A DNA stretch of 64,000 bases from an uncultured bacterium (lineage in GTDB: Bacteria; Omnitrophota; Gorgyraeia; Zapsychrales; Aceulaceae), in assembly GCA_937930175.1 (NCBI GenBank), contig CALGLP010000011.1, positions 28,776 to 92,775 of the forward strand. Direction: 5' to 3'. Numbering within the stretch: position 1 is the first letter of the stretch; each line of letters begins with the position of its first letter. Under the pieces are notes generated by a model, which was given only the letters and a program-made list of their open reading frames with translations, was not told the origin of the DNA and ran no database searches. Positions 1 through 64,000 of the stretch are shown piece after piece. The translations under genes were made by a program, and so were the position numbers.

Positions 1-1947
1 CACAAGAGCTTTTTCAGATTCATCCGTGATATTTGCAAGTAACTCACGAGAAGCTTTGGCTTTTGCCTTATTAATACCCTCAACGGATTTAATAGTCTCT
101 GCAACTTCACCTTGATACTCTAAAGCTACGGGAATAAACATGGTCTTGGCCATATCCACCGCGAGCCTTCCCTCATAATCAAGGATCGTTTTATACATCT
201 CTTGATAAACGTCATAACGTGAAAGAAGCTCAACCTTAGTTAAAACATTATATTTTTCAAAAAGCTTGATCGCTTCTGGCGTTGCAAGTTTTTCAAGAGC
301 TTCAGGCGTTGTCTTGAGATTCGCAAGGCCTCTTTTCTTCGCTTCCTTAACCCAATCTTCAGTGTAATTATCACCATTAAAAATCACTCTTTTATGCTTC
401 TTAATAATACTTTGAAGTAATTTCTGGACCGAAGTATTGAAATCTCTGCTAGCTTTTTTATCCGCTTCGAGAATAGTACAGATTTCGTCTAAAGCCTCGG
501 CGACAATTGTATTCAAGACAATGTTGGGACCAGATAAGCTCATGTTAGAACCAACCGCTCGAAATTCAAACTTTGCTCCTGTAAAAGCAAAAGGAGATGT
601 TCTGTTACGATCCGTGGCATCGCGCGGCAATTTTGGCAGCGAATCAACTCCGATCTCAAGCACTCCACCTTTTTTGGAGGTCTTGGCCCCACCTTTTTCG
701 ATCTGCTCAATAATATCTGTAAGCTGATCACCCAAAAAGATAGAAATGATCGCTGGCGGTGCCTCATGGGAACCCAAGCGATGATCGTTACCGGCAGAGG
801 CAACCGCAGCACGCAAAAGTTCCGCATGCGTATCCACCGCTTTGATGACCGCGCAAAGGGTCACTAAGAATTTCGCATTTTCATGTGGGTTTTCGCCTGG
901 CGACAACCAATTCTTATCATCTGGACCAACGATAGACCAATTATTATGTTTTCCCGAGCCATTGACACCAGCAAAAGGCTTTTCGTGCAACAGGCATGCA
1001 AGCCCGTGCTTTTCTGCAACCTTCTGCATCACTTCCATGCAAAGCATATTATGATCAACAGCTAAATTAAGACTCTCAAAAACAGGCGCTACTTCAAACT
1101 GCGCCGGCGCAACTTCGTTATGTCGCGTCTTGGTAGGAACACCAAGCTTCCACATTTCTTTATCTAAGTCTTCCATAAATCCAATGACGCGTGTCTTAAT
1201 GGCACCAAAATAATGATCTGCCATTTGCTGATGCTTGGCAGGTTCCTTACCAAAAAGCGTGCGGCCAGTTTGGATCAAGTCAATGCGCTCGTTGTAATAT
1301 GCGCGATCAATTAAAAAATATTCTTGCTCGCCACCAAGAGTTGCATACGCTTGCTTACCCTTGCTACTAATACCAAAAAGCTCTGCCAAGCGGCATACCT
1401 GCTTTGACAAGGCCTTCATAGAACGCAACAGGGGTGTTTTCTTATCAAGAGCCTCTCCGTGCCAGCCAATAAAATAGGTTGGAATGCACAGCGTTGTGCT
1501 TTGCACACCTTCCTTAATAAAAGCTGGACTTGTCGGATCCCATCCGGTATAACCTCTGGCTTCAAAGGTCGGCCGAAGGCCTCCCGAAGGAAAGCTTGAC
1601 GCATCAGGCTCTCCTTGGGTAAGTTCTTTACCAGAGAATTTAACGATCACCCCGCCCTCGCCATCGGGTGAAATAAAAGCATCGTGTTTTTCCGCTGTGA
1701 GACCGGTCAAAGGCTGGAACCAATGCGTATAATGCGTTGCCCCCTTAGAAACAGCCCAAGTCTTCATGGCATCAGCGACTTCATCGGCAATACTCGAATC
1801 AAGGACGCCACCGGTTCGAATGGTTGTACTCAAAGATTTATACGCGTTTTCAGAAAGGTAATTGCGCATCACCTTAAGACTAAAAACTTTCTCCCCGTAC
1901 AAATCTTGAATTTCTTTTTCTTTTCCTTTGTCTTGTGTCTCAGACAT
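1..1947 (-). CDS. glnN: Glutamine synthetase type III (GlnN), 5' part of gene; C-terminus lies beyond window start
   Basis: Hand translation of the minus strand from ATG (complement of 1945-1947) gives an uninterrupted reading frame to position 1: MSETQDKGKEKEIQDLYGEKVFSLKVMRNY...GEQEYFLIDRAYY...EVAPAQFE...HEKPFAGVNGSGKHNNWS. The length (649 codons in window, about 720+ aa full) and motifs fit GS type III. RBS GGAGG (complement of 1956-1960) lies 8 nt upstream. It is absent from the supplied ORF track, apparently because it is edge-truncated. Confidence 0.85.
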   Translation of the reverse strand, partial: MSETQDKGKEKEIQDLYGEKVFSLKVMRNYLSENAYKSLSTTIRTGGVLDSSIADEVADAMKTWAVSKGATHYTHWFQPLTGLTAEKHDAFISPDGEGGVIVKFSGKELTQGEPDASSFPSGGLRPTFEARGYTGWDPTSPAFIKEGVQSTTLCIPTYFIGWHGEALDKKTPLLRSMKALSKQVCRLAELFGISSKGKQAYATLGGEQEYFLIDRAYYNERIDLIQTGRTLFGKEPAKHQQMADHYFGAIKTRVIGFMEDLDKEMWKLGVPTKTRHNEVAPAQFEVAPVFESLNLAVDHNMLCMEVMQKVAEKHGLACLLHEKPFAGVNGSGKHNNWSIVGPDDKNWLSPGENPHENAKFLVTLCAVIKAVDTHAELLRAAVASAGNDHRLGSHEAPPAIISIFLGDQLTDIIEQIEKGGAKTSKKGGVLEIGVDSLPKLPRDATDRNRTSPFAFTGAKFEFRAVGSNMSLSGPNIVLNTIVAEALDEICTILEADKKASRDFNTSVQKLLQSIIKKHKRVIFNGDNYTEDWVKEAKKRGLANLKTTPEALEKLATPEAIKLFEKYNVLTKVELLSRYDVYQEMYKTILDYEGRLAVDMAKTMFIPVALEYQGEVAETIKSVEGINKAKAKASRELLANITDESEKALV

Positions 1948-2092
1948 TGCCTGTTCCTCCTAATTTTGATTGATCATTGAGATCTTTAGCTAATTCTTCT
2001 TTCGTATGCATAAACTTTTTACTAAATTTCTTTCCAGCATAAAACATACCTAGAAGAAATAAAACATTTAACGCAGGGACAAGGTAAGCCAT
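1940..2092 (-). CDS. Candidate 51-aa small membrane protein, translationally coupled between glnK and glnN
   Basis: [53 protein letters not shown]. Its ATG overlaps the glnK stop (TAATG) and its TGA overlaps the glnN start (ATGTCTGA). It has one predicted TM helix and a charged tail. It is below the 60-aa cut-off of the ORF track and its own SD is weak. Confidence 0.3.
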   Translation of the reverse strand: MAYLVPALNVLFLLGMFYAGKKFSKKFMHTKEELAKDLNDQSKLGGTGNV

Positions 2093-2433
2093 TATCCAAT
2101 CGCCTCTTTGCCTTCTTCTCCAGTACGAATACGAATACAGCGTGGCAGATCTAAAACAAAGATCTTTCCATCACCAATTTTATCCGTTCTTGCGCCTTTG
2201 ATTATAGCGCTAATCGTAGGTTCAATAAAGTTTTCATTTACAGCAATTTCCAAACGAATTTTCTTTAACAGATTTACTTCCTGCACGGCCCCACGATACG
2301 TTTCACTATAACCTTTTTGTTGGCCGCAGCCCAAAGCGTTGCTTACGGTCATTTTATATACCTTCGCATCAAAGAGTGCCTGCTTAACATCTGTCAATTT
2401 GTGCGGTTGAATCATCGCAATAATAAGTTTCAT
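2092..2433 (-). CDS. glnK: Nitrogen regulatory protein P-II
   Basis: 112-aa protein [13 protein letters not shown]...[10 protein letters not shown] with the typical P-II fold sequence (T-loop region YRGAVQE). It lies immediately downstream of amtB. Confidence 0.9.
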
Positions 2434-2450
2434 GATTATTCTCCTTTTTC

Positions 2451-3911
2451 TTACTGTGTTGAATAAACTTCAAAACCCGCGTAGGCTTCCATGCCATGCT
2501 CATCAATATCAAGGCCGCGGATCTCTTCTTCACGTGTTACGCGCATACCAATAACAAATTTAACCACCTTCCAAAAAATAAAGGATCCTACGAGTGTAAA
2601 CACAATGGCGCTCAAAGAACCGAGGAACTGAATTCCTAAAAGCTTAAATCCTCCACCATAAAACAGTCCATTGCCGGTACTTGTTCCTGTAAGCTTATCC
2701 ACAGCGAACAAACCAACTGCAAGTGTTCCCCAGATACCGTTAGTCAGGTGAACAGCTAGCGCGCCCACAGGATCATCGATCTTTAATCGATCAAAAAATA
2801 AAACCGCGAAGACAACCAGAACGCCAGCGATCCCGCCGATCAAAAGCGACACCGGCAACGTCACAAACGCACATGGTGCGGTAATGGCAACCAATCCTGC
2901 AAGACAACCATTGATCGTCATGCCAAGATCCGGCTTACCAAGCCTTAGCCAAGCCGTTGCAGTTGCTGTCAATAAACCAGCAACAGCTGCTAAATTTGTT
3001 GTGGCCAGAATATGGCTGATCGCTTTAGCATCCGCAGCCATAGTGGATCCAGGATTAAAACCAAACCATCCCAACCACAAGATTAAACAACCCAAGGTGG
3101 CCGAACTCATGTTATGCCCAGGAATAGGGCTAGCTGAGCCATCCAAGCGATACTTTCCAATACGAGGACCCAACAGCAATATACCCACTAAACCTGCGAC
3201 ACCACCAACCGTATGGACAACTGTTGACCCGGCAAAATCAAAAAAACCTTTTTGTGCGAGCCAGCCGCCACCCCAAACCCAATGGCCGATAATCGGATAG
3301 ATAAAAGCCACAAGAAAAAGACTAAACAAAACAAAAGCTAAATACTTAACCCTCTCAGCCACGCACCCCGAAACGATGGTTGCGGCTGTACCAGCAAACA
3401 CCAGCTGAAAGAAAAACTTAGCAGTCAGCGGAATCCCTGTCCATCCGATTGCAGAATAAACCCCGGCGTAAGCTGCTCCTGCGGCTGGGCTGTTATCAGC
3501 ACCAGACAAAAAGAACAGTCCTTTGAGGCCAAGGAATCCATTGCCGTCACCAAACATCAATCCCCAGCCAACAAAATAAAATGCTATCGTACTCACAGCA
3601 AAGACAATAAAATTCTTTGATAGGATGTTAACTGCGTTTTTCGCGCGACAAAACCCCGACTCCACCAAGGCAAAACCTGCGTTCATCCAGAAGACTAAAA
3701 ACGCAGTCACCAGCGTCCAAATAGTATCCATAATCACCTTCTGGTCTGTCATGGCCTGGGTTAAAGCAGCGATCTTATCGCTTAGACCAGCGCTCGTCAT
3801 CTCCTGTGCCCAGCTAGGCCCCACAAACCCTAACAACGCTCCAAAGAGTAAAACCGGTAATATCCGTAAAATCTTTTTATGCAACATTTTATCCTCCCTA
3901 CCCTGAATCAT
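2451..3911 (-). CDS. amtB: Ammonium transporter
   Basis: 486 aa, polytopic, with Amt/MEP family signatures ([20 protein letters not shown], signal peptide). Classic amtB-glnK pairing. Confidence 0.9.
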
Positions 3912-3929
3912 CAGGGATTTAAATTTACG

Positions 3930-4730
3930 TTAAAAATTATAAGTTAATGTCGTTCCCCAGAAAAATTCATCTTTACGCTTAGTCTCCCCCTCCTTGGCGA
4001 CCCCTCCAAATGGCGCATTCCAATTAACGCTAGGAGACAACTTCAAGCTCTTCGTGAGCGGAACAGTAAAGCCTGTAGTCAGGAGCACATCTCCGCCCTC
4101 GCCTGTAATAAAGAGATGCTTATTGTATCCCACATGACCACTTAAATCCAGCGTCACGCCATAAGAAGGAACGATCTCAAGGCTTTTAGCAAGATTGAGA
4201 ACCAGGTAATCTCCGTCTCCGCCGCCTTGGCTCTCCCGGCCGTGATCATGATACCATGTCAACGTCGGAGAAAGAAACGTTTCATACCCAAGCCCCAGGA
4301 TCGACTCCTTGCTAAAAGTCCCGGCCCCTGAAAAATCATAATAGACATAACCGGCTGTCACAGAAAGGGGCTGAAGATCCATCTTCCCTAGTTTTAAATT
4401 CTCAAACTTATGCGTGTAAGTCAGCGTGGTATCTATTTCGTTTGCATTAGGGGCATCGCTATAATCGCTAACCCCAAAATTACCCCAAACGTTCAAATTC
4501 CAGCCTTTAAAAGCGCTGACATTGATGCTTGGCTGAACAACATAGTCGTCATAGAGACGAAATCCACGCCACATATACTTGGAATAAAAGGACGTCGCTC
4601 CGCTAACTTCAATCTCTGCGCTCTTAAAAGCATCTCCAAAAAGAGTCTTGCTTTCTTCGGCAAAAGCAAGGCGCCCGAGACCCAGCCCTAAAATGACCCC
4701 GATAATACTTAACAAAAATTTATTTTTCAC
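3930..4730 (-). CDS. Outer-membrane beta-barrel protein, TorF/Gcw_chp-like putative porin (GTG start)
   Basis: Signal peptide, then SFYSKYMWRGFRLYDDYVVQPSINVSAFKGWNLNVWGNFG, which is the Y-x-x-RG...QP...GW...W-x-N pattern I recall for the Gcw_chp/TorF family. Beta-strand-like alternating pattern and C-terminal aromatic (F). GGAGG RBS 5 nt upstream of GTG. Confidence 0.45.
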   Translation of the reverse strand: MKNKFLLSIIGVILGLGLGRLAFAEESKTLFGDAFKSAEIEVSGATSFYSKYMWRGFRLYDDYVVQPSINVSAFKGWNLNVWGNFGVSDYSDAPNANEIDTTLTYTHKFENLKLGKMDLQPLSVTAGYVYYDFSGAGTFSKESILGLGYETFLSPTLTWYHDHGRESQGGGDGDYLVLNLAKSLEIVPSYGVTLDLSGHVGYNKHLFITGEGGDVLLTTGFTVPLTKSLKLSPSVNWNAPFGGVAKEGETKRKDEFFWGTTLTYNF

Positions 4731-4855
4731 TTTATCCTCCTTTTTTCTTTGAGAGGATCTTTCTTCTAAAAAGAAAAATCCTCGATTAAGCCTGACTCAC
4801 TTTTCCTAAAAATGACCTCTAAGAAAAATGAACTCTGCCAACATTGGCTTTTCGA

Positions 4856-4869
4856 GGACTTCATTGCCC
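4856..4869 (-). promoter_or_regulatory. ANTAR-type hexaloop hairpin, copy 1 (RNA GGGC-AAUGAA-GUCC)
   Basis: Same stem, loop AAUGAA (A1, G4). Its 3' CC is shared with a long-range stem (CCUCGAAAAGCC...GGCUUAAUCGAGG, + coordinates 4780-4857) that is followed by AUUUUUCUUUUU. This third terminator-like structure is a weaker call. Confidence 0.45.
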
Positions 4870-4912
4870 TGCGACAACTTATTTTCATCGACATTTCGTA
4901 AGTTACATCCTT

Positions 4913-4954
4913 ACACAAAAAAACCCGACAACCCCTTATCCTCGGAGATGTCGG
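4913..4954 (-). terminator. Intrinsic terminator T2 inside the leader (CCGACA-U-CUCC...GGGG-U-UGUCGG followed by U7)
   Basis: Minus-strand RNA CCGACAUCUCCGAGGAUAAGGGGUUGUCGG followed by GUUUUUUUGUGU. Confidence 0.5.
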
Positions 4955-4966
4955 ACTTCGCTGCCC
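4953..4966 (-). promoter_or_regulatory. ANTAR-type hexaloop hairpin, copy 2 (RNA GGGC-AGCGAA-GUCC)
   Basis: Same stem as copy 3, loop AGCGAA (A1, G4). Its 3' CC is shared with the 5' strand of terminator T2. Confidence 0.55.
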
Positions 4967-4967
4967 G

Positions 4968-5009
4968 ATAAAAAAAGAAAACTCTTAAACCCTTCAACGG
5001 ATTTAAGAG
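4968..5009 (-). terminator. Intrinsic terminator T1 inside the leader (11-bp stem, GUUGAA loop, UUUUCUUUUUUU)
   Basis: Minus-strand RNA CUCUUAAAUCC-GUUGAA-GGGUUUAAGAG followed by UUUUCUUUUUUUAUC. Confidence 0.6.
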
Positions 5010-5022
5010 GACTTCGTTGCCC
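5009..5022 (-). promoter_or_regulatory. ANTAR-type hexaloop hairpin, copy 3 (RNA GGGC-AACGAA-GUCC)
   Basis: 4-bp stem (one G.U) closing a hexaloop with A at loop position 1 and G at position 4. Its 3' strand shares 1 nt with the 5' strand of terminator T1. Confidence 0.55.
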
Positions 5023-5034
5023 TGCATTGATGAA

Positions 5035-5063
5035 AATATACATCACTGCTTTTGTTTTGTCAA
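5035..5063 (-). promoter_or_regulatory. Sigma70-type promoter of the nitrogen operon leader (-35 TTGACA, 17-nt spacer, -10 TATATT)
   Basis: On the minus strand: TTGACA (complement of 5058-5063), 17 nt, TATATT (complement of 5035-5040). Predicted TSS near 5028, giving a leader of about 300 nt before GTG at 4730. Confidence 0.5.
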
Positions 5064-5314
5064 GAAAATATTTTTCACCTGCTTTTTCACTACAAATCTT
5101 CACTACATCCTCGGCCTTGAAAAATATCCATTCCCGCTCGACACCGAAGGCACACGTTCACCCCCGGACGCCTGGAAAGAAAAAAACTACTTCTTATTCT
5201 TTTTTGGCTTCTTGATTTTTTTGTCTTTCTTTCCTTTGCTTTTATCTCCCAAATCTCTAGCCCCCCTTCCACTCTCTTCTCGTTCACACCCAAGGACACA
5301 TCGGAATCAATACC

Positions 5315-5479
5315 TTAAACAACTTCTTGGATCTCGCTTGTCACTACCTCAACCTGACCAGACTCGGACAAAGCCCGCATCGCCTTCTTTTCTAATTTTC
5401 TTTGTTTCTTTTCTTCAACCTTCTTTTTCTTCGCCAACTCTTTGAGATACTTTTGATGTGAATAATTATCCCTCGCCAT
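5315..5479 (-). CDS. Candidate 54-aa Lys/Glu-rich small protein
   Basis: ATG preceded by AGGAGA 7 nt upstream; MARDNYSHQKYLKELAKKKKVEEKKQRKLEKKAMRALSESGQVEVVTSEIQEVV. The surrounding DNA is purine-rich, so the K/E content may be compositional. Coding status is uncertain. Confidence 0.2.
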   Translation of the reverse strand: MARDNYSHQKYLKELAKKKKVEEKKQRKLEKKAMRALSESGQVEVVTSEIQEVV

Positions 5480-5526
5480 AACACTCTCCTTGATCTCCCT
5501 CTATTGCTGTAGGCTCAATAGAGAGG

Positions 5527-5555
5527 AATAAAAAAGGCAACCCCGATGGATTGCC
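5527..5555 (-). terminator. Intrinsic terminator after the GAF-GAF-ANTAR gene
   Basis: Minus-strand RNA GGCAAUCC-AUCG-GGGUUGCC followed by UUUUUUAUU, starting 42 nt after the stop. A second perfect 8-bp hairpin (CUCUAUUG...CAAUAGAG, 5498-5525) follows it. Confidence 0.6.
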
Positions 5556-5596
5556 TTAACACAATACTGTCGCTCTAAAGTAGAATATCTTTTCTC

Positions 5597-6838
5597 CTAG
5601 ACCTTGCGCTGAAAATCATCCATCAAGATAATGGACTCAGCAATCGCCTTCATGGTCTTGCACGAATCCATACTTTTTTTATGAATCATCTTGTACGCCG
5701 CGTCTTCACTAAGATTTTGCATGCGCATCACAATACCCTTAGCCCGCTCAATTAATTTTCGCGTCTCTAACGCCTCCTGAGCCTTAAGGGTCTCTTCCAT
5801 GAGTTTCGTATTCTCAACAGCAATAGCCGCTTGATTGGCCACCATTTGCAAAACATTAACCTCTTCCTGGCTAAACTCATGAGGATCTTGCGTATACACA
5901 TTAATAATCCCGATCACTTTATCTTTAATAACCATCGGAACAGAAACCATGGAGCTTAAACCTTCTTTAATCGCGAGATCGCGATAAGCATAACGCTCCT
6001 CGAGACGCACATCAAAAACAATCATGGGCTTTTTGGTCTTGACCACTTGCCCGCTCAAACTTTGATCCACCTTAATGTTCGGTTTACGCTTGTATTCTTC
6101 GCTTAAGCTCTGCGTGGCCTTGATCGCAAGCTCTTTTCCTTTTTCATCAAGAAGCATAATAGAACATATTTTAGAATTGATCATTTCCGCGGTAACCACT
6201 ACGATCAGGTTAAGGATCTCGTCAAGATAGCTTTCGGAGGTGATCGACTGGCTAACCTGAACGAGCTTATCAAACTGCACGGCTTTCTTCTTAGCCTCCG
6301 CATAAAGCCGGGCATTCTCAATGACCCCGCTCACTTGCTTGGCAATCGTCGACAACAACATAACTGTTTTGGGAGAATGCTGATACGGCTTCTTATGTTG
6401 AATATTAATAACACCCGTAGCCCTTTTCTTATAAATAATCGGAACCGATAGAAAGGCCTCGTACTTATCTTCTGGTAAAAGATCAAAACCTTTAAACCGT
6501 TTATCCTTGTAGGCATTTTCCTTAATATGAACGCCCTTACTTTCTTTAGCAACCCATCCAGTAATCCCTTCACCTATTTTCAAAGTCACCTTGCCTAATT
6601 CTTTAAGGTGAGGAGTTTTGGATGCCATCAAAATGAGGTTCTTTTCTTTATCATCAATGAGATAAATGAAAACGGAATCCGCTTGGGTGATTTCATTAAC
6701 GATCCCGACAACCTCAGACAAAATAGAACCAAGATCAAGTCCCGAGGAGGTCAGGTCGACGATTTTACGTAACGACATGACTTCTTGAGATGAGCTAACT
6801 TGTGTTTTTCTTTGCTTGAAACGAACACTCTCTGGCAT
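5597..6838 (-). CDS. GAF-GAF-ANTAR RNA-binding antitermination regulator
   Basis: Two GAF domains (GITGWVA...FLSVPI; SMVSVPMVIKDKVIGIINVY) and a C-terminal ANTAR domain (ALETRKLIERAKGIVMRMQNLSEDAAYKMIHKKSMDSCKTMKAIAESII). Confidence 0.8.
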   Translation of the reverse strand: MPESVRFKQRKTQVSSSQEVMSLRKIVDLTSSGLDLGSILSEVVGIVNEITQADSVFIYLIDDKEKNLILMASKTPHLKELGKVTLKIGEGITGWVAKESKGVHIKENAYKDKRFKGFDLLPEDKYEAFLSVPIIYKKRATGVINIQHKKPYQHSPKTVMLLSTIAKQVSGVIENARLYAEAKKKAVQFDKLVQVSQSITSESYLDEILNLIVVVTAEMINSKICSIMLLDEKGKELAIKATQSLSEEYKRKPNIKVDQSLSGQVVKTKKPMIVFDVRLEERYAYRDLAIKEGLSSMVSVPMVIKDKVIGIINVYTQDPHEFSQEEVNVLQMVANQAAIAVENTKLMEETLKAQEALETRKLIERAKGIVMRMQNLSEDAAYKMIHKKSMDSCKTMKAIAESIILMDDFQRKV

Positions 6839-6932
6839 CGGATTCCCTCACGACAATGATTATTTTAGTGAGAATTCATTTTAGCATAAATGGCGGGGAT
6901 AAGAACGATTTTATTTATGCTATAAACTTTTA

Positions 6933-6961
6933 TTGAAATGATACACAAAACACACTAAAAT
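6933..6961 (+). promoter_or_regulatory. Candidate sigma70-type promoter (TTGAAA, 17-nt spacer, TAAAAT) ending 6 nt before the ATG of the receiver gene; possible leaderless mRNA
   Basis: TTGAAA 6933-6938, TAAAAT 6956-6961, ATG at 6968, and no SD in between. Confidence 0.3.
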
Positions 6962-6967
6962 GTTTTT

Positions 6968-7363
6968 ATGGAAAAGAAGGGCAATCAAAAAACAATTCTG
7001 ATTATTGATGATGATGTTCTCCAGATCAAGGCGCTCGAAAAAAAGCTTCCGGAAAGCGGCTATAATGTGTTAACCGCAACCAAGGCAGCCGACGGCCTTC
7101 AAATGGCCATGAAAAAATTCCCGGACTTAATTATCTTAGACGTCATGATGCCGATCATCAACGGTTACAATCTTTGCCAATTGCTGAAAAATGACCTCAA
7201 GCACAAAAGCATCCCGATCATTATGCTGACCTCCCGCGATAGCGAAAAAGATAAGAAAATCGGTCAAGACGTTGGTGCCGATGTTTATCTGATCAAGCCC
7301 CTGGACGTACCTCTATTGCTCATAAAAATCAAAGAGTTGCTCGCCCAAACACAGCTTACCTAA
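6968..7363 (+). CDS. Single-domain response regulator (receiver only)
   Basis: ILIIDDD...DLIILDVMMP...MLTSRDS...K motif set of CheY-like receivers. Confidence 0.85.
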   Translation: MEKKGNQKTILIIDDDVLQIKALEKKLPESGYNVLTATKAADGLQMAMKKFPDLIILDVMMPIINGYNLCQLLKNDLKHKSIPIIMLTSRDSEKDKKIGQDVGADVYLIKPLDVPLLLIKIKELLAQTQLT

Positions 7364-7425
7364 ACAAAGCGAAGGCAAGCGCTTCTTACATCTTCACAAC
7401 AACTTAACAAAAAAACTATTCTTAA

Positions 7426-7950
7426 TTATTTTCTGTCAAAAAAAGGATTTTTCGACATAGCAGCCAAGGGGATAGCATAAGCTACACGAACGTCTTTTCC
7501 TAAAAGCCCAAGCTCAAGCGCCGCTTGTCCTGCCGTGTACATCACACGATTATCAACACGATGGTGGGCCGCGACGCTAACCGCTGATCCAATCGCGATC
7601 CCAAGATCACCGGTATTAAACACACAAGGAACATCTTTTTGCTTCCTTTTACAATTTTTAAACCCGCACATCCCACACTTCTTAAGGCCCATAGGCTTAA
7701 TTACTGTCCCCATAAGAACCATCACAGGAGCTGATAAAATATTTTCCGCATCGCGCAAGAAAGCCGGCGCTTCACACTTGTGCCCAATTGCTTTCATCGT
7801 GTGAGAAATCCTCTGGATCTCTTTTTCTTCTGCAATACAAAAGGTAAAGGTATCCGCCCCTTTTCCCTTGGGCGCGGTGCGCGCAGCCAGAATCATTTTC
7901 TTGGCAACGTCTCTAATCGTCTCCTTCATCAACTGTTCCTCAGAAATCAT
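7426..7950 (-). CDS. Cys-rich DUF2148-like putative Fe-S/ferredoxin-domain protein
   Basis: CGMCGFKNC...PCVFNTGDLGIAIGSA motif region; the family assignment is from memory only. Confidence 0.35.
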   Translation of the reverse strand: MISEEQLMKETIRDVAKKMILAARTAPKGKGADTFTFCIAEEKEIQRISHTMKAIGHKCEAPAFLRDAENILSAPVMVLMGTVIKPMGLKKCGMCGFKNCKRKQKDVPCVFNTGDLGIAIGSAVSVAAHHRVDNRVMYTAGQAALELGLLGKDVRVAYAIPLAAMSKNPFFDRK

Positions 7951-8069
7951 TGAGCCTCCTCCTTATTACCCCTTCTTTAATTTTTTGTATATTATCACAA
8001 GACAAGATATTTCCAAGAGATTACTTTTTCCTTTGGTTTTCATCTTAAGTTAGGTAAAATACTTGCACC

Positions 8070-9182
8070 ATGGAAAAAACAAACATCACGATTATTGGCG
8101 CAGGGGTTTGCGGACTCGCTATTGCTTTGAAACTCTCAAAGAAATACAAAGATATTTTGGTCATTGAACAGCACGATTCATTTGGCCGCGAAACATCCTC
8201 TCGAAACTCTGAAGTCATTCATGCCGGACTTTATTACCCCAAGGATTCGCTCAAGGCCAAGCTTTGTATTGAAGGCAAAAAACTTCTTTATGCTTTTTGT
8301 GCAGAAAATAAGATCCCGCATAAAAATACGGGAAAACTCCTCGTGGCCTGCAATAACGAAGAGGCGCACGCCCTTGAAGCCCTTAAAAAAAATGCCGCGG
8401 AAAGCGGTGTCACCAATCTTCGCTTTCTCACGCAACAAGAATTAAAAGCCCTTGAACCAGATGTAACGGCTCTAGAAAGCCTTTGGTGCCCGGATACCGG
8501 CATCATTGATTCGCACAGCTTTATGAAATCACTCTTTGAACAATCTCAGAAACAAGGTGCAGAAATGGGCTTTGGCATTGAAGTCGTCAACATCACAAAG
8601 AAAAATCAAGGCTATAAAATCACGGTCAAAGAACCCGAAGGCGATCTCTTTTCTTATGAAACAAACATCGTCATTAATGCCGCTGGTCTTCATGCCGATC
8701 ACATCGCAGAACTTGCAGGTTTTGATATTAACGCGCTCGGCTACAAACTGCATTACAACAAAGGGCAATACTTTCGCATAAGCCATCCTCAAAAATTTTC
8801 CATCACCCATCCCATTTATCCACCGGCGAGCAAAACTGATTTAGGCATTCACGTGACTCCGGATTTAGCAGGTGGCCTTCGCCTAGGCCCGGATGCCCAC
8901 TATGCCAAAGATATCGACTACAGCATCAATGAAGAGGACAAGCAACATTTTGTGAGCTCGGTTGGACGTTTTCTAAAACGACTGACTGTGGACGATCTTG
9001 TTGCGGATACCGCGGGGATGCGCGCCAAGCTTCAAGCGCCAGGGGTCGATTTTAGTGACTTTGTGATTGCGGAAGAAACCGCGAAAGGTTTTCAAGGCTT
9101 TATTAATTTGATCGGGATCGAATCCCCAGGTCTGACCGCGTCTTTGGCCATTGCCCAAAAAATTGAGGGCTTTTTGTCGTAA
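8070..9182 (+). CDS. FAD-dependent oxidoreductase of the L-2-hydroxyglutarate oxidase/dehydrogenase (LhgO/L2HGDH) family
   Basis: N-terminal GAGVCGLAIA dinucleotide fold; SRNSEVIHAGLYYPKDSLKAKLC and GQYFRI align with E. coli LhgO segments ([28 protein letters not shown]). Confidence 0.65.
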   Translation: MEKTNITIIGAGVCGLAIALKLSKKYKDILVIEQHDSFGRETSSRNSEVIHAGLYYPKDSLKAKLCIEGKKLLYAFCAENKIPHKNTGKLLVACNNEEAHALEALKKNAAESGVTNLRFLTQQELKALEPDVTALESLWCPDTGIIDSHSFMKSLFEQSQKQGAEMGFGIEVVNITKKNQGYKITVKEPEGDLFSYETNIVINAAGLHADHIAELAGFDINALGYKLHYNKGQYFRISHPQKFSITHPIYPPASKTDLGIHVTPDLAGGLRLGPDAHYAKDIDYSINEEDKQHFVSSVGRFLKRLTVDDLVADTAGMRAKLQAPGVDFSDFVIAEETAKGFQGFINLIGIESPGLTASLAIAQKIEGFLS

Positions 9183-9199
9183 CAAAAAGCCCTCAAAAT
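9157..9199. terminator. Bidirectional intrinsic terminator between convergent genes (14-bp perfect stem TTGAGGGCTTTTTG / CAAAAAGCCCTCAA)
   Basis: The loop tcgtaa contains the TAA stop of the + gene. U-rich tracts follow the stem on both strands. Confidence 0.6.
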
Positions 9200-9212
9200 C
9201 TTTTCAAAAGCT

Positions 9213-10382
9213 CTAGAGCCGCTCCACAACCATGCTGATAGCCCCGCCAGAACCAAAACAAATCGACACTACGCCATACTTTTTATTGTCCCGCTCAAGA
9301 GAATGAACAAGGGTAACCAAGAGCCTAGCTCCCGTCGATCCTAGCGGATGCCCTAAAGCAATATCTCCACCACAAATATTAAGTTTTTCTGCTGGGATCC
9401 CAAGCTCTTGCTGTGTCCAAATCACCTGCGAGGCAAAGGACTCTCCGATTTCAAAAAGATCAATATCGGCAAGCGATAAATTGCATGCCTTAAGGGATTC
9501 GTTAATAGCCACCGTCGCTCCCTCAAAACAACGCTCTGGTTCAAGGGCAATCGATGCATAGCCTAATATCTTTGCTTTCGGTTTTGATAAATGATATTTT
9601 GCAATCGCTTCAAACGATGCCAAAAGAATAACGGCAGCCCCATCTGCCGGCGCTGAGGCATTGGCCGCTGTAATCGTCCCGTGTTGTCCAAACGCAGCTG
9701 GCATATGTTCCATCATTTCTAAGCTGGCATTTTTTCGTGGACGATCATCCTTATCAACAAAACTCCCATCCTCTTTTTTCATCGAAACAATTTCTTTCTG
9801 AAATTTAAAATCCGCCTGTGCGCTCACAGCCTTAACATGGCTCTGATACGAGAAAATATCTTGATCATGCTTTGAAATCTTATATTTCACTGCAAGCGTC
9901 TCGGCGATCTGACCCATATGCTGATTGCTCATCGAACACCAAAGACCATCATGCACAAGGCTATCCACAGGTTCTTGATCCTTAGCATAAATAAGCGATG
10001 GGCACTGAGAAGCGCTTTCGGATCCACCAGCCAACACAAGATCCATACCGTCACAGAAGATCGCGCGACATCCCATGATCACAGCCTCAAGCCCAGACCC
10101 ACAAACGCTATTAACAACAACGCCCGGCGTTGAATATGGCAATCCTGACAAGACAACAGCCTGACGAGCAATATTCTGCCCTGTACCGGCAGAAACGGTA
10201 TTGCCTAAGAAAACTTCATCGATATGATTCTTGATTTGCGCCTGACGATGAAGAAACTCTTTGATCACCGCTGAGGCGAGATGAGCGGCAGAAAAACTTT
10301 TTAAACTTTTCAGACTGCTTCCCACCGGTGTGCGCAGGGCTTCAATAATATAAATATCTTTATAAAGTTTACACGTACTCAT
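9213..10382 (-). CDS. Thiolase (acetyl-CoA C-acetyltransferase family)
   Basis: NSVCGSGLEAV (N-terminal active-site Cys), NICGGDIALGHPLGSTGARL, C-terminal CFGSGG. Confidence 0.85.
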   Translation of the reverse strand: MSTCKLYKDIYIIEALRTPVGSSLKSLKSFSAAHLASAVIKEFLHRQAQIKNHIDEVFLGNTVSAGTGQNIARQAVVLSGLPYSTPGVVVNSVCGSGLEAVIMGCRAIFCDGMDLVLAGGSESASQCPSLIYAKDQEPVDSLVHDGLWCSMSNQHMGQIAETLAVKYKISKHDQDIFSYQSHVKAVSAQADFKFQKEIVSMKKEDGSFVDKDDRPRKNASLEMMEHMPAAFGQHGTITAANASAPADGAAVILLASFEAIAKYHLSKPKAKILGYASIALEPERCFEGATVAINESLKACNLSLADIDLFEIGESFASQVIWTQQELGIPAEKLNICGGDIALGHPLGSTGARLLVTLVHSLERDNKKYGVVSICFGSGGAISMVVERL

Positions 10383-11152
10383 CTAGAGGATCTCTTTACC
10401 TTTTCTTCCATCCAATGATCAATGATGACCGCATCAACATCACGAAAGTGATTCACCACAATATCCGCACCCGCCTCTTTCAGGTCTTGGTCATTGTCTT
10501 GACGGGCAACGCCCACCACAAGAGCAAAGCCCCCCTTCTTTCCAGCCTGAATACCCGCAACCGCATCTTCAACCACAACCGCACGATCCGGATGGCAATG
10601 AATATGCTTGGCGGCCGTAACAAAAATATCGCCCTCAGGCTTTCCCTTAAGGCCAAGCTGGGCTGACACAACGCCATCAATGCGCGCCTCAAAAAGTTCT
10701 TCTAGCCCTGTCTTTTTAAGAATCGGCTGGCAATTCTTGCTCGACGACGCAACAGCGACACGAACACGGTTAGCGCGCAAATCTTTGATCAACGCGACCG
10801 TCGATTCATACACCTCAATGCCTTTTTCTTCTAAAATCCTTTTAAACCGAACATCTTTTTCATTGCCTAGTCCACACAGAGTTTCTTTGCCAGCAGGATC
10901 CTCTTTGTCGCCATGAGGAATGCTGATCCCGCGCGACTTCAGAAAACTCTCCACGCCTTGGTATCGAGGACGGCCATCCACAAACAATCGATAATCATAA
11001 TCAAAAGTAAATTCCTTAAAAGGCTCGCCATCGCGCCCTTCTCGCATCTTTAAATAATCATCGACCATTTCTTTCCACGAAAGCGCGTGCGCCATGGCTG
11101 TTTTTGTGACCACCCCATCAAGATCAAAAATAACACCGTCGTAATGCTTCAC
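10379..11152 (-). CDS. HAD-superfamily hydrolase, beta-phosphoglucomutase-like subfamily
   Basis: Motif I FDLDGVVT, a cap domain and a C-terminal Asp motif (VVEDAVAGIQAG). The 4-nt overlap with the thiolase stop suggests an operon. Confidence 0.65.
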   Translation of the reverse strand: MKHYDGVIFDLDGVVTKTAMAHALSWKEMVDDYLKMREGRDGEPFKEFTFDYDYRLFVDGRPRYQGVESFLKSRGISIPHGDKEDPAGKETLCGLGNEKDVRFKRILEEKGIEVYESTVALIKDLRANRVRVAVASSSKNCQPILKKTGLEELFEARIDGVVSAQLGLKGKPEGDIFVTAAKHIHCHPDRAVVVEDAVAGIQAGKKGGFALVVGVARQDNDQDLKEAGADIVVNHFRDVDAVIIDHWMEEKVKRSSR

Positions 11153-11219
11153 TGTTTCTCCCTGTCTAGTTTTTTATAAACACTTTAAATTTTATACGCA
11201 AAACTCGCATCATGCCCTT

Positions 11220-11759
11220 TCAACGGCTAAGCAAGAAATCATTAAACTTAGTCAACGTCTTCGCACCAATACGTCCATCGGGATTTAAGCCATTAGCCTT
11301 CTGAAAATCCTTCACAGCCTTAATCGTCTTAGGCCCTATTTTTCCATCGATCGTTCCTGTATAAAAACCTGACTCCTTGAGAATCTGCTGTACAACGTTT
11401 AAATCAAGCTTGGCCTCTTTCACAAGCCCTGTCGCGGTAACCATATTCAAGGCCGCCCAAGTCTTATCATCAAGAAACCGCGTCACAACTAAGCCTTTAG
11501 CTTCTTGAAACCGTGCGATCGTCTCGCGCATCTTGCCACCAAGCTTGCCATCGATCTTGCCACAGCTAAACCCATTCACAAGAAAAAGCTTCTGGGCATA
11601 TTCCACTCGCTCGTTATACACCGATGGAATGACATCGCCTAAGATTTTCTTTTCCTGCGCGCCTTCTTTTTGCAAGATCCCATAAATAAAGTCGCACCCA
11701 GAACAAAGGCTGAGCACAAGGGCAAAAACAAGTATTTTTCGTATAAACACAACTATCAT
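11220..11759 (-). CDS. Lipoprotein with two peptidoglycan-binding (PG_binding_1-like) repeats
   Basis: Signal peptide plus lipobox-like LCSGC; two repeats GxIDGKxGxKTxxAxxxFQ. Confidence 0.55.
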   Translation of the reverse strand: MIVVFIRKILVFALVLSLCSGCDFIYGILQKEGAQEKKILGDVIPSVYNERVEYAQKLFLVNGFSCGKIDGKLGGKMRETIARFQEAKGLVVTRFLDDKTWAALNMVTATGLVKEAKLDLNVVQQILKESGFYTGTIDGKIGPKTIKAVKDFQKANGLNPDGRIGAKTLTKFNDFLLSR

Positions 11760-11773
11760 TTTAAAACAACATA

Positions 11774-11803
11774 AAGGCCCTTACCTAAAAACGCGTAAGG
11801 GCC
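11774..11803 (-). terminator. Hairpin (9-bp perfect stem GGCCCTTAC/GTAAGGGCC) at the 3' end of the chemosensory operon
   Basis: Lies 25 nt after the stop of the last receiver gene and is followed on the minus-strand RNA by UUAUGUUGUUUU. Confidence 0.4.
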
Positions 11804-11827
11804 ATGCACACTTTAAGAAACCGACCC

Positions 11828-12190
11828 TTAAGCTGTTAATTTTGCGATCGACTCTAAAAGATATTTGAAATCCACTGTTTTCACGGTGAAATCATCGGCT
11901 CCCGCCTGCCTGGCTCGACGAGCATCAACAGCCTCTAATTTTCCAGTATAAATAATGATCTTAAAAGCATCATCTAAATCTTTGATCTGTCTGCACAAAT
12001 CAAACCCATTAGCATCAGGAAGCATGACGTCGAGAATAATCACCTGCGGCTTCATCTTTTCGACCGCCTTCATACCCTCGGCGCCATCTGATGCAAGCCC
12101 AACCTCGTAGCCGGCATTTTCCAATCGCGCCTTTAGAACCTTTTGAATCGATTCTTCATCTTCAATAATCAAGATCTTCTTCTTGTTCAT
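11828..12190 (-). CDS. Single-domain response regulator (receiver)
   Basis: ILIIEDE...ILDVMLPD...K receiver motifs and no output domain. Confidence 0.85.
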   Translation of the reverse strand: MNKKKILIIEDEESIQKVLKARLENAGYEVGLASDGAEGMKAVEKMKPQVIILDVMLPDANGFDLCRQIKDLDDAFKIIIYTGKLEAVDARRARQAGADDFTVKTVDFKYLLESIAKLTA

Positions 12191-12203
12191 ACGTCCACCT
12201 TTG

Positions 12204-12572
12204 TTAATTTAACCATTTCTGAATCTGACCTAACAACTCTTGAAAATCAAAAGGCTTTGCAACATAGCCTTGCGCTCCTGTGGCTGGAAACCTCTCGCTA
12301 AAGCTTCCTGCGGAAACACTCGCCGTCATAAAAATAACAGGAATGTGTTTAAGCGCCGCGTCAATCTTGATGTGTTCACAGACCTCATAGCCATTCATCT
12401 TCGGAAGCGTAATATCAAGCAAAATCAAGTCTGGGTTCATTGTTTTGGCAATCTCTACGCCTTGTTGCCCATCCACAGCCACCTGAACATCATAGCCTTC
12501 TTTTTTAAGCCGAAAGACAACCACCTTGACAATATCAGGTTCATCATCAACAACTAAAATTCTTTTCCCCAT
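12204..12572 (-). CDS. Single-domain response regulator (receiver)
   Basis: ILVVDDEPD...LLDITLP receiver motifs. Confidence 0.85.
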   Translation of the reverse strand: MGKRILVVDDEPDIVKVVVFRLKKEGYDVQVAVDGQQGVEIAKTMNPDLILLDITLPKMNGYEVCEHIKIDAALKHIPVIFMTASVSAGSFSERFPATGAQGYVAKPFDFQELLGQIQKWLN

Positions 12573-12594
12573 GACGCCTCCTCATGTAAAGAGC

Positions 12595-15500
12595 TTACAC
12601 CCGACTTCGTCGTTCCTCAATGGGCAAAAGAAACGAAAACGCACATCCCTTGCCCGGAGCTGACTCCACCCAAATCTTTCCATTGTGTTGTTCAATAATC
12701 TTCTTAGAAATCGCAAGACCAAGACCCGTGCTTCCGGTCTTACGCTCTTTGCCTTTTTTAAGCTGGCTAAAGGTTTGAAAAAGCTTATCCATATCTTCTT
12801 CCTTAATACCATCACCTGAATCAATCACAGCAACCGTCACCGTATTGACCTGCTTCGATGTTTTGATCACAACAGGTTTTCCCGGAGCATATTTAAGCGC
12901 ATTATTCACTAAATTGGTCAAAACTTGCGTAATCCGATCTTTGTCCATTTTAAGCAAAGGAAGGTCTTCGGCCGCTTCGACGCTTAAATTCACGCCTTCT
13001 TTCTCAGCAATTTGCCGCATGGTTGAGGCGACCTCTAGGACGACATCGTTAACATTTTGCTCTGAAAGCTCAAAACTCATATGCTCGGTATCAAGCTTCT
13101 GGAAATCCAACACATCATTGATCAACCGTGACAAGCGATCCACATTACGTTTGGCCACATCGAGAAACTCCTGCTGATCCTTATTAATTTCTCCAGTCAC
13201 GCCGTCGATCACGATCGAAATGCCCTCCTTGATTGCCGTCAAAGGAGTACGTAATTCATGAGACACAACAGAAATAAATTCACTCTTGATGCGCATCGCC
13301 TCCCTGGCTTTTTCTTCATTCGCGCGCTTATCAGTTACATCTTCTTTAATCGCAATAAAATTAATAATATGTCCTTGTTCATCTTTCACCGCAGAAATAG
13401 AAGCCTCTTCATAAAAAAGCTCACCATTTTTCTTTTTATTCGAAAACTCGCCTCTCCACTCCTCCCCGCGCAAGATCGTATCCCATAAATTCTTATAAAA
13501 ATCAGCCGATTGTTCGCCTGACTTTAATACACGTGGATTCTGGCCTATGGCCTCTTGCGCCGTAAAACCTGTGACTTGACAAAACTTTGGATTAACATAC
13601 TCAATATTACCCTTGATATCGGTAATAACAACCGTCGCTGGACTATGTTCAACTGCGCGCGAAAGCCTAAAAAGCTGCTCTTGGGCCTTCTTCATCGCTG
13701 TCATATCGCTACCAATGGAAAGAAGCTCTTTTTCATTAGTCTTTTCATCGAGAACCACTTTGTTTGACCAGCGAACCCAAACACGCCTTCCATTTTTACA
13801 CATATTTTCATTTTCATTAATCTCATAAGCTTTGGGATTCTCAATCACCTGCTGAACCATGGAACGCAAGGCCTTCCCTGCAGAATCAGACTCCGGAATA
13901 ATCGTTCCGATCACATGTTTTCCCAATACCTCTTCCTTCGTGTATCCAAAAAATTTCTCCGCATATTCATTAAAAAAAGTAATATGTCCTTGGCTATCTA
14001 AGCGTAAAATAATGCTATTAGCATTCTCAACTAAATGTCGATACTTTCTTTCACTTTCACTGATTCTTTTCTCTGCTTCAAATCGCTCTGTAACATCTTC
14101 AAAGCTTTCAATGCCGCCCACAATCTTTCCATAATCATCCTTAAAAACGTCAACATTTTTTGAAATAATGCGGATTAGACCCGCCTTGGTTCGAATGGTT
14201 GCTTGCGCAGCAATAATCGGTTTTTCCTTCTTATCATCGTAAAGGCCACATCCTTGCTTGCAAGGTGTTTCGCAAAAAATGAGACATTCCTGACCCAAAA
14301 CCTCAGCCTCGGAGTATCCCGTAATTTCAGCTGCTTTGTTATTCCAGCTTGTGATGCGGCGATCCAAATCTACAGTAAACAACGCGCTGGGAATAACCTT
14401 ATAAATACGTTCGGCAATCTCTTTGCCCTTCAAGATCTCTTTTTGGGAAGCCTCCAGGCGAAGCGACTTGTCCGCAACCTCTTTGTACAAAGCCTTGATA
14501 GCTTCGTTAGTCTTTTCAAGCCCCCAGGCCTTAGCCTTGAGCGCCTCCTCCGTCTCCTTAATCACGCGCTCTGCTTTTTTCTGAGAGGTGATATCGCGGG
14601 CAATCGTGGAAGCACCAATAATGTGTCCCCGGCTATCGCGAATAGGCGATATTGTCAAGGACACATTAATGCGCGTACCATCTTTTTTAAGACGCAACGT
14701 TTGATAATGCTCAACATTCTGGCCATTTTTAATCTTGGCAAGAATATCCATCACCTCCCGCCTACATTCTTCAGGCACGATGATCGCAATCGACTTACCC
14801 AAGATTTCTTTTTCACTGTATCCGTACATCTTTTGCGCACCCTTATTCCAGCTGACAACTATTCCCTTCAGGTCTTTGACAACGATTGCGTCATCGGAAG
14901 ACTCCACCACGGACGCAAGAAGCTGGTTATTTTGATTCGTTTTTTTATTTAAATAAAACACCACAGCAGCTACCCAAAAGAGTCCGCAGGCCAACAGGGT
15001 CATAATAACCCCAAAAAGAACATAAAACTTAATCTTGTCCATGGATCCCAGGTAGAGCACAGTCCAGCCATGAAGATCAATCGGCGCTTGAGAAACAAAA
15101 TACTTCTTTTTATAAAAAATAATTTCTTTTGTCTTTTGCACAGGACCCATCTTAAGCGCGGGAAAAGGTCCTGGCCCAAACTCCTTGGCTTCAATGAGCT
15201 CCTTAACAACTTGTGGCGAAAGGGGTCGGATCGCATGAAAAGCAAAGCTTGGGTTGCTCGCAAAGAAAACAATTCCGTTAGGATCAACCAAAAAACTCTG
15301 AAATGCTTTGCGAAAATTCTCTCTCAAAGTCTCTACCTCTTTCTTAACAACAACAACGCCCAGCACATTGCCGATTTCAGGGCTTCGGACAGCATGCGAA
15401 GAATAGTAGCCTCGCGTTTTTGACGTAACACCTAGGGCAAAATAGCGGCCATTTTTTCCTTCAAGAGCTTCTGTAACATAAGGCCGAAACCGATAATTAT

Positions 15501-15909
15501 GCCCCACCAGGCTATTGGCATCGTTTCTATTGGAAGACGCGATTGTATCCCCTTGCAGATTCAAAATATAACAAATGGAATCCTCTATTCCTTCCGCATA
15601 CCGATCCAAAACCTTATTGGCTGCCTCAAGGGCTAAAGGCTCAGAGGACGTCAGGCTTTCCATCACGCCCGGAGACGTCGATAAAATCTTGCTCACCTTG
15701 TCAACATCTTCCATCATGCGGTTAACATCCGTCGCTAAAATACGAACGGACTGCTCTGCTTTTTCAGCAATCTCATTCCTGCCATGATCAAGAAGGGCAC
15801 GACTTCCCAGGGTTCCACCGATAAGAATAAGCAAAAAAAAGATCACGCAAAGAAAAATCTGCTTAAACGAAAAAAGTCTTGCAAATCCCGGTTGCCGCGT
15901 TGTAGGCAT
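12595..15909 (-). CDS. Large sensor histidine kinase: periplasmic sensor domain between two TM helices, then multiple PAS domains, HisKA, HATPase_c
   Basis: H-box SHELRTPLTAIKEG; N/G boxes LVNNALKYAP...DSGDGI...GLGLAISKKI. Several PAS-like segments are present (for example the repeated LGKxxxxIxPE pattern). Confidence 0.85.
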   Translation of the reverse strand: MPTTRQPGFARLFSFKQIFLCVIFFLLILIGGTLGSRALLDHGRNEIAEKAEQSVRILATDVNRMMEDVDKVSKILSTSPGVMESLTSSEPLALEAANKVLDRYAEGIEDSICYILNLQGDTIASSNRNDANSLVGHNYRFRPYVTEALEGKNGRYFALGVTSKTRGYYSSHAVRSPEIGNVLGVVVVKKEVETLRENFRKAFQSFLVDPNGIVFFASNPSFAFHAIRPLSPQVVKELIEAKEFGPGPFPALKMGPVQKTKEIIFYKKKYFVSQAPIDLHGWTVLYLGSMDKIKFYVLFGVIMTLLACGLFWVAAVVFYLNKKTNQNNQLLASVVESSDDAIVVKDLKGIVVSWNKGAQKMYGYSEKEILGKSIAIIVPEECRREVMDILAKIKNGQNVEHYQTLRLKKDGTRINVSLTISPIRDSRGHIIGASTIARDITSQKKAERVIKETEEALKAKAWGLEKTNEAIKALYKEVADKSLRLEASQKEILKGKEIAERIYKVIPSALFTVDLDRRITSWNNKAAEITGYSEAEVLGQECLIFCETPCKQGCGLYDDKKEKPIIAAQATIRTKAGLIRIISKNVDVFKDDYGKIVGGIESFEDVTERFEAEKRISESERKYRHLVENANSIILRLDSQGHITFFNEYAEKFFGYTKEEVLGKHVIGTIIPESDSAGKALRSMVQQVIENPKAYEINENENMCKNGRRVWVRWSNKVVLDEKTNEKELLSIGSDMTAMKKAQEQLFRLSRAVEHSPATVVITDIKGNIEYVNPKFCQVTGFTAQEAIGQNPRVLKSGEQSADFYKNLWDTILRGEEWRGEFSNKKKNGELFYEEASISAVKDEQGHIINFIAIKEDVTDKRANEEKAREAMRIKSEFISVVSHELRTPLTAIKEGISIVIDGVTGEINKDQQEFLDVAKRNVDRLSRLINDVLDFQKLDTEHMSFELSEQNVNDVVLEVASTMRQIAEKEGVNLSVEAAEDLPLLKMDKDRITQVLTNLVNNALKYAPGKPVVIKTSKQVNTVTVAVIDSGDGIKEEDMDKLFQTFSQLKKGKERKTGSTGLGLAISKKIIEQHNGKIWVESAPGKGCAFSFLLPIEERRSRV

Positions 15910-15959
15910 AGAGCTATTTCCTCTTTTTATATTTTAATATTCTTAAAACAACAAATTCT

Positions 15960-16328
15960 CTAAACAAGCTTTGCGAGCGAATCCACGATATTGACAATGT
16001 CACTCGTCTTCGCGCAATAATCATCCGCCCCGGCCTCCCTGGCCCTTGTAGCATCGATGGCATCGACGCTACCGGTCATAACAATAATCTTAAGAGCCGC
16101 GGCGTCATACATTGCTCTTATCGCCCGGCAGGCCTCAAACCCATTCATCCCTGGCAATAACGTGTCAATAATAGCCGCATCAAATTGCTGCTCTTTGGCT
16201 TTTGCAACACCGCTTTCCCCGGTTTCTGCTGTTACGACTTCATATCCTGCATCACTAAGCGTATCTTTAAAAATATTTAAGACCAGCGGACTGTCCTCAA
16301 TGATTAAAACTTTCTTGGCCATCCCCAT
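15960..16328 (-). CDS. Single-domain response regulator (receiver)
   Basis: VLIIEDSPL...IIDTLLPGMNG receiver motifs. Confidence 0.85.
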   Translation of the reverse strand: MGMAKKVLIIEDSPLVLNIFKDTLSDAGYEVVTAETGESGVAKAKEQQFDAAIIDTLLPGMNGFEACRAIRAMYDAAALKIIVMTGSVDAIDATRAREAGADDYCAKTSDIVNIVDSLAKLV

Positions 16329-16333
16329 CTCCT

Positions 16334-17380
16334 TTATGCTGAAACGAGATTAATCAATTCCTGCCCAATTTTCTCTAACGCCAACACCTTATCGACACAC
16401 TGACAATCAATCGCGGATTTATTCATCCCAAAAACAACCGAACTCGCCTCATCCTGGGCTAAGGCTTGCCCGCCGCAGCGCTTAATCTGCTTCATCCCTT
16501 CAACGCCATCATGACCCATGCCGGTCATCAAAAGCCCAATGGCCCGCGTCCCATAGCTTTCTGCAACAGACTTAAATAAAACATCTGCCGAAGGAACTAA
16601 AAAAACTTTCTTTTCTGTTTCCTCTCTGAGCTCAATCACGCCCTCGGGAGTAATCGTCATGTGAACATTGTCTGGGGCTAAATACACGTATCCATTCCTT
16701 AAGACATCTCCACTGCCCGGAACCTTGATCGTTAATGGACATATCTGCTGGAGCCATTCGGCCAAACCCTGAATAAATCCAGCCGACATATGCTGAACAA
16801 TCAAGATCCCCGCAGGAAAATCTTTAGGCAATTGCGATAAAAGCACGTGCAGGGCCTGAGGCCCTCCCGTCGAAATCCCGATCGCGACAACACGGCTCAA
16901 GGCCTTGTCGTCAACCCTTCTTTCGCCTTGAAACGAGACAGTCTTCTTGAGTTCCAGAACTTTAGCACTAACGGCTGCTTGACGCATCAAGCGCATCGGC
17001 CGAACACGCGAGGCAATGGTTACTTTTTCAATAAGACTTGCTGAAATCTCTTCGATATTATCACTCACCACAACAAAATCCATGGCTCCAATGGCCAGCG
17101 CCTTAACAACAACCTTAGGATCCATACCGCTGACAACAATAATCGACGTGGGAACTTCTGACATGATCAACTGCGTGGCCTCGAGTCCGTTCATGACCGG
17201 CATATTGATATCGATGGTGATCACATCTGGCTTCAAGATTTTTGCTTTTTCTAAACCTTCTTGGCCATTTTTGGCCAAACCAACGACTTCAACCTTTTCA
17301 TCAGACGTCAGAATTGCCCGCAGGGCTTCCCGCATCAGGGCTGAATCATCAATGATAAGAACGCGTATTTTCTTTTCCAT
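16334..17380 (-). CDS. cheB: Chemotaxis response regulator protein-glutamate methylesterase
   Basis: N-terminal receiver (VLIIDDSALMRE) and C-terminal CheB methylesterase (AIGISTGGPQAL...ILIVQHM). Confidence 0.9.
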   Translation of the reverse strand: MEKKIRVLIIDDSALMREALRAILTSDEKVEVVGLAKNGQEGLEKAKILKPDVITIDINMPVMNGLEATQLIMSEVPTSIIVVSGMDPKVVVKALAIGAMDFVVVSDNIEEISASLIEKVTIASRVRPMRLMRQAAVSAKVLELKKTVSFQGERRVDDKALSRVVAIGISTGGPQALHVLLSQLPKDFPAGILIVQHMSAGFIQGLAEWLQQICPLTIKVPGSGDVLRNGYVYLAPDNVHMTITPEGVIELREETEKKVFLVPSADVLFKSVAESYGTRAIGLLMTGMGHDGVEGMKQIKRCGGQALAQDEASSVVFGMNKSAIDCQCVDKVLALEKIGQELINLVSA

Positions 17381-17397
17381 AAAAATGATATCTTTTT

Positions 17398-17772
17398 CTA
17401 GCTACGAAGACCCAAATATAATTTAATTTTCTTGATAAGAAATTCAGGATACGGCGGCTTCACCACATAATCATCCGCGCCTTGACGGAAGGCCTCGCTG
17501 ATAATCTCCACGTCACTTTTAATGCTCAAAACAACAACAATCGTATTTTTTAAGATTGCATCCTTTTTAATCTTCGCGCAAACCTCAAATCCTGAGATAT
17601 CAGGCAGAATCAAATCAAGGATAATAAGATCCGGCATCATCGCACGGGCTTGCAACAAACCCTCCTTACCAGTCGTGGCCACTTCCGCGACAAGGCCTTC
17701 CGCTTTCAGTAAATCTTTGACGATCTGTGCATCGGTTTTCGAATCTTCAATTAAAAGAATTTTCTTGCTCAT
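17398..17772 (-). CDS. cheY: CheY-like response regulator
   Basis: ILLIEDSKTDAQ...IILDLILPDISG; a single receiver domain. Confidence 0.85.
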   Translation of the reverse strand: MSKKILLIEDSKTDAQIVKDLLKAEGLVAEVATTGKEGLLQARAMMPDLIILDLILPDISGFEVCAKIKKDAILKNTIVVVLSIKSDVEIISEAFRQGADDYVVKPPYPEFLIKKIKLYLGLRS

Positions 17773-17789
17773 AAAAGCTCCCGTTTCGT

Positions 17790-19916
17790 TTAGCCCAACA
17801 ACCGTTCAATGGTTTCTAAAAGACCTTCCGAGGTAAAATCTTTCTTTAAAATATAGGCGTCGGCGCCCACTTCAAGCCCGCGGCGCTTGTCCTCATCGGT
17901 TTCACGTGTCGTTACAATCATAACCGGAATCTCTTTATAAAAAGGAATCTTTCGAAGGCTTGCCACAAAATCAAATCCATCCATGCGCGGCATGAGAACA
18001 TCCGTGATAATCAAATCAAAGCTTTCTTGGTTCGCCCGATCTAAGGCCTCTTTCCCGTCACGCGCAATCACAACCGAAAACCCAGCAGCCTCGAGAATGC
18101 TTTTTTCAAGCATCGCCGTGCTCAAAACATCTTCGGCCAAGAGAACCGTTTTTTTCTTGCCCTTCACTAAAGCTTTTGGGGGCGCGGAAGGTTTTTTGAT
18201 CACAACGCCCTCCGCCGAACGAATCACAGACGCGATATCAAGGATAAGAATAACGCGGCCATTGCCTAAAATCGTGGCTCCGGAAATGTTGCTAACATTT
18301 TTTAAAGGATCGCCAATGGCCTTGCTAATAATATCCTGACGACCAATGAGTTCGTCAACTAAGATGCCAATTCTTTTTTCCACAGACTGAACGACAACCA
18401 CAGGAAGAAATCTTTTCTCGAAAATGCCTTTTCGCGGCAGATTAAAAATATCGCTTAAGCGCACCAATGGCAAAATATGGCCCTTCACGGTAATGGCTTC
18501 CTTGGTTTCTATTGTTTTAATTGCGCTAGGGTCAACGCGCAGGGTTTCCATCACTGTTTCGATCGGAATAGCAAAAATATCTGTGCCCGCGGCAACGAGC
18601 AAGCTTTCCGCAATGGCAAGCGTTAAAGGAAGTCTCAAAAGAAAACTTGTACCCAGTCCTGGCTTTGACTTAACCTCCACCATTCCCTTGTATTCAGCAA
18701 TGTGATCACGTACCACGTCCAACCCAACGCCACGGCCGGAAGTCTCAGAAACTTCATCGGTCGTTGTAAAGCCAGGTGCAAAAAGAATCTGATAAATTTG
18801 ATCATCCACCATATCACTCAAACGCTCTTGGGCGACAAACCCCTGAGCCACAGCCCTTTCTTTGACCTTGTCAATATTCACCCCATGGCCGTCATCAGCA
18901 ACCTCAATCACAACCCGAGAGCCTTCTCTGTATGCGGATAGCGTAATTTTTCCTTCAATAGGTTTTCCCTTTTCTTGGCGCGCTTGCGGCATCTCAATCC
19001 CGTGATCAACAGCGTTACGCAAAAGATGCATGATCGGGTCTTTCATGTGGTCAATAATCGCCTTGTCGATTTGCGTGTCTTCACCATGGATTTCAAACCG
19101 AATTTCCTTGCCCTTGGTGCGCGCTAAGTCACGCATCGCCCGTGAAAAATGATTAAAAAGATAGGAAACCGGTACCAAGCGAATCTTCATGACTTCATCT
19201 TGAAGGCTCTTGCTAAGCCGATCCATATTATTCTTGATCATATTAAAATCTTTGGTAAGGCCTCCCAGGTTTTCATCTAATTCTTTATTACCTTCGACCT
19301 TATCATTAAGACTTTGCACTAATTCATTCAAGCGAATCTTGCCAACAATCATTTCCCCGGTCAAGTTCATCAGCCGATTAAGCTTATCAATATCCACACG
19401 GATGCTTTCTTCAACGGCGGACTGAAGCGCTGAGGATTTTTGCGACACGTCAACAACTTCTTTTTCAATCCCTTGGGATCCTTGCGCAGGCTGCGGCACG
19501 GCCTGAGGGGCCTGACTTGGCGCGTGGGAAAAAAGATTCTTAACCTCTTCACAAAGATTAGAAACCGAAGAAGCTTCAATGCCTTTATCTGACCATGTTA
19601 CTTTGTCATCTAAAAGCGGCTCAATAGCATCCAAACATTTAAATAAAAGATCAACTTGTTCTTTGGAAAGGCTTAGATTTTCCTTGAGAACTTTTTCAAA
19701 AGCATCTTCCATGACATGGGCCAGATCTACAATACGCTTATAGCCCATCATGGTCGCTGAGCCCTTAATCGTATGCGTCTTGCGCATCAAAAGTTCGGCC
19801 AGGCTTCGGTCGTGCGGATTTTTTTCCAATTGCAAAAGCCCTGCACTGGTTTCCTGCAACAGATCCCTGACTTCTGCCTTAAAACTTTCAATATATTTTG
19901 ATCGATCAAACGCCAT
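17790..19916 (-). CDS. cheA: Chemotaxis histidine kinase CheA with C-terminal receiver (CheA-REC hybrid)
   Basis: Hpt (HTIKGSATMMGY), HATPase (GRGVGLDVV), CheW-like domain and a terminal receiver (VLLAEDVLSTAML...IITDVLMPRMDG). Confidence 0.9.
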   Translation of the reverse strand: MAFDRSKYIESFKAEVRDLLQETSAGLLQLEKNPHDRSLAELLMRKTHTIKGSATMMGYKRIVDLAHVMEDAFEKVLKENLSLSKEQVDLLFKCLDAIEPLLDDKVTWSDKGIEASSVSNLCEEVKNLFSHAPSQAPQAVPQPAQGSQGIEKEVVDVSQKSSALQSAVEESIRVDIDKLNRLMNLTGEMIVGKIRLNELVQSLNDKVEGNKELDENLGGLTKDFNMIKNNMDRLSKSLQDEVMKIRLVPVSYLFNHFSRAMRDLARTKGKEIRFEIHGEDTQIDKAIIDHMKDPIMHLLRNAVDHGIEMPQARQEKGKPIEGKITLSAYREGSRVVIEVADDGHGVNIDKVKERAVAQGFVAQERLSDMVDDQIYQILFAPGFTTTDEVSETSGRGVGLDVVRDHIAEYKGMVEVKSKPGLGTSFLLRLPLTLAIAESLLVAAGTDIFAIPIETVMETLRVDPSAIKTIETKEAITVKGHILPLVRLSDIFNLPRKGIFEKRFLPVVVVQSVEKRIGILVDELIGRQDIISKAIGDPLKNVSNISGATILGNGRVILILDIASVIRSAEGVVIKKPSAPPKALVKGKKKTVLLAEDVLSTAMLEKSILEAAGFSVVIARDGKEALDRANQESFDLIITDVLMPRMDGFDFVASLRKIPFYKEIPVMIVTTRETDEDKRRGLEVGADAYILKKDFTSEGLLETIERLLG

Positions 19917-19927
19917 AGCGAACTTCT

Positions 19928-21343
19928 TTATTTGAGCTGATTGGCTAAATGATTAAGGCCTTCCGTTAACTTATTGAGATCTTTAACCGCCTGCTGTGTT
20001 TGCTGAGCCCCTAACACAATTTGTTTCATCGCCTCGTCGATATTCATCATGGCCTCGGAAATTTGTTTGGAACCGGCAATCTGCTGATTAGCACTCATGG
20101 CGATTTCCTTGGAACGTTCCGCGGTTTGCTGAGCCAAGCGCGCTTCATCATCAACACTTTTAAGATTTCCTTCCATGGCCATAACAGAATTCGTCATCTC
20201 ATGCTGGATCAACTCGATCAAGCTGCTGATTTCTTTGGTGGATTTGGCTGTTGAATCAGAAAGCTTTCTAATCTCGTCAGCCACCACCGTAAATCCTCGC
20301 CCCTGGTCGCCAGCACGGGCGGCTTCAATCGAAGCGTTCACAGCCAAGAGATTCGTTTGATCTGCGACATCATCAATCATATCGGTAATCTTTCCGATCT
20401 TCTGGGATTTCTCGCCAAGCGACGACACCATTTGATTGGTTCGACCAAGCGATTCCTTGATTTTCGCCATGCCCGCTAACGCATGGGCCGCCACCTCGGA
20501 AACCTTGCGAATACTTTCCCCTACCTGCTCGGAGGTTGTAGAAAGCTCTTTGGCCGCCGACGTGGTCTCGGCGACAGCTGAGGATTGTTCACGCGCCCCA
20601 GAAGATTGTTCCTGGCTCGCCGCTACAATTTCGGCTGAGGCAGAAGTGATTTGTTGCACAGAATTGATAAGTGTTTTAATCGCCTGCGTGAGAATGCGTA
20701 AAACAAAAAACGCCACAAATGCTCCTAGCACAATGGCGATGAGTAAAAGGATCACCATGAGATTCCTGGTCGTTTCTTCGATGACATGGGCTTTCGCAAC
20801 ATACTCTTCAAAGATTTTATGTCCTTCGCCTCTAATGTTGTTCACAAGAGGTTTGATTAGGGCAGCGGTTTTGACAAAATCGGTCGTGTCCGCTCCCAGC
20901 ACATCATCATTGGCTGTTGGATTTTTTTCCACATCATCAACAGCACTTAAAACCTGGGCAACATAACGATCAAATGTTTCTTCTATCTTTTCGACTTCAA
21001 TTGTTTCTGCTTTCATCCTATCTAGCTGTGCCTTAATCGCCTTGATCCACTGCAAAGCCTTTTTGGCCTCTTCAGCGCTTACTTTAAAACGAGCATTAAT
21101 ATATTCCTCTTTGGCCGCCTCTACGCCTTTGATCGAATACCGTAAAATAAAATCCTTTTCTCCAGTACGGCAACTTAAGAAGGCAACCAAGAGATCTTGG
21201 CTTGCATCGACTAAGGCTGCTCCTTTTTTCTCAGCATCTTCCCAGCTTTGATTAATTTGATTAATATTCATAATGGCAACAGCGCCCAGAGCCAATACGA
21301 TGAACAACATTAAAACAAACCCAATCAAAATTTTCTTTTTCAT
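19928..21343 (-). CDS. Methyl-accepting chemotaxis protein (membrane-anchored, HAMP + MCP signalling domain)
   Basis: Highly conserved MCP core IEAARAGDQGRGFTVVADEIRKLSDSTAKSTKEIS. Confidence 0.9.
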   Translation of the reverse strand: MKKKILIGFVLMLFIVLALGAVAIMNINQINQSWEDAEKKGAALVDASQDLLVAFLSCRTGEKDFILRYSIKGVEAAKEEYINARFKVSAEEAKKALQWIKAIKAQLDRMKAETIEVEKIEETFDRYVAQVLSAVDDVEKNPTANDDVLGADTTDFVKTAALIKPLVNNIRGEGHKIFEEYVAKAHVIEETTRNLMVILLLIAIVLGAFVAFFVLRILTQAIKTLINSVQQITSASAEIVAASQEQSSGAREQSSAVAETTSAAKELSTTSEQVGESIRKVSEVAAHALAGMAKIKESLGRTNQMVSSLGEKSQKIGKITDMIDDVADQTNLLAVNASIEAARAGDQGRGFTVVADEIRKLSDSTAKSTKEISSLIELIQHEMTNSVMAMEGNLKSVDDEARLAQQTAERSKEIAMSANQQIAGSKQISEAMMNIDEAMKQIVLGAQQTQQAVKDLNKLTEGLNHLANQLK

Positions 21344-21390
21344 TCTCTCCTCCTAAAGATTAGATAGATTATTCCCCTCGACGCAAATCC

Positions 21391-21915
21391 TTACCCTTTT
21401 TTTAAATGCTCCATTTCCTCACACGTTAAAATCTTTTTAAGATCTAAAAAAATAAGGATCTCCCCTCCTACCTGTGCCTGGCCCCGCGTGTACTGAGACA
21501 TCTTGGTGCCAAGCGTTGCTAAAGGCGGCTGAATCAAGCGCTCCTCAATATCTATGGCTCCCTTAACCTCATCAACAAGAAGAGCCATCGGCGCTCCCAA
21601 AACATCTGTGACAAGCGCCCAAAGCTCCTTAGGGCGTTCACTAGCATCAAGGGTTAAAAAAGAGCAAAGATCGCATAGCGTGATGACCTCGCCACGTAAA
21701 TTCATAACACCCAGAACAAAGTTGGGCACACCCGGAACATGGGTGACGTGCTCGACCTTAATCACTTCTTTAGCATCCTTGATATCCACACAATACTGTT
21801 CCTGCCCAACGAAAAAGACCAAAACACGCATATACGCTGTCAACGAAATCTCATCGTCATTTTCTAGGTCATCGACTTCAAAAATAATTTTCTTAGAATC
21901 CTCTGTCATGCACAC
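21391..21915 (-). CDS. cheW: CheW-like coupling protein
   Basis: CheW-domain pattern (VVFFVGQEQYCVDI...VMNLRGEVITLCDL). Confidence 0.8.
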   Translation of the reverse strand: MCMTEDSKKIIFEVDDLENDDEISLTAYMRVLVFFVGQEQYCVDIKDAKEVIKVEHVTHVPGVPNFVLGVMNLRGEVITLCDLCSFLTLDASERPKELWALVTDVLGAPMALLVDEVKGAIDIEERLIQPPLATLGTKMSQYTRGQAQVGGEILIFLDLKKILTCEEMEHLKKG

Positions 21916-22376
21916 GCCCTCTTTCGTATCTCGACGCGTTCACGAATATGATCTAAATCAACTTTCGCCTCATGGCTCAAAAGGCTTTGCATATCAATGA
22001 CTAAAAAAATATCATTGCTCTTTCTCAAAACCCCCAGCAAATAGCTGACATTCTTCAAAACGTCATCGGGTGGAGTAATCTGGCTGTCCTCTAGCGTCAA
22101 CACATCTAAAACGCTATCCACGATCACACCCACAAAATAGGTGTCAAGCCTGCAGACAATAATACGACTGGTTTTCGTGACGAAGCCCGCGGACAAAGAA
22201 AATTTTTTCCGTAAATTAATCAAAGGGATAATCTTGCCCCGAAGACTGATAACCCCTTCTACAAAATCCGCTGTCTCTGGGACCGGCGTCGGTGGGCGCA
22301 TGGCAATCACCCGCAAAACTTGATCAATTTTCAAGCCATAATGTTTATCGGCAAGAGTAAAGGTAAGTATTTTCAT
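21906..22376 (-). CDS. cheW: CheW-like coupling protein (second copy)
   Basis: LTFTLADKHYGLKI...VISLRGKIIPLINL; 10-nt overlap with the downstream cheW. Confidence 0.8.
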   Translation of the reverse strand: MKILTFTLADKHYGLKIDQVLRVIAMRPPTPVPETADFVEGVISLRGKIIPLINLRKKFSLSAGFVTKTSRIIVCRLDTYFVGVIVDSVLDVLTLEDSQITPPDDVLKNVSYLLGVLRKSNDIFLVIDMQSLLSHEAKVDLDHIRERVEIRKRACA

Positions 22377-22384
22377 GGACGTGA

Positions 22385-23896
22385 TTATACCTGCTTGAGT
22401 CTTTCTAGGTTATCCCGGCAAACGCTCATCAGCGTGGCTGCGTTGAACCCGCCACTGTAGGCTATTATAGTTGTCGGCTCATATCCTGACAACAGCTTTA
22501 GCGAGTTTCTGTAGGCCCGGATAGCCTCGGATGTCTGCGTTTCGCTTCGATAAACCTGAGCAAGATAGAAATGAGCCAACAAAAATGTCTGATCGAGAAA
22601 AAGAGCCTTGCGCAAGCTTTCTTTGGCCTCGCGCAGCATGTTTTCCTCAAAATAAATGCAGCCAAACAGGTAGTGCGCCGGGGCAAAAAGAGCATTGAGA
22701 CTCAAGGCTTTATGAAGACTTTCTTTGGCTTCGGCCATTTTTCCCTGATTCATAAAAATCTCTGCTTGCATATAAAGCGGGTCGGCAGCTCTTTCATCAA
22801 GACGCTGGGCCTCCTCAAGTAAGGAAAGAGCTTCAGCATATTCCTTAAGATACATGTGCTTGTGCGATTGAAAAAGCAAATCTTCAAGACTTCTTAAGGA
22901 AGCACTCGTTTTTGCAAAAGCCGCCACCTGCGCCAAGGCCTCTTGATGAGAAATTTCTTCAAGGATACTATTGGCATCAAGAGTTTCTTCTTCTGCCACA
23001 GACGTTCTTTGTTGCGTAGAGAACACCTTTTGCATGCCCAAAACTTTCTTCTGATAATAAATAGCTTCTTGGCTACTGATCATCTGAAACTGATCACGCA
23101 TAAAATGCAAACTCTCCGAATAACCAATAAAGAGGTGCCCCTCGTCTAAAAGAGCGTTATAAAACTTGCGCATCACCTTGATCGTTGTTTCCAATTCAAA
23201 ATAAATGACCACATTACGACAAAAAATAATATCAAAACCAAAAGGATAATCGTCTTCCATGAGGTTGAAGAAGCCAAAGCTCACCATGCGCTTTATCTCA
23301 TCGCTAACTTGATAAAAAGATTGCTTGTATTCTCCGGGCTTAACCGTGAAATATTTCTGCAAATAAGGTGCTGCAACGTAGCGCACAGCATTTTTGCTAT
23401 AAAGCCCTTTTTGGGCTTGCCGAAGGGCATTTTCAGAGGCATCCGTGGCTAGAATTTCAATCTCCCAGCCATCAAGGTCACCTAAAACCTCCTTGATCAC
23501 CATCGCAATGGTGTAGGGCTCCTCGCCAGAGGAACACCCCGCGCTCCAAATGCGTAGCTTCGGCTTGGTCCCATCGCGCAAAGCCATTTTTGTTTTTTCT
23601 TCGATTAAAACAGGTAAAACTTTTTCCTTGAGGACTTCAAAGTGAGCTTCATTGCGAAAAAAATACGTGTGGTTGATCGTCAGCAGGTTGAGCAGTTCAC
23701 GAAACTCATCATCTCGCTCATCCGAAGTCGTAAGAAAAGCATAGTAGGAGGCAACAGCGGCCATGCCGCGTATTTTCATGCGCTCAACAATAGCATCGTC
23801 GAGATTCTTAAGGTCATGGTCCTTAAAATACAATCCGCCGCGGCTGCAGACGAAATCCTTGAATTTTATGCGAAGCTCATTGGGGAAAATCATCAA
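22385..23896 (-). CDS. cheR: Chemotaxis methyltransferase CheR with C-terminal TPR repeats (FrzF/WspC-like architecture)
   Basis: SAM-binding LRIWSAGCSSGEEPYTIAM; the C-terminal third has TPR-like repeats (AEAKESLHKALSLNALFAPAHYLFGCIYF...). Confidence 0.85.
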   Translation of the reverse strand: MMIFPNELRIKFKDFVCSRGGLYFKDHDLKNLDDAIVERMKIRGMAAVASYYAFLTTSDERDDEFRELLNLLTINHTYFFRNEAHFEVLKEKVLPVLIEEKTKMALRDGTKPKLRIWSAGCSSGEEPYTIAMVIKEVLGDLDGWEIEILATDASENALRQAQKGLYSKNAVRYVAAPYLQKYFTVKPGEYKQSFYQVSDEIKRMVSFGFFNLMEDDYPFGFDIIFCRNVVIYFELETTIKVMRKFYNALLDEGHLFIGYSESLHFMRDQFQMISSQEAIYYQKKVLGMQKVFSTQQRTSVAEEETLDANSILEEISHQEALAQVAAFAKTSASLRSLEDLLFQSHKHMYLKEYAEALSLLEEAQRLDERAADPLYMQAEIFMNQGKMAEAKESLHKALSLNALFAPAHYLFGCIYFEENMLREAKESLRKALFLDQTFLLAHFYLAQVYRSETQTSEAIRAYRNSLKLLSGYEPTTIIAYSGGFNAATLMSVCRDNLERLKQV

Positions 23897-23919
23897 TAAA
23901 TTATTGAAAATAGTAGGTT

Positions 23920-26112
23920 TTAGGAACGCCGCTTGAGCAGCATGCGAATTCGGGCAAGCAACTTTTCGGGATCAAAGGGCTTGCTCACATAATCATCGGC
24001 CCCGGCATCCAGGGCTTCAATTTCGCTAGCGCTATCAGTCTTGGCTGTCAACATCACAACAGGAATGGAAGCCGTTTCTAAAGAATTCTTTATCTTTCGC
24101 GTTGCACTCACCCCATCTAAAATAGGCATCATAATATCCATCATAATAAGATGGGGCTTCTTCTGATACGCAGCTTTGATGCCCTGCTCTCCATCCGCTG
24201 CCTCAAGAACCTCATAGCCTTCTTTAAGCAGTCGTGCCCGCAGAACCTTTCGGATGTCGTCTTCATCATCCACAACAAGAATAGTAAATCGTTTGTTCAG
24301 GGCGCGCTGCAAATCACCTGTAATGGCAGCTGCTTCTTGTTGTTCTTCTGGCGTAGACACCGACGAGACTTCTCTCTCAGGCTCTTTCATTTCTGTGTCT
24401 CTTACATCGCAAACAGTTTCTACCTCTTCAATCGTAGTTAATCCTTCGAGAACCTTACGAATACCAGATTCTGCCAATGATCGCATCCCATTAACACGGG
24501 CCACCTTCAGCATCTCGGCCTGGGGAGCCTTCTGGGCAATAAGCGTACGCAGTTGTTCATCAACTTTAACTATTTCACTAATCACGGTTCGCCCCAAGAA
24601 GCCCGTATAGCAACACCGATCGCATCCCTTGCCAAAAAAGAATTGAGTAATCTTGTTCTGCTGGATAAAAAGCCCAAACTTTTCATAAAGCTCTTGTTTT
24701 TGCTTCTGATCTGTCACCTCCAGCTTGCAATAAGGACAAATCGTACGTACCAAGCGCTGCGCCAAAATCAAGATGACAGACGAGGCAATCAAATAAGGCT
24801 CCAGACCAATATCCATCAGACGAACAACTGTAGCCAAAGCATGATTAGTATGAACCGAAGAAAAAACAAGGTGACCGGTTAACGAAGCGCGAAAAGCAAT
24901 CTCCGCTGTTTCAAGATCACGAATTTCTCCAACTAAAATAACGTTAGGATCTTGACGCAGAATACTTCTTAATCCTGTAGCAAAGGTAACGTCTTTAAAA
25001 GGGTTGACTTGAATTTGATTAATTCCTTGCATCAAATACTCAACGGGATCTTCAATGGTCACAATATTCTTTGTTTCACTCTTAATATGACTTAAGGCTG
25101 CATAGAGTGTTGAAGTTTTCCCTGAGCCCGTAGGCCCTGTCACTAAAATCATACCCTGAGGCTTACGGATCATCTGCTTGATCAAAGCAAGATCATCCTC
25201 GTAAAACCCAAGATGCTCGAGCTCCACCTGAGCCTCTTTTTTATCTAAAAGGCGCAAAACGATTTTCTCGCCAAAAAAGGTAGGAATAATCGAAATGCGC
25301 AAATCAACCTTACGTCCGTTAACCAAAAGACTGCATCGTCCATCTTGGGCTTTATGCGTCTCCGCAATATCCAAATTCGTAAGAATCTTGATGCGGACAC
25401 CCAAATTGGAATACAAACCAATTGGGATTTTCATAATATTGCGCAAATTACCATCAACACGGTAGCGTACCTCAACAAACTTTTCAAAAGGTTCAATATG
25501 AATATCACTAGCGCGAGCACGAATAGCATCATAAAGAATCGCATTGCCCAGCTTCACAACCGGAGAATGGTCCTCAAGTCCGGCTGCAGAAAGACTATGC
25601 ATCTTCTTGGCATCAATAATTTCATTATCTTTGATGATTTCGATCTTCGCCTGATCTGTGACATTTTTCATCAAATCATAGATCGAGTCGTCCAAGAGAT
25701 AATAGCGTTCAATGTAGCTTGCGATCTCACTCTTGCGAACCAACAAAGGCTTGATCTTGGCATGAACCAACATGCTCAAATGATCAAGCGCAATAACATC
25801 CTGAGGGTTACTCATAGCCAGAAGAAGGCTACCGCTTTCATAGCGCAGAGGAAAAACACCGTACTGCTTGGCTTTGTCGCTAGGAATTTCTTTAACAATC
25901 GCTTCATCAATTTTTTCTACGGAAAGGTTAGTTACAGGAATTTTATAAACTTCAGAAGCTGTCTGAATAAGATCTTCTTCACTTAAAAATTCCATTTCTA
26001 CAAGAAGCTCATGTAAAGGCTTTTTAGCTCCGATTTGTTTTATCTTCGCGTCTTCAATGTTATCTTGTGTAATAAGATTTTTCTTTAATAGCACATCCAA
26101 CAATGTGGTCAT
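23920..26112 (-). CDS. GspE/PilB-family secretion/pilus ATPase fused to a C-terminal receiver domain
   Basis: N-terminal T2SSE_N-like domain, Walker A LVTGPTGSGKTST, tetracysteine CPYC...CDRCC, then a receiver ILVVDDEDDIRKV...IMMDIMMPILDG...MLTAKTD...K. Confidence 0.85.
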   Translation of the reverse strand: MTTLLDVLLKKNLITQDNIEDAKIKQIGAKKPLHELLVEMEFLSEEDLIQTASEVYKIPVTNLSVEKIDEAIVKEIPSDKAKQYGVFPLRYESGSLLLAMSNPQDVIALDHLSMLVHAKIKPLLVRKSEIASYIERYYLLDDSIYDLMKNVTDQAKIEIIKDNEIIDAKKMHSLSAAGLEDHSPVVKLGNAILYDAIRARASDIHIEPFEKFVEVRYRVDGNLRNIMKIPIGLYSNLGVRIKILTNLDIAETHKAQDGRCSLLVNGRKVDLRISIIPTFFGEKIVLRLLDKKEAQVELEHLGFYEDDLALIKQMIRKPQGMILVTGPTGSGKTSTLYAALSHIKSETKNIVTIEDPVEYLMQGINQIQVNPFKDVTFATGLRSILRQDPNVILVGEIRDLETAEIAFRASLTGHLVFSSVHTNHALATVVRLMDIGLEPYLIASSVILILAQRLVRTICPYCKLEVTDQKQKQELYEKFGLFIQQNKITQFFFGKGCDRCCYTGFLGRTVISEIVKVDEQLRTLIAQKAPQAEMLKVARVNGMRSLAESGIRKVLEGLTTIEEVETVCDVRDTEMKEPEREVSSVSTPEEQQEAAAITGDLQRALNKRFTILVVDDEDDIRKVLRARLLKEGYEVLEAADGEQGIKAAYQKKPHLIMMDIMMPILDGVSATRKIKNSLETASIPVVMLTAKTDSASEIEALDAGADDYVSKPFDPEKLLARIRMLLKRRS

Positions 26113-26168
26113 TTCTATGTTCTTCCTTTACATTTTACATACTTTTCTTAACAGACATTTTGCACTCC

Positions 26169-26196
26169 ATTGTACAACGAAAGAGTGCTCTTGCAA
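26169..26196 (-). promoter_or_regulatory. Candidate sigma70-type promoter of the chemosensory operon (TTGCAA, 16-nt spacer, TACAAT)
   Basis: On the minus strand: TTGCAA (26191-26196), 16 nt, TACAAT (complement of 26169-26174). AAGGAAG RBS about 10 nt before ATG at 26112. Confidence 0.35.
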
Positions 26197-26223
26197 TATA
26201 TTATCTACAGTCAATCTGCTTAA

Positions 26224-27720
26224 TTAGACGCGCTGGTTATCTTTCGTTAGTTTTAAAAGTTGCTTGGCAAGCAAGGTTGTTGCTTGATCAGGTAAAAGAC
26301 GCCACTGCCAATTATGGTCAACGGTTCCTGGAATATTCATGCGGTGGGCTTCATCAAGACCTAAAAGGTCCTGCATGGGCAAAATCACTGCATCCGCAAC
26401 AGACCTAAGAGCGAGAGTAACAAGCTGCCAAGAAATATTATCAAGTGTTGGTTCCTGGCCCAAAACGTCCCTCATCTTTTGCTTGATCGTATCTGTCGCT
26501 TCCTGCTTAAACCAGCCCTTAACAGTATTGTTATCATGAGTGCCTGTGTAAACAATGCAGTTTTTGATATGGTTGTGGGGCAAATAAGGATTTTCATCGT
26601 CGCTATCAAAGGCGAAAAGCAAGATTTTCATTCCTGGAAACTTATATTTTTTGATAAGTTCTTTGACATCATCGGTTAAAAAACCGAGATCCTCAGCGAT
26701 AATCGGGAACTCTTTAAAAATTTTAAGCATTTTGGTGAAGAAATCTTTGGCGGGTGCTTCCGCCCAAGACCCATTGATAGCTGTTTCTTCACCCCTAGGA
26801 ACTTGCCAAAAATTAACAAAGCCACGAAAATGATCGACACGAACAATATCAAAAAGGGCTAAATTCTGCGCCAAGCGATCCCTCCACCAAGCATAGCCAG
26901 TTTCTTTCAAGGCATCCCAATCATACACAGGATTGCCCCAAAGTTGCCCGGTCTTGCTAAAATAATCCGGAGGAACTCCCGCTAAGAAAATAAGCCCGCC
27001 TTCTTCATCGAGCTTAAAGATCGAAGGATTCGCCCAAACATCCACACTGTCATGCTGAACATAAATCGGAAGGTCACCAATCACCTCAACGCCCCTAGCT
27101 TTACCATATTTCTTGAGTGCAAACCATTGCTTAAAGAAAACATATTGAAAAAACTTTTGCTTAAGAATAGGCGCCTGAAGCTCTTTTACATATTTTTTAA
27201 CAGCCTCGGGCTTTCTAGCGCGAATATCTTGCGGCCAGCGATACCACGGAGAACCTTGAAAATACTGCTTGAGGGCAATGAAAAGGCTATAATCCTCAAG
27301 CCAAAATTCATTTTTACGACAGAACGCCTTAAAATCAGCGTCCTTGACTAAAAAGCCTTGCGCATGCGCAAAGGCCTGATCCAGAAGGCCCGTCTTATAA
27401 GAAATCACCGCGTGATAATTCACGTGGTCGTCGGGAAAAGAGGGCATCTTCTTTACCGCATCCGCCGGAAGAAAACCATCTTCCACTAACTTCTCGGGAC
27501 TAATAAAAAGAATGTTACTAGCAAACGCAGAACAACTGCTATAAGGACAATTCCCCAAAGCAATATCCGTTGGGTTCAGAGGCAATATCTGCCACTGCGA
27601 CTGCCCAGCATTTTTAAGAAAATCAATAAATTGGTATGCACCTTGCCCCAGATCCCCAATCCCAAAAGGAGATGGTAAGGAGCTAATGTGCAAAAGAACG
27701 CCACTTGTTCGTCGATCCAT
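26224..27720 (-). CDS. malQ: 4-alpha-glucanotransferase (amylomaltase, GH77)
   Basis: N-terminal GVLLHISSLPSPFGIGDLG and GH77-typical length and motifs. Confidence 0.85.
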   Translation of the reverse strand: MDRRTSGVLLHISSLPSPFGIGDLGQGAYQFIDFLKNAGQSQWQILPLNPTDIALGNCPYSSCSAFASNILFISPEKLVEDGFLPADAVKKMPSFPDDHVNYHAVISYKTGLLDQAFAHAQGFLVKDADFKAFCRKNEFWLEDYSLFIALKQYFQGSPWYRWPQDIRARKPEAVKKYVKELQAPILKQKFFQYVFFKQWFALKKYGKARGVEVIGDLPIYVQHDSVDVWANPSIFKLDEEGGLIFLAGVPPDYFSKTGQLWGNPVYDWDALKETGYAWWRDRLAQNLALFDIVRVDHFRGFVNFWQVPRGEETAINGSWAEAPAKDFFTKMLKIFKEFPIIAEDLGFLTDDVKELIKKYKFPGMKILLFAFDSDDENPYLPHNHIKNCIVYTGTHDNNTVKGWFKQEATDTIKQKMRDVLGQEPTLDNISWQLVTLALRSVADAVILPMQDLLGLDEAHRMNIPGTVDHNWQWRLLPDQATTLLAKQLLKLTKDNQRV

Positions 27721-27730
27721 AAAACCTCCT

Positions 27731-30175
27731 TTAAACAGCTACATCTAGAAATTCCGCCAAGAGCTCAAAGGCAGAAACCCATCGCTCACTCTGGGGGTCC
27801 TTTTCTTGCGCTTTTTTCTTTATCTGCGCATAATATTTAAGTTTTAATTCAAAAAAGGTTTTTTGCGCCTTCCATAAATTAACCTGAAAATTTAATGTCT
27901 TTAAAATGTTTAAGAGAGAAACAATATTTTCAATAAAAATCACATTCTCATGATCTCTTCCAAGTTCCTCCATGAGCTTACTTACGCGGGCAGTCGCAAC
28001 AAAGCTTACCCCTTCTTTATCTCGCGAAAAAGACCATCGCTTAAGTTCCCAAGCCAAGACCTGGATACGCTTTAAATTTAATGGTTCCCGCTGGATTTCA
28101 GCGCACATTTCATGGCTTAAAACAAATTCCACGACGGTAGAAAGAACTTTTGGCAAACGTACCGGAAGCTCCTTCTGAAGCTGCATCAAAGGATAATGCT
28201 GCTCATAGATATCCATGAATGACTTTTCAATTTGCTCCATCGTTGCCTTCAAAACCTCATCCAAGATTTTCTGCTGCTCATTGCGGAACAAATGCTGGAT
28301 CGTATAATTTTCATGCCCAAAGTAGCGGTCAATTAAACGGGTTACTTCTGGTATCTTTTTCGCTTCAAAAGCATCCAGAATCTCTTTCTCAGCCTTAGTA
28401 TATTCTGTCAAAGACATGCGCTCAATGCCACGGATCATATTATGATTACCCATATGGAAACCAACAAAAAAAACTGGCGTTTTTTCCAGAGTAATATTCG
28501 AGCGAACCGATCCTCGACCGATGCAAAGCTTTAAACGATTCGCTTCTTTTTTCTTATATTCATCCTTGATAATGTTGTAACAATAAACCTTAGTCTCCTT
28601 GGGATATTCTTCAAACAACGACGATACCGCATAATGCACCCCGACCCTCACCAGATCCACCACCGAAGGACGAACAAGACTTATATAAATATCTTGACCA
28701 TCTTTGTATTCTTCTTCATTGCTATTGGCCTTGGCCAAGATCTCAAGAAAATTCTTTTCCAGATCAATTCCGTCGAGCTCTCCTATAAGCTGAATAACGC
28801 GAGCCGCATACTTAAGAACCTGAACAGGCTCAATACGGGAAAGCTCATCAAAAAACCATCCACAGCTTGTGTACATAAGCTGCATATTGCGCTGCATTTC
28901 CAAAAGCTTCAGAATCTTTATCTTTTCTGCTTCACCCACAGATTTCTGAATCTGCTCGGCCATAAAGAGTCCTATGGTTTTCTCATTGCGCATCAAGATT
29001 ACATCAATATAGGCATTGCGCACAGCCCAAACATCCTTGGCGTACGGGCTCATCTGCTGGATATATGTTTTATTCGCTTCCTCGCTTAGCCAATCAAGAG
29101 ACGCACGCAACGGAGCGCGCCATTTTTGATTCCACTTAGGGTTAGTCCCGAGACAACAGCCACAATCCCCACGCCATCGCTCAATGCCATGGGAGCAACT
29201 CCAAGAGGTATTTTCAAAGATCTGAACTTCTTCTTGCGGAGGAAATTTCTCCAAGTATTCACCATAAATCGTGATCGTCGCCAAATTTTCTGTTTCGATC
29301 TTATGCAGGGCATACGCTAAAGCCATATCGGCAAATTGATGATGATGGCCATAGGTCTCTCCATCGGTTGCGATATGCACCAGTTGTCGCTCCTGACCGT
29401 TATGATAATCAAAACCGCCCAAAAGTCTTCGCGCAAAATCATCTCCACTTTTTAATAATCCTTCAAACGCCACAGAACGCGACATCGGCCCATCATAAAA
29501 AAAGATCACAATGCTTTTTCCTGTTGGAAGTTGACAAAGATATGGCTTTTTAGGATCAATCCTCTGGCCACTGACATCATACCAATCAGAGCTTGTCAAG
29601 GGCTTGACGCTTTTGGCCTGATGCGGGGCTAGAATTGTAAATTTAATCCCGTATTCCGCCATGATGCCAAGGCTCTCTAAATCAACTGCTGTTTCCGCAA
29701 GCCACATCCCTTCAGGTTTTCGTTTAAAACGATACTCAAAATCTCGAATCCCCCAATAAATCTGCGTACGCTTATCTCTGGGGCTAGCCAAAGGCAAAAT
29801 GATATGGTTATAAACCTGCGCGAGGGCTGAGCCATGACCCGAAAACTTCTCCTGGCTAAGCTGATCTGCCTTTAAAATATCCGCGTAAACCTCAGGATCT
29901 TTTCTCTCCATCCAAGACAACAATGTCGGCCCAAAATTAAAACTTATCTTGGCGTAATTATTAACGATCTTAACAATTCTTTTTTGAGCGTTGAGAATGC
30001 GAGCGGCGGCATTACGAGAATAACACTCAGAAGTAATGCGCTCGTTCCAATCATGAAAAGGATATGCCCCGTCTTGGAGCTCAACCTCTTCAAGCCAAGG
30101 ATTTTCCCGAGGGGGTTGATAAAAATGACCGTGGATGCAAACAAATTTCTGCACGAGGACTTCCTTAGGTAACAC
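27731..30175 (-). CDS. Glycoside hydrolase family 57 protein with C-terminal DUF3536-like extension
   Basis: N-terminal CIHGHFYQPPRENPW GH57 signature; 814 aa. Confidence 0.7.
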   Translation of the reverse strand: MLPKEVLVQKFVCIHGHFYQPPRENPWLEEVELQDGAYPFHDWNERITSECYSRNAAARILNAQKRIVKIVNNYAKISFNFGPTLLSWMERKDPEVYADILKADQLSQEKFSGHGSALAQVYNHIILPLASPRDKRTQIYWGIRDFEYRFKRKPEGMWLAETAVDLESLGIMAEYGIKFTILAPHQAKSVKPLTSSDWYDVSGQRIDPKKPYLCQLPTGKSIVIFFYDGPMSRSVAFEGLLKSGDDFARRLLGGFDYHNGQERQLVHIATDGETYGHHHQFADMALAYALHKIETENLATITIYGEYLEKFPPQEEVQIFENTSWSCSHGIERWRGDCGCCLGTNPKWNQKWRAPLRASLDWLSEEANKTYIQQMSPYAKDVWAVRNAYIDVILMRNEKTIGLFMAEQIQKSVGEAEKIKILKLLEMQRNMQLMYTSCGWFFDELSRIEPVQVLKYAARVIQLIGELDGIDLEKNFLEILAKANSNEEEYKDGQDIYISLVRPSVVDLVRVGVHYAVSSLFEEYPKETKVYCYNIIKDEYKKKEANRLKLCIGRGSVRSNITLEKTPVFFVGFHMGNHNMIRGIERMSLTEYTKAEKEILDAFEAKKIPEVTRLIDRYFGHENYTIQHLFRNEQQKILDEVLKATMEQIEKSFMDIYEQHYPLMQLQKELPVRLPKVLSTVVEFVLSHEMCAEIQREPLNLKRIQVLAWELKRWSFSRDKEGVSFVATARVSKLMEELGRDHENVIFIENIVSLLNILKTLNFQVNLWKAQKTFFELKLKYYAQIKKKAQEKDPQSERWVSAFELLAEFLDVAV

Positions 30176-30190
30176 TTTTAACAGCAGCGA

Positions 30191-30496
30191 TTAAAAAACT
30201 TTAAAATCAAATAGTTTCCGAAGCTGTGCGCTAACGCCGCCTGTTGATTTTTCAACTGCCTTACCAGAATAAAGACGACGATAGGCTTCAAGCTCCTTGG
30301 GGACAAGCGCAACATAATCCTCACAATGACGAGAAATGTAGGCAATTTTGTCCTCACGGGCAAGCCAGCCTAGAGCCTGAAGGACCACTTCTTCTTTTTC
30401 TCTCACAAGCTCAGCTAAAGATGAGATTTCAACCTCTTTCTTTTCACCCAAGATACGCCATGTTTTTCCTGCCGCCTCAATAATTTTTGCCTTCAT
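30191..30496 (-). CDS. Small hypothetical protein (possible winged-helix fold)
   Basis: 101 aa with no recognisable catalytic motif. It overlaps the glgB start by 20 nt, which suggests an operon. Confidence 0.3.
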   Translation of the reverse strand: MKAKIIEAAGKTWRILGEKKEVEISSLAELVREKEEVVLQALGWLAREDKIAYISRHCEDYVALVPKELEAYRRLYSGKAVEKSTGGVSAQLRKLFDFKVF

Positions 30497-32537
30497 CTTT
30501 TTTCTCCTGTTTTCTAACTGTATAGTTGGTCACCTCATACACATAGCTAACTTTATTTTCCTCTAAAGCATTCTCTTCGTCAAGAGCCTCAGATACAAAC
30601 TTATCAGTTTCTTTCTTTAAAAAAAGAATGCCTAACGGCGGCAACGTTAACGATAGCGATTGCGCAAATCCGTGTGACTTCACCACCTCTGTTTTCTTGC
30701 CACCAAAATTACCTTGTCCACTCCCACCATATTCTTTGCCGTCACTATTAAGAAGTTCTTTCCACAAACCCTGCGTCGGCACGCCGACACGATAACCAAA
30801 TCGCGTCTCTGGCGTAAAATTACAAATAATCACAATCTTATCGTCAGCTAAATCTCCCTGGCGCATAAAAATAATAATGCTTTTCTGCCAATCACCACCA
30901 TCGATCCATTGAAACCCCGAAGTCTGAAAATCATGCAAGAAAAGCGATGGTTCCTTTTTATATAAACCATTTAAATCTTGTGTCCATTTCTGAACACCCT
31001 GATGCGAAGCATATTGTAACAGATGCCAGTCCAAGCTTTTCTCATGGCTCCATTCAGAGCGCTGAGCAATTTCCCCTCCCATAAAAAGAAGCTTTTTGCC
31101 AGGATGCGCATACATATATCCCAAAAGTAAACGCAAGTTGGCAAACTTCTGCCAATCGTCGCCAGGCATGCGGTTGATGAGGGACCCCTTGCCATGCACC
31201 ACCTCATCATGAGAAAACGAAAGAACAAAATTTTCTGTAAAGGTATAAAGAAAACTAAATGTTAAATCATTATGATGATATTTACGATAAATCGGATCTT
31301 TAGAGAAATACACCAAGACATCATGCATCCACCCCATATTCCATTTCATTCCAAAACCCAATCCCCCGGCATACAAAGGCCGTGAAACTCCCGACCACGC
31401 CGTAGATTCTTCGGCGATCATCTGGACATCGGGAAAACAGGCATAGACGGTTTTATTTAACTCTTTTAAAAACTCAATCGCCTCAATATTTTCTTTTCCT
31501 CCATAACGATTGGGCACCCACTCCCCATCATAACGAGAATAATTGAGATAAAGCATCGAGGCAACCGCGTCAACGCGCAGGCCATCAATATGATATTTGT
31601 CTAACCAAAAAAGAGCGCTCGAGATCAAAAACGCACCTACTTCTTTTCGTCCGTGATCAAAAATATAGCTTTTCCAATCCGGATGAAACCCTTTTTTGGG
31701 ATCCGCATGCTCATAAAGATGCGTGCCATCAAAATAGACAAGCCCGTGGATATCCGAAGGAAAGTGCGATGGAACCCAATCTAAGATGACACCAATCCCG
31801 TTTTGATGCAAAGCATCCACAAGATACATAAAATCTTCCGGCATTCCATACCGCGAGGTTGGCGCGAAATAACCAAGAGTTTGATAACCCCACGAGCCAT
31901 AAAAAGGATGCTCCATCATAGGCAAAAACTCAACATGTGTAAAACCCATGCCGGTAATATATTGAACCAGCTGCTGCGCTGCTTCGCGATAAGTGAGCGA
32001 CCGATTCCCTTCTTCGATCACGCGACGCCATGACCCAAAATGCATTTCATAGGTCGCCATTGGAGCTTTAAGGCTATTAGCCTGATGACGGTTTTTCATC
32101 CATTCCTGATCCGCCCAGGAATACTGGAAATCCCAGACAACGGACGCTGTTTTAGGTGGAAGCTCTGTGTGAAAAGCAAAAGGGTCTGCTTTATCCGCAC
32201 GATAATTATTGTACTTGGAAACAACGTGATATTTATAAACAGTGCCTCGTTCAAGCCCGGGAATAAAACCTTCCCAGAGACCCGAAGAATCCCAACGGAT
32301 GCTCAAGGGGTGAGCTGTCTTGTTCCATTGATTAAAATCACCTAAGACCGAAACGGCCTGGGCGTTGGGAGCCCAAACAGAAAAATAAACGCCTTGCTGG
32401 CCTTCATGGGTTATGACATGCGACCCTAATTTTTCATAAAGTCGATAATGTGTGCCTTCTTTGAACAGATGGGTATCTTGCTCTGTCAACAAGGAAACCC
32501 CATGGATGATTTCACTTTTCTCGGAGTTCATGCCCAA
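30477..32537 (-). CDS. glgB: 1,4-alpha-glucan branching enzyme (GH13)
   Basis: VWAPNAQAVSVLGDFNQWN (CBM48), then GH13 catalytic regions (GFTHVEFLPMMEHPFYGSWGYQ, GIGVILDWVPSHF). Confidence 0.9.
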   Translation of the reverse strand: MGMNSEKSEIIHGVSLLTEQDTHLFKEGTHYRLYEKLGSHVITHEGQQGVYFSVWAPNAQAVSVLGDFNQWNKTAHPLSIRWDSSGLWEGFIPGLERGTVYKYHVVSKYNNYRADKADPFAFHTELPPKTASVVWDFQYSWADQEWMKNRHQANSLKAPMATYEMHFGSWRRVIEEGNRSLTYREAAQQLVQYITGMGFTHVEFLPMMEHPFYGSWGYQTLGYFAPTSRYGMPEDFMYLVDALHQNGIGVILDWVPSHFPSDIHGLVYFDGTHLYEHADPKKGFHPDWKSYIFDHGRKEVGAFLISSALFWLDKYHIDGLRVDAVASMLYLNYSRYDGEWVPNRYGGKENIEAIEFLKELNKTVYACFPDVQMIAEESTAWSGVSRPLYAGGLGFGMKWNMGWMHDVLVYFSKDPIYRKYHHNDLTFSFLYTFTENFVLSFSHDEVVHGKGSLINRMPGDDWQKFANLRLLLGYMYAHPGKKLLFMGGEIAQRSEWSHEKSLDWHLLQYASHQGVQKWTQDLNGLYKKEPSLFLHDFQTSGFQWIDGGDWQKSIIIFMRQGDLADDKIVIICNFTPETRFGYRVGVPTQGLWKELLNSDGKEYGGSGQGNFGGKKTEVVKSHGFAQSLSLTLPPLGILFLKKETDKFVSEALDEENALEENKVSYVYEVTNYTVRKQEKKDEGKNY

Positions 32538-32683
32538 AACAAAAACCTTCTCTCTGTCTTATCTATTGTTATTTCAAGTTGTTGCATCTCTTTTCAAAGA
32601 AGCGTTGCTATTTTATCTAAAATTCTACTCTTTTTCCATGTTATTTTTCGCTAAAAACATATTTATGTTTTTTAAAAAATGTT

Positions 32684-32689
32684 ATAATA
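32684..32689 (+). promoter_or_regulatory. TATAAT -10 element ending 6 nt before the GTG start of the ROK kinase gene; possible leaderless start
   Basis: tgttataat at 32681-32689, GTG at 32696, and no SD. Confidence 0.25.
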
Positions 32690-32695
32690 CGTTTT

Positions 32696-33652
32696 GTGAA
32701 AAATAAATATTATATCGGCATTGATATCGGTGGAACAAAAATCTCTGGAGCCCTGATAAACCCCAGAGGTGCAATCCTCTTGCGCACCAAAGTCCCCTCC
32801 TCCAAGAATGCCAAGTCCCAAGACCTAGTCAACACGATTATTGATCTCATTGAAGAACTTTTAGACACATCCTCTTTGAAAAAAACTTCCCTTGCTGGCA
32901 TTGGCATAGGAATTCCTGGCCTCGTTGATAGCACAAAACGAAAAGTGATTAAAACGCCCAACATCAGTCTTTCTGGAATTGCGCTGGCATCCCTTATCGA
33001 AAAAAGATTTAAAACAAAAGTCCTTCTCGAAAATGATGTCAACTTAGGGACCCTTGGTGAGAAAACCTTTGGGGCTGCCAAGCGTGCCCACCATGTCATT
33101 GGCTTATTCCCTGGAACAGGCATTGGGGGCGGAATTATTATCAACGATCGACTGATCAGCGGCGCTAATGGGGCGGCAGGAGAAATCGGGCATATGATCA
33201 TGGATATCCATGGCCCTCTTTGTGGATGTGGACATGCTGGATGCCTCGAATCCTTGGCAAGCCGATGGGCCGTTGAACGCGATATCCGTCAAGCCATCAG
33301 GCAACACAAGAAAACACTAATCAAAAAACTAACGAAAAATAAACTTACCACCATCAAAAGCGGCATTCTCAAAGAAGCCCTAAAGAAAAAGGATCCCTTA
33401 GTAACTAAAGTGATGGCAGAAAAATCAGAAATCCTAGGATTAGCGTGTATTAACTTGCGTCGTTTTCTTGACCCTGAAATGATCGTTCTCGGAGGAGGTT
33501 TGATCGAAGCCTGTGGATATTTTATGCTGCCCATTATTCGCAAAATAGTTCAGGCGGACCGCTTCTTTAAAAAATTAAAACCTTGCCTCATTGTTTCCTC
33601 AAGGCTTGGGGATGATGCTGTCCTGCTGGGAGCCCTGGCACTTTTTCAATAA
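32696..33652 (+). CDS. ROK-family sugar kinase (glucokinase-like)
   Basis: IGIDIGGTKISGAL N-terminal ATPase motif and ROK Cys/His zinc motif (HGPLCGCGHAGCLE). Confidence 0.8.
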   Translation: MKNKYYIGIDIGGTKISGALINPRGAILLRTKVPSSKNAKSQDLVNTIIDLIEELLDTSSLKKTSLAGIGIGIPGLVDSTKRKVIKTPNISLSGIALASLIEKRFKTKVLLENDVNLGTLGEKTFGAAKRAHHVIGLFPGTGIGGGIIINDRLISGANGAAGEIGHMIMDIHGPLCGCGHAGCLESLASRWAVERDIRQAIRQHKKTLIKKLTKNKLTTIKSGILKEALKKKDPLVTKVMAEKSEILGLACINLRRFLDPEMIVLGGGLIEACGYFMLPIIRKIVQADRFFKKLKPCLIVSSRLGDDAVLLGALALFQ

Positions 33653-33653
33653 T

Positions 33654-34985
33654 CTACCCTACTTTTCTTTTAAAAAAGATTTCTTTTTTGAAGAACTTCT
33701 TAAAAAAATCCGCCTTTTCATAGCACGCCTTGATTTCAGCCTCAATATCGCCAGTAGAAATGATCTCCATCTTTAGCCCTTGCGCATCCACCATACATTG
33801 AACCTCCTGGACCAAATGCTGATGTGTTGCGTCAAGACCATCCGCAATCCGCAACAAAGAGGCCAAGAGATGAACGCTTTTTCTTTTCTCTTTCGAAAGA
33901 GAACCATAAAGCTTGTGCCCTAATGACGGCAAAGAGCGTCGATGATATCTGGCCAGCAAAGCAACGATCACTTTGTCCTCATCCCTCAAAGACAAATCCG
34001 CTGCACGAAAGATGAGATCTCGACTTGTTTTATGATGACGGTTCCCACCCTCAACCCAGCCAATATCATGCAAAAGCGCACCACACCTTAATAAAAACTT
34101 CTCTTCATCGCCAAGCTGATGAAGGCTCATAAGGGCATCAAAAAGCATAAGCGAAAGTCTGCACACTTGATGGGCGTGTGCCTGATCATATTGGCAAGAT
34201 TCGGCTAAGCTCAAAACCTCTTTTAAGATCTTTTCCTCTTGTCGCTGAACCTTTTCCTGCGCAAGAGTGTCCACGCTTTGTCCAAGCCGAATCGAATCCA
34301 TAAGAATGGACGGAAACCCGTCTTTATGCATTTGAACTAAGTTCTTTTCCACAGGATAATCAACACGATAATGCGTAGCGAGTAAAAAACCTTTTTCACC
34401 CTCGAGCATCACATAGGAAGCCCTTGGATCACCATCAAAAGACCGGCCAACACTTCCAGGATTGATGAAGCGTACTCCGTTAATTTCGCGATCAAAAAAT
34501 CCATGAGAATGCCCGCAAAGAACTGCTTGAGCCTTAACGCTGCGTGCTAATTCCGCCAAGCGCTCACACGACGTATTCATGCTTAGGCCTTCGTCAATCC
34601 TCGCAGGACTTCCATGAACCAAAAGAAAACAAACACCTTCACGTTGTATTTCTAATTGTTCTGGTAATCTTTTTAAATAACGCTTATGCCACCATGAAAG
34701 ATGGCGGGTCGTCCATGCAAACGAAAAATATTTATCCTTGTTTTTATCTTTCTTCCACTTTTTCCCCTCCCGAGCAAAACAAAGAATTTTCTGATCATAA
34801 TTACCTAAAATACTTTTAGCTTTTAGTCGACGAAGAAGTGCAATAGTTTCATTAGGAAAAGGGCTATAGCCAACAGCATCACCTAAATTCCAAAACTCCT
34901 GCGCACCTTTGACCTTCGCGTCTTTGACAACCGCTTGAAGAGCAAAGAAATTCGCATGCACATCAGAAATCAGAGCGATTTTCAT
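33654..34985 (-). CDS. Calcineurin-like metallophosphoesterase fused to an HD-domain phosphohydrolase
   Basis: N-terminal ISDVHANF...GNYD..GHSH metallophosphoesterase motifs; C-terminal HD motif (LLHDIGW, HH). 4-nt overlap with the upstream CHAD gene. Confidence 0.7.
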   Translation of the reverse strand: MKIALISDVHANFFALQAVVKDAKVKGAQEFWNLGDAVGYSPFPNETIALLRRLKAKSILGNYDQKILCFAREGKKWKKDKNKDKYFSFAWTTRHLSWWHKRYLKRLPEQLEIQREGVCFLLVHGSPARIDEGLSMNTSCERLAELARSVKAQAVLCGHSHGFFDREINGVRFINPGSVGRSFDGDPRASYVMLEGEKGFLLATHYRVDYPVEKNLVQMHKDGFPSILMDSIRLGQSVDTLAQEKVQRQEEKILKEVLSLAESCQYDQAHAHQVCRLSLMLFDALMSLHQLGDEEKFLLRCGALLHDIGWVEGGNRHHKTSRDLIFRAADLSLRDEDKVIVALLARYHRRSLPSLGHKLYGSLSKEKRKSVHLLASLLRIADGLDATHQHLVQEVQCMVDAQGLKMEIISTGDIEAEIKACYEKADFFKKFFKKEIFFKRKVG

Positions 34986-35881
34986 CTTGGCCTCTTAATA
35001 AAGTCTTTTAATTTTCTCCAAAATTTCTGCTGATCGCTTCGCTTCCAGAGCGCCAAAAACTTTTGATACGCAGCAAAACGTTCTTTTGTAAAAAAATCGC
35101 AAAGATAATTAACGGCTGCAATCGTTTCTTTGTCAGCACCTTTCTTCTTTAGGCCTTTTAACGCACAAACAAGCATTTCCGCGTCGTGAAGCTCCCCTAG
35201 CGCGGTTTGCATCGCATAAACCGTATTGTAAAAATATTTTATTTGCGGCCCGAAAACGCGTTCAAAGCTCTCAAGCGTATAACGTAATTTCTTCCCTGCG
35301 ACACGCATGCGATGCAATTGTTTTCCATCCTTAGGATGCTCAACACAAGATCGAAACGCCATAAAACGCTTAAGCCGTTTTGTAATTTTCTGCTTCCCCA
35401 TGCTCTGAAGAGCTTTATCTTTTTCTGGATATGACAGACGCTGCCCAAACAAGCCAACAGCTTTTTTAAAAACCTCACTACGCTTTAAGTCCAAGAAAAT
35501 ACGCCTCACACATAACTGTTCTTGTGTGTGCACTTTTTGTAAGCCAAAAATAATCTTTTGAGCAGAAGCCTTGTGCAAAAAAGTAAACTCACGCATATGC
35601 TTCTTAAGAAGATCAATCCAAACATCCAAGTCCCTGCTCGCACCTAAAGCCTTGCCTGAGTGAGTGATTTTCTTATCCCAGGTTTTTATCTGCTGAAGAT
35701 TTAAGACATCGTGAAAAAGAGTAACGAGGTTGTGAATGCGTCTCAGGGAAACGCGGGAACGGTGGAGGTGTTCAGCAGAAGATTTTTTGGAAAACGCACA
35801 AACGTATTTTGAGAGCTCCGTAATGTTCTCGCCGATCACGGCACAAGCGTAATGACGGCAGATTGTCTTTTTATCCACCAT
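34982..35881 (-). CDS. CHAD-domain protein (polyphosphate-granule-associated type)
   Basis: HRMRVAGKKLRYTLE and paired basic helices typical of CHAD. It overlaps ppk1 by 11 nt. Confidence 0.65.
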   Translation of the reverse strand: MVDKKTICRHYACAVIGENITELSKYVCAFSKKSSAEHLHRSRVSLRRIHNLVTLFHDVLNLQQIKTWDKKITHSGKALGASRDLDVWIDLLKKHMREFTFLHKASAQKIIFGLQKVHTQEQLCVRRIFLDLKRSEVFKKAVGLFGQRLSYPEKDKALQSMGKQKITKRLKRFMAFRSCVEHPKDGKQLHRMRVAGKKLRYTLESFERVFGPQIKYFYNTVYAMQTALGELHDAEMLVCALKGLKKKGADKETIAAVNYLCDFFTKERFAAYQKFLALWKRSDQQKFWRKLKDFIKRPR

Positions 35882-37907
35882 ATGAGCGGATGAGATGATC
35901 TTGGATGTTAAACTTTTCTTTGGTCTCTTTGGGCCGGACGTAAACTTCCTTCGAGGTCAAAATGCGCGTTTTCACATTGTCGCGCCAATAGGCATTCAAC
36001 TGATCCGCCATCTGCTCCTTAATATCCTGTTTATAAATTTCAAAAAGGAGCTCGATGCGTTTATCAAAATTTCTTCGCATCCAATCTGCCGAAGATAAGA
36101 AAATACGATCATCGGAGTTATTGTGAAAAAGAAAAATACGGGTGTGCTCTAGAAATCGGCCCACAATACTTTTGACTTCAATATTTTCACTTAACCCATC
36201 GACACCAGGGATCAGGCAACAAATCCCGCGCACCAAAAGCTTGATCTTAACCCCCGCACACGAGGCCTCATAAAGCTTTTGAATCATTTTGGGATCTTCA
36301 AGCGAATTCATTTTGGCAAAAATAAGCCCGTTACGATGTTTTTTCTGATGCTCGATTTCACGATCAATCAATTCAAAAAAATACTGCCGCAAATCATAAG
36401 GAGCCGAAACGATCCTCTGCCAACGCGAAGGCAGCGAATAACCCGTAATAACATTAAACACGTCAGAAATATCCCTACCGAAATCATCATTGGCTGTAAA
36501 ATATCCCATATCGGTATAAATGCGCGCAGTCTTTTCGTTATAATTTCCCGTAGCCAAATGAACATACCGACGGATACGCCCTTCTTCTTTGCGCACCACA
36601 AGAGTCATTTTAGAATGGATTTTCATCCCCGCAATGCCATAGATCACATGACAGCCAGCTTCCTCGAGCTCTTTAGACCAGTTGATATTACGCTCTTCAT
36701 CAAAACGAGCCTTAATCTCCACAAGCACGGTAACCTGCTTTTTGTTGCGCGCAGCATCTTTGAGAGCCTGAATGATCGCAGAATCTTCATTAGTGCGATA
36801 AAGCGTCATCTTGATAGCTAAAACATCCTTATCGTGGGCAGCGGCATGGATCAAATCCACCGTAGGTTGAAACGATTGGAAAGGAAGGTGAATAAAAAAA
36901 TCGCCTTCATTCATGCGGTCAAAAATATTTTCATATTCAATTTTTTTGGGAAGATAACCCGGAAAGAAAAGTTTTGGCGTGTTCACTTGGGCCACAAGTT
37001 CAAAAAGATAACTTAAATCTAGATCTCCATCAATATACGTTGCTTCTTCTTGACGAAATCCTAGGATTTTACACAGATACTCTAAAAGTTCTTCATTATG
37101 CGTTTTCTCAACCTCCAGATGAACAACCTTGGCCTTAGGACGTTTACGCACCTCAGCGGCAATGGCTTTTAAAAGATCTGCGGAATACTCTTCCTCGCCA
37201 GACATCTCGCTGTCACGCATCAGACGAAACGTAAAATGCGCCACCATATCAAAGCCATTAAAAAACTTCGCAATGTGCTCCTTGATAAGATTCTCCACGA
37301 GAATAAACGTGACCTCGTCTTTCTCAGACGGAAGACGAATCAGGCGGGGAAGATTTTTTGGGATTGGAATAATCGCAAAATAGGATTCATCGTTTCGCTT
37401 AAGCAAAACCGCCAAAGCCAGAGTCCTTGACGGCAAAACCGGAAAAGGACGACCCGCGTCAACTGCCATAGGGGTCGCGATTGGGAAAATCGTGTTGTCA
37501 AAATAACGCTTGGCATATTTTTGCTGATCCCCAGTGAGCTCAGAGAAGACACGAATAGAGATCTCTTTCTTAGCCAACTCCTTACGAATCGTTTCCTGAT
37601 ACACGTGATATAAATCTTTTAAAAGCTTTTCTGTGCCTTTTTTGATCTTGTCCGCCACATCCTGAGGATAAAACCCATGCGGATCCTTTTTATTATATTG
37701 AGAATCGATCAAGCGCTTGAGGCCGGCCACGCGAACCATAAAAAACTCATCAAGATTATTAACAAAAATCGCCAAAAAACGGACCTGCTCTAGCAAAGGA
37801 TTATTAGGATCCATCGCCTCTTCTAGAACACGCTCGTTAAACATAAGCCAGCTAATATCGCGATGGATAAAACGTTCGTTGGATTTTATTTCTTTAGATT
37901 CCATCAT
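35871..37907 (-). CDS. ppk: Polyphosphate kinase 1
   Basis: N-terminal RFIHRDISWLMFNERVLEEA, PLD-like HxK repeats (MKIHSKMTLV) and 678-aa length. Confidence 0.9.
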   Translation of the reverse strand: MMESKEIKSNERFIHRDISWLMFNERVLEEAMDPNNPLLEQVRFLAIFVNNLDEFFMVRVAGLKRLIDSQYNKKDPHGFYPQDVADKIKKGTEKLLKDLYHVYQETIRKELAKKEISIRVFSELTGDQQKYAKRYFDNTIFPIATPMAVDAGRPFPVLPSRTLALAVLLKRNDESYFAIIPIPKNLPRLIRLPSEKDEVTFILVENLIKEHIAKFFNGFDMVAHFTFRLMRDSEMSGEEEYSADLLKAIAAEVRKRPKAKVVHLEVEKTHNEELLEYLCKILGFRQEEATYIDGDLDLSYLFELVAQVNTPKLFFPGYLPKKIEYENIFDRMNEGDFFIHLPFQSFQPTVDLIHAAAHDKDVLAIKMTLYRTNEDSAIIQALKDAARNKKQVTVLVEIKARFDEERNINWSKELEEAGCHVIYGIAGMKIHSKMTLVVRKEEGRIRRYVHLATGNYNEKTARIYTDMGYFTANDDFGRDISDVFNVITGYSLPSRWQRIVSAPYDLRQYFFELIDREIEHQKKHRNGLIFAKMNSLEDPKMIQKLYEASCAGVKIKLLVRGICCLIPGVDGLSENIEVKSIVGRFLEHTRIFLFHNNSDDRIFLSSADWMRRNFDKRIELLFEIYKQDIKEQMADQLNAYWRDNVKTRILTSKEVYVRPKETKEKFNIQDHLIRSYGG

Positions 37908-39434
37908 CTACTCTTTGACAACAAGGCGGATTTTGTTTCCTGTGATCTCTTCAAACAGGTCTTTTTTCTCGAGAAAATCAATGCGCTCAACCAGAAAGTT
38001 ATCTTGCACATGGGCAATCACGATCACATCACCAGAGCGCTCAATTTCAAATTCAACATTCTTGACTTTTTGCCGATGGGTACTATCCAGCGCATTGGCA
38101 ATGCGCAAAATCGATGAAAGTTTCTGAATCAAAATCTGGCTATCAGGCGGCAGCGACCCATAAAGAAAATGAGTTTTCGCTGGCGTTGCCTTACGATGGT
38201 AGCGGGCAATACACGCAATCGCCTTAATCTCCTCATCCGTTAAACGAAAAAGATTAAGCGAACTAATAATATACTCGCTGTGCTTATGATGCGCCCGGTT
38301 GTTAACAAAAATACCAATATCATGCAAATAAGAGGCAAGAATGAGATAAAGCGCGTCTTGATCCTGTAGGCCTAAGTGCCCTTTAAGTTGATTAAAAAAT
38401 TTTTCTGAAAGATGCGCAACATGCTTCGCATGATTCAAGTCAAGATTATAGCGATGACAAAGATTGGTCGCCACAGCAATAAGCTGATTAGCTTTATCAT
38501 ATTTTTTAGAAATTTCAAGACCCGAGAGAAGGCTCGCGAGAATCGCCTCCGAGAGCGATGTCTGAAGAATATAAATGTAATTTTTTGAAGCTAAAACATA
38601 AAACTGCTGCAAGATCGTCGCGTAAGCTTCCAGGGTTTCCGCAATCGCCAAAGGAATCTTATAGCTCGTAGAAATTGTTTCTGGGCTTTTGCCGGAGAGC
38701 TCTTTGAGGATATTCTGCGTTTCTGTTTTGGTCAGCTGAAAAAAATCTAAGGCCGCCTTTTTCTCAGGCAAAAGATTCTGGAAATAGAAATAATTTTCAT
38801 TGATCAGGACAATATCGTCAAGCTGAACACGCGGAATGCTTTTAGCAAGATAAATAAATTCATTTTCAATGCATTCTTTAAGGGCCTCGGCGCTCTCTTC
38901 ACGGCTTCCCCCCAACTGACTCAAAAGCTGTTGCAAACGCATAGTGCCAATCGAAAGCCCAACGTTCATAAGCGTAAAACCTTTACGCATCACGGAAACG
39001 TCCAGACTTCCGCCGCCTAATTCCGCGATCAAAAGATTCTTTTCATGAACAGGATAGGCTTTTTCTAGACTGAAGGAAAGATAGGAGTCGATGTAAAAGA
39101 CAACGTCTCCAACATTAAGGACCTCGATCTCAAAGCCTGTCTTACGCTTGATCGTATCCAAGAAAATACTACGATTGCCAGCCTCGCGCACCGCGGTTGT
39201 TGCCACGGCTTTGATCTTTTGAACTTCATATTGCTTGAGAACTTCCTTATACTTCTCCAGGATCCCAATCGTCTGGTTGATCATATCTTGCGAAATGCGT
39301 CCTTTTAAGAACGTACTTCGCCCAATGGGAAGGGCATTCTGCAGCGTTTCCACCACATGAATGTTCTGCCCGACTTCTTCGCCGATCAAAAGACGAATCG
39401 TATCTGATCCGATATCAATAACACCAGCTCGCAT
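37908..39434 (-). CDS. ppx: Exopolyphosphatase / guanosine pentaphosphatase (Ppx/GppA) with C-terminal HD domain
   Basis: GVIDIGSDTIRLLI actin-like ATPase fold start; C-terminal HD (LHDIGIFV...HHKHS). Confidence 0.85.
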   Translation of the reverse strand: MRAGVIDIGSDTIRLLIGEEVGQNIHVVETLQNALPIGRSTFLKGRISQDMINQTIGILEKYKEVLKQYEVQKIKAVATTAVREAGNRSIFLDTIKRKTGFEIEVLNVGDVVFYIDSYLSFSLEKAYPVHEKNLLIAELGGGSLDVSVMRKGFTLMNVGLSIGTMRLQQLLSQLGGSREESAEALKECIENEFIYLAKSIPRVQLDDIVLINENYFYFQNLLPEKKAALDFFQLTKTETQNILKELSGKSPETISTSYKIPLAIAETLEAYATILQQFYVLASKNYIYILQTSLSEAILASLLSGLEISKKYDKANQLIAVATNLCHRYNLDLNHAKHVAHLSEKFFNQLKGHLGLQDQDALYLILASYLHDIGIFVNNRAHHKHSEYIISSLNLFRLTDEEIKAIACIARYHRKATPAKTHFLYGSLPPDSQILIQKLSSILRIANALDSTHRQKVKNVEFEIERSGDVIVIAHVQDNFLVERIDFLEKKDLFEEITGNKIRLVVKE

Positions 39435-39553
39435 GAAGCTCCTTTATACTATTGATACTTTTTTGGCTTAATTTTCAGGACGTGTTAGGATTTGAATTCT
39501 AGCACAAAAGATTCAAAATTCAAACAACTAAATGGCAAGAGACCATAAAAGAC

Positions 39554-40492
39554 CTAAAAAGAGTAAACAAGCGAAGAAATGAGCCGAAGATCATTTTTCT
39601 TAACATTTTCTCCAGGGAAATTATTAAAATCATCAATCAAGGTTAAACGTAGTGCCCAATATCGATCCATAGGATTCGTAAATGCAGTCTCGAGACGAAT
39701 ACGATAATCATGAACGTTCTCTGGGGGAAGATACAGAGAAGCTCTTTGAGAAACTCTCGACTTGCCCCAGAGCCCCTTTTCAAAGAAAATCTGAGGCGTA
39801 AAAATATTTTTCTTAATGCTTTCTTGTTCATCCGTATAATTGGTATACTCATACCCTACGCCGATCTCTACCATGACCTTTAAACGCTCCTCGCTAAAAA
39901 ACCAGTACCCTACCCCTGTAAACGGCGTCAAACGATAATCAATCTTCGCAAATCGATCATGATCTCCTTCGAGACGATAAAAATTATACCATCGAAGGCT
40001 TTGCGCAAAATGAAAAGCATAATGAAGAATCCCATTAAAACGTTGCGTATCCATTTTCTTGTCTGTCGATGCATAAAGATGTTCACCCTTGATAATCACT
40101 TCGTTTTCTTTCGTTTTACGGTTAAAAAAAAGCCGCCCAGCAATGCGCTGTTTTTCCGTATTACCCTGAGCAAGACTATACCCAAAAGAAAATTCTTTCT
40201 TCCAGGGTTTCTCAGCGGGCTTTTGATCAAAAGCTACGGGCTCTTTGGGCGCTTGAGCCAAAACACCATCATCGGCGACAATCTTTTCAATAAATTCCTT
40301 TTGAATCATCACGACCCCCAACGCCCGCGTCTTTAACAAGACGGCATCCTCGCGTTGCTCCAAAATTTCTCCGCTCACACGATCTTGATTCTTTAAATAA
40401 ATCTCATCGGCAAAAGAAAAGGAAGAAAAAAGAGGATCGACGCAGACACTCCAAAACCCTATGATGAAGATAACCTGAAATATTCTTTTCAC
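39554..40492 (-). CDS. Outer-membrane beta-barrel protein, DUF481 (YdiY)-like
   Basis: Signal peptide, then the N-terminal DRVSGEILEQREDAVLLKTRALGVVMIQKEFIEKI pattern typical of DUF481; alternating amphipathic strands and C-terminal YSF. Confidence 0.45.
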   Translation of the reverse strand: MKRIFQVIFIIGFWSVCVDPLFSSFSFADEIYLKNQDRVSGEILEQREDAVLLKTRALGVVMIQKEFIEKIVADDGVLAQAPKEPVAFDQKPAEKPWKKEFSFGYSLAQGNTEKQRIAGRLFFNRKTKENEVIIKGEHLYASTDKKMDTQRFNGILHYAFHFAQSLRWYNFYRLEGDHDRFAKIDYRLTPFTGVGYWFFSEERLKVMVEIGVGYEYTNYTDEQESIKKNIFTPQIFFEKGLWGKSRVSQRASLYLPPENVHDYRIRLETAFTNPMDRYWALRLTLIDDFNNFPGENVKKNDLRLISSLVYSF

Positions 40493-41064
40493 GAGATAGC
40501 GCTAGCTAATGAAATGACTTCCTCGAGCATCTTAGCACGCTCGCTATCCGTCACGGAAGCCACAGAATTAAAATATTTTTGATTAATCAGCGTCATGCCA
40601 CAAAACCCTGCTAAACTTTGCCCAATAGTGATGTCCATCGCCTTAAAAAGGCCTGCCTTTTCGCAAACAACCTGCGGGGCGTTCATTGTTGCGATCACGC
40701 AAACTTTTTTCCCAGGCAAAAGGCCTTTAGCATCTTCACTATAGGCAAATCCAACGCTCAACACCCTATCCACATATCCTCGGGCAATCGCAGGCAAACT
40801 ATTCCACCACACAGGAAAAATAAAAATAAGGGTTTCGGCCCAACGAACATGATCCTGCTCTCTTTGAACATCACGGGCAACCCTTTGCCTTGCCATTAGA
40901 TCAAAATCTTTTGGTTTAAGCACAGGATCAAATTTCATTGCGTATAAATCTCGCACGCGGACCTCATGGCCCTGCCCTTGCAAGGCCTGACGAAGGGTTT
41001 CTAAAATAGCATGATTAAAACTTTTAGGATTGGGATGGCTATAAATAATCAGACAATTCATCAA
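40489..41064 (-). CDS. Flavodoxin-like NAD(P)H dehydrogenase (quinone) family protein
   Basis: MNCLIIYSHPNPKSFNHAI...FDLMARQRVAR... resembles the Flavodoxin_2 / NQO1-like family. Confidence 0.65.
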   Translation of the reverse strand: MMNCLIIYSHPNPKSFNHAILETLRQALQGQGHEVRVRDLYAMKFDPVLKPKDFDLMARQRVARDVQREQDHVRWAETLIFIFPVWWNSLPAIARGYVDRVLSVGFAYSEDAKGLLPGKKVCVIATMNAPQVVCEKAGLFKAMDITIGQSLAGFCGMTLINQKYFNSVASVTDSERAKMLEEVISLASAIS

Positions 41065-41116
41065 TGCTCCATGATTTCTTAAGCAAGAACTAGCTTACCT
41101 ATTTAAAAATCAAATT

Positions 41117-41845
41117 TCAAGTCTTATGATAAAGGCCTTTGACAAAATTTATCTTGATGCGCAAAAGATCGCAAAGCATCTTCGTGGCATCCTTAATCGG
41201 ATCAACCTTACTCTGAGGACTATTCACCCAGACCACAGGAACTTCCTTAATGCGCAATCCTTTCAATGTCGCAATGACTAAAATTTCAACATCAAAAGCA
41301 AAGCGATCAATGCGCTGTAAGGCAAAGACAGCTTGCGCTGCCTTTTGACTAAAACACTTAAAGCCGCACTGAGTATCATAAAACCCTTTGAGCACAAGAC
41401 CCCGAACAAAAATATTAAAAATTTTTCCCATGCGATGACGAATCCAGCTTTGCTTCATTTTTACCAAGGACTCTTTAAGCCCGCGTGATCCTATCGCAAT
41501 ATCACAATCGCCCCTCATAACTAATGGCAAAAGTTTCTGAACTTCTTCTATCGGCGTAGAATTATCCGCATCTACAAAAAGAAGATAGTCTCCACAGGCT
41601 TCGCACATGCCCCAGCGGACCGCAAAACCCTTGCCACGGTTGACGTCTGCTTGCAACAGCTTAACCTGCGGATGCGTCTGCGCAAATTTCTTAACAATCA
41701 TAGAGGTTTGGTCACTGCTGGCATCGTCAACAACAATGAGCTCCAAATCTACCCCCAGCCCAAAAGGAAAGGCAGCAATCATTTTAAGCGTATGCTCAAT
41801 ACGCAGTTCTTCATTGTAGGCAGGAATAATAATGGAAACAATCAT
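41117..41845 (-). CDS. Family-2 glycosyltransferase (polyprenyl-phosphate sugar synthase, DPM1/CsbB-like)
   Basis: IIIPAYNEE...VVDDASSDQT...VDADNS DXD-type GT-A motifs. Confidence 0.8.
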   Translation of the reverse strand: MIVSIIIPAYNEELRIEHTLKMIAAFPFGLGVDLELIVVDDASSDQTSMIVKKFAQTHPQVKLLQADVNRGKGFAVRWGMCEACGDYLLFVDADNSTPIEEVQKLLPLVMRGDCDIAIGSRGLKESLVKMKQSWIRHRMGKIFNIFVRGLVLKGFYDTQCGFKCFSQKAAQAVFALQRIDRFAFDVEILVIATLKGLRIKEVPVVWVNSPQSKVDPIKDATKMLCDLLRIKINFVKGLYHKT

Positions 41846-41960
41846 GGTACGGATACCCTTTATCTTAAGATCCTCTTTTATTTTTCTTTATTCTAGCAGC
41901 TTGTGCACATTTTAGAAACAGCTTCTTTTTTTCTCCTCCTGGCAACTCAGCCCTTTTCCC

Positions 41961-43268
41961 TTGACCATGCCCCAAGGAATAAATATAATGTCCGTCATGA
42001 ACAAAGCCTTTGTAGCCTTAGCTGTCTTTCTTTTAGCGTATACCCTCTTTATCATTTTCCCGAAAAAAAGATCTCTTGTGGCGATATCTGCGAGCGCTGG
42101 ATTGTTACTTCTTGGCGTTCTCTCCTTGCCCGAAACACTTTCCGTGATCAATTGGAATGTCATGGGAATCTTTATCGGCACACTCGTCGTAGCAGACCTC
42201 TTTATGGAAAGCCGCGTTCCAGCCTTTCTCGCGGAGAAAATCGCCTTTCATGCGCGCAACACAGCCCTTGCAATCTTAGCGATTTGCGCCTTAGCTGGAT
42301 TTATCTCTGCCTTTGTTGAGAATGTCGCAACTGTTCTCATCGTCGCTCCAATTGCACTTTCTTTGGCAAAAAAGCTTAATTTCAATCCTGTGCAAATGAT
42401 GATCGCCATTGCCATCTCAAGCAATTTGCAAGGCACCGCCACGCTCATTGGAGACCCTCCTAGCATGCTCCTGGGTGGATTTGCTAAAATGAATTTTGGT
42501 GATTTCTTCATCTACAAAGGACGCCCGAGCATTTTCTTTGCCGTTGAATTGGGTGCGCTCTCTTCTTTTGTGGTGCTCTCCTATATTTTTCGCCACAACA
42601 CAAAAAAAGCCGAGCTCATTTGCCATGAGAAAATACGTTCATGGGTCCCAACGATCTTGCTTGTCGTTTTGATTGTTTTGTTGGCCCTATCCTCTCTCTG
42701 GGACACAGGATTCTCTTACATGGCGGGTCTTTTGTGCATGGTGTTTGCCAGTATTTCTTTTCTGTGGGAAAAGCTCATCAACAAAGGATCTTTGATCAAG
42801 GGCATCAAAAAACTTGACTGGGACACAACTTTTTTTCTTATAGGTATTTTTATTCTTGTAGGTGCCGTCACGCGAACTGGATGGATTGAACAATTTTCAC
42901 AGCTTTTATCCTCACTCATCGGCAACAACATTCTCTTTGGGTACATCCTCATGGTCATTATTTCTATGATTCTTTCAGCCTTTATCGATAATGTCCCTTT
43001 TTTGGCCGCTATGCTCCCTGTTACTCTCTCGGTGTCGCAAAACCTTCATATCCGCCCAGAACTCTTTTTGTTTGGCCTCTTGATTGGCGCAAGCTTAGGC
43101 GGGAACATCACGCCCATCGGAGCTTCCGCCAATATTGTCGCTTGTGGTCTACTTAAAAAAGAGGGTTATTCCGTTTCCTTTAAAGAATTCTTTAAGGTCG
43201 GATTTCCTTTTACCTGCGCGGCGGTCCTGTCTGCTAGTATTTTTGTCTGGATCATCTGGGGAAGATAG
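41961..43268 (+). CDS. ArsB/NhaD-superfamily permease (anion/ion transporter); the true start may be the downstream Met at MSVMNKAF
   Basis: Polytopic protein with the IGDPPSMLLGG and GASANIVACG re-entrant motifs typical of the ArsB/NhaD/CitMHS fold. Confidence 0.55.
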   Translation: MTMPQGINIMSVMNKAFVALAVFLLAYTLFIIFPKKRSLVAISASAGLLLLGVLSLPETLSVINWNVMGIFIGTLVVADLFMESRVPAFLAEKIAFHARNTALAILAICALAGFISAFVENVATVLIVAPIALSLAKKLNFNPVQMMIAIAISSNLQGTATLIGDPPSMLLGGFAKMNFGDFFIYKGRPSIFFAVELGALSSFVVLSYIFRHNTKKAELICHEKIRSWVPTILLVVLIVLLALSSLWDTGFSYMAGLLCMVFASISFLWEKLINKGSLIKGIKKLDWDTTFFLIGIFILVGAVTRTGWIEQFSQLLSSLIGNNILFGYILMVIISMILSAFIDNVPFLAAMLPVTLSVSQNLHIRPELFLFGLLIGASLGGNITPIGASANIVACGLLKKEGYSVSFKEFFKVGFPFTCAAVLSASIFVWIIWGR

Positions 43269-43292
43269 ACGAACACGAGAGATTCAGCTTTT

Positions 43293-44579
43293 CTATCCTG
43301 AAGCGGATTGAATTCCTTGCGCCAGCTCAGGAATAATACCCTTTTTAACGTAAATCGGACGTATTATTTTTCGCAAGATTGAAAACTTGCTCGCAAAACC
43401 CAAAGAGCCCAGGATACAACAAATGCCGCCTAAACATAATGTCAACGGCGCGCCGATCTTGCTGGCAAGACTTCCTGCTGTCAAGCTCCCAAAGGGAACC
43501 ATGCCCATAAACGACATCGTATAAAAACTCATGACCCTGCCGCGCTTGTCTTCCTCAGAAATCGTTTGCAGGATCGTGTTGCTAGCGGCCATTTGAACCA
43601 TCATAAAAAAACCAGCCATGAACACAATACTTAACGAAAACCAAAGAATACGAGAAAATGAAAAAATAATCAGCCCCAAGCCAAACATCCCTGAGGAGAT
43701 CGCAATCATTTTCCCTAAGCCAACAATGCTTTTTCGACTCGCAAGATAAACCGCTCCCGTCAAAGCTCCGGCGCCAGCCATGGCCACAAGCAAGCTTAAC
43801 GTTTGCGGCCCTCCTAAAAAGATATCCCGCGCAAAAATCGGCATCAGAATCTGATACGGCGTACCTAAAAAACTCACGATCCCGAGCAAAAGAAGAATAT
43901 GTCGAATAGGTAAAGACTCGCTGACATAAGAAAACCCTTCTTTGAATTCTGTAACAAAATTAAATTTTTTTGGTTTAGCTTCTTGGGGAATGATGCGCAT
44001 GGCCCAAAGACAAAAGATCACCGGGCCATAGCTTAGGGCATTAATCAGAAAACACACACCTTCTCCGACGGTAGCAATCAAGATGCCCGCGATCGAAGGG
44101 CCAACAAGACGCGCAAGATTAACAATCGAAGAGTTCAAGGCAATCGCATTCCCGAGGTCTTCTTTATTATCCACCATTTCGATCGTAAATGCTTGGCGGA
44201 TCGACATGTCAAATCCATTGACGATTCCAAGAAAAATACTCAGCACGATGATTTGCCATATCACGATTTGGTTGCTTAACACTAAAAAGGCCAACAAAGA
44301 CGCTTGCAGCATAGAACAGACTTGCGTCATAATCAAGGCCCGGCGCTTGGAATAGCGATCCGCCAAAATACCCGCCAGAGGGGAGAGGAAAAATGTCGGG
44401 GCCTGCCCTGCAAACCCTACAACCCCAAGCAAAAAAGGAGAATGCGTCATGCGATAAACCAACCAGCTTAAGGCAATTTGCTGCATCCATGTCCCAACCA
44501 ACGAAAGGCTTTGCCCGATAAAAAAAAGACGGTAATTGCGATTACGTAAGCTACGAAAAATGTTCATCACATCAAACAT
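43293..44579 (-). CDS. MFS transporter
   Basis: 12-TM profile with the MFS_3/EntS-like N-terminal FRSLRNRNYRLFFIGQSLSLVG. Confidence 0.75.
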   Translation of the reverse strand: MFDVMNIFRSLRNRNYRLFFIGQSLSLVGTWMQQIALSWLVYRMTHSPFLLGVVGFAGQAPTFFLSPLAGILADRYSKRRALIMTQVCSMLQASLLAFLVLSNQIVIWQIIVLSIFLGIVNGFDMSIRQAFTIEMVDNKEDLGNAIALNSSIVNLARLVGPSIAGILIATVGEGVCFLINALSYGPVIFCLWAMRIIPQEAKPKKFNFVTEFKEGFSYVSESLPIRHILLLLGIVSFLGTPYQILMPIFARDIFLGGPQTLSLLVAMAGAGALTGAVYLASRKSIVGLGKMIAISSGMFGLGLIIFSFSRILWFSLSIVFMAGFFMMVQMAASNTILQTISEEDKRGRVMSFYTMSFMGMVPFGSLTAGSLASKIGAPLTLCLGGICCILGSLGFASKFSILRKIIRPIYVKKGIIPELAQGIQSASG

Positions 44580-44585
44580 CAGGAC

Positions 44586-45389
44586 CTAGAATCCTTTCCA
44601 TCCGGGTTGTCCCAACTTTTCACCAAGCCTTAACTTGGTAAAAAAATAAAAAAAAGTCGTAGTATCAAAATGAAGCTGTAAGTCCTTTTTATTTTGCTGC
44701 GTCGAGGCATGATCCATGATAGCCCCTGCAAGATCTGCTCGTCCCATATCCATAAAAACTTCTCCAAGCTTAGCAAAAGCCAATCGTCGATCTTCGGTCA
44801 TACGCTGAGAGAGAAAAAAGAGGTCCTGAGCAATAGCCTGATCGCTTGCAACCTGACGCATTGCTGCCTCATTTGCCAGCCTCGCATAAAAATCAAACGT
44901 TGCAGGCATCAAATCAATCGCCTTTTGCAAGGAAATAATCGCTTTCTCATATTTCTTAAGATCAGCATAGACCATCCCTTGGTCCCAATAATGCCAATAA
45001 CAGCTTGGATTAAGCTCAATCGCCTTAGCACACATCTCAAGAGCCTTGTGAGGATCGCCGAGATAATAATAACAATAGCTCATATTTCCATAAACGCTAT
45101 CAAGAGGGCCAAGGAAATCAATAAAGTCCTTATAATATTCAATACCCCACGTTAATTCATAAGGAGTTGGCCTCTGACCGTGGTTTATTCGTTTAACAAT
45201 AGCCTCTTCTGCTCGTCTGGCATACGACAGCGCTGACACCTTAGGGGCCACGGGCTCCTTAAGAAAGAAAAGAAAAAAAACAAATCCTGTGATGGCATAC
45301 AAAGAAAACCACCGTGAAAATAGCTGCCCAAGGGATGAAAAAATCTTCTTTTTCTTCAACCACTTATTATCAGCAATATCAGCCATCAA
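44586..45389 (-). CDS. Membrane-anchored TPR-repeat protein (partner of the upstream YfhO-like gene)
   Basis: N-terminal TM, then TPR repeats (YGNMSYCYYYLGDPHKALEMCAKAIELNP...). 4-nt overlap with the upstream gene. Confidence 0.6.
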   Translation of the reverse strand: MMADIADNKWLKKKKIFSSLGQLFSRWFSLYAITGFVFFLFFLKEPVAPKVSALSYARRAEEAIVKRINHGQRPTPYELTWGIEYYKDFIDFLGPLDSVYGNMSYCYYYLGDPHKALEMCAKAIELNPSCYWHYWDQGMVYADLKKYEKAIISLQKAIDLMPATFDFYARLANEAAMRQVASDQAIAQDLFFLSQRMTEDRRLAFAKLGEVFMDMGRADLAGAIMDHASTQQNKKDLQLHFDTTTFFYFFTKLRLGEKLGQPGWKGF

Positions 45390-47602
45390 AACCTTTCTTC
45401 TAAACGTAGCGGCTGCCTTAAGAATAAAATGATCAAATAAAATAACATGCCAAGGTGTAGAGCTAAAACAAAAAAATAAAAAAGAGCTCCTCCTAGCGGG
45501 GCATAATAAAAAACAAGGACATTCTCGCCAGGAGAAAGAACAACACCTTTAAAAGCAATGTTCGCGCGATAAATAGGCACTCTTTTGCCGTTTAACTTGG
45601 CCTTCCAGTCAGGCTGAAAACTGTCAGTGTAAATAAGAAACTTTTCCTTATCAAAGCGCGTTCTAATCTTAATAGAATTCACATCAAAATCAAGAACCTC
45701 AAAGAGGTCCGATGGCCCCGCAATAGACAAGGCGCGCCCTGCAATATCTTGATTCTTTGTAATTAAGCTTGATCGCAATAGACTTTGTTGAGATCTAAGT
45801 GGCAGATGAACAAGCGCAAGATCCTTGTTTTTCCCAAGAATTTCCTCCATCACAACCAAAGATTCTTTTTCCTTTGCAGCAATATTGACGTGGTCATAGA
45901 GATAAAATTTGTATTTCACATATTGCCTTGCAAGCGAACCAAAATTCCGCATTAAATCATACGACCATCGTGACGGACATCCTGCCCCGACCAAAGGAAA
46001 TCCCGCAGCATCTTTCATTTGAACAAAAGAAGCATGGCTGTCGTAAGCATCATATTTTTCAAGAAAAGGAGGACGCTCAAACGAAAAACTTGGACGCCCT
46101 GATAGATATACATAATTTTGCAGAACACGGTCTTTGTTGAAATCCATATTTTCCAGATCATCGTGAAAACGCCACATAACCTCAGCGGGCTGAGTCACAA
46201 CGCATAGGATCAACAACGCAAACCATAACAATCGTGGAAATCGACGCTTAAGAACAAAAAGACTAAAAAAAAGAGCACTTAGAACAATAGTTATCTGCGT
46301 TGAAAGAAGCATCGGCTGGCTTTGCAAGAAAAACCAAATCCCTGCATGGATAAGAAAAATCGATCCCAGGCGTAAATAATGAGGAATGCTAAGCTTGTCC
46401 TCAAGAAGAGATTTTAATTGTAGAGCAACAAACAAAATAAAAACAGGCCCTATAACAAAATAAAATGTTCCCAAGCCATGAATAAGCTTAAAATACGAAA
46501 AATGTTGATAAAAGAATTTATATACAGAAGTCTGGCTTCCAAGGCTGATCAAGAACAGCACCAAGGCTAACAAAAATACGAGGAATGCCTTTTTCTTTAT
46601 TCGATAGAAAAGACCCAGCAATAAAATACAATAAACAAAAAGAGAAAAATAAGGGGTTGAATAACAAGCAGATATCTTGTCAAGGTCAAGAAATAAACGC
46701 TTTGTCATCATCTGAGCGGTCCCGCAGAGACCAGCAGCTTTCTCGTAAGAAACATCGGCTCCACCCCCATAGGCTTCTTGATCCAAAACTTTTCTTTCTC
46801 GCACGACAACATCACCTCTCTTAATAATACTATACCCTTGGAAAGAAGTGACCAAAAGCAATCCTGCTGCCAAAGAGCAAAAAACAACCAAACAATGATG
46901 CTTGCGAACAAACAAAAGCATGGAAGAGAAGTCCTTGGGAACCTGACGCGCATAAAACACGAAATAAAGAATGCTTACAATAATGAAAACAGTTAGCCAG
47001 TAAAAGGGCAAATAGCAGTTCGCAATAATCATAAACGTAAACACCAGTCCAACAAAGAAACGCTTTTCCCATGTTTGCCAAAAGCGAACAAGAAAATAAA
47101 AAAACCATATTGCAGGAACACTGACAAAAAGACTGTTTGGGCTAGAAAAAATGTGCATTCCTTGAGAAGAAAAAAGAAGCATCAAAAAAGCAATATAAGC
47201 AATCGTGGCATCTTTCAACAAAGCCTTAACAAGCAGATAGAAACCCAGGACACCAACAAAGAAATACCCAAGATAGGTCCAAAGGAAAGCTAAATAAGAG
47301 CTTATTCCTACTTGCCGAAGAATCCCAATAAGCAACCACATAGGATTAAAAGGCCCGAAAGCCAAGAAAGAAGACAAAAGAGGGAAACCAAAGAACAAAA
47401 AAGGACTCCAGAGTGCAAAAATACCCATGGATAAATTATCAATAAAAAATTTAATTATGACATAAAAACTGCTTGTATCGCCGACCATAATGACTCGACC
47501 GGTCACGATTGGATAAAAAAGAAAGAGCCAGAAAACAAAAGGGAGCAGGAACTTCAAGGCCCGCCTTGCCACATTAAGAATTTTCCTCGATTCTTCGATC
47601 AC
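45386..47602 (-). CDS. YfhO-like polytopic membrane protein (putative GT-C fold glycosyltransferase), copy 1
   Basis: About 480 aa of TM helices, a periplasmic domain of about 230 aa, and a terminal TM with FKGVVLSPGENVLVFYYAP, which resembles the YfhO C-terminus. Confidence 0.45.
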   Translation of the reverse strand: MIEESRKILNVARRALKFLLPFVFWLFLFYPIVTGRVIMVGDTSSFYVIIKFFIDNLSMGIFALWSPFLFFGFPLLSSFLAFGPFNPMWLLIGILRQVGISSYLAFLWTYLGYFFVGVLGFYLLVKALLKDATIAYIAFLMLLFSSQGMHIFSSPNSLFVSVPAIWFFYFLVRFWQTWEKRFFVGLVFTFMIIANCYLPFYWLTVFIIVSILYFVFYARQVPKDFSSMLLFVRKHHCLVVFCSLAAGLLLVTSFQGYSIIKRGDVVVRERKVLDQEAYGGGADVSYEKAAGLCGTAQMMTKRLFLDLDKISACYSTPYFSLFVYCILLLGLFYRIKKKAFLVFLLALVLFLISLGSQTSVYKFFYQHFSYFKLIHGLGTFYFVIGPVFILFVALQLKSLLEDKLSIPHYLRLGSIFLIHAGIWFFLQSQPMLLSTQITIVLSALFFSLFVLKRRFPRLLWFALLILCVVTQPAEVMWRFHDDLENMDFNKDRVLQNYVYLSGRPSFSFERPPFLEKYDAYDSHASFVQMKDAAGFPLVGAGCPSRWSYDLMRNFGSLARQYVKYKFYLYDHVNIAAKEKESLVVMEEILGKNKDLALVHLPLRSQQSLLRSSLITKNQDIAGRALSIAGPSDLFEVLDFDVNSIKIRTRFDKEKFLIYTDSFQPDWKAKLNGKRVPIYRANIAFKGVVLSPGENVLVFYYAPLGGALFYFFVLALHLGMLFYLIILFLRQPLRLEERF

Positions 47603-47753
47603 AAAAACCCTTTCCTTAAAACGTCAACGATCTATCCTTCCCAACAAAAAACTATCTCAAAATATTAAAGATCACTCAAGACTTAAGTTCTAGGAAGTCG
47701 TGGCATCCGCGTTGACAACGCATAACCCTCTTTATCAAATCTTCTCTAGCAGC

Positions 47754-48575
47754 CTAATTTCTTTGTTTCTCTTGGGAAGCCTTTGAGAAAACAAGAATCT
47801 TTGCGAGCAAAGGACCAATCAATGAATCAAAATGCACCCTTTCTTTGGGATCCATCCTCTCCCACCAATAACGATCCATTTGATCAAGAAACTTTTTGAG
47901 AACTGCTTTCTGCTGCAAAGGATCCTCTGAAAAAGAAACACTAGGCAAGGTTCCTGATAAGAGCTTACTAGCTTTATCAAAATCCCCAAGAAAATAATAA
48001 CTTCTGACAATCTGAACTTCAGCCAAGAGTTTATCTCGTTCTAATTCAAAAATAAGTTTAAACAAGAAACTGTTTTTTGCCTCATCGCTAAACTCAAAGG
48101 CGGGAAGCACAATAATTTCCTTATAGTAGTCTAGGGTTTGACTCATCTTTTGTATCGCTTGCTCCAGCGCAAGAATAGCCTTCCTGTATTCTTTTTGATG
48201 AAAAAAAATCATCCCCTTGTCCCATACGTAAGTATAAATATTCGGATTAAGCTCAATAGCTTTATCATAAGCTTTATGCGCTGCAGAGTACTGTTTTAAA
48301 TAAAAGCGACAAAACCCCATGTTTCCGTATGCATAATCAAGGCTCGGAAACAGAATCAAAAGTTCTTCATAATAATTAATAGCTCGGAGATAGCCTCTTT
48401 CGTTAACTTCTTTGCGCCCCTGCACGCCCTCAAGAATGGTTATTTCTGCGTGTTGAAGGCACCCCAGCGTAACCATATCAATGTCAAAGGGCTGATGATC
48501 GGCGATCCAGAAAAGAACAAAGAAAAATAACAAATAAATCCATAAATATCTTTTAAAAAAGTTAATTTTCATCAC
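47754..48575 (-). CDS. Membrane-anchored TPR-repeat protein, paralog of 44586-45389
   Basis: YAYGNMGFCRFYLKQYSAAHKAYDKAIELNPNIYTYVWDKGM aligns with the other TPR protein. 14-nt overlap with the upstream YfhO-like gene. Confidence 0.6.
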   Translation of the reverse strand: MMKINFFKRYLWIYLLFFFVLFWIADHQPFDIDMVTLGCLQHAEITILEGVQGRKEVNERGYLRAINYYEELLILFPSLDYAYGNMGFCRFYLKQYSAAHKAYDKAIELNPNIYTYVWDKGMIFFHQKEYRKAILALEQAIQKMSQTLDYYKEIIVLPAFEFSDEAKNSFLFKLIFELERDKLLAEVQIVRSYYFLGDFDKASKLLSGTLPSVSFSEDPLQQKAVLKKFLDQMDRYWWERMDPKERVHFDSLIGPLLAKILVFSKASQEKQRN

Positions 48576-50805
48576 ACCCTTTATGTCTTTTTGTTCTCTC
48601 CATAATAAAATCCTTTAGAAATAAGAAAATAGTCCATAAAAACATTCCCAAACAAAGATAAAAAACAAAGAAAAAGAAGGCTACTCCACCCAAAGGAGAA
48701 TAAACAAGATAAAGGGTGTTCTCCCCGGCGGGAAGAAAAATACCTTTAAAGGCAATATTAGCCCTATAAAGCTTTTCTTGGCGACCATTAACAAAAAGTT
48801 TCCAATCCTGATGATAACTATCCGTATAAACCAAAAACTTTTCTTCTTTAAAATTTGTTTTTATCTTGATGGCATTAACATTAAAATCTGTGACGACGAG
48901 CTCCTCACTCTTCACTTTTTTAATGGTCGCTTGGCCAATAGACTCAAGCTGCGAATCACGTAAAACCATTTTCTGAATCGCTGGATCCTTAAGGTCATCC
49001 TCGATAAAAGCTAGATTTAAATTCTCCTGAAAAACCTTTCTTGGTAATACTAAATTGTCAACCAAGGGCTCAGAGATCATCGCAACATGATCATAAAGAT
49101 AAAATTTATTCTTAACATACTTCTCAGCAATCTCTTGAGGAATATAAGAAAAAAACTGCCCTGCCCACCGACACGGGTGATCAATCAACCCAAAAAACCG
49201 TAAATAGTCTTTTTGCTGAAGACGATATTTGTGATAATTGTCATCCGTAGGAGGTCCTTCAGGATCAGGTCGGACATAAGCAAATCGAACACCCTGAGAT
49301 TCTACTAAAATATAATTCTGTATGTATTCCCTGTTGTTAAAAGGGTCCTTCGTATAATGCCAAAGGGCTTCAATAGGCTGAATAACCGCGCAAACGATTA
49401 AAAAAGGAAAAAGGAGTTTCTGAACGAATTTCTTCTCTTTAAGAAAGAAAAGAACATAAAAATAAAAAAAGCTCATCACAATCGTTATGTAAGAAGAAAC
49501 CAGATTATTTCGTTGCCATACAAGAAAAGCAAAAAAAGATCCATGCGTTAAAAGCAAAATGAAGAATTTTGCTATCCTACTAGTCAAGAACTGCTCTTGC
49601 ACAATCCTTTGCCATTGCAAAACAGAAAAAAGAATTCCTACGCCTATCAAAACCATCCAGAAACACGACACAGAATGAATAACAGAAAAAAAAGGTAAAA
49701 ATCGATAGAATAATAAATAGAGTCCGCCAGGAGGCCCTAAAAGAATAAAAAACAATAAAATAAGCAGAATAAAAAGCAAAAAAGATTTACGGGTCATGCG
49801 ATTAAAGGCACCCAACAAAGAAATAAGAAAAACAAAGACGGGAACAAACGGATGCTCATAACGCCATCCTCTTAAATTTAAAGAAGAAAGAAGCTCCTTA
49901 GGAAGCTTTCTAAGATTGCAGGACGAAAAAACAATCTCCGATGGCTTCATTTCTGCACCTCTTTCCAACCAAATATCTTTTTGTGATCGATGCCTATCGA
50001 TAAAAACGACTTCTTTATTTTGAGACATTTGAAAAGCCCTAAAAGGAGGCAACAATGCCATTGCCAATGAAAAAGAACAGAAAAGAACAAGAAAAAACCT
50101 TTTCCGAGCAAAAGAAGCCAGAGCCAAAACAGTCCCGCATAATCCGCTGAAGTCAGATATCGCAGCAGCAAAAATCAAGAAAAAACAAATCGTTAAAAGA
50201 TAAGGAGGGAAATAAGATGTTGCCACAATCATAAGCGTAAAAATTAATCCAACAAATGCTTTGGGCTCTTGAGACTGACAAAAACGCAAACCAAAGTAAA
50301 AAAACCAGATCATGGGAACATAAATAATTATTGTATTAATCAATCCCTGAAAGACATAGGAAAAAGAAAAGAGCATAATAAGAAAACTTAAATAAGCAGC
50401 GCGTTCATCTCTAAAGAAAGTCTTCGCAAAGAAATAAAATCCAAGCATGCCAATAAAAAGATAGGTAAAGCCTGTGTAGACGAAAGCAAGATAATAGGAA
50501 AGGCCAGATCGATGAAGGATCAGCATCAACAGCCAGATGGGATTAAAAACACCAAAAAGAACGCTTGTTATAAGAGAAGGGTGTCCCCAATCCAAAAAAG
50601 GATTCCACAGAAGAAAAACGCCTTGCTCTAAATTCTCAATAAAAACTTTTACAGCAGCATAAGTGGCAAAGGAGTCACCACAAAAGAAGGCTTGACCGCT
50701 GAACATGTCTCGAAAAAGAAAAAGCCAAATAGCTAATGGAAGCAAGAACGGCAAGGCCTTGTAAACCAAACCTAGCCATTTACTCTCTGAAAAGAAACTT
50801 TTCAT
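48562..50805 (-). CDS. YfhO-like polytopic membrane protein (putative GT-C glycosyltransferase), copy 2
   Basis: Clear paralog of 45386-47602 along its whole length (for example FKGIFLPAGENTLYLVYSPLGG vs FKGVVLSPGENVLVFYYAPLGG). Confidence 0.45.
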   Translation of the reverse strand: MKSFFSESKWLGLVYKALPFLLPLAIWLFLFRDMFSGQAFFCGDSFATYAAVKVFIENLEQGVFLLWNPFLDWGHPSLITSVLFGVFNPIWLLMLILHRSGLSYYLAFVYTGFTYLFIGMLGFYFFAKTFFRDERAAYLSFLIMLFSFSYVFQGLINTIIIYVPMIWFFYFGLRFCQSQEPKAFVGLIFTLMIVATSYFPPYLLTICFFLIFAAAISDFSGLCGTVLALASFARKRFFLVLFCSFSLAMALLPPFRAFQMSQNKEVVFIDRHRSQKDIWLERGAEMKPSEIVFSSCNLRKLPKELLSSLNLRGWRYEHPFVPVFVFLISLLGAFNRMTRKSFLLFILLILLFFILLGPPGGLYLLFYRFLPFFSVIHSVSCFWMVLIGVGILFSVLQWQRIVQEQFLTSRIAKFFILLLTHGSFFAFLVWQRNNLVSSYITIVMSFFYFYVLFFLKEKKFVQKLLFPFLIVCAVIQPIEALWHYTKDPFNNREYIQNYILVESQGVRFAYVRPDPEGPPTDDNYHKYRLQQKDYLRFFGLIDHPCRWAGQFFSYIPQEIAEKYVKNKFYLYDHVAMISEPLVDNLVLPRKVFQENLNLAFIEDDLKDPAIQKMVLRDSQLESIGQATIKKVKSEELVVTDFNVNAIKIKTNFKEEKFLVYTDSYHQDWKLFVNGRQEKLYRANIAFKGIFLPAGENTLYLVYSPLGGVAFFFFVFYLCLGMFLWTIFLFLKDFIMERTKRHKGCDEN

Positions 50806-50970
50806 CTTGCCTTTCCATTATTTCTTTAAAACGCTAGAAATTAAAATTAATTTTAACATGATTCTCGGGTCGGAGCAAATAAATACAGCCCTAAAAAAAC
50901 CAGAAAGGCTAAAAAACATTACCATATCTTAAGAAATATGGTTTAATAATAGCATCTCGCAAATACCTTT

Positions 50971-52473
50971 ATGAAAATACTTCTCCTTTATCCACAATAC
51001 ACGTATATTGGTAAATTCGACTCAAGAGCCCTGTCCATGGCCTTGACGTATTTAGGCTCTGTTCTAAAATCTCGCGGCCATAAAGTCACGATCTATAACG
51101 CCTCCCTAGGACCTATCATCAATACCGGAGGGCTCTATCGATACGGCGCAAGCGAAGAAGAGACAAAGGAGTTCATTGCTCGCACCCCCTTCGACCTTGT
51201 TGGTATCACTTGTGCTATTTCCTCTCAATGGAAGTTCACAGCTGCGCTGGCCAAACAAGTCAAAGACGTCTCTAGCAAGGCGATCGTCGCAGTCGGTGGC
51301 CTCTACCCAACATACCACTGGAAAGAATGCCTAGGCGAAAATACTTCCGTCGATGTCATCTTCCTTGGCGAAGCAGAGCTTTCCTTTGCTGAATTTGTAG
51401 ACCATCTCTCTTGTGGGCAAAATCTCGCAGGCTCTTGCCAACCCCTTGATGGTGTTGCCTGGAAAAGCCAAGGCCAAATCTATCACAATCCAAAGACGGA
51501 ATACAATCACCATCTCGACAGCCTTCCTTTTCCAGATTGGCATTTGATCGACCTTGAAAAACAATTTTCTGTACAAAAAAAACTTATTCATTTGCCAGCC
51601 CGATCCCTTCCCATCTTGTCTTCCAGAAGCTGTCCGAACAGATGTTCTTTCTGCAATATGTATATCACGCATGGATCACGCTGGCGCCCACGATCTGCTG
51701 AAAATGTCGTTCAAGAAATCGACTATTTAATAAAAGAGTTCAACATTAATTATTTTTACTTTATTGATGATAATTTTAGCTTTGATAATGCACGCGCTAA
51801 GCGCATTTGTCGCCTCATCATAGAACAAAAACTTCGCATCCGCTATACGTTCCCCAATGGGTTAAGTATCAAGACCATTGACAAAGAATTAGTTGAGTTG
51901 ATGAAAGCGTCTGGGTGCTTAGGCGTCTGCCTTGCTGTTGAGTCTGGAAGCAACCGTATCCGCAATGAGATTTACAAAAAGAATCTCAAAGAAGAAGATG
52001 TTTTGCGCGTCTGCCGCCTATTTCATGAATTCAAGATTCCCACACAGGTCTTTTTTATGATAGGAGCCCCAACCGAAACAGAGGAAGATGTCAATCAAAC
52101 AAAAAAGCTAATTGCGCGCCTACCCATGGACCTTGCATCTGTTTCTGTTTATACACCTTATCCTGGGACAGCCTTATATGAGCAGTGCCTAAAAAATGGC
52201 TGGATTTCTGAGAACCCCCTAGAAGAAGCTGACACGATGGACTTCTTTTCTCCTGTTTTACAAATGAAAAACCCAAGCCCTAATGATGTCCGACGATGGC
52301 AACTTGAACTCTACATGACCTTCTTAACCACACACTTCTTTGCGGTCATCAGAAAAATGTTTTCACCGGAGAGTATTTTAAATCTGGAAAATTTCCTACG
52401 CTTCACAAACATTGTCAAACATCACTGCAGACTCTTTGTAAGCTCTTTATTGCACCAAAAACCTGCCCCCTAA
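50971..52473 (+). CDS. B12-binding-domain radical SAM enzyme (class B)
   Basis: N-terminal B12-binding Rossmann-like region and the radical-SAM Cx3Cx2C motif (SRSCPNRCSFCNM). Confidence 0.85.
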   Translation: MKILLLYPQYTYIGKFDSRALSMALTYLGSVLKSRGHKVTIYNASLGPIINTGGLYRYGASEEETKEFIARTPFDLVGITCAISSQWKFTAALAKQVKDVSSKAIVAVGGLYPTYHWKECLGENTSVDVIFLGEAELSFAEFVDHLSCGQNLAGSCQPLDGVAWKSQGQIYHNPKTEYNHHLDSLPFPDWHLIDLEKQFSVQKKLIHLPARSLPILSSRSCPNRCSFCNMYITHGSRWRPRSAENVVQEIDYLIKEFNINYFYFIDDNFSFDNARAKRICRLIIEQKLRIRYTFPNGLSIKTIDKELVELMKASGCLGVCLAVESGSNRIRNEIYKKNLKEEDVLRVCRLFHEFKIPTQVFFMIGAPTETEEDVNQTKKLIARLPMDLASVSVYTPYPGTALYEQCLKNGWISENPLEEADTMDFFSPVLQMKNPSPNDVRRWQLELYMTFLTTHFFAVIRKMFSPESILNLENFLRFTNIVKHHCRLFVSSLLHQKPAP

Positions 52474-52493
52474 GCCCATGCGCACATAAAGAG

Positions 52494-54599
52494 CTACCGT
52501 TCATTGCGACGGAAGACAGCCAAATACCTTCCCTTCTGGCAAAGAGAATACTTTTCCTCAATATACTGTAAAAGCAGTTGATGCTCCATCTGCTGCGTAG
52601 CCAAAAATCTTGCGAAACTACTCAACACAATCTTTTCATCAATAAAAATATATGGTGGCTTCTTCATTTCTAAAGAATCAAAAAAGAAAGAAACTCTTTG
52701 TGGAGTAAATAAAAATAGCGGATCAAAAATCTCTTTTCCAAAAGACTGCGGAGAAAGCAAGTTAGGATAATAGAGCAATGGCTTTCGATTTGCCTTCATA
52801 AGAATTTCTGCAGCCATTTCTGAAATAATACAAGCTTCTTCTTGAGGAGCAACAAAGCGAGCAACAAGAGCAGCATCCTCATCTAGAATAAGCGTTTCCT
52901 TCATCTGAGTCACGTAGCTTAGAACTTCTTCCTTGTGCATAAAATAAAGATTAGGATATTGAAGAAACCGCTCCGAAGTCACGATGATCAATAAGGAGCT
53001 CAAAGCAACAAAAAGTGCAAGCACTTTTCGCCATTTTAATTGAACAAGGCCAGCGATCCGACTCGCCCAAAAACATAAAATATAAACAAGCGGCAAAATA
53101 ACCGCAAGATAGCTAGAAGGGGCAGAGCGACAAATATAATAGCTATACAAACTAAGGCCATAAATGCTCAATATCGCAAGAAAGAGATTATGGTTGTTTG
53201 CAGGCTTACGTACCATGCCGGCACACATCACGCAAAGATTAAACAGATAGACAACAGGGATCAAGCATCCAAAAAAGAAATATAGAAATTCTTTTTGCTG
53301 AAGGCCACAATAGATGGGAAGGGCTCCAAAGCCAGCTAAAAATAACTGACCCGTTTCGCCAAGATTCTTCCAAAATAATGGATTCAAAGCATGTCCTTTG
53401 CTTAACATTTGATAACAAACAAATGCGATAGATAAAGGAAGCAAAAACACAAACGACAAAGACCCAATCCATCGAGGCCAAGAACAGGGCTCCCCTCTAA
53501 GAATTTTGATAAAAACGAGCAAAAGGATACAACAAAAAAAAGAAAAGAATAAATAGACGCCCGTATCAAAAATATAAGGCAAGGAAAGCCCAACAACCAC
53601 AGCAGAAAAAATAAGATATTTCCAATGAGACGTTTTTAGATAAAACCAAATAAAGATAAAGAAAAAAATATCAAAAAAATAGCGAATAATCGTTCCGCTA
53701 GGAAAAATCCAGATATTATTCATAACGGGAGGATGGCAAAACATTTGCAAATGGATAGCCCACAAAACCCCAAGCGCAGGGATAAAGAATCCCTTGATCC
53801 AAGCGCGGAGAAGAACATAAACAAAAAGATAATAAATAATCGTCATACAAGATAAAACTCGAAAAACACTTTCATAGCCAAAACCCCCGCCGGCCTGGGC
53901 AAGACGACTCACCAAAAAAGGCATTCCAACACCATACTGGCTAAAAACATCGATACCGAGGATGCATCCCTTAAGGGATGCAAACCCCGGAGCAATAATG
54001 AACGATTGCCAGTGGTTAAATTGATCATAATGAAAGATTCTGGCAATCATTCCAGGAGCATCAGGAACCCAAAGAATTGTCCCAATGGCAATCGGAACTA
54101 TGATGTCGCCAACCTTAGAAAAGGTTGACACCCAACGATCTAAAATCTTATTAATTTCCTTAAGGGATGGGTGGAAAATAATGAAGAAGATGCGCAACAA
54201 CACAATACACAGCAACAAAATTTCTGCCCATCGAGGAAAATGGTATAAAAATAGCTTAAAAACAACATACAGGGCAAAAACTAGCAAGGCCCCATCGATG
54301 ACAACCACTTCTTTAAGACGCTCGAGAAGCTCTGTGGTTATACTTTTCTTCCTGAGCAAAAACATGAGCATCATCTGAGCCAAAATAATTGATACAATAA
54401 AAATTCCATAAAGCACAATCTCCCTCTCTGGAAAAATCGTATATTGAAAGGATATAATTTGGATAGGGCTTACAATAGGAACCAGGCTTGAAATTAGCGA
54501 AGCAATAAATAAAACCTGAAAACCAAAAAAAATAGAGAGAACAGAAACAAAAAACGTGCGCTGGTTTTCAAATGTTAAGATTTTCTTTTCGTCAATCAT
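52494..54599 (-). CDS. Large polytopic membrane protein of unknown function (candidate GT-C-like transferase), copy A
   Basis: About 530 aa of TM helices plus a C-terminal soluble domain of about 170 aa; no catalytic motif recognised. Confidence 0.35.
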   Translation of the reverse strand: MIDEKKILTFENQRTFFVSVLSIFFGFQVLFIASLISSLVPIVSPIQIISFQYTIFPEREIVLYGIFIVSIILAQMMLMFLLRKKSITTELLERLKEVVVIDGALLVFALYVVFKLFLYHFPRWAEILLLCIVLLRIFFIIFHPSLKEINKILDRWVSTFSKVGDIIVPIAIGTILWVPDAPGMIARIFHYDQFNHWQSFIIAPGFASLKGCILGIDVFSQYGVGMPFLVSRLAQAGGGFGYESVFRVLSCMTIIYYLFVYVLLRAWIKGFFIPALGVLWAIHLQMFCHPPVMNNIWIFPSGTIIRYFFDIFFFIFIWFYLKTSHWKYLIFSAVVVGLSLPYIFDTGVYLFFSFFCCILLLVFIKILRGEPCSWPRWIGSLSFVFLLPLSIAFVCYQMLSKGHALNPLFWKNLGETGQLFLAGFGALPIYCGLQQKEFLYFFFGCLIPVVYLFNLCVMCAGMVRKPANNHNLFLAILSIYGLSLYSYYICRSAPSSYLAVILPLVYILCFWASRIAGLVQLKWRKVLALFVALSSLLIIVTSERFLQYPNLYFMHKEEVLSYVTQMKETLILDEDAALVARFVAPQEEACIISEMAAEILMKANRKPLLYYPNLLSPQSFGKEIFDPLFLFTPQRVSFFFDSLEMKKPPYIFIDEKIVLSSFARFLATQQMEHQLLLQYIEEKYSLCQKGRYLAVFRRNER

Positions 54600-54687
54600 A
54601 GTAAAAACTCCTTAAATTCAAAGCGTGTCGTCTTTCGCTAGAGACAATATGATCAAAAACTCACCTATCTTGTCACAAATAATAAAA

Positions 54688-56787
54688 TTACAGACCTGGC
54701 TTTCTTTTAAGAGCAACTAACAACTCCCCTTGACCAACCAAATCATATTTCTCTCTTAAATACTGCGTCAGCCTTAAAAAAGACTCCTGGGAAACACATC
54801 CTAGAATAGATGCCTCACCAACGAGAAATCGTCCTTCAATAAAAACATATTGGGGTTTTTCTTGTTCAAGACTGAGGAACATTCTATCAACCCTTTTCTG
54901 AGTAAACAAAAAAAATGGCGCGAAGAATAACGTACGAAAAGAATGGGTTGGCAAAATATTAGAATAGTAAAGAAAAGGCTTGCGATTTGCCTGCATCAGA
55001 AAAGTCGGCGCCATAGAAGCGAACAAGCACACCTTATCGCTTGGAGATGTAAAACGTGTAATAAGATCAACATCTTGGTCAATCGCCATAAATTCGCTCA
55101 TTAGCTTCTTATCTTTGTCTGCTTGCTCTCTGTTGACATTGCCGATATGCGGATAATCCAAAAACAACCTTGACGTCAACAAAATCAAAATTGAAGCAAT
55201 AAAAATATAAACAAGAAGGATTCTTCTTGTTTTCTCATTTAAGACCATAACAACCTGATCAAGCCAATAGCACAAAATGCATGCCAACGGCACACTCACG
55301 GAAAAATAACTTGAAGGTGCCGAACGGCAAACAAAATACTGATAAATGCCCAGACCATAAATACTTAAAACAAGAGCTAAAAGACCTTGACGACAACCTC
55401 TTTTTGCAACGAAAATACATGCAGTCCCAAGATAAACCAAAGGAACGAGACAAGCAATAACAAAGTAGGCATACTCTTTCATCGCAATACCATCAAAGAG
55501 CGGCATGGCCCCTAATCCTGCCGCAAAGAAATCAAGCATTTCTGTGAAATTTGATAAGAAAACAGGCTTCAAAAGGTTGTCCCCAATGGCCATCCAATAC
55601 AAAGAAAATGCGACAGCACAAGGGAGGACGCAACAGACACCAAAGAGCACGCGATCTTTTGAATAAGCCAGAAATGTCACTCTTTGCTCAGCAAAAAGAA
55701 CAAAAGTAGCCAAATATGCATAAAACGCCAGAGCTAAAGAAACGCCTGTATCTAAAACATAAAATAATGCCATCCCGACAACCACGCTAGCGATGAGAAG
55801 ATAACGAAAAGAGCGATAACGCAAGTGCAAAGCGAGAAAAAGAAAACAAATAATATCGAAAAAATAACGAACAACCGTTCCGCTAGGATAAATCCAGACA
55901 ACATGAACAGCCTCAAGAAAGCTAAACATCTGAAATTTGATTGCCCAAATGACACCAATGACAGCCACAAAAATATTCTTTAACCACAGCCTCAGGAAAA
56001 CATAGACCAAAATAAAATACATAATACACATCGATAAAAAAATAACAGCAAGATGCTCGTAAGTAAACCCACCGATGAGCCGCGAACACTGTCCAATAAA
56101 AAGCGGCATTCCAATTCCGTATTGACTGAAGATATCCACATCGAGTCTGCATCCCTTAAGCGCCGCAAAGCCTGGCTCAATAATAAAAGCCTGCCAATGG
56201 TAAAACTTGTCATAGCGAAAAATTTGCGCTAACAGCCATGGGACATCCGGAACATAAATGCAGGCAGAAACGAACAGCAAGACAAGAAGATCAACACCCC
56301 AAGTATATTTTTCGCAGAAAAGCCCAATCTTTTCTATGAACGAATACAGAAAGCGATAACTGATCTTTGATATTCCAGCCACCAACAAAAAGAAATAAAA
56401 ATAATATTTTATGCCTGTTGCAAAACCAGAAAGAGCCAATTTAAAGATCATAAAAAGAACAAGAAGCAAGATTGCCCCATCCATGACAACAAAATGAGCG
56501 AGTTTAGAGCTCAACTCTTGGCTTTGCATTTTCTTTCGAAATAACCATAGGCAAATGACCTGACAAAGAAAAACAGAAAGGACAAAAACGCGATATAGCA
56601 ACATTTCCCGCTCAGGACGCATATCTGACTGATACACAAGAATTTGAACCGAAGGCTTTAGCGGGATAAAAGTAAAAACAAAAGACACGATCACAAGAAC
56701 CTGGATGCCGATGATGATCGACAAAACAGATATAAGAAAGATATTAATGTTTTCTGGAGTTAAAAGATCCTTGAATAACTTAGGCAT
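54688..56787 (-). CDS. Large polytopic membrane protein, paralog of 52494-54599, copy B
   Basis: Collinear similarity at the N-terminus (FLISVLSIIIGIQVLVI vs FFVSVLSIFFGFQVLFI) and the C-terminus (ANRKPFLYYSNILP vs ANRKPLLYYPNLLS). Confidence 0.35.
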   Translation of the reverse strand: MPKLFKDLLTPENINIFLISVLSIIIGIQVLVIVSFVFTFIPLKPSVQILVYQSDMRPEREMLLYRVFVLSVFLCQVICLWLFRKKMQSQELSSKLAHFVVMDGAILLLVLFMIFKLALSGFATGIKYYFYFFLLVAGISKISYRFLYSFIEKIGLFCEKYTWGVDLLVLLFVSACIYVPDVPWLLAQIFRYDKFYHWQAFIIEPGFAALKGCRLDVDIFSQYGIGMPLFIGQCSRLIGGFTYEHLAVIFLSMCIMYFILVYVFLRLWLKNIFVAVIGVIWAIKFQMFSFLEAVHVVWIYPSGTVVRYFFDIICFLFLALHLRYRSFRYLLIASVVVGMALFYVLDTGVSLALAFYAYLATFVLFAEQRVTFLAYSKDRVLFGVCCVLPCAVAFSLYWMAIGDNLLKPVFLSNFTEMLDFFAAGLGAMPLFDGIAMKEYAYFVIACLVPLVYLGTACIFVAKRGCRQGLLALVLSIYGLGIYQYFVCRSAPSSYFSVSVPLACILCYWLDQVVMVLNEKTRRILLVYIFIASILILLTSRLFLDYPHIGNVNREQADKDKKLMSEFMAIDQDVDLITRFTSPSDKVCLFASMAPTFLMQANRKPFLYYSNILPTHSFRTLFFAPFFLFTQKRVDRMFLSLEQEKPQYVFIEGRFLVGEASILGCVSQESFLRLTQYLREKYDLVGQGELLVALKRKPGL

Positions 56788-56806
56788 GATAACGCTGACA
56801 ATCCTT

Positions 56807-57334
56807 TTATTTAAAATAATGATTTATGAGGCTTGCCACAAGGTCTCTAAATGAGAAAAAATTAAAAACTGGCTTTATCCTATATTGACCGCACTCTTGA
56901 TAAACTTCCCCTGACGCAAGCAATCTCTCTAAGCGTCTTTCAAGAATCTCCTGATCACTATAACGCATAAGCAAGGCGTGAATCGTAATACCTTGCGGCG
57001 ATACTTTCCCTATCTCATAAAGAAGGCGGATCCGAACCGAAGTTTCATTGGGACCACAAAAACAAAGGATGAAAAGAACGGCTGCGAGTCCATAAAGAAA
57101 CTCCGCAACCAAGACAAAGAGAATCTTTTCTCCTATGCCCCACACCCCCCCTGGTAATCTGCTTAAAAGAATAAAACTTGTGACAGCGTTAAAGACTCCT
57201 CCCGCCACAAGCAATCCCATCAACCAAGGAAAGATTTTCTTTGATGACGCAAACCGAAAGAAAAGAAAATAAAGAAAAAGATAGAAACCAAAGGAAACTA
57301 CGGCGCTATTAACAATCAAGGAATCAACACTCAC
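56807..57334 (-). CDS. Small membrane protein (3-4 TM + soluble C-terminal tail), unknown function
   Basis: Hydrophobic N-terminal two-thirds and a charged C-terminal domain of about 60 aa. Confidence 0.35.
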   Translation of the reverse strand: MSVDSLIVNSAVVSFGFYLFLYFLFFRFASSKKIFPWLMGLLVAGGVFNAVTSFILLSRLPGGVWGIGEKILFVLVAEFLYGLAAVLFILCFCGPNETSVRIRLLYEIGKVSPQGITIHALLMRYSDQEILERRLERLLASGEVYQECGQYRIKPVFNFFSFRDLVASLINHYFK

Positions 57335-57349
57335 GCCTCATCCCCCTTC

Positions 57350-57874
57350 TTATCCACCGATCGGTCTTCCTGAAAGCTTTTGATACCAATAAAGACAATG
57401 CAATATAAGATTTCCCTTAGGCGTTGTTCGACAAACATCTTTTTCTAAAAAGATCCAGGAGCGCTTCTGCAAATCTTCAATGCGGGGCAAGATAAAATTA
57501 GCTTGCTTCGTGCGACTTAAAAGCTCCTCGTAGGATAAACCATCTTGCTCTTTCAAGAAATTAAGAATCCGCTGCGTAGGACTATACACATCAGCCGTTA
57601 CAAAGAATAAATAATACAAGACATGACAAAGAAAATAGAGATACGCACCACTAGAAAAAAGCCGTAAAGCCCACAACGAAAAAGACGGCAAAGAGCTGCT
57701 AATCATATTTCTAAAATAAACAGAATCAGCACCCATGTAAACAAAGAAGAAAATACCCACAAAGCAGAAAAAGGATGCTTGTCGTACAGAAGAATGGGAA
57801 ATGAATCTACACAAAAATAAGTGCATCACAATAGCCGCAAACAGACAACCCAAGCTTATCAAAAGTGAAAACAT
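57350..57874 (-). CDS. Small membrane protein, same architecture as 56807-57334 (probable paralog)
   Basis: Same length (174 vs 175 aa) and the same TM-then-soluble-tail layout. Confidence 0.35.
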   Translation of the reverse strand: MFSLLISLGCLFAAIVMHLFLCRFISHSSVRQASFFCFVGIFFFVYMGADSVYFRNMISSSLPSFSLWALRLFSSGAYLYFLCHVLYYLFFVTADVYSPTQRILNFLKEQDGLSYEELLSRTKQANFILPRIEDLQKRSWIFLEKDVCRTTPKGNLILHCLYWYQKLSGRPIGG

Positions 57875-57877
57875 AAA

Positions 57878-58618
57878 CTATTCCTTAGCGTTTAGACAAA
57901 ATTTATTCTTTGACGAGGAACTCGCCTTGACAACAACAATGATTGTCTTGATGACACTTATCAAGCTTCGCAAAGTAAGAGCTTTGGATGACCCCTGTTT
58001 TCTTCCAGAATGCTCGAGGGCAATCGTTGCATAACTACAGCCTGATTTTAAGAGCTTTACAAGACATTCAGCTCCAATCGCCAGACCATCGGATTCTAAG
58101 GTAATTGAGCGCGCCAAGGATGTCTTACAAAGAAAAGCTCCCGTATAATAGTTAAGCTTTAATCCTGATATTGAATTAATCAATACGACAAAGCATCTTG
58201 ATAAAATTCGACGCAAAAGACTTCGCTTTTCAGCAGTCTTCTCATTGGTAAAAATAACATCTGCCGCACCCGCTCTTTGAACTAGCGCTCTTAATGTTTC
58301 ACCTGACATGTCATTATCACCAGGAAAAACGCTAACATATGTTTTTTGGGCTAACGAAACTCCCTTGCGATAACAATAACCATAGCCTTGATTTGTCTTA
58401 TTGTGAAAAACTTTTACCCGAGCATCGCTTCGAGCTACTTCTTCAGCAAGAAGGCCCGTCTTATCGCTGCTCCCATCATTAACAATAATAATCTCGTAAT
58501 CATCAACAATCCCTGCTATGGCTCCCTGGACAGATTGAACAGCCTGGCAAATATTCTTTTCCTCATTTAATGCCGGAATAATGACACTAAGATTTTTTGT
58601 TATTCGCATTTGCTCCAT
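57878..58618 (-). CDS. Family-2 glycosyltransferase (GtrB/DPM1-like polyprenyl-phosphate sugar synthase)
   Basis: SVIIPALNEE...IIIVNDGSSDKT...FPGDND GT-A motifs. Confidence 0.8.
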   Translation of the reverse strand: MEQMRITKNLSVIIPALNEEKNICQAVQSVQGAIAGIVDDYEIIIVNDGSSDKTGLLAEEVARSDARVKVFHNKTNQGYGYCYRKGVSLAQKTYVSVFPGDNDMSGETLRALVQRAGAADVIFTNEKTAEKRSLLRRILSRCFVVLINSISGLKLNYYTGAFLCKTSLARSITLESDGLAIGAECLVKLLKSGCSYATIALEHSGRKQGSSKALTLRSLISVIKTIIVVVKASSSSKNKFCLNAKE

Positions 58619-58622
58619 AAAC

Positions 58623-60422
58623 TTACTCTTTCCTAGAAGGCCACAAATCTACCAACATCTGGCTTAAGAATTCTTTCTTTGGCAGAAAAGGATGCATCTC
58701 CTCCAACGGACGTGGAGAAAAAGTGCCACGAATATTCTCTGTAAATCCAACCCTCGGATAAACATGCTGATCCGGGGAAACCATGACGTCGCATAAAAAA
58801 GGACCAGGAGCTTTGAGTATTTGCTGTATTTTCTGAGATAATTCACGATGTCCATGAATACGAATAGCTTGAATGCCGTAAGCCTTAGCAATCTTCACAA
58901 AATCTGGCAAACTCACCCCTCCCCGAGGCCCCGATCCAACATAGCGAGACTTTAAGAATTCTTGTTGCGTATGGCGAATAGCAAGATAACCTCCATTATT
59001 AATAATAAAGATCTTTACAGGCAAACGATGATGAACAATCGTTTGTAATTCTTGAATGTTAAACTGCATACTCCCGTCACCACATAAACAGATAATCTTT
59101 TTATTCGGCTCTGCCCATGCAGCCCCAACACTTTCAGGCAAACCCGTTCCCATAGCGCAAATGCCGCTTGAAGTCGTCAACCGCTGACTGCCCTTGACCT
59201 TAAAAGCCTGGAAACTCGTAAAAAGGTTTGTTCCTCCCCCATCAACAACAATCACCTCATCCCCTCTTAACAAATCTGATAGCCTATCAACAAAAACATA
59301 GCTATTAACTTCTTTCTTTTGGGTAAAATAAGATGCTGGCACCTTATTGTATGCACGGTAATTATTAAGCTTGTCTTGCCACAAAACATCAGGGACTGGC
59401 TTGATGCTAGGGCCCTGGCATATCTTTTCTAAAAACAAGCGCACATCACACCAGACAGGATAATCAACATGAACCGTCTTAAAATCCAGTTCTCGCTTGT
59501 CGATATCAACCATCACAACCTTTGCTGCTCGAGCAAAGGACTTGAACAAAGATCCTGTTAAAGGAATGCTTAAATGAGAGCCCAAAACAATCAGCACATC
59601 ACAGTTTTGAATAGCTAAATTCGCCCCTCTTTGTCCAAAAACACCAATCCTCCCAATGTACAGCGGATGAGCTGTTGGTAAAAAATCACTCGCTGTCCAA
59701 CTAGAAACAAAAGGGATTTGATAACGACGGATAAATTCTTTAAAGACATGCTCTGCCTTAGCAAGGCGCACGCCATAACCAACCAAAACGAGAGGCCGCT
59801 TGGCTTGAGCAAGAAGTTTTTGGCAATGCGCAACCTGCTTCTTGCTCAAAGATAAAGCTTCTTTTTTCTTTGGAGGATTAAATCTTCGCAACTTCTTAGG
59901 ATCAATATCCATCCATTGAAAATTTAAAGGAATATCGATCCAAACCGGACCTGGTCGACCTGATTTTGCGATATACAAAGCCTTTTCAAGTTCATAGCGA
60001 ATATCTTTAGGGGATTGCAGCATAACAGCATGCTTAGTGATCGACTGAACAATGGGAAGAATGTCAAGCTCCTGAACGCCCAGCTGGCGCAAAGCTTTGC
60101 CACGGCTCGTATGCTCTATACGCGCTTGTCCTGAAATAAAAAGGCACGGGATAGAATCTTGCCAAGCCGCTAGAACCCCGGTCACAGCGTTTGTCCCGCC
60201 AGGACCCGTTGTAACAATCGCAGCTCCTAAGTCATTCTTGATGCGTGCATACGCAACAGCAGCTAAGGCTGCTGACTGCTCATGATGACAGAAAACGGTC
60301 TTGATACCTTTGGTCTTGCTAATCGAATCAAAGAAATGAACAACTGCCCCGCCGGTCAGGCCAAAGACGGTATCAATTCCTTGATCACGCAAGAACTCAG
60401 CAATATAGTCGGTCAGTTTCAT
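58623..60422 (-). CDS. Thiamine-diphosphate enzyme of the acetolactate-synthase-like family (carboligase), possibly flavin-binding
   Basis: N-terminal Pyr domain (GIDTVFGLTGGAV), a central domain and a C-terminal PP domain with GDGSMQFNIQELQT (GDG-x-N TPP motif); 599 aa. Confidence 0.8.
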   Translation of the reverse strand: MKLTDYIAEFLRDQGIDTVFGLTGGAVVHFFDSISKTKGIKTVFCHHEQSAALAAVAYARIKNDLGAAIVTTGPGGTNAVTGVLAAWQDSIPCLFISGQARIEHTSRGKALRQLGVQELDILPIVQSITKHAVMLQSPKDIRYELEKALYIAKSGRPGPVWIDIPLNFQWMDIDPKKLRRFNPPKKKEALSLSKKQVAHCQKLLAQAKRPLVLVGYGVRLAKAEHVFKEFIRRYQIPFVSSWTASDFLPTAHPLYIGRIGVFGQRGANLAIQNCDVLIVLGSHLSIPLTGSLFKSFARAAKVVMVDIDKRELDFKTVHVDYPVWCDVRLFLEKICQGPSIKPVPDVLWQDKLNNYRAYNKVPASYFTQKKEVNSYVFVDRLSDLLRGDEVIVVDGGGTNLFTSFQAFKVKGSQRLTTSSGICAMGTGLPESVGAAWAEPNKKIICLCGDGSMQFNIQELQTIVHHRLPVKIFIINNGGYLAIRHTQQEFLKSRYVGSGPRGGVSLPDFVKIAKAYGIQAIRIHGHRELSQKIQQILKAPGPFLCDVMVSPDQHVYPRVGFTENIRGTFSPRPLEEMHPFLPKKEFLSQMLVDLWPSRKE

Positions 60423-61166
60423 TTATTTCTTTCCCACGCCTATGGCAAACAAATAATGCGCCATCTTTGAATATCCTGTATGCACAACTTCATCATTCAT
60501 AGAAAAAATAAAACAATTCTTAAAATACTTCTGCACAAGACAACGTAGGCTTTCTTCCGTCTTTAAATTAATATGTTGACTGCTACTTCTTTTTGTTGCA
60601 TAACGTGCTGCGGCCTTGTTTGGAGTCCCAACAACCAAAACGCCTGCATCCACGAGAGCCTTGCACGTATTTTCCATAAAACCCTTTTCTTGCTTAGGCT
60701 CCAAATGTTCTAAAACATCAATATGAAAACACGCATCATATTGACCATCAATCGTCTCTCGCGAGGCATCAAGACATTGATAACTGACATTCTTGATAAA
60801 TGGATATCTCTGCGCATTACCTTTGATGTTACGTGGTTCCCAATCAATACAGTGCAGATGTCCCACGGCCTGAGCCATTATAGGAATGCCAAATCCGTCA
60901 CCGCAACCAATTTCGAGGACACGCTTTTTATCCTTGAGCATTTTAGAACAAAACTTATACCGCGACAAAACAAAACACATATGTTTTGGATCATGGATCA
61001 TGCTATACGACGTCCATGGCCCAAGCTGAACCTGTTTGGTACTAAATTGATCCTTGGTCGCTTGATTGTGCAATTTCCAAGCAAGTCTATCTTTTTTCTG
61101 CATGCCGCGTTCCCCCTTGGCTCCAATCATTCTTAGATCTCCGCAGTTTATACATGTCCCCATCAC
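60423..61166 (-). CDS. Class I SAM-dependent methyltransferase
   Basis: VLEIGCGDGFG motif I. The annotated start overlaps the upstream SDR by 80 nt; the true start is probably the internal MQKKD Met. Confidence 0.7.
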   Translation of the reverse strand: MMGTCINCGDLRMIGAKGERGMQKKDRLAWKLHNQATKDQFSTKQVQLGPWTSYSMIHDPKHMCFVLSRYKFCSKMLKDKKRVLEIGCGDGFGIPIMAQAVGHLHCIDWEPRNIKGNAQRYPFIKNVSYQCLDASRETIDGQYDACFHIDVLEHLEPKQEKGFMENTCKALVDAGVLVVGTPNKAAARYATKRSSSQHINLKTEESLRCLVQKYFKNCFIFSMNDEVVHTGYSKMAHYLFAIGVGKK

Positions 61167-61938
61167 GAGCTAATTGTCGTGTTAATTCTTCTTCACCCCA
61201 AAGATCATGAACAACAGAAAAGTTCCTCCCCCCAACAACCCTTCGTTCTTGTTTTTGCGCCCAACGAATACAGGCATAAATGTCCTCCATAGGGGTCCCC
61301 GCGTTCTTATCCTGAAGCCATTTCTGTACCTTCTGATAATTCCCCTCTGCTGCCTTTCCCGCTCTCAATGTTTCCTGATGAGTCTTTGTGCGCACAAATC
61401 CCGGACCTATAATAAAAACTTTCAAATGCGTATTTTCGTCATCCAAAAGCTCACACATCTTGATTAGCATAATCTTTCCAAGGCAATACGCAGAATAGCA
61501 TCGAAAAGGATTATTTGTTCCTCCCCCAGCTAAAAAAACAACATCGACCGTTTTCTGTTGAGCACGATAAGGATGCAGCGCGTGCAAGAGGCGCAGTTGC
61601 CCTAAGGCATTGACATGAACGGTCTTTTCCCACTTCTTAAAAGGAAGTTCAAAAAAGCGCCCGATAGGTTCGGTCGTCCCCACAGCACTAAAAAACGTAT
61701 CCCACACAAATTTATTTTTCTTGATAAATCCAACAAGCCTCCCGATGTCTTTTTCTTTCTCAACATCACAGGACAACAACATCATACCCTTAGCGCTTTC
61801 AAGCGCTTTCACTTGTTTAGAAAAATGACGATACGTTCCTAAGACACGAAACCCGTCCTCAAGATATCGACGACAAACATATGCGCCAATATCAGAACTC
61901 GCTCCCAAGACAATCACACATTTTCTTTTTTTATCCAT
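61087..61938 (-). CDS. Short-chain dehydrogenase/reductase (SDR)
   Basis: VIVLGASSDIGAY glycine-rich NAD(P) motif and catalytic YxxxK region (YSAYCLGK). Confidence 0.75.
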   Translation of the reverse strand: MDKKRKCVIVLGASSDIGAYVCRRYLEDGFRVLGTYRHFSKQVKALESAKGMMLLSCDVEKEKDIGRLVGFIKKNKFVWDTFFSAVGTTEPIGRFFELPFKKWEKTVHVNALGQLRLLHALHPYRAQQKTVDVVFLAGGGTNNPFRCYSAYCLGKIMLIKMCELLDDENTHLKVFIIGPGFVRTKTHQETLRAGKAAEGNYQKVQKWLQDKNAGTPMEDIYACIRWAQKQERRVVGGRNFSVVHDLWGEEELTRQLARDGDMYKLRRSKNDWSQGGTRHAEKR

Positions 61939-61951
61939 AACGCTTATTAAC

Positions 61952-63139
61952 CTAAATTAAAAGAAACGACTTTTTTCTTATCTGATTCGCAAAAGAAACA
62001 ATATTAGCTATGCCCTTCTTAACATCTTCGCTGTGACCGCAAATCGAAGCCCTCACGTATCCTGGACAGCCAAAGCTCGTGCCTGGAGTCACCGCCGTTC
62101 TGCGTTCTTTTAACAATGTTCGCGCGAAGCCCATATCATCCAGCCCTGTTTTACGGATATCCAAAAATAAATAAAACCCAGCTTGTGGAGCAATACATGC
62201 AAGGCTAGGGCTCTGCGCAATGATTTCAAGGCATTCTTTGGTCAATTGACCATAATGTTTTCTCGCTTTCTGCGTAAAACGATTCACTAAGGCCAAGCCT
62301 CCGCAAACCCCCATCTGAATAAAAAGAGGCAAACAAGAATAAAATGTAGACGACGATAAAACAATCTTTTCTATCACAGAAGGATCAGCAATGGCTAGCC
62401 CTATGCGAAAAGCAGGAATCGCTAGCATTTTAGAAAAAGAAGAAATAACAATCAATTTCGGATAAGGATATCCCGCTAAACTAAAATATTTTTTCTGAAA
62501 ACTTAACTCTGCATAGGTCTCATCGCTTAACAACCAGCAATGATTCTTTTCACATTGCTTGAGCAAATACGTCAACGCCTCTTTTTCATAAACTGCCCCT
62601 GTAGGATTATTACCAGAGTTAACAATAACAATTTTAGGGTGAGCCTCTAACGCCCTATCGATAGCCCGTCTTGTCAACTGAAAACCTTCTGTACTTGCCA
62701 AAGCAATCGCTCGGACAGGGAGCCTCAAATATTTTGTTGCCGCAAGATACGTAGGAAAACAAGGCACAAAAAGAGCAACCCTATCTTTTTGATCACAAAC
62801 AATATCTAATATCTGGCTGATTAAGAAATTAGCTGGGCTAATAGCAATATTAGCTTTCACTAGCTTACGAGACTTTGTCGAGAAATGGACTGCCATTTTT
62901 TCTCGTAGCTGAAGAATTCCCGCTGATGGACAATATCCCACATGGCCATCCCTCAGAGCCTTAATCGTTTTTTCAATAATGTCTACGGGGGGATCTATTT
63001 TAGGATCCCCAAGCTCTAAATGATAAACGTGGTGACCTTGGCGCTCTAAATTCTTTGCGTCTTCTAAAATTTTAAACATTTCTTGACCAACAAGGGCATC
63101 GGCACGCTTAGAAAAATCAAATTTCATTTTCTTTGTCAT
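61952..63139 (-). CDS. PLP-dependent aminotransferase, class I/II (AspAT-like fold)
   Basis: Conserved N-P-T-G-style motif region (NSGNNPTGAVY) and Lys-containing SSFSKMLA motif. Confidence 0.8.
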   Translation of the reverse strand: MTKKMKFDFSKRADALVGQEMFKILEDAKNLERQGHHVYHLELGDPKIDPPVDIIEKTIKALRDGHVGYCPSAGILQLREKMAVHFSTKSRKLVKANIAISPANFLISQILDIVCDQKDRVALFVPCFPTYLAATKYLRLPVRAIALASTEGFQLTRRAIDRALEAHPKIVIVNSGNNPTGAVYEKEALTYLLKQCEKNHCWLLSDETYAELSFQKKYFSLAGYPYPKLIVISSFSKMLAIPAFRIGLAIADPSVIEKIVLSSSTFYSCLPLFIQMGVCGGLALVNRFTQKARKHYGQLTKECLEIIAQSPSLACIAPQAGFYLFLDIRKTGLDDMGFARTLLKERRTAVTPGTSFGCPGYVRASICGHSEDVKKGIANIVSFANQIRKKSFLLI

Positions 63140-63163
63140 CCATCATCCTGTCGTAACAAGAAA

Positions 63164-64000
63164 TTAATAAGGACCCATAAAAACTGCTTCTTCTTTTTCA
63201 CAAGTCGTCTTGCCACGTTGAGACCTTCCAAGGCTCTCACAGCACGCGTCAACAATAGTTCTATAATCCGGATAAAAAGCATCTTCCAGCTTCTTTGACA
63301 CAGGAGCTGGACAATCCGGCAAGGTGATACGTCGAATCGGCCCTTTTAGGAAGGAAAAAGCTTTTTCTGCAACAGTTGCGGCCACTTCACTGGCAAAGCT
63401 ACAAGATTGCCAGCTCGTATCCACGCAAACAAGACGCCCTGTTTTTTTAACTGACTCAATAAGAGTCTTCTCATCCAGAGGCTTTAAAGAAAGGGGATCT
63501 ACAATTTCGACATCAATCCCTTCTTGGCTAAGCACCTCTGCTGCCTTCAAGGCCTCTTGTACCATAAAAGATAGCGCAACGATCGTGATGTCCCTACCCT
63601 GTCGAATAATCCTAGCCTTGCCAAAATCTACGGTATATGGCTCTTCCGGAACATCACTTTGAAGATCGTAAAGAGAACGATGCTCAAAAAGAATAACGGG
63701 TGTGTCGATCTCGAGACTTTTCAACAAAATTCCTTTTGCGGTATAAGCGTCGCTGGGCATCGCCACGAAAAGCCCCGGGATATGTGTCAAGAGAGACTGA
63801 ATGCTCTGCGAATGGGTCGGACCCTGCCCCCATCCCTTACCGATAATCGTACGCACAACAATGGGCACACTCGACTGCCCACTAAAATTATATTTCCATT
63901 TTGCCGCATTATTAATCAACTGGTCCAGCGCTAAAAACATAAAATCATTGCGCGCGTGAACAAAAATAGGCCTCTTGCCATTTAAGGCAGCACCAATCGC
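63164..64000 (-). CDS. Transketolase C-terminal-subunit-like protein (pyrimidine-binding + C-terminal domains); N-terminus beyond window end
   Basis: The frame stays open upstream of the annotated Met to the window edge (..AIGAALNGKRPIFVHARNDF-MFLALDQ..). FEHRSLYD and GKARIIRQGRDITIVAL are typical of transketolase/E1-beta C-terminal sections. Confidence 0.65.
   Translation of the reverse strand, partial: AIGAALNGKRPIFVHARNDFMFLALDQLINNAAKWKYNFSGQSSVPIVVRTIIGKGWGQGPTHSQSIQSLLTHIPGLFVAMPSDAYTAKGILLKSLEIDTPVILFEHRSLYDLQSDVPEEPYTVDFGKARIIRQGRDITIVALSFMVQEALKAAEVLSQEGIDVEIVDPLSLKPLDEKTLIESVKKTGRLVCVDTSWQSCSFASEVAATVAEKAFSFLKGPIRRITLPDCPAPVSKKLEDAFYPDYRTIVDACCESLGRSQRGKTTCEKEEAVFMGPY

Follow-up and report, generated by a model that had tools for sequence, protein, structure and literature searches.

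Most of what is known about ANTAR antitermination comes from EutV, NasR and AmiR, where two closely spaced hairpins and one terminator make up the unit. The authors of a structure published in 2022 argued for a single hexaloop as the true minimal site and left natural single-hexaloop attenuators open; in Walshe et al. the minimal site is redefined as one hexaloop bound by one ANTAR dimer (PMC8934654). The leader analysed here raises the question whether such stripped-down units exist in nature and can act in series. Together with its relatives, it presents a natural series of two to four of them, regularly spaced by ~52 nt behind a strong promoter and adjoining an uncharacterised GAF-GAF-ANTAR sensor. 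We consider it probable that this leader consists of three protein-dependent transcription attenuators in series, which would control a TorF-like porin gene, amtB, glnK and probably glnN.

Gene order and boundaries of the leader

The window, that is the whole stretch of DNA analysed, covers 64,000 nt of contig CALGLP010000011.1 (GCA_937930175.1) from an uncultured Omnitrophota bacterium. Except where indicated otherwise, the features described below lie on its minus strand. The operon starts with a gene for a secreted protein of 266 aa (3930-4730), followed by amtB, encoding an ammonium transporter (2451-3911; PF00909, 3.1e-122), glnK, encoding a P-II protein (2092-2433; PF00543, 1.2e-25), and glnN (1-1959), a partial type III glutamine synthetase gene cut by the window end, whose product matches GSIII_N (6.8e-76), Gln-synt_C and Gln-synt_C-ter. 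Domain matches thus confirm the labels amtB, glnK and type III glutamine synthetase that had been proposed from the sequence alone. The porin label of the first gene was reached through homologues. Its own product, which carries a signal peptide and ends in ...TYNF, had no Pfam or NCBIfam match, but PF09694 is present in homologues with 38-63% identity, which go under the name TorF family putative porin. These family names were used instead of a single-sequence AlphaFold2 model, which was discarded (mean pLDDT 30.8).

The presumed antiterminator gene (5597-6838) encodes a protein of 413 aa with two GAF domains and an ANTAR domain, as judged by Pfam. The original prediction placed it directly upstream of the leader. 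Its identity and its upstream position hold, but it is not immediately adjacent, as ~530 nt separate the two, including the regulator's own intrinsic terminator (5534-5557, a 10-bp stem followed by a T-run) and a 54-codon ORF. At two related loci, L088 and L090, GIDE and LemA genes stand between regulator and leader; remnants of these genes were sought in the 64-kb window and none was found. No Pfam match was obtained for two ORFs on the plus strand that overlap the leader (4844-5215 and 5017-5445).

A sigma-70-type promoter precedes the leader (5063-5035), with a -35 box TTGACA at 5063-5058 and a -10 box TATATT at 5040-5035. It matches the consensus at 11/12 positions with a 17-nt spacer and is kept in all nine orthologous leaders, the first hairpin beginning ~12-14 nt past the -10 box. 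At the other end, a Shine-Dalgarno (SD) sequence GGAGGA (4740-4735) stands before the GTG start codon of the first gene (4730-4728). The predicted order of promoter, three modules, ribosome-binding site and GTG is therefore correct. A leader peptide (38-codon ORF from AUG 5026) was rejected: the AUG is UUG in relatives and the alignment indels are not multiples of three.

Rfam gave no match at gathering thresholds over the whole window. On the leader, matches with an E-value of up to 10 were at chance level, rli56 scoring best with 22.9 bits, where the threshold is 47. The region is thus not accounted for by any known riboswitch or leader family. A search with Tandem Repeats Finder gave no array; what the modules have in common is a 14-nt core and an architecture, not a long repeat.

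Three hexaloop hairpins of ANTAR type

The 14-nt element, described by the pattern GGGCANNGAAGTCC, has exactly three matches in 64 kb, all on the minus strand (4856-4869, 4953-4966 and 5009-5022), where it had been predicted. Occurrence at random positions with similar frequency, the outcome that would have spoken against the element, was not seen: the pattern is absent from the remainder of the 64 kb and from 100 dinucleotide-preserving shuffles. With a covariance model derived from 44 related hairpins, the same three hairpins were recovered in the window with 21.3-25.5 bits, the next best match reaching 12.5 bits.

Each copy folds as GGGC-hexaloop-GUCC, as had been proposed. In order of transcription, H1 (5008-5023) reads AGGGC-AACGAA-GUCCU (-5.0 kcal/mol, 25.5 bits with the covariance model), H2 (4951-4968) UCGGGC-AGCGAA-GUCCGA (-7.7 kcal/mol, 21.3 bits) and H3 (4855-4870) AGGGC-AAUGAA-GUCCU (24.3 bits). 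The three hexaloops AACGAA, AGCGAA and AAUGAA all begin with A (A1) and have G as their fourth base (G4). H1 lies only ~6 nt from the inferred transcript start, leaving no room for an upstream P1 hairpin, and H2 comes after the U-tract of the first terminator; neither is preceded by a P1.

Each hairpin overlaps a terminator

The first two terminators are as described in the original prediction, an 11-bp stem with a U-tract and a 10-bp stem with U7. T1 (4970-5009) consists of an 11-bp stem (5009-4982) with the apical loop GUUGAA (4998-4993), followed by the U-tract UUUUCUUUUUUU (4981-4970). The 10 bp of T2 (4917-4954) are arranged as 6+4 bp around one U/U mismatch (stem 4954-4925), and a G precedes the U7 (4923-4917). 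The third stem had been taken for a weaker one. Instead, T3 (4768-4858) is a strong composite hairpin (4858-4779, -30.7 kcal/mol) directly followed by U5CU5 (4778-4768). It is built from the helices UCCUCGA (4858-4852) with UCGAGGA (4785-4779) and AAGCC with GGCUU, which enclose inner hairpins, and its loop holds an additional 16-bp hairpin at ~4835-4793. With 80 nt, T3 is atypically long for an intrinsic terminator, and this length counts against our main reading. Among relatives, the T3 orthologue of L086 is a compact terminator (-16.2 kcal/mol) and L081 and L085 carry clean T3 hairpins. A further 14-bp hairpin (4753-4783), also kept in L086, re-uses the 3′ strand and the U-tract of T3 and could form only after read-through.

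Hairpin and terminator share nucleotides in every module, as predicted. Counted on the 4-bp core, the overlap is 1-3 nt, and on the extended hairpin of 5-6 bp it is 2-4 nt, rather than the 1-2 nt initially given; 51/51 related modules scored share 2-6 nt. Mutual exclusivity is supported in this sense, with a reservation for module 1. Overlap exists in all modules, but it is weakest in module 1 (1-2 nt), where H1 and T1 can coexist in silico. The bulk of a bound protein must then be invoked for this module, a point that also counts against the main reading. In partition-function folds of the leader, with and without enforced hairpins, pairing between U-tracts and A-tracts dominates.

Modules and loop positions are conserved beside regulator homologues

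The comparative set comprised 88 related loci from several phyla, each with a GAF-GAF-ANTAR gene upstream. T1 and T2 are 100% paired in eight orthologous leaders, with seven compensatory pairs (four in T1, three in T2), a level of pairing and compensation reached by 0/500 shuffles. H1 and H2 are 93.8% paired in the orthologous leaders and their stem GG(G/A)C...GUCC is nearly invariant.

Conservation of the loop was examined by a loop-blind scan that accepted every C-N6-G hairpin adjoining a terminator. At the Omnitrophota loci, it gave 62 modules on the strand of the regulator gene, against 6 on the opposite one. A1 is present in 45/62 loops (73%), G4 in 54/62 (87%) and A5 in 49/62 (79%). Positions 1, 4 and 5 are conserved while 2, 3 and 6 drift, and the expected conservation of A1 and G4 emerges although the scan placed no requirement on these bases. 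In Nitrospirota, Acidobacteriota and a few other phyla, the same scan gave 31 modules on the regulator's strand against 6, with the loop consensus AAUGGC. A covariance-model search of the kind that had been suggested placed 58/59 matches on the regulator's strand.

Relatives carry two to four tandem modules, 49-57 nt apart, in leaders of (porin-)amtB-glnK and of glnN adjoining the regulator gene. Stems of the type GG(A/G)C...GUCC are common to targets adjoining regulator homologues that are only 50% identical. The regulator family itself extends to Nitrospirota and Acidobacteriota, where it stands upstream of nadE-glnD.

The GAF-GAF-ANTAR protein retains RNA-contact residues

The ANTAR domain of the regulator matches PF03861 (2.5e-19). 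The EutV residues R142, K143, K149, E160, Y164 and M172 correspond to R360, K361, K367, E378, Y382 and M390, as judged by alignment to 6wsh. These six RNA-contact positions are invariant in 23 family members, with the exception of Y382, a position held by Y in 13 members and by H in 10. Conservation does not extend to EutV R168, R175 and R177, whose equivalents are H, C and T, respectively. GAF1 resembles the GAF domain of PtsP/EI-Ntr (NF008283, 6.6e-39; PDB 3ci6, 4e-23), which in PtsP binds glutamine (PMC4848567), and GAF2 that of NifA (TIGR01817, 6.5e-27).

The proposed identity of the elements as ANTAR-type hexaloop hairpins is supported because they are strand- and place-specific beside regulator homologues and because the regulator keeps the residues that contact the hexaloop in EutV. 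The A1/G4 loops, the covariation of the terminators and the conservation of the tandem arrangement point the same way. Judged from sequence, the adjacent GAF-GAF-ANTAR protein is most likely the reader of all three modules.

A model of serial attenuation and its alternatives

In the model that we favour, transcription of the leader (~5028 to 4731) would start at the strong, constitutive-looking promoter and stop by default at T1, T2 or T3, the 3′ strand of each GGGC-ANNGAA-GUCC hairpin supplying the bottom base pairs of its terminator. When the regulator is in its RNA-binding state, an ANTAR dimer would grip the hexaloop as EutV does, with G4 flipped out and stacked on the conserved Tyr/His and the Met plug. 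Kept closed in this way, the hairpin would prevent the lower part of the terminator stem from pairing during the passage of RNA polymerase over the U-tract. Read-through would be needed three times in succession, so that three decisions would multiply to give the output; leakage would be very low and the response steep. Similarity of the two GAF domains to the glutamine-binding PtsP/EI-Ntr type and to NifA makes cellular nitrogen status the most likely signal, although a ligand assignment drawn from domain similarity counts among the weaknesses of the model. We infer that the regulator binds the hairpins and prevents termination, and that the operon would be on in nitrogen limitation and off in nitrogen excess.

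Two further points weigh against this model. Induction through three consecutive modules without P1 would be poor if any of them were not read efficiently, and full binding or antitermination by EutV and NasR takes both hairpins and a short linker (PMC7496416, PMC8934654), while H1 has no upstream partner. One could suspect a canonical dual-hexaloop motif in disguise, the regulator needing two hexaloops per decision like EutV and NasR. We hold this to be a possible but clearly less probable explanation. The layout is indeed nearer to the canonical one than the original prediction had it, although the lack of a P1 before H1 and H2 stands. In module 3, a second, P2-like hexaloop hairpin GCC-AAUGUU-GGC (4837-4848) lies 6 nt past H3; its 5′ strand is also used by the AAGCC/GGCUU helix, which makes it mutually exclusive with T3, and L086 has a counterpart GCC-AACGUU-GGC at the same place. 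The T1 apex GUUGAA is itself an R1..G4 hexaloop closed by C-G, 7 nt past H1, and kept in orthologues, where its U3 and G4 persist while the other loop positions vary. H1 would then form a functional pair with the T1 apex, or the apex would serve as P1 for H2, and H3 would act with GCC-AAUGUU-GGC. A clear P1 precedes the first P2 in the Omnitrophota loci L004, L006, L015 and L017 and in Nitrospirota loci, and NasR needs both hairpins for full affinity (PMC7496416). C-G-closed R1..G4 apical hexaloops occur in 10/53 terminators that follow such hairpins against 1/340 control terminators, an enrichment inflated by the many cases that are mutual orthologues. On the other hand, module 2 lacks a second hexaloop, its T2 loop being 8 nt here and not conserved, the first base of T1-apex loops is mostly G, not A, and a hexaloop at the top of a terminator is not mutually exclusive with it, unlike a canonical P2. 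A relay is a further reading, which we regard as rather unlikely. Each hairpin would antiterminate its own terminator and, like a P1, recruit for the next module ~52 nt downstream, and the G-type hexaloops at terminator apices would offer additional places to land. A single GAF-GAF-ANTAR dimer that loads at the extreme 5′ end could then be passed along the nascent RNA through three to four terminators. If true, this would amount to quasi-processive ANTAR antitermination without a classical P1 and to an ultrasensitive nitrogen switch.

Other explanations do without serial antitermination by the adjacent protein. Another ANTAR protein, or an RNA-binding protein of unrelated type, whose gene lies elsewhere in the genome, could read the hairpins. 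Only 64 kb of that genome are visible, so that further ANTAR proteins may lie outside, and regulator gene and leader are separate transcription units ~530 nt apart. Given the linkage of gene and element across 88 loci of several phyla, always on the same strand, the recurrence of GG(A/G)C...GUCC stems beside only 50% identical regulators and the fact that a search of the 64-kb window for a second ANTAR domain found none, we judge this improbable. Control of translation by the last module has little in its favour as well. Here the 3′ half of H3 (GUCCUC), or GAUCCUC of the 14-bp hairpin, would sequester the SD sequence GGAGGA unless a protein holds H3, and the minimum-free-energy fold of the whole leader does pair GUCCUC (4859-4854) with GAGGAU at the SD sequence. 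The long-range helix has just 6 bp, however, partition-function folding is equivocal, with the SD sequence pairing with U-tracts instead when the H hairpins are enforced, and relatives with clean T3 terminators lack the arrangement. We find it very hard to see the U-tract stem-loops as constitutive structures (insulators, RNA-stability elements or remnants of tandem duplication) beside non-regulatory small hairpins. The modules do resemble duplicates of a ~52-nt unit. Three efficient terminators behind a near-consensus promoter would nevertheless silence an essential nitrogen-assimilation operon unless they were conditional, loop positions 1, 4 and 5 are kept while the others drift, and within 64 kb the element is found in this leader alone.

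Relation to known ANTAR systems

Serial attenuation by the GAF-GAF-ANTAR protein, the preferred reading, combines a known control principle with an unusual repeated and stripped-down layout. The novelty claimed for ammonium-uptake and glutamine synthetase operons does not extend to the principle, since published work already places amtB, P-II and glutamine synthetase genes under ANTAR control (PMC3369931, PMC2995071). In the literature searched, of which coverage was partial, there was no description of a tandem-terminator ANTAR layout or of the GAF-ANTAR regulator class. What looks new is the tandem layout without upstream P1, a sensor made of two GAF domains, one PtsP-like and one NifA-like, and the phylum, Omnitrophota not being among those named in the commentary (PMC3369936) that accompanies Ramesh et al. 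(PMC3369931).

The closest parallel is provided by EutV and the eut leaders of Enterococcus faecalis. Hexaloops with A1 and G4 that overlap terminators have a precedent there, the 3′ strand of the hairpin lying within the terminator stem (PMC3369931, PMC8934654). The six ANTAR contact residues (EutV R142 to M172) are shared too, and several attenuators belong to one regulon. EutV is governed by a phosphorylated receiver and its regulon has one attenuator per intergenic region, in contrast to the GAF-GAF sensor and the three attenuators in one leader found here. H1 and H2 differ further in having no upstream P1, the targets are nitrogen-assimilation genes, and the GG(G/A)C/GUCC stem sequence and loop A5 are conserved as well.

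In Geobacter sulfurreducens, the ANTAR protein GnfR of the GnfK/GnfR pair relieves premature termination upstream of nitrogen-limitation genes, acting at terminators before nifH, glnK and amtB via a single conserved hairpin-like sequence (PMC2995071). This sequence, CAGGCAANGGCGCC, lies just before and overlaps the terminator, and we read it as a GGC-AANGGC-GCC hexaloop hairpin. This AANGGC loop type matches the Nitrospirota relatives, not the window. GnfR differs in being a response regulator phosphorylated by GnfK, with one terminator per leader described. The predictions of Ramesh et al. in 2012 concern the same gene classes (P-II, ammonium transporter, glutamine synthetase) and the same mechanism, and include 13 elements in 6 transcription units of Desulfotomaculum acetoxidans; their search model required two hairpins and no GAF-ANTAR protein had been characterised at that time, and no tandem series within one leader is described in the part of the text covered (PMC3369931). 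NasR at nasF (Klebsiella) and AmiR at amiE (Pseudomonas) likewise fuse or couple an ANTAR output to a small-molecule sensor and act on a leader hexaloop in a nitrogen-related pathway, but their sensors are NIT or AmiC and there is a single attenuator per leader. NasR binds a single hairpin weakly, at about 12 uM (PMC7496416).

For Omnitrophota, a phylum that has no isolates, the leader would represent a first concrete circuit of nitrogen control. As a compact, cloneable system, it makes testable the sufficiency of a single hexaloop, the dose-response of serial attenuators and the metabolite sensed by the GAF pair. Outside ANTAR regulation, complete sensor-terminator units in series behind one promoter occur in the triple T-box leader of Bacillus subtilis thrZ and in tandem riboswitches, where serial units multiply decisions and sharpen the response. 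The sensor in those leaders is an RNA-tRNA or RNA-ligand contact, whereas here it would be a protein-bound hexaloop.

Three hairpin-terminator modules in the leader

The leader is read from the minus strand. A sigma-70-type promoter (TTGACA-17-TATATT, 5063-5035) matched at 11/12 positions is followed, about 6 nt downstream of the inferred start, by hairpin H1 (AGGGC-AACGAA-GUCCU, 5023-5008) and terminator T1, an 11-bp stem (5009-4982) with a GUUGAA loop (4993-4998) running into UUUUCUUUUUUU (4981-4970). Next come hairpin H2 (UCGGGC-AGCGAA-GUCCGA, 4968-4951) and terminator T2 (4954-4925, a stem of 6+4 bp, with a G and a U7 tract ending at 4917), and a 46-nt spacer (4916-4871) leads to hairpin H3 (AGGGC-AAUGAA-GUCCU, 4870-4855). 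A long structured stretch lies between H3 and the SD (GGAGGA, 4740-4735), with a GTG start at 4730. The 14-nt core GGGCANNGAAGTCC was found exactly three times, always in the leader and nowhere else in the 64-kb window, with no match in shuffled sequence, confirming the copies on which the original prediction of three tandem ANTAR attenuators was built.

The third terminator had been described as weaker. Folding gave instead a composite hairpin, T3, of -30.7 kcal/mol, in which UCCUCGA (4858-4852) pairs with UCGAGGA (4785-4779) and AAGCC with GGCUU, inner hairpins being enclosed, with U5CU5 (4778-4768) immediately 3′. The T3 helices form a compact terminator in L086, a close relative. Compared with this orthologue, a 16-bp A/U-rich hairpin (4793-4835, minus strand) is inserted in the T3 apical region, and the T2-H3 spacer exceeds its length in relatives by about 45 nt, giving an H2-H3 spacing of 97 nt, not about 52. 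A 14-bp hairpin (4753-4783, minus strand; GAGGAUUUUUCUUU-UUA-GAAGAAAGAUCCUC), kept in L086, draws on the T3 3′ strand and U-tract and would thus form only in read-through transcripts; its 3′ arm includes an anti-SD-like GAUCCUC.

A 38-codon frame (5026-4913, minus strand), with its AUG at the 5′ end of the inferred transcript, spans H1, T1, H2 and T2. A leader peptide is unlikely here, since in relatives the AUG is not conserved and indels break the frame.

The 413-aa GAF-GAF-ANTAR regulator (6838-5597, minus strand), which has its own terminator, is encoded upstream. Downstream, on the same strand, come a gene for a secreted protein of 266 aa, with TorF-family putative porins (PF09694) as its homologues, then amtB and glnK, and a type III glutamine synthetase gene extending past the window end. 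The host is assigned to Candidatus Omnitrophota.

Conservation and specificity of the modules

Alignment of the regulator homologues gave 80 genome loci and exact-protein look-ups 10 more; with L082 and L083 excluded as duplicates of L081, 88 were scanned. L001-L031 and L081-L090 are Omnitrophota, while L032-L080 are mostly Nitrospirota/Acidobacteriota with a few in other phyla.

Covariation was assessed on eight orthologous leaders in an alignment anchored on the promoter. For T1 and T2, 100% of cells were paired, with compensatory changes in 7 pairs, matched by 0/500 shuffles. H1 and H2 were 93.8% paired and almost invariant in sequence (GG(G/A)C...GUCC), with mostly G-U to G-C changes, which favours sequence-specific recognition rather than give covariation support.

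A blind scan, which left the loop sequence unspecified and required only a C-N6-G hairpin (4-7 bp) immediately next to a terminator, yielded 62 modules for the regulator's strand of Omnitrophota loci versus 6 for the opposite strand. Their loops had A1 in 45/62, G4 in 54/62 and A5 in 49/62; the A1/G4 conservation whose absence would have refuted the original prediction is thus present. The Nitrospirota/Acidobacteriota group gave 31 versus 6 modules, with loop consensus AAUGGC. The hairpin 3′ strand supplies 2-6 nt of the terminator 5′ strand in 51 modules, an overlap partly built in by the adjacency criterion. With a covariance model built from 44 hairpins, only the three leader copies stood out in the window (21-25 bits; next match 12.5 bits), and 58/59 matches in related loci (E-value 1 or better) fell on the regulator's strand.

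The order regulator, (porin), amtB, glnK, glnN is common among Omnitrophota loci. Promoter, H1, T1, H2 and T2 are all common to the closest leaders, which carry 2-4 modules (three each in L081, L085 and L086, four in L090, two in L084 and at least two in L001, where the contig ends) with successive hairpins 49-57 nt apart. The triple layout is thus a trait conserved across the lineage and no chance peculiarity of the window. Two or three modules are also stacked before amtB in distant Omnitrophota (L004, L005, L006, L014, L015, L017, L019), often with one module before glnN; the covariance model found no module in the glnK-glnN spacer of the window.

Departure from the canonical ANTAR layout

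Nitrospirota homologues of the regulator (about 50% identity; L067, L039, L056, L080, L050) lie upstream of canonical leaders, in which a hexaloop hairpin, P1, comes first and P2 (AGGAC-AAUGGC-GUCCU) lies 40-50 nt further downstream; the P2 3′ strand runs into the single terminator. Judged by their stem, which is that of the Nitrospirota P2, H1-H3 are P2-type elements. The layout had been called non-canonical. H1 begins about 6 nt into the transcript, so that no upstream P1 is possible, and only T1 and its U-tract precede H2. In module 3, a second hexaloop hairpin, overlooked in the original prediction (GCC-AAUGUU-GGC, 4848-4837, minus strand), lies 6 nt past H3; because T3 uses up its 5′ strand, this module appears close to canonical.

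Also overlooked was the T1 apex, a C-G-closed hexaloop (GUUGAA) 7 nt past H1 and RNUGRN across orthologues, which may be a second binding site or a P1 for the next module. R1..G4 apical hexaloops occur in 10/53 terminators after ANTAR-type hairpins versus 1/340 other terminators, a contrast overstated because several of the 10 are mutually orthologous. Such loops (GUUGAA, GAUGAA, GUUGGU, ACAGAA and others), seen in the window (4993-4998), L081, L084, L085, L086, L008, L006, L015 and L019, mostly begin with G, not A.

Regulator, proposed signal and proposed mechanism

The regulator's ANTAR domain can be aligned to Rv1626, EutV and NasR. The hexaloop-contacting residues are defined by the EutV-RNA structure, in which Y164 stacks on G4 and M172 is a hydrophobic plug (PMC8934654). 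EutV R142, K143, K149, E160, Y164 and M172 correspond to R360, K361, K367, E378, Y382 and M390; residues differ at the equivalents of R168, R175 and R177. The contact residues are invariant across 23 family members, save Tyr to His in 10. We propose nitrogen status as the signal by similarity, since GAF1 is closest to the N-terminal GAF of PtsP/EI-Ntr, which binds glutamine in PtsP (PMC4848567), and GAF2 to the NifA GAF. In Nitrospirales L067 (7190-11902), a regulator homologue and a hexaloop-terminator unit precede the nitrogen genes nadE (glutamine-dependent NAD synthetase) and glnD.

Serial protein-dependent antitermination, with binding, ligand and regulation as we infer them, is the best-supported model; the original interpretation is supported with corrections. 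By default, transcription would end at T1, T2 or T3. Once active, an ANTAR dimer would clamp each hexaloop hairpin and keep the bottom of the next terminator from closing; expression would require three consecutive read-throughs, hence low leak and a steep response. In module 1 of the window the overlap is only 1-2 nt and folding alone allows H1 to coexist with a 10-bp T1, so steric hindrance of T1 by the protein's bulk must be assumed. The overlap is fuller in relatives, e.g. GUCCUCUU...AAGAGGAC.

The A1/G4 dual-hexaloop motif goes back to Ramesh et al. 2012, who predicted ANTAR targets ahead of genes for P-II, ammonium transporters and glutamine synthetase and pointed out that GAF-ANTAR proteins were as yet unstudied (PMC3369931). 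The ANTAR regulator GnfR, which binds RNA with a conserved CAGGCAANGGCGCC element, relieves termination at nitrogen-fixation genes, and terminator-like signals also lie upstream of glnK and amtB (Ueki and Lovley 2010, PMC2995071). A later redefinition reduced the minimal site to a single hexaloop bound by one dimer (Walshe et al. 2022, PMC8934654). Our literature search found no description of tandem ANTAR attenuators in one leader, nor of the GAF-GAF-ANTAR family. The antitermination principle and gene class are therefore already known; the P1-less tandem architecture, sensor type and phylum are not.

Additional features of the locus and its relatives

A module (AGGGC-AAAGAC-GUCCU, 82-110) directly upstream of the regulator gene (171-1457) suggests autoregulation in L022; unlike L022, the window has no such module there. 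An extra canonical dual-hexaloop motif (GAGC-AUUGUC-GCUC, 7 nt, ACC-AAUGGC-GGU), absent from the window, lies immediately upstream of the RBS of the porin-like gene, without a terminator after it, in the close relatives L081 (5516-5553), L084 (2676-2712), L085 (2262-2297) and L090 (3587-3626). An ANTAR site acting on translation is one possibility, recognition by a second ANTAR protein another.

The roughly 470-nt gap between the regulator's terminator and the leader promoter holds a 54-codon lysine-rich ORF (MARDNYSHQKYLKELAKKKK..., 5315-5479, minus strand) with a GGAG-type RBS and no significant match in a Pfam search. The gap is absent in L081, L084 and L085 and filled by GIDE-like and LemA genes in L088 and L090. 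Divergent from the regulator gene, a stand-alone receiver-domain protein of 131 aa (6968-7363, plus strand) may be part of the regulator's signalling unit; this neighbour and a DUF2148 gene are both retained in L081, L084, L085 and L087.

Follow-up and report, generated by a model that had tools for sequence, protein, structure and literature searches.

A tandem-GAF ANTAR protein as a probable one-component antiterminator of nitrogen-assimilation genes in an uncultured Omnitrophota bacterium

Experimental work on ANTAR antiterminators has been confined to proteins whose input is a receiver (or pseudo-receiver), NIT or LOV domain; proteins that combine GAF and ANTAR domains are among the most numerous of all ANTAR architectures, yet a signal or target is known for none of them (PMC3369931, PMC7496416). 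One such gene lies on the minus strand of the window analyzed here (the entire 64-kb stretch of DNA, from an uncultured Omnitrophota bacterium), at positions 5597..6838, where it precedes an operon of nitrogen genes. What does its product sense, and on which RNA does it act? The answer that we favor, and consider probable, is that the protein is a one-component, signal-responsive antiterminator for nitrogen assimilation, in which the GAF module would switch the ANTAR domain and so control read-through into the genes for an ammonium transporter, a P-II protein and glutamine synthetase.

The coding sequence (ATG start, stop codon at 5597-5599, 413 amino acids; ORF list and Pfam) was initially annotated as a GAF-GAF-ANTAR regulator, and the Pfam searches bear out that architecture: GAF_2, GAF and GAF_3 match two stretches apiece (E-values of 1e-30 to 3.5e-38), while ANTAR (PF03861) scores 69.2 bits over residues 352-404, its gathering score being 27.3. 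Sequence matches in the PDB put GAF1 at residues 16-177 or so and GAF2 at about 192-345. The same searches found neither a receiver nor a kinase domain in the protein (Response_reg and HisKA gave no match); its N-terminal 345 residues consist of two GAF domains, in place of the receiver or pseudo-receiver of two-component ANTAR response regulators. Sensor and ANTAR output are therefore joined in a single polypeptide, with no receiver or dedicated kinase, as in the ‘one-component’ proteins NasR and PAL. The implication, in the initial annotation, that such an architecture is rare was mistaken, since GAF-ANTAR proteins are both catalogued and abundant and represent the majority ANTAR architecture in mycobacteria (bioRxiv 10.1101/660928; PMC12591593; PMC3369931). 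Among PDB sequence matches and Foldseek matches, no solved structure spans GAF plus ANTAR.

At the output end of the protein (5600..5803, minus strand; AF2 model and Pfam), a long, coiled-coil-like predicted helix (residues 324-374) is followed by the ANTAR helices; in the AF2 monomer model this helix runs continuously into the ANTAR domain, with block pLDDT values of about 77-92 over residues 341-410. The domain aligns with the ANTAR domains of Rv1626, EutV and NasR. In EutV, the residues that contact the RNA hexaloop are K143, K147, Y164, R168, M172, N173, R175 and R177 (PMC8934654). The counterparts of K143, K147, Y164 and M172 are K361, R365, Y382 and M390, so that two basic residues, the tyrosine and the methionine ‘plug’ are kept; the remaining four of the eight contact positions differ, with H386, D391, C393 and T395 standing in for R168, N173, R175 and R177. 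In a 34-sequence alignment (A2), K361 and M390 do not vary; for R365 this is true of alignment A1 only, and Y382 alternates with histidine.

The gene had been described as possessing its own intrinsic terminator and as lying ‘immediately upstream’ of the nitrogen operon. The terminator is indeed present on the minus strand (5525..5557), in the form of a hairpin, AAGGCAAUCC-AUCG-GGGUUGCCUU, plus UUUUUUAUU at 5534-5557 (dG -14.7, z -4.0), and none of 200 shuffled sequences was equally stable. The description of its position holds in part: the regulator does precede the operon, but 866 nt separate its stop codon from the first operon gene (at 4730), and the operon has a promoter of its own. That promoter, a sigma-70-type element on the minus strand at 5035..5063 (TTGACA-17-TATATT, 11/12 matches), lies approximately 470 nt downstream of the regulator’s terminator. 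A 54-aa ORF and the spacer at 5064-5596 were considered as parts of the system and rejected, having neither protein nor DNA similarity in any of 91 related loci; they were treated as a lineage-specific insertion, and it is because of this insertion, of some 470 nt, that the regulator does not sit directly beside the operon here. In seven of the related loci (L001, L002, L003, L005, L006, L008 and L010), the same kind of promoter, TTGACA...TATAyT, precedes the first hairpin and follows the regulator’s stop codon at a distance that ranges from a few bases to about 100 nt: it is no more than about 25 nt in the majority and some 100 nt in L005.

The operon, also encoded on the minus strand, opens with a gene for a porin-like outer-membrane protein (3930..4730; 266 aa, without a Pfam match) that is co-conserved with amt in L001, L005, L008 and L011. 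It continues with the ammonium transporter Amt (2451..3911; Pfam PF00909, E 3e-122), a P-II nitrogen regulatory protein (GlnB/K; 2092..2433; NCBIfam P-II, E 6e-33) and a type III glutamine synthetase (1..1947, from its translation, with the 3' end beyond the window), the last of which shows weak GlnA/GSIII matches in NCBIfam and has homologues in related loci that carry GSIII_N and Gln-synt_C. Elsewhere, the 64-kb window holds chemotaxis-like, pilus ATPase, glycogen and YfhO-like genes, and no further nitrogen genes.

The leader of this operon contains three candidate units for ANTAR-dependent control, all on the minus strand. Unit 1 (4968..5022) consists of a hairpin, GGGC-AACGAA-GUCC (5009-5022), and a terminator, CUCUUAAAUCC-GUUGAA-GGGUUUAAGAG (4982-5009), followed by a U tract; the terminator’s own loop is a G4 hexaloop. 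The two structures share no more than 1-2 nt and can coexist (-16.5 vs -17.2 kcal/mol), so read-through at this unit is not explained by simple mutual exclusion. In unit 2 (4917..4966), the hairpin (UC)GGGC-AGCGAA-GUCC(GA) at 4953-4966 is embedded in the 5' arm of the terminator (about 4924-4955), which ends in a U7 tract, and enforcing the hairpin abolishes the terminator (-16.5 vs -21.9 kcal/mol). Unit 3 (4821..4870) is a dual hexaloop, in which AGGGC-AAUGAA-GUCCU is joined by a 6-nt linker to GCC-AAUGUU-GGC (4837-4848) and followed by a U-rich stretch; its candidate terminator is weak. The 3' arms of the leader hairpins fall within U-tract terminators or border on them. The hairpins obey the A1/G4 rule (the loop has A as its first and G as its fourth base) described for ANTAR targets together with the eut recognition sequence AGCAANGRRGCUY (PMC3369931), and the shared GGGC-AnnGAA-GUCC motif fits that sequence as well. 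The motif occurs in three exact copies in the 64-kb window, all within the leader; with up to two mismatches there are six matches, a number reached by none of 100 shuffles. The three additional matches, each with two mismatches, were examined as further target sites and found unconvincing. A search of the window against Rfam returned no family at its gathering score, and an E-value scan of the leader gave chance-level hits only; no curated RNA family covers these hairpins.

Whether this leader belongs to this regulator can be judged from the 91 related loci, a set that comprises Omnitrophota at 64-88% identity and a clade at approximately 50% identity that includes Nitrospira. The density of the strict motif is 0.453 per kb in the 2.5 kb that follow the regulator on its strand and 0.023-0.030 per kb elsewhere, so that the hairpin is enriched 15-20-fold just downstream of the regulator; in the ~50% clade the strict motif lies within 2.5 kb in only 28/57 loci. 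The stems display compensatory changes (GGAC/GUCC, AGAC/GUCU, GAAC/GUUC, CAAC/GUUG and CGAC/GUCG), and a second A..G.. hexaloop hairpin stands upstream in 22 of 57 terminator-linked hairpins, where 1.4 would be expected. The genes that follow encode Amt, P-II, GSIII, NirB, GOGAT/GDH, UrtA/urea transporter, NadE and GlnD. As judged by sequence comparison, the trio of regulator, candidate RNA target and nitrogen genes recurs in Omnitrophota and in Nitrospira-type bacteria. The earlier suggestion that the adjacent leader is the target accordingly looks plausible (hexaloops of the ANTAR type co-occur with the regulator family in at least two phyla), and the proposed RNA target and regulon are, on these comparative grounds, well supported.

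It might be argued that the adjacency is coincidental, such that another ANTAR protein serves the leader and the regulator controls something else: the two are indeed set apart in this window by a terminator and some 470 nt of spacer, and the view offered by 64 kb leaves room for other ANTAR genes elsewhere in the genome. The linkage between regulator and motif is nevertheless kept across Omnitrophota and the ~50% clade despite differing downstream targets, which renders coincidence exceedingly improbable.

A second objection concerns not the target but the consequence of binding. The regulator might recognize the hexaloops and affect chiefly translation or the stability of the mRNA, given that ANTAR targets described in mycobacteria act on translation (bioRxiv 10.1101/660928). 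Several features of the leaders would suit such a role: unit 3 lacks a convincing terminator, a 31-nt hairpin (4753-4783) lies directly before the ribosome binding site, and in L001 the third dual hexaloop is located about 45 nt before the ribosome binding site, without a U tract. However, 58 of the 79 downstream motifs overlap a hairpin and T-tract terminator (as compared with 3 of 35 controls), and the clear terminators of units 1 and 2 are well upstream of the ribosome binding site. We regard an action mainly on translation or stability as quite improbable, and antitermination as the preferred reading.

What the regulator might sense is suggested by its two GAF domains. GAF domain 1 (6299..6793, minus strand; residues about 16-180) is PtsP-like, matching the PtsP GAF structure 3ci6 in sequence (E 4e-23, 34% identity over 162 residues) and in fold (TM 0.86-0.89, Foldseek). 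GAF domain 2 (5804..6265, minus strand; residues about 192-345, with Pfam GAF_2 at 205-342) is PtsP/NifA-like, and its PDB sequence matches include 3trc, a PtsP GAF domain (6e-13), and 5w10 (2e-12). Compared in isolation with NCBIfam, GAF1 matched PtsP (PRK11061, positions 3-161) at 2.5e-22 and NifA at 8.7e-11, and GAF2 matched PtsP at 4.9e-16 and NifA at 6.4e-16, the next family being FhlA at 1.7e-8. The best NCBIfam matches of both domains are thus the GAF domains of PtsP (EI-Ntr) and NifA, these being domain-level matches, far below full-length cut-offs, to a collection with a limited set of GAF-containing models. Because both domains match these two families best, the sensing of nitrogen metabolites by the tandem GAFs gains indirect support. 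Binding of both glutamine and 2-oxoglutarate has been reported for the PtsP GAF domain (PMC13104625, PMC4848567), and by analogy the regulator may sense 2-oxoglutarate/glutamine directly.

The arrangement of the two domains invites a different comparison. They are joined by a long helix, in the GAF-A/GAF-B topology of the regulatory modules of PDE2A, PDE5 and CyaB2 (the top Foldseek matches being 1mc0, 3lfv and 1ykd, E 1e-17 to 7e-17); the GAF2 match 5w10 was deposited as a cGMP-specific phosphodiesterase, and the activity of the ANTAR protein NasT is reportedly modulated by c-di-GMP (PMC10783516). The same antiterminator might, on this basis, respond to a second messenger or to another signal that is not particular to nitrogen (cAMP, cGMP, c-di-GMP, redox or haem), thereby tying nitrogen assimilation to global state. 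Such a signal seems unlikely to us, as it is PtsP and NifA, rather than cyclic-nucleotide GAFs, that both domains match most strongly in sequence. GAF domains that bind cyclic nucleotides carry an ‘NKFDE’ signature (N-K...F-x3-D-E), and inspection of the sequence by eye found it in neither domain.

A final alternative leaves the antiterminator and its RNA target in place and puts the GAF domains under the control of a protein partner, most likely P-II (nitrogen status would then be read by P-II/GlnD), or has the regulator participate in partner switching of the AmiC-AmiR or NasS-NasT type. P-II genes are often found in the regulated operon, L081 and L082 have glnD downstream of the regulator, and GAF2 matches the GAF domain of NifA as well as that of PtsP; in some proteobacteria, GlnB acts on the NifA GAF domain. 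The neighborhood of the regulator, in contrast, offers no such partner. The initial annotation had remarked that no receiver or kinase partner is encoded in the regulator’s transcription unit; this proved correct, and across 70 related loci no partner gene or kinase is conserved beside the regulator. P-II itself is here a target gene, outside the regulator’s own transcription unit, and the best match of GAF1 is the PtsP GAF domain, for which direct metabolite binding has been reported. We consequently judge control by a partner to be improbable. The gene for a single-domain receiver at 6968..7363 (Pfam), divergent from the regulator, was considered as a hidden partner and rejected as a general feature, because it is found only in L008 and L010, the two closest relatives with upstream flank.

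Under the preferred reading, that of a one-component antiterminator, the following scheme can be proposed. Transcription of the operon would initiate constitutively and, by default, stop at the tandem terminators. Nitrogen limitation would cause the GAF module to switch a presumably dimeric ANTAR output to its RNA-binding state, the most likely trigger being 2-oxoglutarate binding and/or the loss of glutamine, by analogy with the GAF domains of PtsP and NifA. The regulator would then stabilize the GGGC...GUCC hairpins, which are weak on their own (about -5 kcal/mol), as they emerge from RNA polymerase; a stabilized hairpin would withhold the base of the terminator stem, allowing polymerase to continue into the genes for Amt, P-II and glutamine synthetase, and the on/off ratio would be multiplied by the presence of three units in series. 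The scheme is least secure as to which ligand is bound and in which direction the output responds.

Several known systems resemble the one proposed here. NasR of Klebsiella oxytoca, which has been characterized experimentally whereas the present regulator is known from sequence, likewise combines sensor and ANTAR domain (4akk, to which the regulator’s ANTAR domain aligns) in a single polypeptide without a kinase, and acts, as proposed for the regulator, on A1/G4 hexaloops in a nitrogen-assimilation leader that contains an intrinsic terminator; its sensor, however, is a NIT domain that detects nitrate and nitrite, rather than two GAF domains of the PtsP/NifA type, and its target is the nasF operon, rather than amt, P-II and glutamine synthetase. 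EutV/EutW of Enterococcus faecalis resemble the regulator in the coiled-coil helix before the ANTAR domain (predicted here), in some key RNA-contact residues, in dual hexaloops that overlap terminators (AGCAANGRRGCUY there, GGGCAAYGAAGUCC here) and in the presence of several terminators per locus (regulated there, putatively so here), but EutV depends for its activation on the phosphorylation of a receiver domain and controls ethanolamine utilization, and the linker between its hairpins measures 5-12 nt, as opposed to about 25-30 nt in Nitrospira-type leaders. GnfR is the ANTAR response regulator of Geobacter sulfurreducens and operates under a kinase cascade. ANTAR-dependent antitermination is reported as a means of controlling genes of nitrogen fixation or assimilation (PMC2995071; PMC3369931).

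For the sensor domains, the corresponding systems are PtsP (EI-Ntr), whose GAF domain reportedly reads nitrogen status by way of glutamine and 2-oxoglutarate (PMC13104625), and NifA, which together provide the best sequence matches of both domains and which differ in output (a phosphotransferase and a sigma-54 activator, respectively, versus a putative RNA-binding antiterminator). The actinobacterial GAF-ANTAR proteins and PAL (PAS-ANTAR-LOV) are also one-component proteins with generic sensor domains; PAL senses light, and the actinobacterial proteins have no assigned ligand or target, the ANTAR targets of mycobacteria acting on translation. In 2012, Ramesh et al. had predicted ANTAR RNA motifs in front of genes for Amt, P-II, glutamine/glutamate synthase and urea transporters (PMC3369931). 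That survey concerned other taxa and assigned no GAF-ANTAR regulator, its supplements mentioning neither Nitrospira nor GAF, and a whole-word search of one literature library found no paper on an ANTAR regulator in Nitrospira.

A broader reading, which we advance tentatively and regard as possible but somewhat doubtful, is that the tandem-GAF ANTAR protein serves as the main nitrogen regulator in both Omnitrophota and Nitrospira-type nitrifiers, reading 2-oxoglutarate/glutamine directly with its PtsP/NifA-like GAF domains and controlling its whole regulon by antitermination alone. It would then be the functional counterpart of NtrC, NtcA or GlnR, with a regulon of amt, P-II, glutamine synthetase, nitrite reductase, urea uptake, NadE and GlnD genes transcribed from constitutive promoters, and would be the first protein of the GAF-ANTAR type for which both ligand and RNA target are defined. 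The family constitutes an unusually complete, testable package (a highly conserved regulator of ~410 aa, an adjoining RNA target, a coherent nitrogen regulon and GAF domains of the nitrogen type) that hints at how nitrogen assimilation could be controlled in uncultured Omnitrophota and in Nitrospira, which includes key nitrite oxidizers and comammox organisms; if confirmed, it would also supply a compact, metabolite-responsive protein-RNA switch usable as a part for synthetic biology.

Public assemblies hold a 100% identical protein (P0001), together with hundreds of homologues of ~410 aa at 68-88% identity to the 413-aa regulator. A HMMER search of 1.84 billion representatives listed a few proteins of ~400 aa, at 45-52% identity; most of its matches were giant multi-GAF proteins, in which the scores of numerous stretches add up. 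The upstream neighbors of the regulator across the related loci are housekeeping genes, which encode respiratory-complex subunits and, from a reading of their sequences, 3-dehydroquinate synthase-like and chorismate synthase-like proteins.

The regulator (ORF 5597..6838 on the minus strand, 413 amino acids from an ATG start) is a member of the ANTAR family, both by its domains and by its cognate RNA, and is no response regulator. Pfam searches identified two GAF domains (GAF_2 3.5e-38, GAF 1.4e-36 and GAF_3 1.3e-30, with two stretches each) and a C-terminal ANTAR domain (residues 352-404; 69.2 bits versus a gathering score of 27.3), while sequence matches in the PDB placed GAF1 at approximately residues 16-177 and GAF2 at approximately 192-345, and aligned the C-terminus with the ANTAR domains of Rv1626, EutV and NasR. 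In an AlphaFold2 model, generated from 34 homologues with a mean pLDDT of 81, each GAF domain is followed by a long helix (156-197 after GAF1, 324-374 after GAF2), and the rest of the ANTAR helices come last; when this model was searched with Foldseek, the sensor half grouped with GAF-A/GAF-B tandems from PDE2A, PDE5 and CyaB2, and the best single-domain structural match was the GAF domain of PtsP (3ci6; TM 0.86-0.89). The GAF-GAF-ANTAR architecture proposed in the initial annotation is therefore correct. So too was its statement that the transcription unit lacks a kinase or receiver partner: domain searches found neither domain within the regulator, and no kinase or binding-protein partner is conserved across loci among its upstream neighbours. 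As identified by reading their sequences, these neighbours are housekeeping genes (3-dehydroquinate synthase-like, chorismate synthase-like and secretin-like in the distant clade described below; respiratory-complex subunits in Omnitrophota).

The regulator gene possesses, as had been claimed, a separate terminator: a clean intrinsic hairpin (5534-5557, minus strand; -14.7 kcal/mol, z -4.0) located 40 nt past the stop codon. The gene does adjoin the operon, but not in the immediate contact originally described, since a spacer of roughly 470 nt (5064-5533, minus strand) lies between this terminator and the operon promoter. The spacer contains a lysine-rich ORF of 54 amino acids (MARDNYSHQKYLKELAKKKKVEEKKQRKLEKK...; 5315..5479, minus strand), preceded by a Shine-Dalgarno-like AGGAG. 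No counterpart of either the spacer DNA or the peptide was found in any of 91 collected loci that carry regulator homologues, and both the spacer and the separate terminator are peculiarities of the window's genome. The predicted sigma-70-type promoter (5035-5063, minus strand; TTGACA-17-TATATT, 11 of 12 matches) is the best in the region and would place the transcript start a few bases ahead of the first copy of a repeated leader hairpin.

A pattern search located three copies of this hairpin, GGGC-A[AG][CU]GAA-GUCC, at 5022-5009, 4966-4953 and 4869-4856 on the minus strand (‘units’ 1, 2 and 3); these are the only exact copies in the 64 kb, and when up to two mismatches are allowed there are six matches versus 0.84 expected, a number reached in none of 100 shuffles. 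Each folds into a 4-5 bp stem capped by a hexaloop whose first base is A and whose fourth is G (A1 and G4), the features of the ANTAR recognition element (small hairpins with hexanucleotide loops; Ramesh et al., PMC3369931). In eut leaders that element appears as AGCAANGRRGCUY and overlaps the 5' part of the terminator (PMC3369931); the GGGCAAYGAAGUCC of this leader is a close fit. In the EutV-RNA structure, contacts are limited to one hexaloop, from which G4 is flipped out, and the backbone of three closing base pairs (PMC8934654). Alignment maps the EutV contact residues onto the regulator as K143→K361, K147→R365, Y164→Y382, R168→H386, M172→M390, N173→D391, R175→C393 and R177→T395, so that both basic residues, the tyrosine and the essential methionine ‘plug’ are retained and the other four positions are changed.

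Strong U-tract hairpins follow unit 1 (-17.2 kcal/mol) and unit 2 (-22.6 kcal/mol), while unit 3 has the classic dual-hexaloop form (AGGGC-AAUGAA-GUCCU, then GCC-AAUGUU-GGC after a 6-nt linker) and leads into a U-rich stretch. In unit 2 the 5' arm of the terminator includes the 3' arm of the hairpin, and computed folding with the hairpin enforced abolishes the terminator (-16.5 versus -21.9 kcal/mol). The leader hairpins by themselves are worth only -5 to -6 kcal/mol or so, as would be expected if such an element depends on a protein to prevail over a terminator. The picture in unit 1 is more complicated: its hairpin overlaps the terminator by just 1-2 nt and the two can coexist (-16.5 versus -17.2 kcal/mol), such that simple mutual exclusion leaves the override of this unit unexplained. 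The apical loop of its terminator is itself a G4 hexaloop (GUUGAA; AAUGAA, GGUGAA or GAUGAA in relatives). Further downstream, a long AU/GU-rich hairpin (about 4792-4832) lies just upstream of a 14-bp hairpin without a U tract (GAGGAUUUUUCUUU-UUA-GAAGAAAGAUCCUC; 4753-4783, minus strand), which in turn lies about 10 nt ahead of the AAGGAGG ribosome-binding site of the first operon gene and may be a stabilising or processing element.

The operon continues with a porin-like gene (3930-4730, minus strand), an ammonium transporter, P-II and a type III glutamine synthetase (GSIII) that extends past the window edge. The porin-like protein (about 266 amino acids, with a signal peptide and rich in beta-strand-type sequence) matches no Pfam or NCBIfam family; its gene is co-conserved directly upstream of amt in Omnitrophota (loci L001, L005, L008 and L011), and the protein may form a channel for ammonium or urea in the outer membrane. 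A different porin precedes urtA in loci of the distant clade.

Public assemblies hold a record 100% identical to the regulator, and hundreds of homologues of about 410 amino acids at 68-88% identity, of which those that are named all belong to Candidatus Omnitrophota. Nitrospira belongs to a second clade, whose proteins are about 50% identical to the regulator along their full length and carry the names ‘GAF and ANTAR domain-containing protein’ at NCBI and ‘signal transduction protein with GAF and PtsI domain’ at JGI; one Nitrospinota MAG has a copy at 55% identity. Same-strand nitrogen genes (porin, amt, P-II, GSIII, NirB, or GOGAT-like genes with GdhA) lie just downstream in at least 16 of the 20 Omnitrophota-like loci with at least 1 kb of downstream sequence. 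In most of these a TTGACA...TATAyT promoter starts within about 25 nt of the regulator stop (about 100 nt in L005; from a few bases up to that distance overall), and hairpin/terminator units come after it. Among the first two same-strand ORFs past the regulator (107 ORFs from 66 loci, searched with Pfam) were 19 NAD synthases, 11 Amt, eight UrtA-type binding proteins, four GSIII, four P-II and two GlnD; 18 of the NAD synthases also carry a CN-hydrolase domain, and are thus glutamine-dependent NadE.

Across these loci, counts made by custom scripts with stated criteria rather than a calibrated covariance model gave a density for the strict pattern GG[GA]C-[AG]NNGNN-G[YU]CC (third position paired) of 0.453 per kb on the regulator strand in the 2.5 kb downstream of the regulator, versus 0.023 elsewhere on that strand and 0.030 on the opposite strand. 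Omnitrophota-like loci have at least one copy within that distance in 19 of 24 cases, and loci of the distant clade in 28 of 57; overlap with a hairpin ending at a T tract was seen for 58 of 79 downstream copies and for 3 of 35 controls. Of 57 non-redundant terminator-linked hairpins, 22 are preceded within 60 nt by another A..G.. hexaloop hairpin, where dinucleotide shuffles predict 1.4. The stems of these upstream hairpins vary in a compensatory manner (GGAC/GUCC, AGAC/GUCU, GAAC/GUUC, CAAC/GUUG, CGAC/GUCG), which serves as illustration and not as an unbiased covariation statistic, because the detection rules required pairing. When the third pair was freed (with the outer GG..CC and closing C-G fixed), the regulator-strand excess was found in G·U, A-U and G-C; non-pairing combinations in the same relaxed scan of that strand were at background level only. 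Further copies are internal to operons, where they separate the P-II gene from a second amt (L008) or from the GSIII gene (L002, L020). The leader as the regulator's target is much better supported than could be known at the time of the initial annotation.

Several individual loci deserve mention. In the distant clade, the gene found most often right after the regulator encodes a glutamine-dependent NAD+ synthetase (L034, L035, L037, L051, L056, L058, L059, L061, L080-L082, L091 and others), and in several of these loci a hexaloop/terminator unit stands between the two genes, which suggests that NadE is under nitrogen-dependent antitermination there. One Omnitrophota-like contig has a full unit (GGGC-GAAGAG-GUCC, terminator and U7; L021 94-150) upstream of the regulator gene, suggesting autoregulation, or a regulator situated inside the regulated operon, in some genomes. 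In another Omnitrophota-like locus (L019 2067-4266), a receiver-domain gene and an apparent group II intron reverse transcriptase (read by eye) directly follow the regulator instead of nitrogen genes, as if the locus had been rearranged or invaded.

The putative sensor domains were compared with NCBIfam models. Isolated GAF1 matches PtsP (EI-Ntr) best (2.5e-22, positions 3-161), followed by NifA (8.7e-11). For GAF2, PtsP (4.9e-16) and NifA (6.4e-16) match equally well, with FhlA, NreA and other families far behind. Over 162 residues, GAF1 shares 34% identity with the PtsP GAF from Acinetobacter. 2-Oxoglutarate acts on the NifA GAF domain, as does P-II in some species. The PtsP GAF domain is reported to have glutamine as an inhibitory and 2-oxoglutarate as a stimulatory ligand, and thereby to report the cellular nitrogen/carbon balance (PMC13104625, PMC4848567). 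Given these domain-level matches and ligands, direct sensing of nitrogen status would be the most economical model. Sensing of cyclic nucleotides is possible, as the tandem arrangement follows that seen in the regulatory modules of PDEs and CyaB2, and GAF2 also matches 5w10; however, by-eye inspection found the NKFDE signature in neither GAF domain.

By computation, the regulator, hexaloop-terminator units and nitrogen genes are linked family-wide, and the leader has a promoter-hairpin-terminator anatomy. The finding is real, and the metabolite-sensing antiterminator envisaged in the initial annotation is a reasonable model. Transcription of the operon would start constitutively and, by default, end at the tandem terminators, unless an active (presumably dimeric) regulator captured the nascent hexaloop hairpins and so made the base of each terminator stem unavailable; with three units in series, the response would be sharper. 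With less confidence, binding of 2-oxoglutarate and/or glutamine to the GAF domains might set the active state, leading to read-through under nitrogen limitation. The system resembles NasR, which likewise unites sensor and ANTAR in one component and acts on the leader of a nitrogen-assimilation operon, and EutV, with its hexaloop recognition and several terminators per locus. A GAF-ANTAR architecture as such was already known: databases contain many one-component ANTAR proteins that carry GAF or PAS domains, and these form the majority architecture in mycobacteria (bioRxiv 10.1101/660928). The only characterised members of this subclass are reported to be NasR and PAL (PMC7496416). ANTAR RNA motifs were predicted in 2012 ahead of amt, P-II, glutamine-synthetase and urea-transporter genes in other taxa, with no GAF-ANTAR regulator assigned (Ramesh et al.). 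No literature was found, with subscription journals incompletely covered, that deals with this GAF-ANTAR family, with Omnitrophota or with any ANTAR regulator of Nitrospira. The main value is a well-defined and experimentally tractable GAF-ANTAR system, which probably controls how two lineages of environmental importance assimilate nitrogen.

Elsewhere in the window, a block transcribed divergently from the regulator (6968-9182) encodes a 131-amino-acid single-domain receiver, a DUF2148 ferredoxin-domain protein and a 370-amino-acid protein judged by eye, from its N-terminal sequence, to be FAD-dependent oxidoreductase-like; the block is kept in the two closest relatives with an upstream flank (L008 and L010) and is not conserved in more distant family members. 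On the minus strand at 16334-26112, a chemosensory cluster (CheB, a CheA-REC hybrid, an MCP and CheR-TPR) adjoins a type II/IV secretion ATPase (23920..26112) that carries a receiver domain fused at its C-terminus, after which come glycogen-metabolism genes. Finally, the region at about 45000-57000 has a GC content of 0.36-0.40 (versus 0.43-0.45 elsewhere in the window) and a strongly positive AT skew (0.17-0.31); the two large minus-strand genes scanned there encode YfhO-like membrane proteins of about 740 amino acids, and the region may be a cell-envelope glycosylation island of different origin.

Follow-up and report, generated by a model that had tools for sequence, protein, structure and literature searches.

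A PilB-type ATPase with a C-terminal receiver heads a putative composite two-component and chemosensory operon in an Omnitrophota genome

The route by which chemotaxis-like and two-component pathways reach the motor of the type IV pilus (T4P) is still debated case by case, for PilG/PilH, FimX, PATAN regulators and Frz alike. The Frz system of M. xanthus, which shares its general make-up with the Wsp system of Pseudomonas, controls T4P-dependent motility too. In the Pil-Chp system of P. aeruginosa and in the cyanobacterial Tax/Pix and Hmp systems, a chemotaxis-like pathway is tied to the T4P machinery, and in Pil-Chp and Tax/Pix the regulators are free response regulators that work at the extension motor or close to it. 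PilG and PilH operate in Pil-Chp (PMC11656802, PMC12632253), and PATAN-REC regulators bind PilB1 in Synechocystis (bioRxiv 10.1101/2021.06.11.447907). Fusions of input domains to motors of this kind have been catalogued and are uncharacterised, among them REC-MshEN-T2SSE (Geobacter metallireducens Gmet_3473), GAF-MshEN-T2SSE and MshEN-T2SSE-cNMPbind (PMC5013675, Supplementary Table 4). Our literature searches found no characterised fusion of a PilB or GspE protein with a receiver, only these catalogue entries, and a 2024 review of PilB regulation describes no receiver-fused PilB (PMC11656802). Here we describe a PilB-like ATPase that carries its own receiver and stands at the head of a run of signalling genes.

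The genes lie in a metagenome-assembled genome (MAG) of an uncultivated bacterium of the phylum Omnitrophota and were analysed within a window of 64 kb, the whole stretch of DNA under study. Twelve minus-strand ORFs occupy positions 11828-26112, and the preliminary description of them as a single-strand run of twelve genes agreed with our analysis in coordinates, gaps and Pfam calls. From gene 1 to gene 12 the gaps are 23, 8, -10, 47, 11, 17, 17, 5, 50, 22 and 13 nt, the sole overlap being that of genes 3 and 4 and the remaining gaps spanning 5-50 nt. Comparative genomics divides this predicted operon into three modules: A, the receiver-fused ATPase (PilB-REC); B, an eight-gene Che cassette; and C, a dCache/4xPAS kinase with two receivers. 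The terminator-like hairpin claimed downstream (11774-11803, minus strand) was confirmed, with a perfect 9-bp stem (GGCCCTTAC/GTAAGGGCC), a 10-nt loop, a T-rich tail and a folding energy of -18 kcal/mol (z = -2.8). The candidate promoter fared less well. A sigma-70-like site, TTGCAA-16-TACAAT, is indeed present at 26169-26196 on the minus strand (9 of 12 matches), in the 111-nt gap after a GH77 gene, but promoter-like sites are not enriched in the region (23 against 24.6 expected in shuffles), and therefore the site is weak evidence. The 5' boundary of the operon is itself uncertain, because in two relatives (L084 and L089) the GH77 gene upstream extends over the start codon of the ATPase. A Pfam check of the ORFs of at least 150 aa across the rest of the window found no pilus or flagellar structural genes, again as first described; seven of these ORFs had no Pfam match.

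Gene 1 (module A; 23920-26112, minus strand) encodes a protein of 730 aa with Pfam matches to MshEN, T2SSE (2e-129) and Response_reg. MshEN occupies residues 56-142 and T2SSE residues 180-565, and an acidic linker of about 40 aa leads to the receiver at residues 611-723. In the PDB the protein matches full-length T4aP PilB of Geobacter best (5zfr/5tsg; E about 1e-135 to 1e-133), with likeness extending over the full length of the ATPase, N-terminal domain included; PDB matches to GspE are confined to residues 179-567. Among NCBIfam families the PilB equivalog TIGR02538 scored highest, covering residues 4-567 with 595.3 bits, under its cutoff of 675.65, and the GspE family TIGR02533 gave 561.9 bits, under its cutoff of 630.25. 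No gsp genes were seen near gene 1. The Walker A motif (GPTGSGKT), Walker B, the His box and the zinc-binding cysteines C459, C462, C497 and C500 are invariant among 25 homologs, mostly from Omnitrophota, as is DPNVILVGEIRD. Gene 1 thereby has the domains expected of a PilB: an MshEN/N1 domain and an ATPase core with Walker A and B, His box and tetracysteine zinc site. Neither in the window nor at any other locus examined do pilus platform, pilin or secretin genes adjoin PilB-REC; pilC and pilM were not next to it at any of these loci, and alternative platform genes were not found close by either.

The receiver domain (23944-24282, minus strand) has the acid pocket, acceptor Asp, Thr and Lys of a response regulator. 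D615 and D616 (24265-24270), the acceptor Asp659 (codon 24136-24138), T689 (24046-24048) and K711 (23980-23982) align with D12, D13, D57, T87 and K109 of CheY, and all five are invariant in the alignment of 25 homologs. The remaining receivers of the cluster keep the same residues, with the Lys column of CheB unresolved in the receiver alignment. The closest stand-alone relative of the fused receiver is of the gene 11 type (41-42% identity), and in PDB and NCBIfam the fused receiver lies nearer to PleD/PhoB-type receivers than to CheY. In a neighbour-joining tree without support values, it clusters with the receivers of the kinase module and apart from the CheY-like receivers encoded by genes 7, 9 and 12.

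The body of gene 1, MshEN plus ATPase, is that of the c-di-GMP-regulated MshE of V. cholerae and PilB of M. xanthus, but its c-di-GMP motifs are degenerate and its predicted input is phosphorylation. Our criterion for c-di-GMP binding by MshEN was the presence of two tandem 24-residue motifs, RLGxx(L/V/I)(L/V/I)xxG(L/V/I)(L/V/I)xxxxLxxxLxxQ, or of the relaxed pattern of PMC5013675. In gene 1 both motifs are degenerate (TLLDVLLKKNLI... and PLHELLVEMEFL...), and all 25 PilB-REC proteins fail both the strict and the relaxed pattern. A canonical Omnitrophota PilB used as a control (L048) keeps both copies of the relaxed motif, at positions 8 and 37. We predict from these sequences that c-di-GMP binding has been lost across the PilB-REC family. 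Like the catalogued fusions, gene 1 joins a small-signal input domain to an MshEN and T2SSE ATPase. The catalogued receiver is N-terminal and the hosts are proteobacterial, whereas the gene 1 receiver is C-terminal and follows the zinc-binding domain and the acidic linker; the order MshEN-T2SSE-REC does not appear in Supplementary Table 4 of PMC5013675.

Module B (genes 2-9; 15960-23896, minus strand throughout) begins with a CheR methyltransferase bearing C-terminal TPR repeats (gene 2, 22385-23896) and two CheW proteins (gene 3, 21906-22376; gene 4, 21391-21915, with a GTG start and a 10-nt overlap with gene 3). The transmembrane MCP (gene 5, MCPsignal, 19928-21343) has hydrophobic segments at residues 5-23 and 197-215 that enclose a periplasmic domain of about 170 aa, and Pfam gave no HAMP match in it. 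Gene 6 (17790-19916) is a hybrid CheA with a single Hpt (one match only, residues 8-98), dimerisation, HATPase, CheW and REC domains; no P2 domain was detected. A CheY-like single-domain receiver (gene 7, 17398-17772), CheB with REC and CheB_methylest domains (gene 8, 16334-17380) and another single-domain receiver (gene 9, 15960-16328) complete the cassette, the domains being assigned by Pfam and, for genes 7 and 9, by the receiver alignment as well. The gene 9 receiver accompanies the cassette, with orthologs in L090 and L091.

Classed by comparison of domain make-up, the Che module is of the Frz/Wsp (ACF) type, in keeping with what had been concluded earlier from its CheR-TPR and CheA-REC proteins: it shares with those systems a CheA-REC with a single Hpt, a CheR with C-terminal TPRs, two CheW-type couplers, CheB and the absence of flagellar genes nearby. 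However, whereas FrzCD is cytoplasmic, the receptor here spans the membrane twice and has a periplasmic domain, and the operon has neither a FrzZ-type dual receiver nor a WspR-type REC-GGDEF output, GGDEF being found in none of the 12 proteins. The gene order also differs from that of Frz and Wsp, and the cassette is embedded in a two-component operon whose first gene encodes a receiver-fused ATPase. In contrast to Pil-Chp, where ChpA is a multi-Hpt protein, the gene 6 CheA has one Hpt and falls outside the Tfp class, and unlike Tax/Pix no PATAN domain was detected, genes 7, 9, 11 and 12 giving Response_reg matches only. The response regulators of both those systems are free, whereas here a receiver is covalently fused to the ATPase. 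The suggestion that this ATPase is the only plausible output encoded in the operon is borne out, in that it is the sole enzymatic effector of the cluster apart from CheB.

Module C consists of a membrane sensor histidine kinase of 1104 aa (gene 10, 12595-15909, minus strand) and two single-domain receivers (gene 11, 12204-12572, 41% identical to the fused receiver, and gene 12, 11828-12190, both on the minus strand), again assigned by Pfam and, for the receivers, by alignment. The kinase has dCache_1, four PAS, HisKA and HATPase_c domains, with hydrophobic segments (residues 12-30 and 299-317) on either side of the periplasmic dCache, and is not a hybrid kinase.

Our comparison covered ten lineages with PilB-REC, the window included, and five kinds of Che context. 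Eight of the lineages (L087, L093/L094, L084, L089, L088, L085, L086 and L004) have no che genes at the locus, and every one of them has a HisKA sensor kinase after PilB-REC, either directly or within three genes. In five of these (L087, L084, L089, L088 and L093/L094) it is an orthologous dCache/PAS kinase placed directly after PilB-REC, with synteny conserved on each flank that the contig reaches; in L085, L086 and L004, which are more distant, the kinase is another HisKA protein. The identities of the gene 10 orthologs (75, 64, 63 and 55%) track those of the ATPases (81, 74, 75 and 60%). Nesting of the cassette between ATPase and kinase was seen only in the window and in L090, a distant relative with an identical 12-gene order. 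Because the Che genes of L090 (45-65% identity) and the flanking ATPase and kinase (55-58%) are similarly diverged, the nested arrangement is old. We had considered that the cassette was inserted recently and horizontally into this genome alone, and rejected this in view of the shared arrangement and equal divergence of L090. The cassette does not stand out as foreign in base composition (GC 0.451 vs 0.427 and 0.434 in the flanking modules), and no direct repeats or remnants were found at its two junctions or at the ATPase-kinase junction of relatives without it, the intergenic spacers at the junctions examined being clean and 15-37 nt long. Elsewhere (L091, L164 and L165) the 10-kb flanks of the cassette contain no PilB-type gene, and in L091 a GGDEF-containing kinase comes after it.

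Among genome contigs searched with Walker-type patterns, ordinary PilB proteins predominated, and the fusions L004, L005 and L043 were among the matches listed. A metagenome scan with a single PilB-REC protein returned one close lineage (L092-L094) and otherwise receiver-only matches, and multi-receiver proteins dominated the ranking when residues 481-730 were searched against a representative library. The architecture is also present in one Deltaproteobacteria MAG and one Frankiaceae MAG. Glycogen-related genes lie directly upstream of PilB-REC in three lineages, as GH57-GH77 genes in both close clades and as glycogen phosphorylase in L085, a locus that also holds many receivers and kinases in a row.

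A link between this Che family and a pilus is real. One Omnitrophota contig (L163) carries, on one strand, a PAS kinase, two receivers, CheR-TPR, two CheW, a 251-aa gene, MCP, CheA-REC, CheB, two receivers, PilB, PilC, pilins and PilM, with the genes from CheA through the first pilin abutting or overlapping. The same Che family is thereby translationally coupled to a full pilB-pilC-pilin-pilM operon, a chemotaxis-like pathway tied to T4P machinery as in Pil-Chp, Tax/Pix and Hmp. Complete canonical pilus loci in other Omnitrophota include a REC-less PilB of their own. Nearly all Omnitrophota carry T4aP genes, and T4a pili have been proposed to mediate their attachment to hosts (PMC10066038); the same study mentions neither chemotaxis nor a PilB-REC ATPase.

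We suggest that the twelve genes form a composite signalling operon that would control a T4P-type motor ATPase by phosphorylation, with a two-component core and a nested Frz/Wsp-type cassette as a second input. Judged from sequence, we give this reading a probability of roughly 0.5. The core would comprise the dCache/4-PAS membrane kinase of gene 10, receivers 11 and 12 and the PilB paralog with its complete C-terminal receiver, and the Che cassette would be a dispensable second input, kept in some lineages and absent from the locus in most. Asp659 would be phosphorylated mainly by the dCache/PAS kinase, and possibly by CheA too, and its phosphorylation may alter either how active the ATPase hexamer is or how it docks on a pilus platform whose genes would lie elsewhere. 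The fused receiver would then take over the regulatory role played by c-di-GMP in other PilB/MshE proteins, and the small receivers may be phosphate sinks or motor-binding adaptors. Since eight lineages without the cassette keep a sensor kinase, five of them an orthologous one, it appears that the conserved partner of the ATPase is the dCache/PAS kinase and that the Che array is an accessory input, a pairing of kinase and receiver that rests on gene neighbourhood and the neighbour-joining tree. In this PilB-REC differs from Pil-Chp and Tax/Pix, its conserved partner being a HisKA sensor kinase and not CheA.

The preliminary description had instead proposed that the Che array directly phospho-regulates the ATPase, so that CheA would be the primary kinase of the fused receiver and the ATPase the output of the Che pathway. 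The position of the cassette directly after the ATPase and ahead of the remaining genes, at gaps of 5-50 nt, would fit such a pathway, as would the same nesting in L090 at about 57-62% protein identity, the pilB-pilC operon of L163, the lack of any enzymatic effector but the ATPase and CheB, and the intact acceptor Asp. However, che genes are missing from the locus in eight of the ten PilB-REC lineages sampled, whereas a HisKA kinase is always there, and therefore a kinase partner is available to the receiver even where CheA is missing. In the tree the fused receiver also stands apart from the CheY-like receivers, and the cassette is found elsewhere with no PilB-type gene in its 10-kb flanks. 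The acceptor site and the coupling in L163 still favour the earlier proposal, but the array is not the conserved partner that it implied. Because the kinase partner is conserved without che and the receiver groups with the kinase-module receivers, direct phospho-regulation by the array is possible but less parsimonious, and we think it unlikely that the array is the primary kinase. That the three modules are independent systems merely lying side by side seems very improbable to us. The cassette is dispensable at the locus and signalling genes often cluster in such genomes, as in L085, but the triad of PilB-type ATPase, Che family and PAS kinase with two receivers recurs in another order in L163 and in the same order in L090, a kinase accompanies the ATPase in every Omnitrophota lineage sampled, and the genes are tightly spaced or overlapping.

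The composite-operon reading takes PilB-REC to be a pilus motor, and here the canonical pilus loci of the phylum bear on it: because they carry their own REC-less PilB, the paralog may not act on the T4a pilus. It could be a diverged orphan that serves another secretion or fibre system, or a signalling ATPase under phosphorylation control. Its absence from the neighbourhood of pilC, pilM and pilin genes and its scores below both equivalog cutoffs are consistent with this, as are the GH57-GH77 and glycogen phosphorylase genes upstream, which make a link to alpha-glucan/glycogen metabolism possible. There is a precedent in the PilB of M. xanthus, whose signalling role in the control of exopolysaccharide (EPS) is outlined in PMC5544727. 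However, gene 1 resembles T4aP PilB over its full length, N-terminal domain included, every ATPase motif is conserved, the associated Che family is tied to a pilus operon in L163, and genes for an alternative platform are also missing nearby, so we consider an orphan role improbable. The preliminary description had stated that it would be contradicted by a pilus locus elsewhere with its own ATPase together with a receiver lacking the acceptor Asp; own-PilB pilus loci do exist, in other Omnitrophota, but Asp659 is present.

A natural fusion of receiver and PilB is a 'Rosetta stone', pointing to contact between receiver and motor as the regulatory step, and it would offer a single polypeptide for work on the biochemistry and structure of a PilB hexamer under control by phosphorylation. 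That the cassette is present only patchily inside an otherwise syntenic operon is, moreover, a clean natural case of an entire chemosensory pathway being gained or lost as a module. More tentatively, the extension motor may itself be the response regulator, with Asp659 shared by the dCache/PAS kinase and, in lineages that have the cassette, an adapting MCP-CheA array, so that pilus extension would be gated at the ATPase itself, with no intermediary protein and c-di-GMP control replaced. Were this doubtful extension true, it would mean chemotaxis-like, adapting control of host or surface attachment in host-dependent nanobacteria. Omnitrophota are uncultivated, mostly ultra-small and probably host-dependent, and a sensory system that gates a pilus would provide a handle on how they find or hold their hosts.

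The twelve ORFs at 11828-26112 all lie on the minus strand, separated in order of transcription (g1 to g12) by 23, 8, -10, 47, 11, 17, 17, 5, 50, 22 and 13 nt. The gene order and every domain named in the preliminary description were borne out by Pfam, and the tight spacing it reported was seen as well, with gaps of 5-50 nt and one 10-nt overlap. The first gene (g1, 23920-26112, 730 aa) encodes MshEN, T2SSE and Response_reg domains, confirming a GspE/PilB-family ATPase with its own receiver (REC); we refer to it as PilB-REC, or module A. Module B, the Che cassette, comprises CheR with TPRs (g2), two CheW proteins (g3, g4), an MCP (g5), a CheA with Hpt, dimerisation, HATPase, CheW and REC domains (g6), a receiver (g7), CheB (g8) and a further receiver (g9). 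Module C is a 1104-aa kinase with dCache, four PAS, HisKA and HATPase domains (g10), followed by two single receivers (g11, g12). Both the MCP and the g10 kinase have a periplasmic domain between two hydrophobic segments.

The terminator-like hairpin downstream of the operon is real (9-bp stem, -18 kcal/mol, z = -2.8). A promoter-like site is also present upstream, but the proposal of a single promoter did not hold up equally well: such sites are no more frequent than in shuffled sequence, and in two relatives (L084 and L089) the GH77 gene before the ATPase extends over its start. This makes the 5' end of the transcription unit putative. Elsewhere in the window lie genes for glycogen and polyphosphate metabolism, for transporters and for envelope glycans; as had been stated, neither pilus nor flagellar genes turned up there, some ORFs having no Pfam match. 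Downstream, at 5597-6838 and 7426-7950, are genes for an RNA-binding regulator of the antiterminator type (GAF-GAF-ANTAR) and for a ferredoxin-domain protein (DUF2148); L084 and L089 have the two at matching places, and the DUF2148 gene occurs in L087 too. The stretch at 45386-58618, which has low GC (0.36-0.40) and a strong AT skew, looks like an envelope-glycan island. It encodes two pairs of paralogs, the proteins about 700 aa each, one pair with YfhO-like C-termini (45386-47602 and 48562-50805) and one with no Pfam match (52494-54599 and 54688-56787), each protein having 10-13 predicted hydrophobic segments, together with two TPR proteins, a B12-radical SAM enzyme and a GT2 glycosyltransferase.

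PilB-REC aligns from end to end with Geobacter and Myxococcus PilB of the type IV-A pilus (T4aP), at E about 1e-135 to 1e-126, and its similarity to GspE starts only at residue 179. PilB is its top NCBIfam family (595 bits), although that score, like the one for the GspE model, is under the cutoff, in the case of PilB an equivalog cutoff. Across 25 homologs there is no variation in the Walker A and B regions, His box and four Zn-binding Cys, nor in receiver residues D615, D616, D659 (the predicted phospho-acceptor), T689 and K711. Among the matches listed, T2SSE and REC occur in 120 of 120 homologs, and MshEN in all except one 535-aa entry. An identical protein is present in MAG GCA_036722365.1, and named homologs (49-75% identity) come mostly from Candidatus Omnitrophota (Aceula, Tantalella and others), with a few from Elusimicrobia and Firestonebacteria; one Deltaproteobacteria MAG and one Frankiaceae MAG also have the MshEN-T2SSE-REC architecture. 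A longer Omnitrophota homolog (L004:9407-12295, 962 aa) has some 250 residues without a Pfam match N-terminal to MshEN, and is preceded, a few genes away, by a 2073-aa ORF. In L092, L093 and L094 the 82% identical ortholog (e.g. L093:1448-3635) is frameshifted near residue 200, within a CGCGCGCGC run, and its called protein measures just 535 aa; compared with the gene of the window it is 5 nt shorter, which fits a 2-nt deletion in the run. The frameshift is common to all three metagenome assemblies, which are from related samples; the gene may truly be a pseudogene, the run may act as a slipped-strand phase switch, or the same assembly error may have recurred.

Two 24-residue c-di-GMP motifs define a binding-competent MshEN domain (PMC5013675). 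Both are degenerate in g1, and none of 25 PilB-REC family members fits even a relaxed pattern, whereas a canonical Omnitrophota PilB used for comparison keeps both copies at the correct spacing. We infer that the PilB-REC family swapped a c-di-GMP input for a phosphorylation input.

The Che cassette is not a constant part of these loci. PilB-REC lies directly before an orthologous dCache/PAS kinase and two receivers in L087 (ATPase 81% identical to g1), L093/L094 (82%), L084 (75%), L089 (74%) and L088 (Ca. Aceula lacicola, 60%); the flanking genes are those of the window on both sides as far as the contigs reach, and no che genes were found at these loci. After the more distant PilB-REC genes of L085, L086 and L004 (46-51%), HisKA sensor kinases and receivers come next, again with no che genes. 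In contrast, L090, a locus found via its CheA, has exactly the A-B-C order of the window, its Che proteins being 45-65% and its flanking A and C proteins 55-58% identical. ATPase identity places L090 as sister to the Che-less L088 (76%), and the other sampled members of the window's clade are without B. The A-B-C arrangement is therefore old, with B variably present: it was either lost cleanly several times or moved among relatives through recombination spanning the A and C genes. The junctions showed neither repeats nor remnants.

Since the Che-less loci keep the kinase after A, the kinase that conservation pairs with the ATPase receiver is the HisKA one of module C and not CheA. The preliminary description had the Che array directly phospho-regulating the motor ATPase; that CheA is the main kinase of this receiver now seems doubtful, the conserved partner at PilB-REC loci being the HisKA kinase. 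Outside its own orthologs, the fused receiver's nearest relatives are g11-type receivers (41-42%), and among solved and curated families it is nearest to PleD/PhoB-type receivers, not CheY. Receiver similarity thus also favours the module C kinase, although the neighbour-joining tree carries no support values and is suggestive only. As for the motor, canonical pilus loci in other Omnitrophota carry their own REC-less PilB (L048, with PilM, PilO, secretin, PilB, PilC and pilins; L018, with two PilB genes, PilC, pilin and PilM), nearly all Omnitrophota genomes are reported to have T4aP genes (PMC10066038), and PilB-REC is therefore probably an extra paralog, about 41-44% identical to the canonical PilBs. 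Such own-PilB loci, elsewhere in the same genome, had been named, together with a receiver lacking its acceptor Asp, as evidence that would count against the original model; the former exist in relatives, but g1 retains the Asp.

It is possible, though unlikely, that this paralog does not drive pili and instead serves another secretion process or acts as a signalling ATPase, a reading at which the recurrent glycogen-gene neighbourhood hints. Alpha-glucan/glycogen genes (GH77 MalQ, GH57, GlgB-like) and, further upstream, polyphosphate genes (PPK, CHAD, PPX-like) occupy 26224-32537 and 33654-39434; in both close clades (the window; L084, L088, L089 and L090) the genes next upstream of PilB-REC are of the alpha-glucan/glycogen kind, and in the distant L085 a glycogen phosphorylase gene precedes a REC and PilB-REC pair. 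Storage-polymer metabolism may thus be linked to the PilB-REC signalling operon. That the three modules are merely adjacent and functionally unlinked is very improbable.

The fusion is not the only thing that ties this Che family to pili. L163, whose CheA is 60% identical to that of the window, encodes on one strand a PAS kinase, REC, REC, CheR-TPR, CheW, CheW, a 251-aa gene, MCP, CheA-REC, CheB, REC, REC, PilB, PilC, pilins and PilM, with genes abutting or overlapping from CheA through the first pilin gene; its PilB has no receiver. The triad of a PilB-type ATPase, the same Che family and a PAS kinase with two receivers therefore recurs, rearranged and joined to the genes of a whole pilus machinery. 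REC13496, one of the two receivers that immediately precede this PilB, belongs to the nearer stand-alone relatives of the fused receiver, and a single receiver gene directly precedes PilB-REC in L085, L088 and L090. The 251-aa gene (L163:7770-8525) is 28% identical to residues 1-225 of the window MCP, the N-terminal, periplasmic half, and could have arisen by the splitting or duplication of a sensor module. Around the Che cassettes of L091 (with a CHASE kinase carrying a GGDEF domain) and of L164 and L165 (with a REC-kinase), no PilB-type gene was found within the flanks fetched. A fused Memo-AMMECR1 gene adjoins the canonical pilus loci (L048:15509-16987, L018:7026-8519) and, in L164 (17658-19271) and L165 (19914-21536), is only some kb away from the Che cassette; in these two a pilus locus may lie just past the fetched stretch. 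GATase_7 and mechanosensitive-channel genes lie upstream (8466-9953) and downstream (21419-22097) of PilB-REC and its kinase in L086 and flank the Che cassette and REC-kinase in L165 (3533-4981, 14511-15428), which may be equivalent chromosomal positions in different lineages.

From the observed gene content and the conservation of residues and neighbourhoods, we infer a path from kinase through Asp659 to motor. The dCache/PAS kinase would sense periplasmic and cytoplasmic signals and set the phosphorylation state of Asp659, to which, where the cassette is present, an adapting MCP-CheA array may add. An acidic linker, some 40 residues long, tethers the receiver, which would then change either the activity of the hexamer or the way it docks on a pilus platform; the four free receivers would serve as sinks or adaptors. 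The Che module has the domain make-up of Frz/Wsp systems, in keeping with the alternative-function type originally assigned, but its receptor is transmembrane and the outputs of those systems are missing. A similar logic operates in Pil-Chp and the cyanobacterial Tax/Pix systems; there, however, free CheY-like regulators act on the motor, whereas here the receiver is fused to the ATPase and CheA has one Hpt. Catalogued input-domain fusions of PilB/MshE-type ATPases include REC-MshEN-T2SSE, GAF-MshEN-T2SSE and MshEN-T2SSE-cNMPbind (PMC5013675 Supplementary Table 4); the C-terminal receiver version is absent from that table, and a 2024 review of PilB regulation (PMC11656802) makes no mention of a receiver-fused PilB. 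The fusion, together with the natural series of loci with and without Che, makes the route of phospho-signalling to a pilus motor directly testable in vitro.
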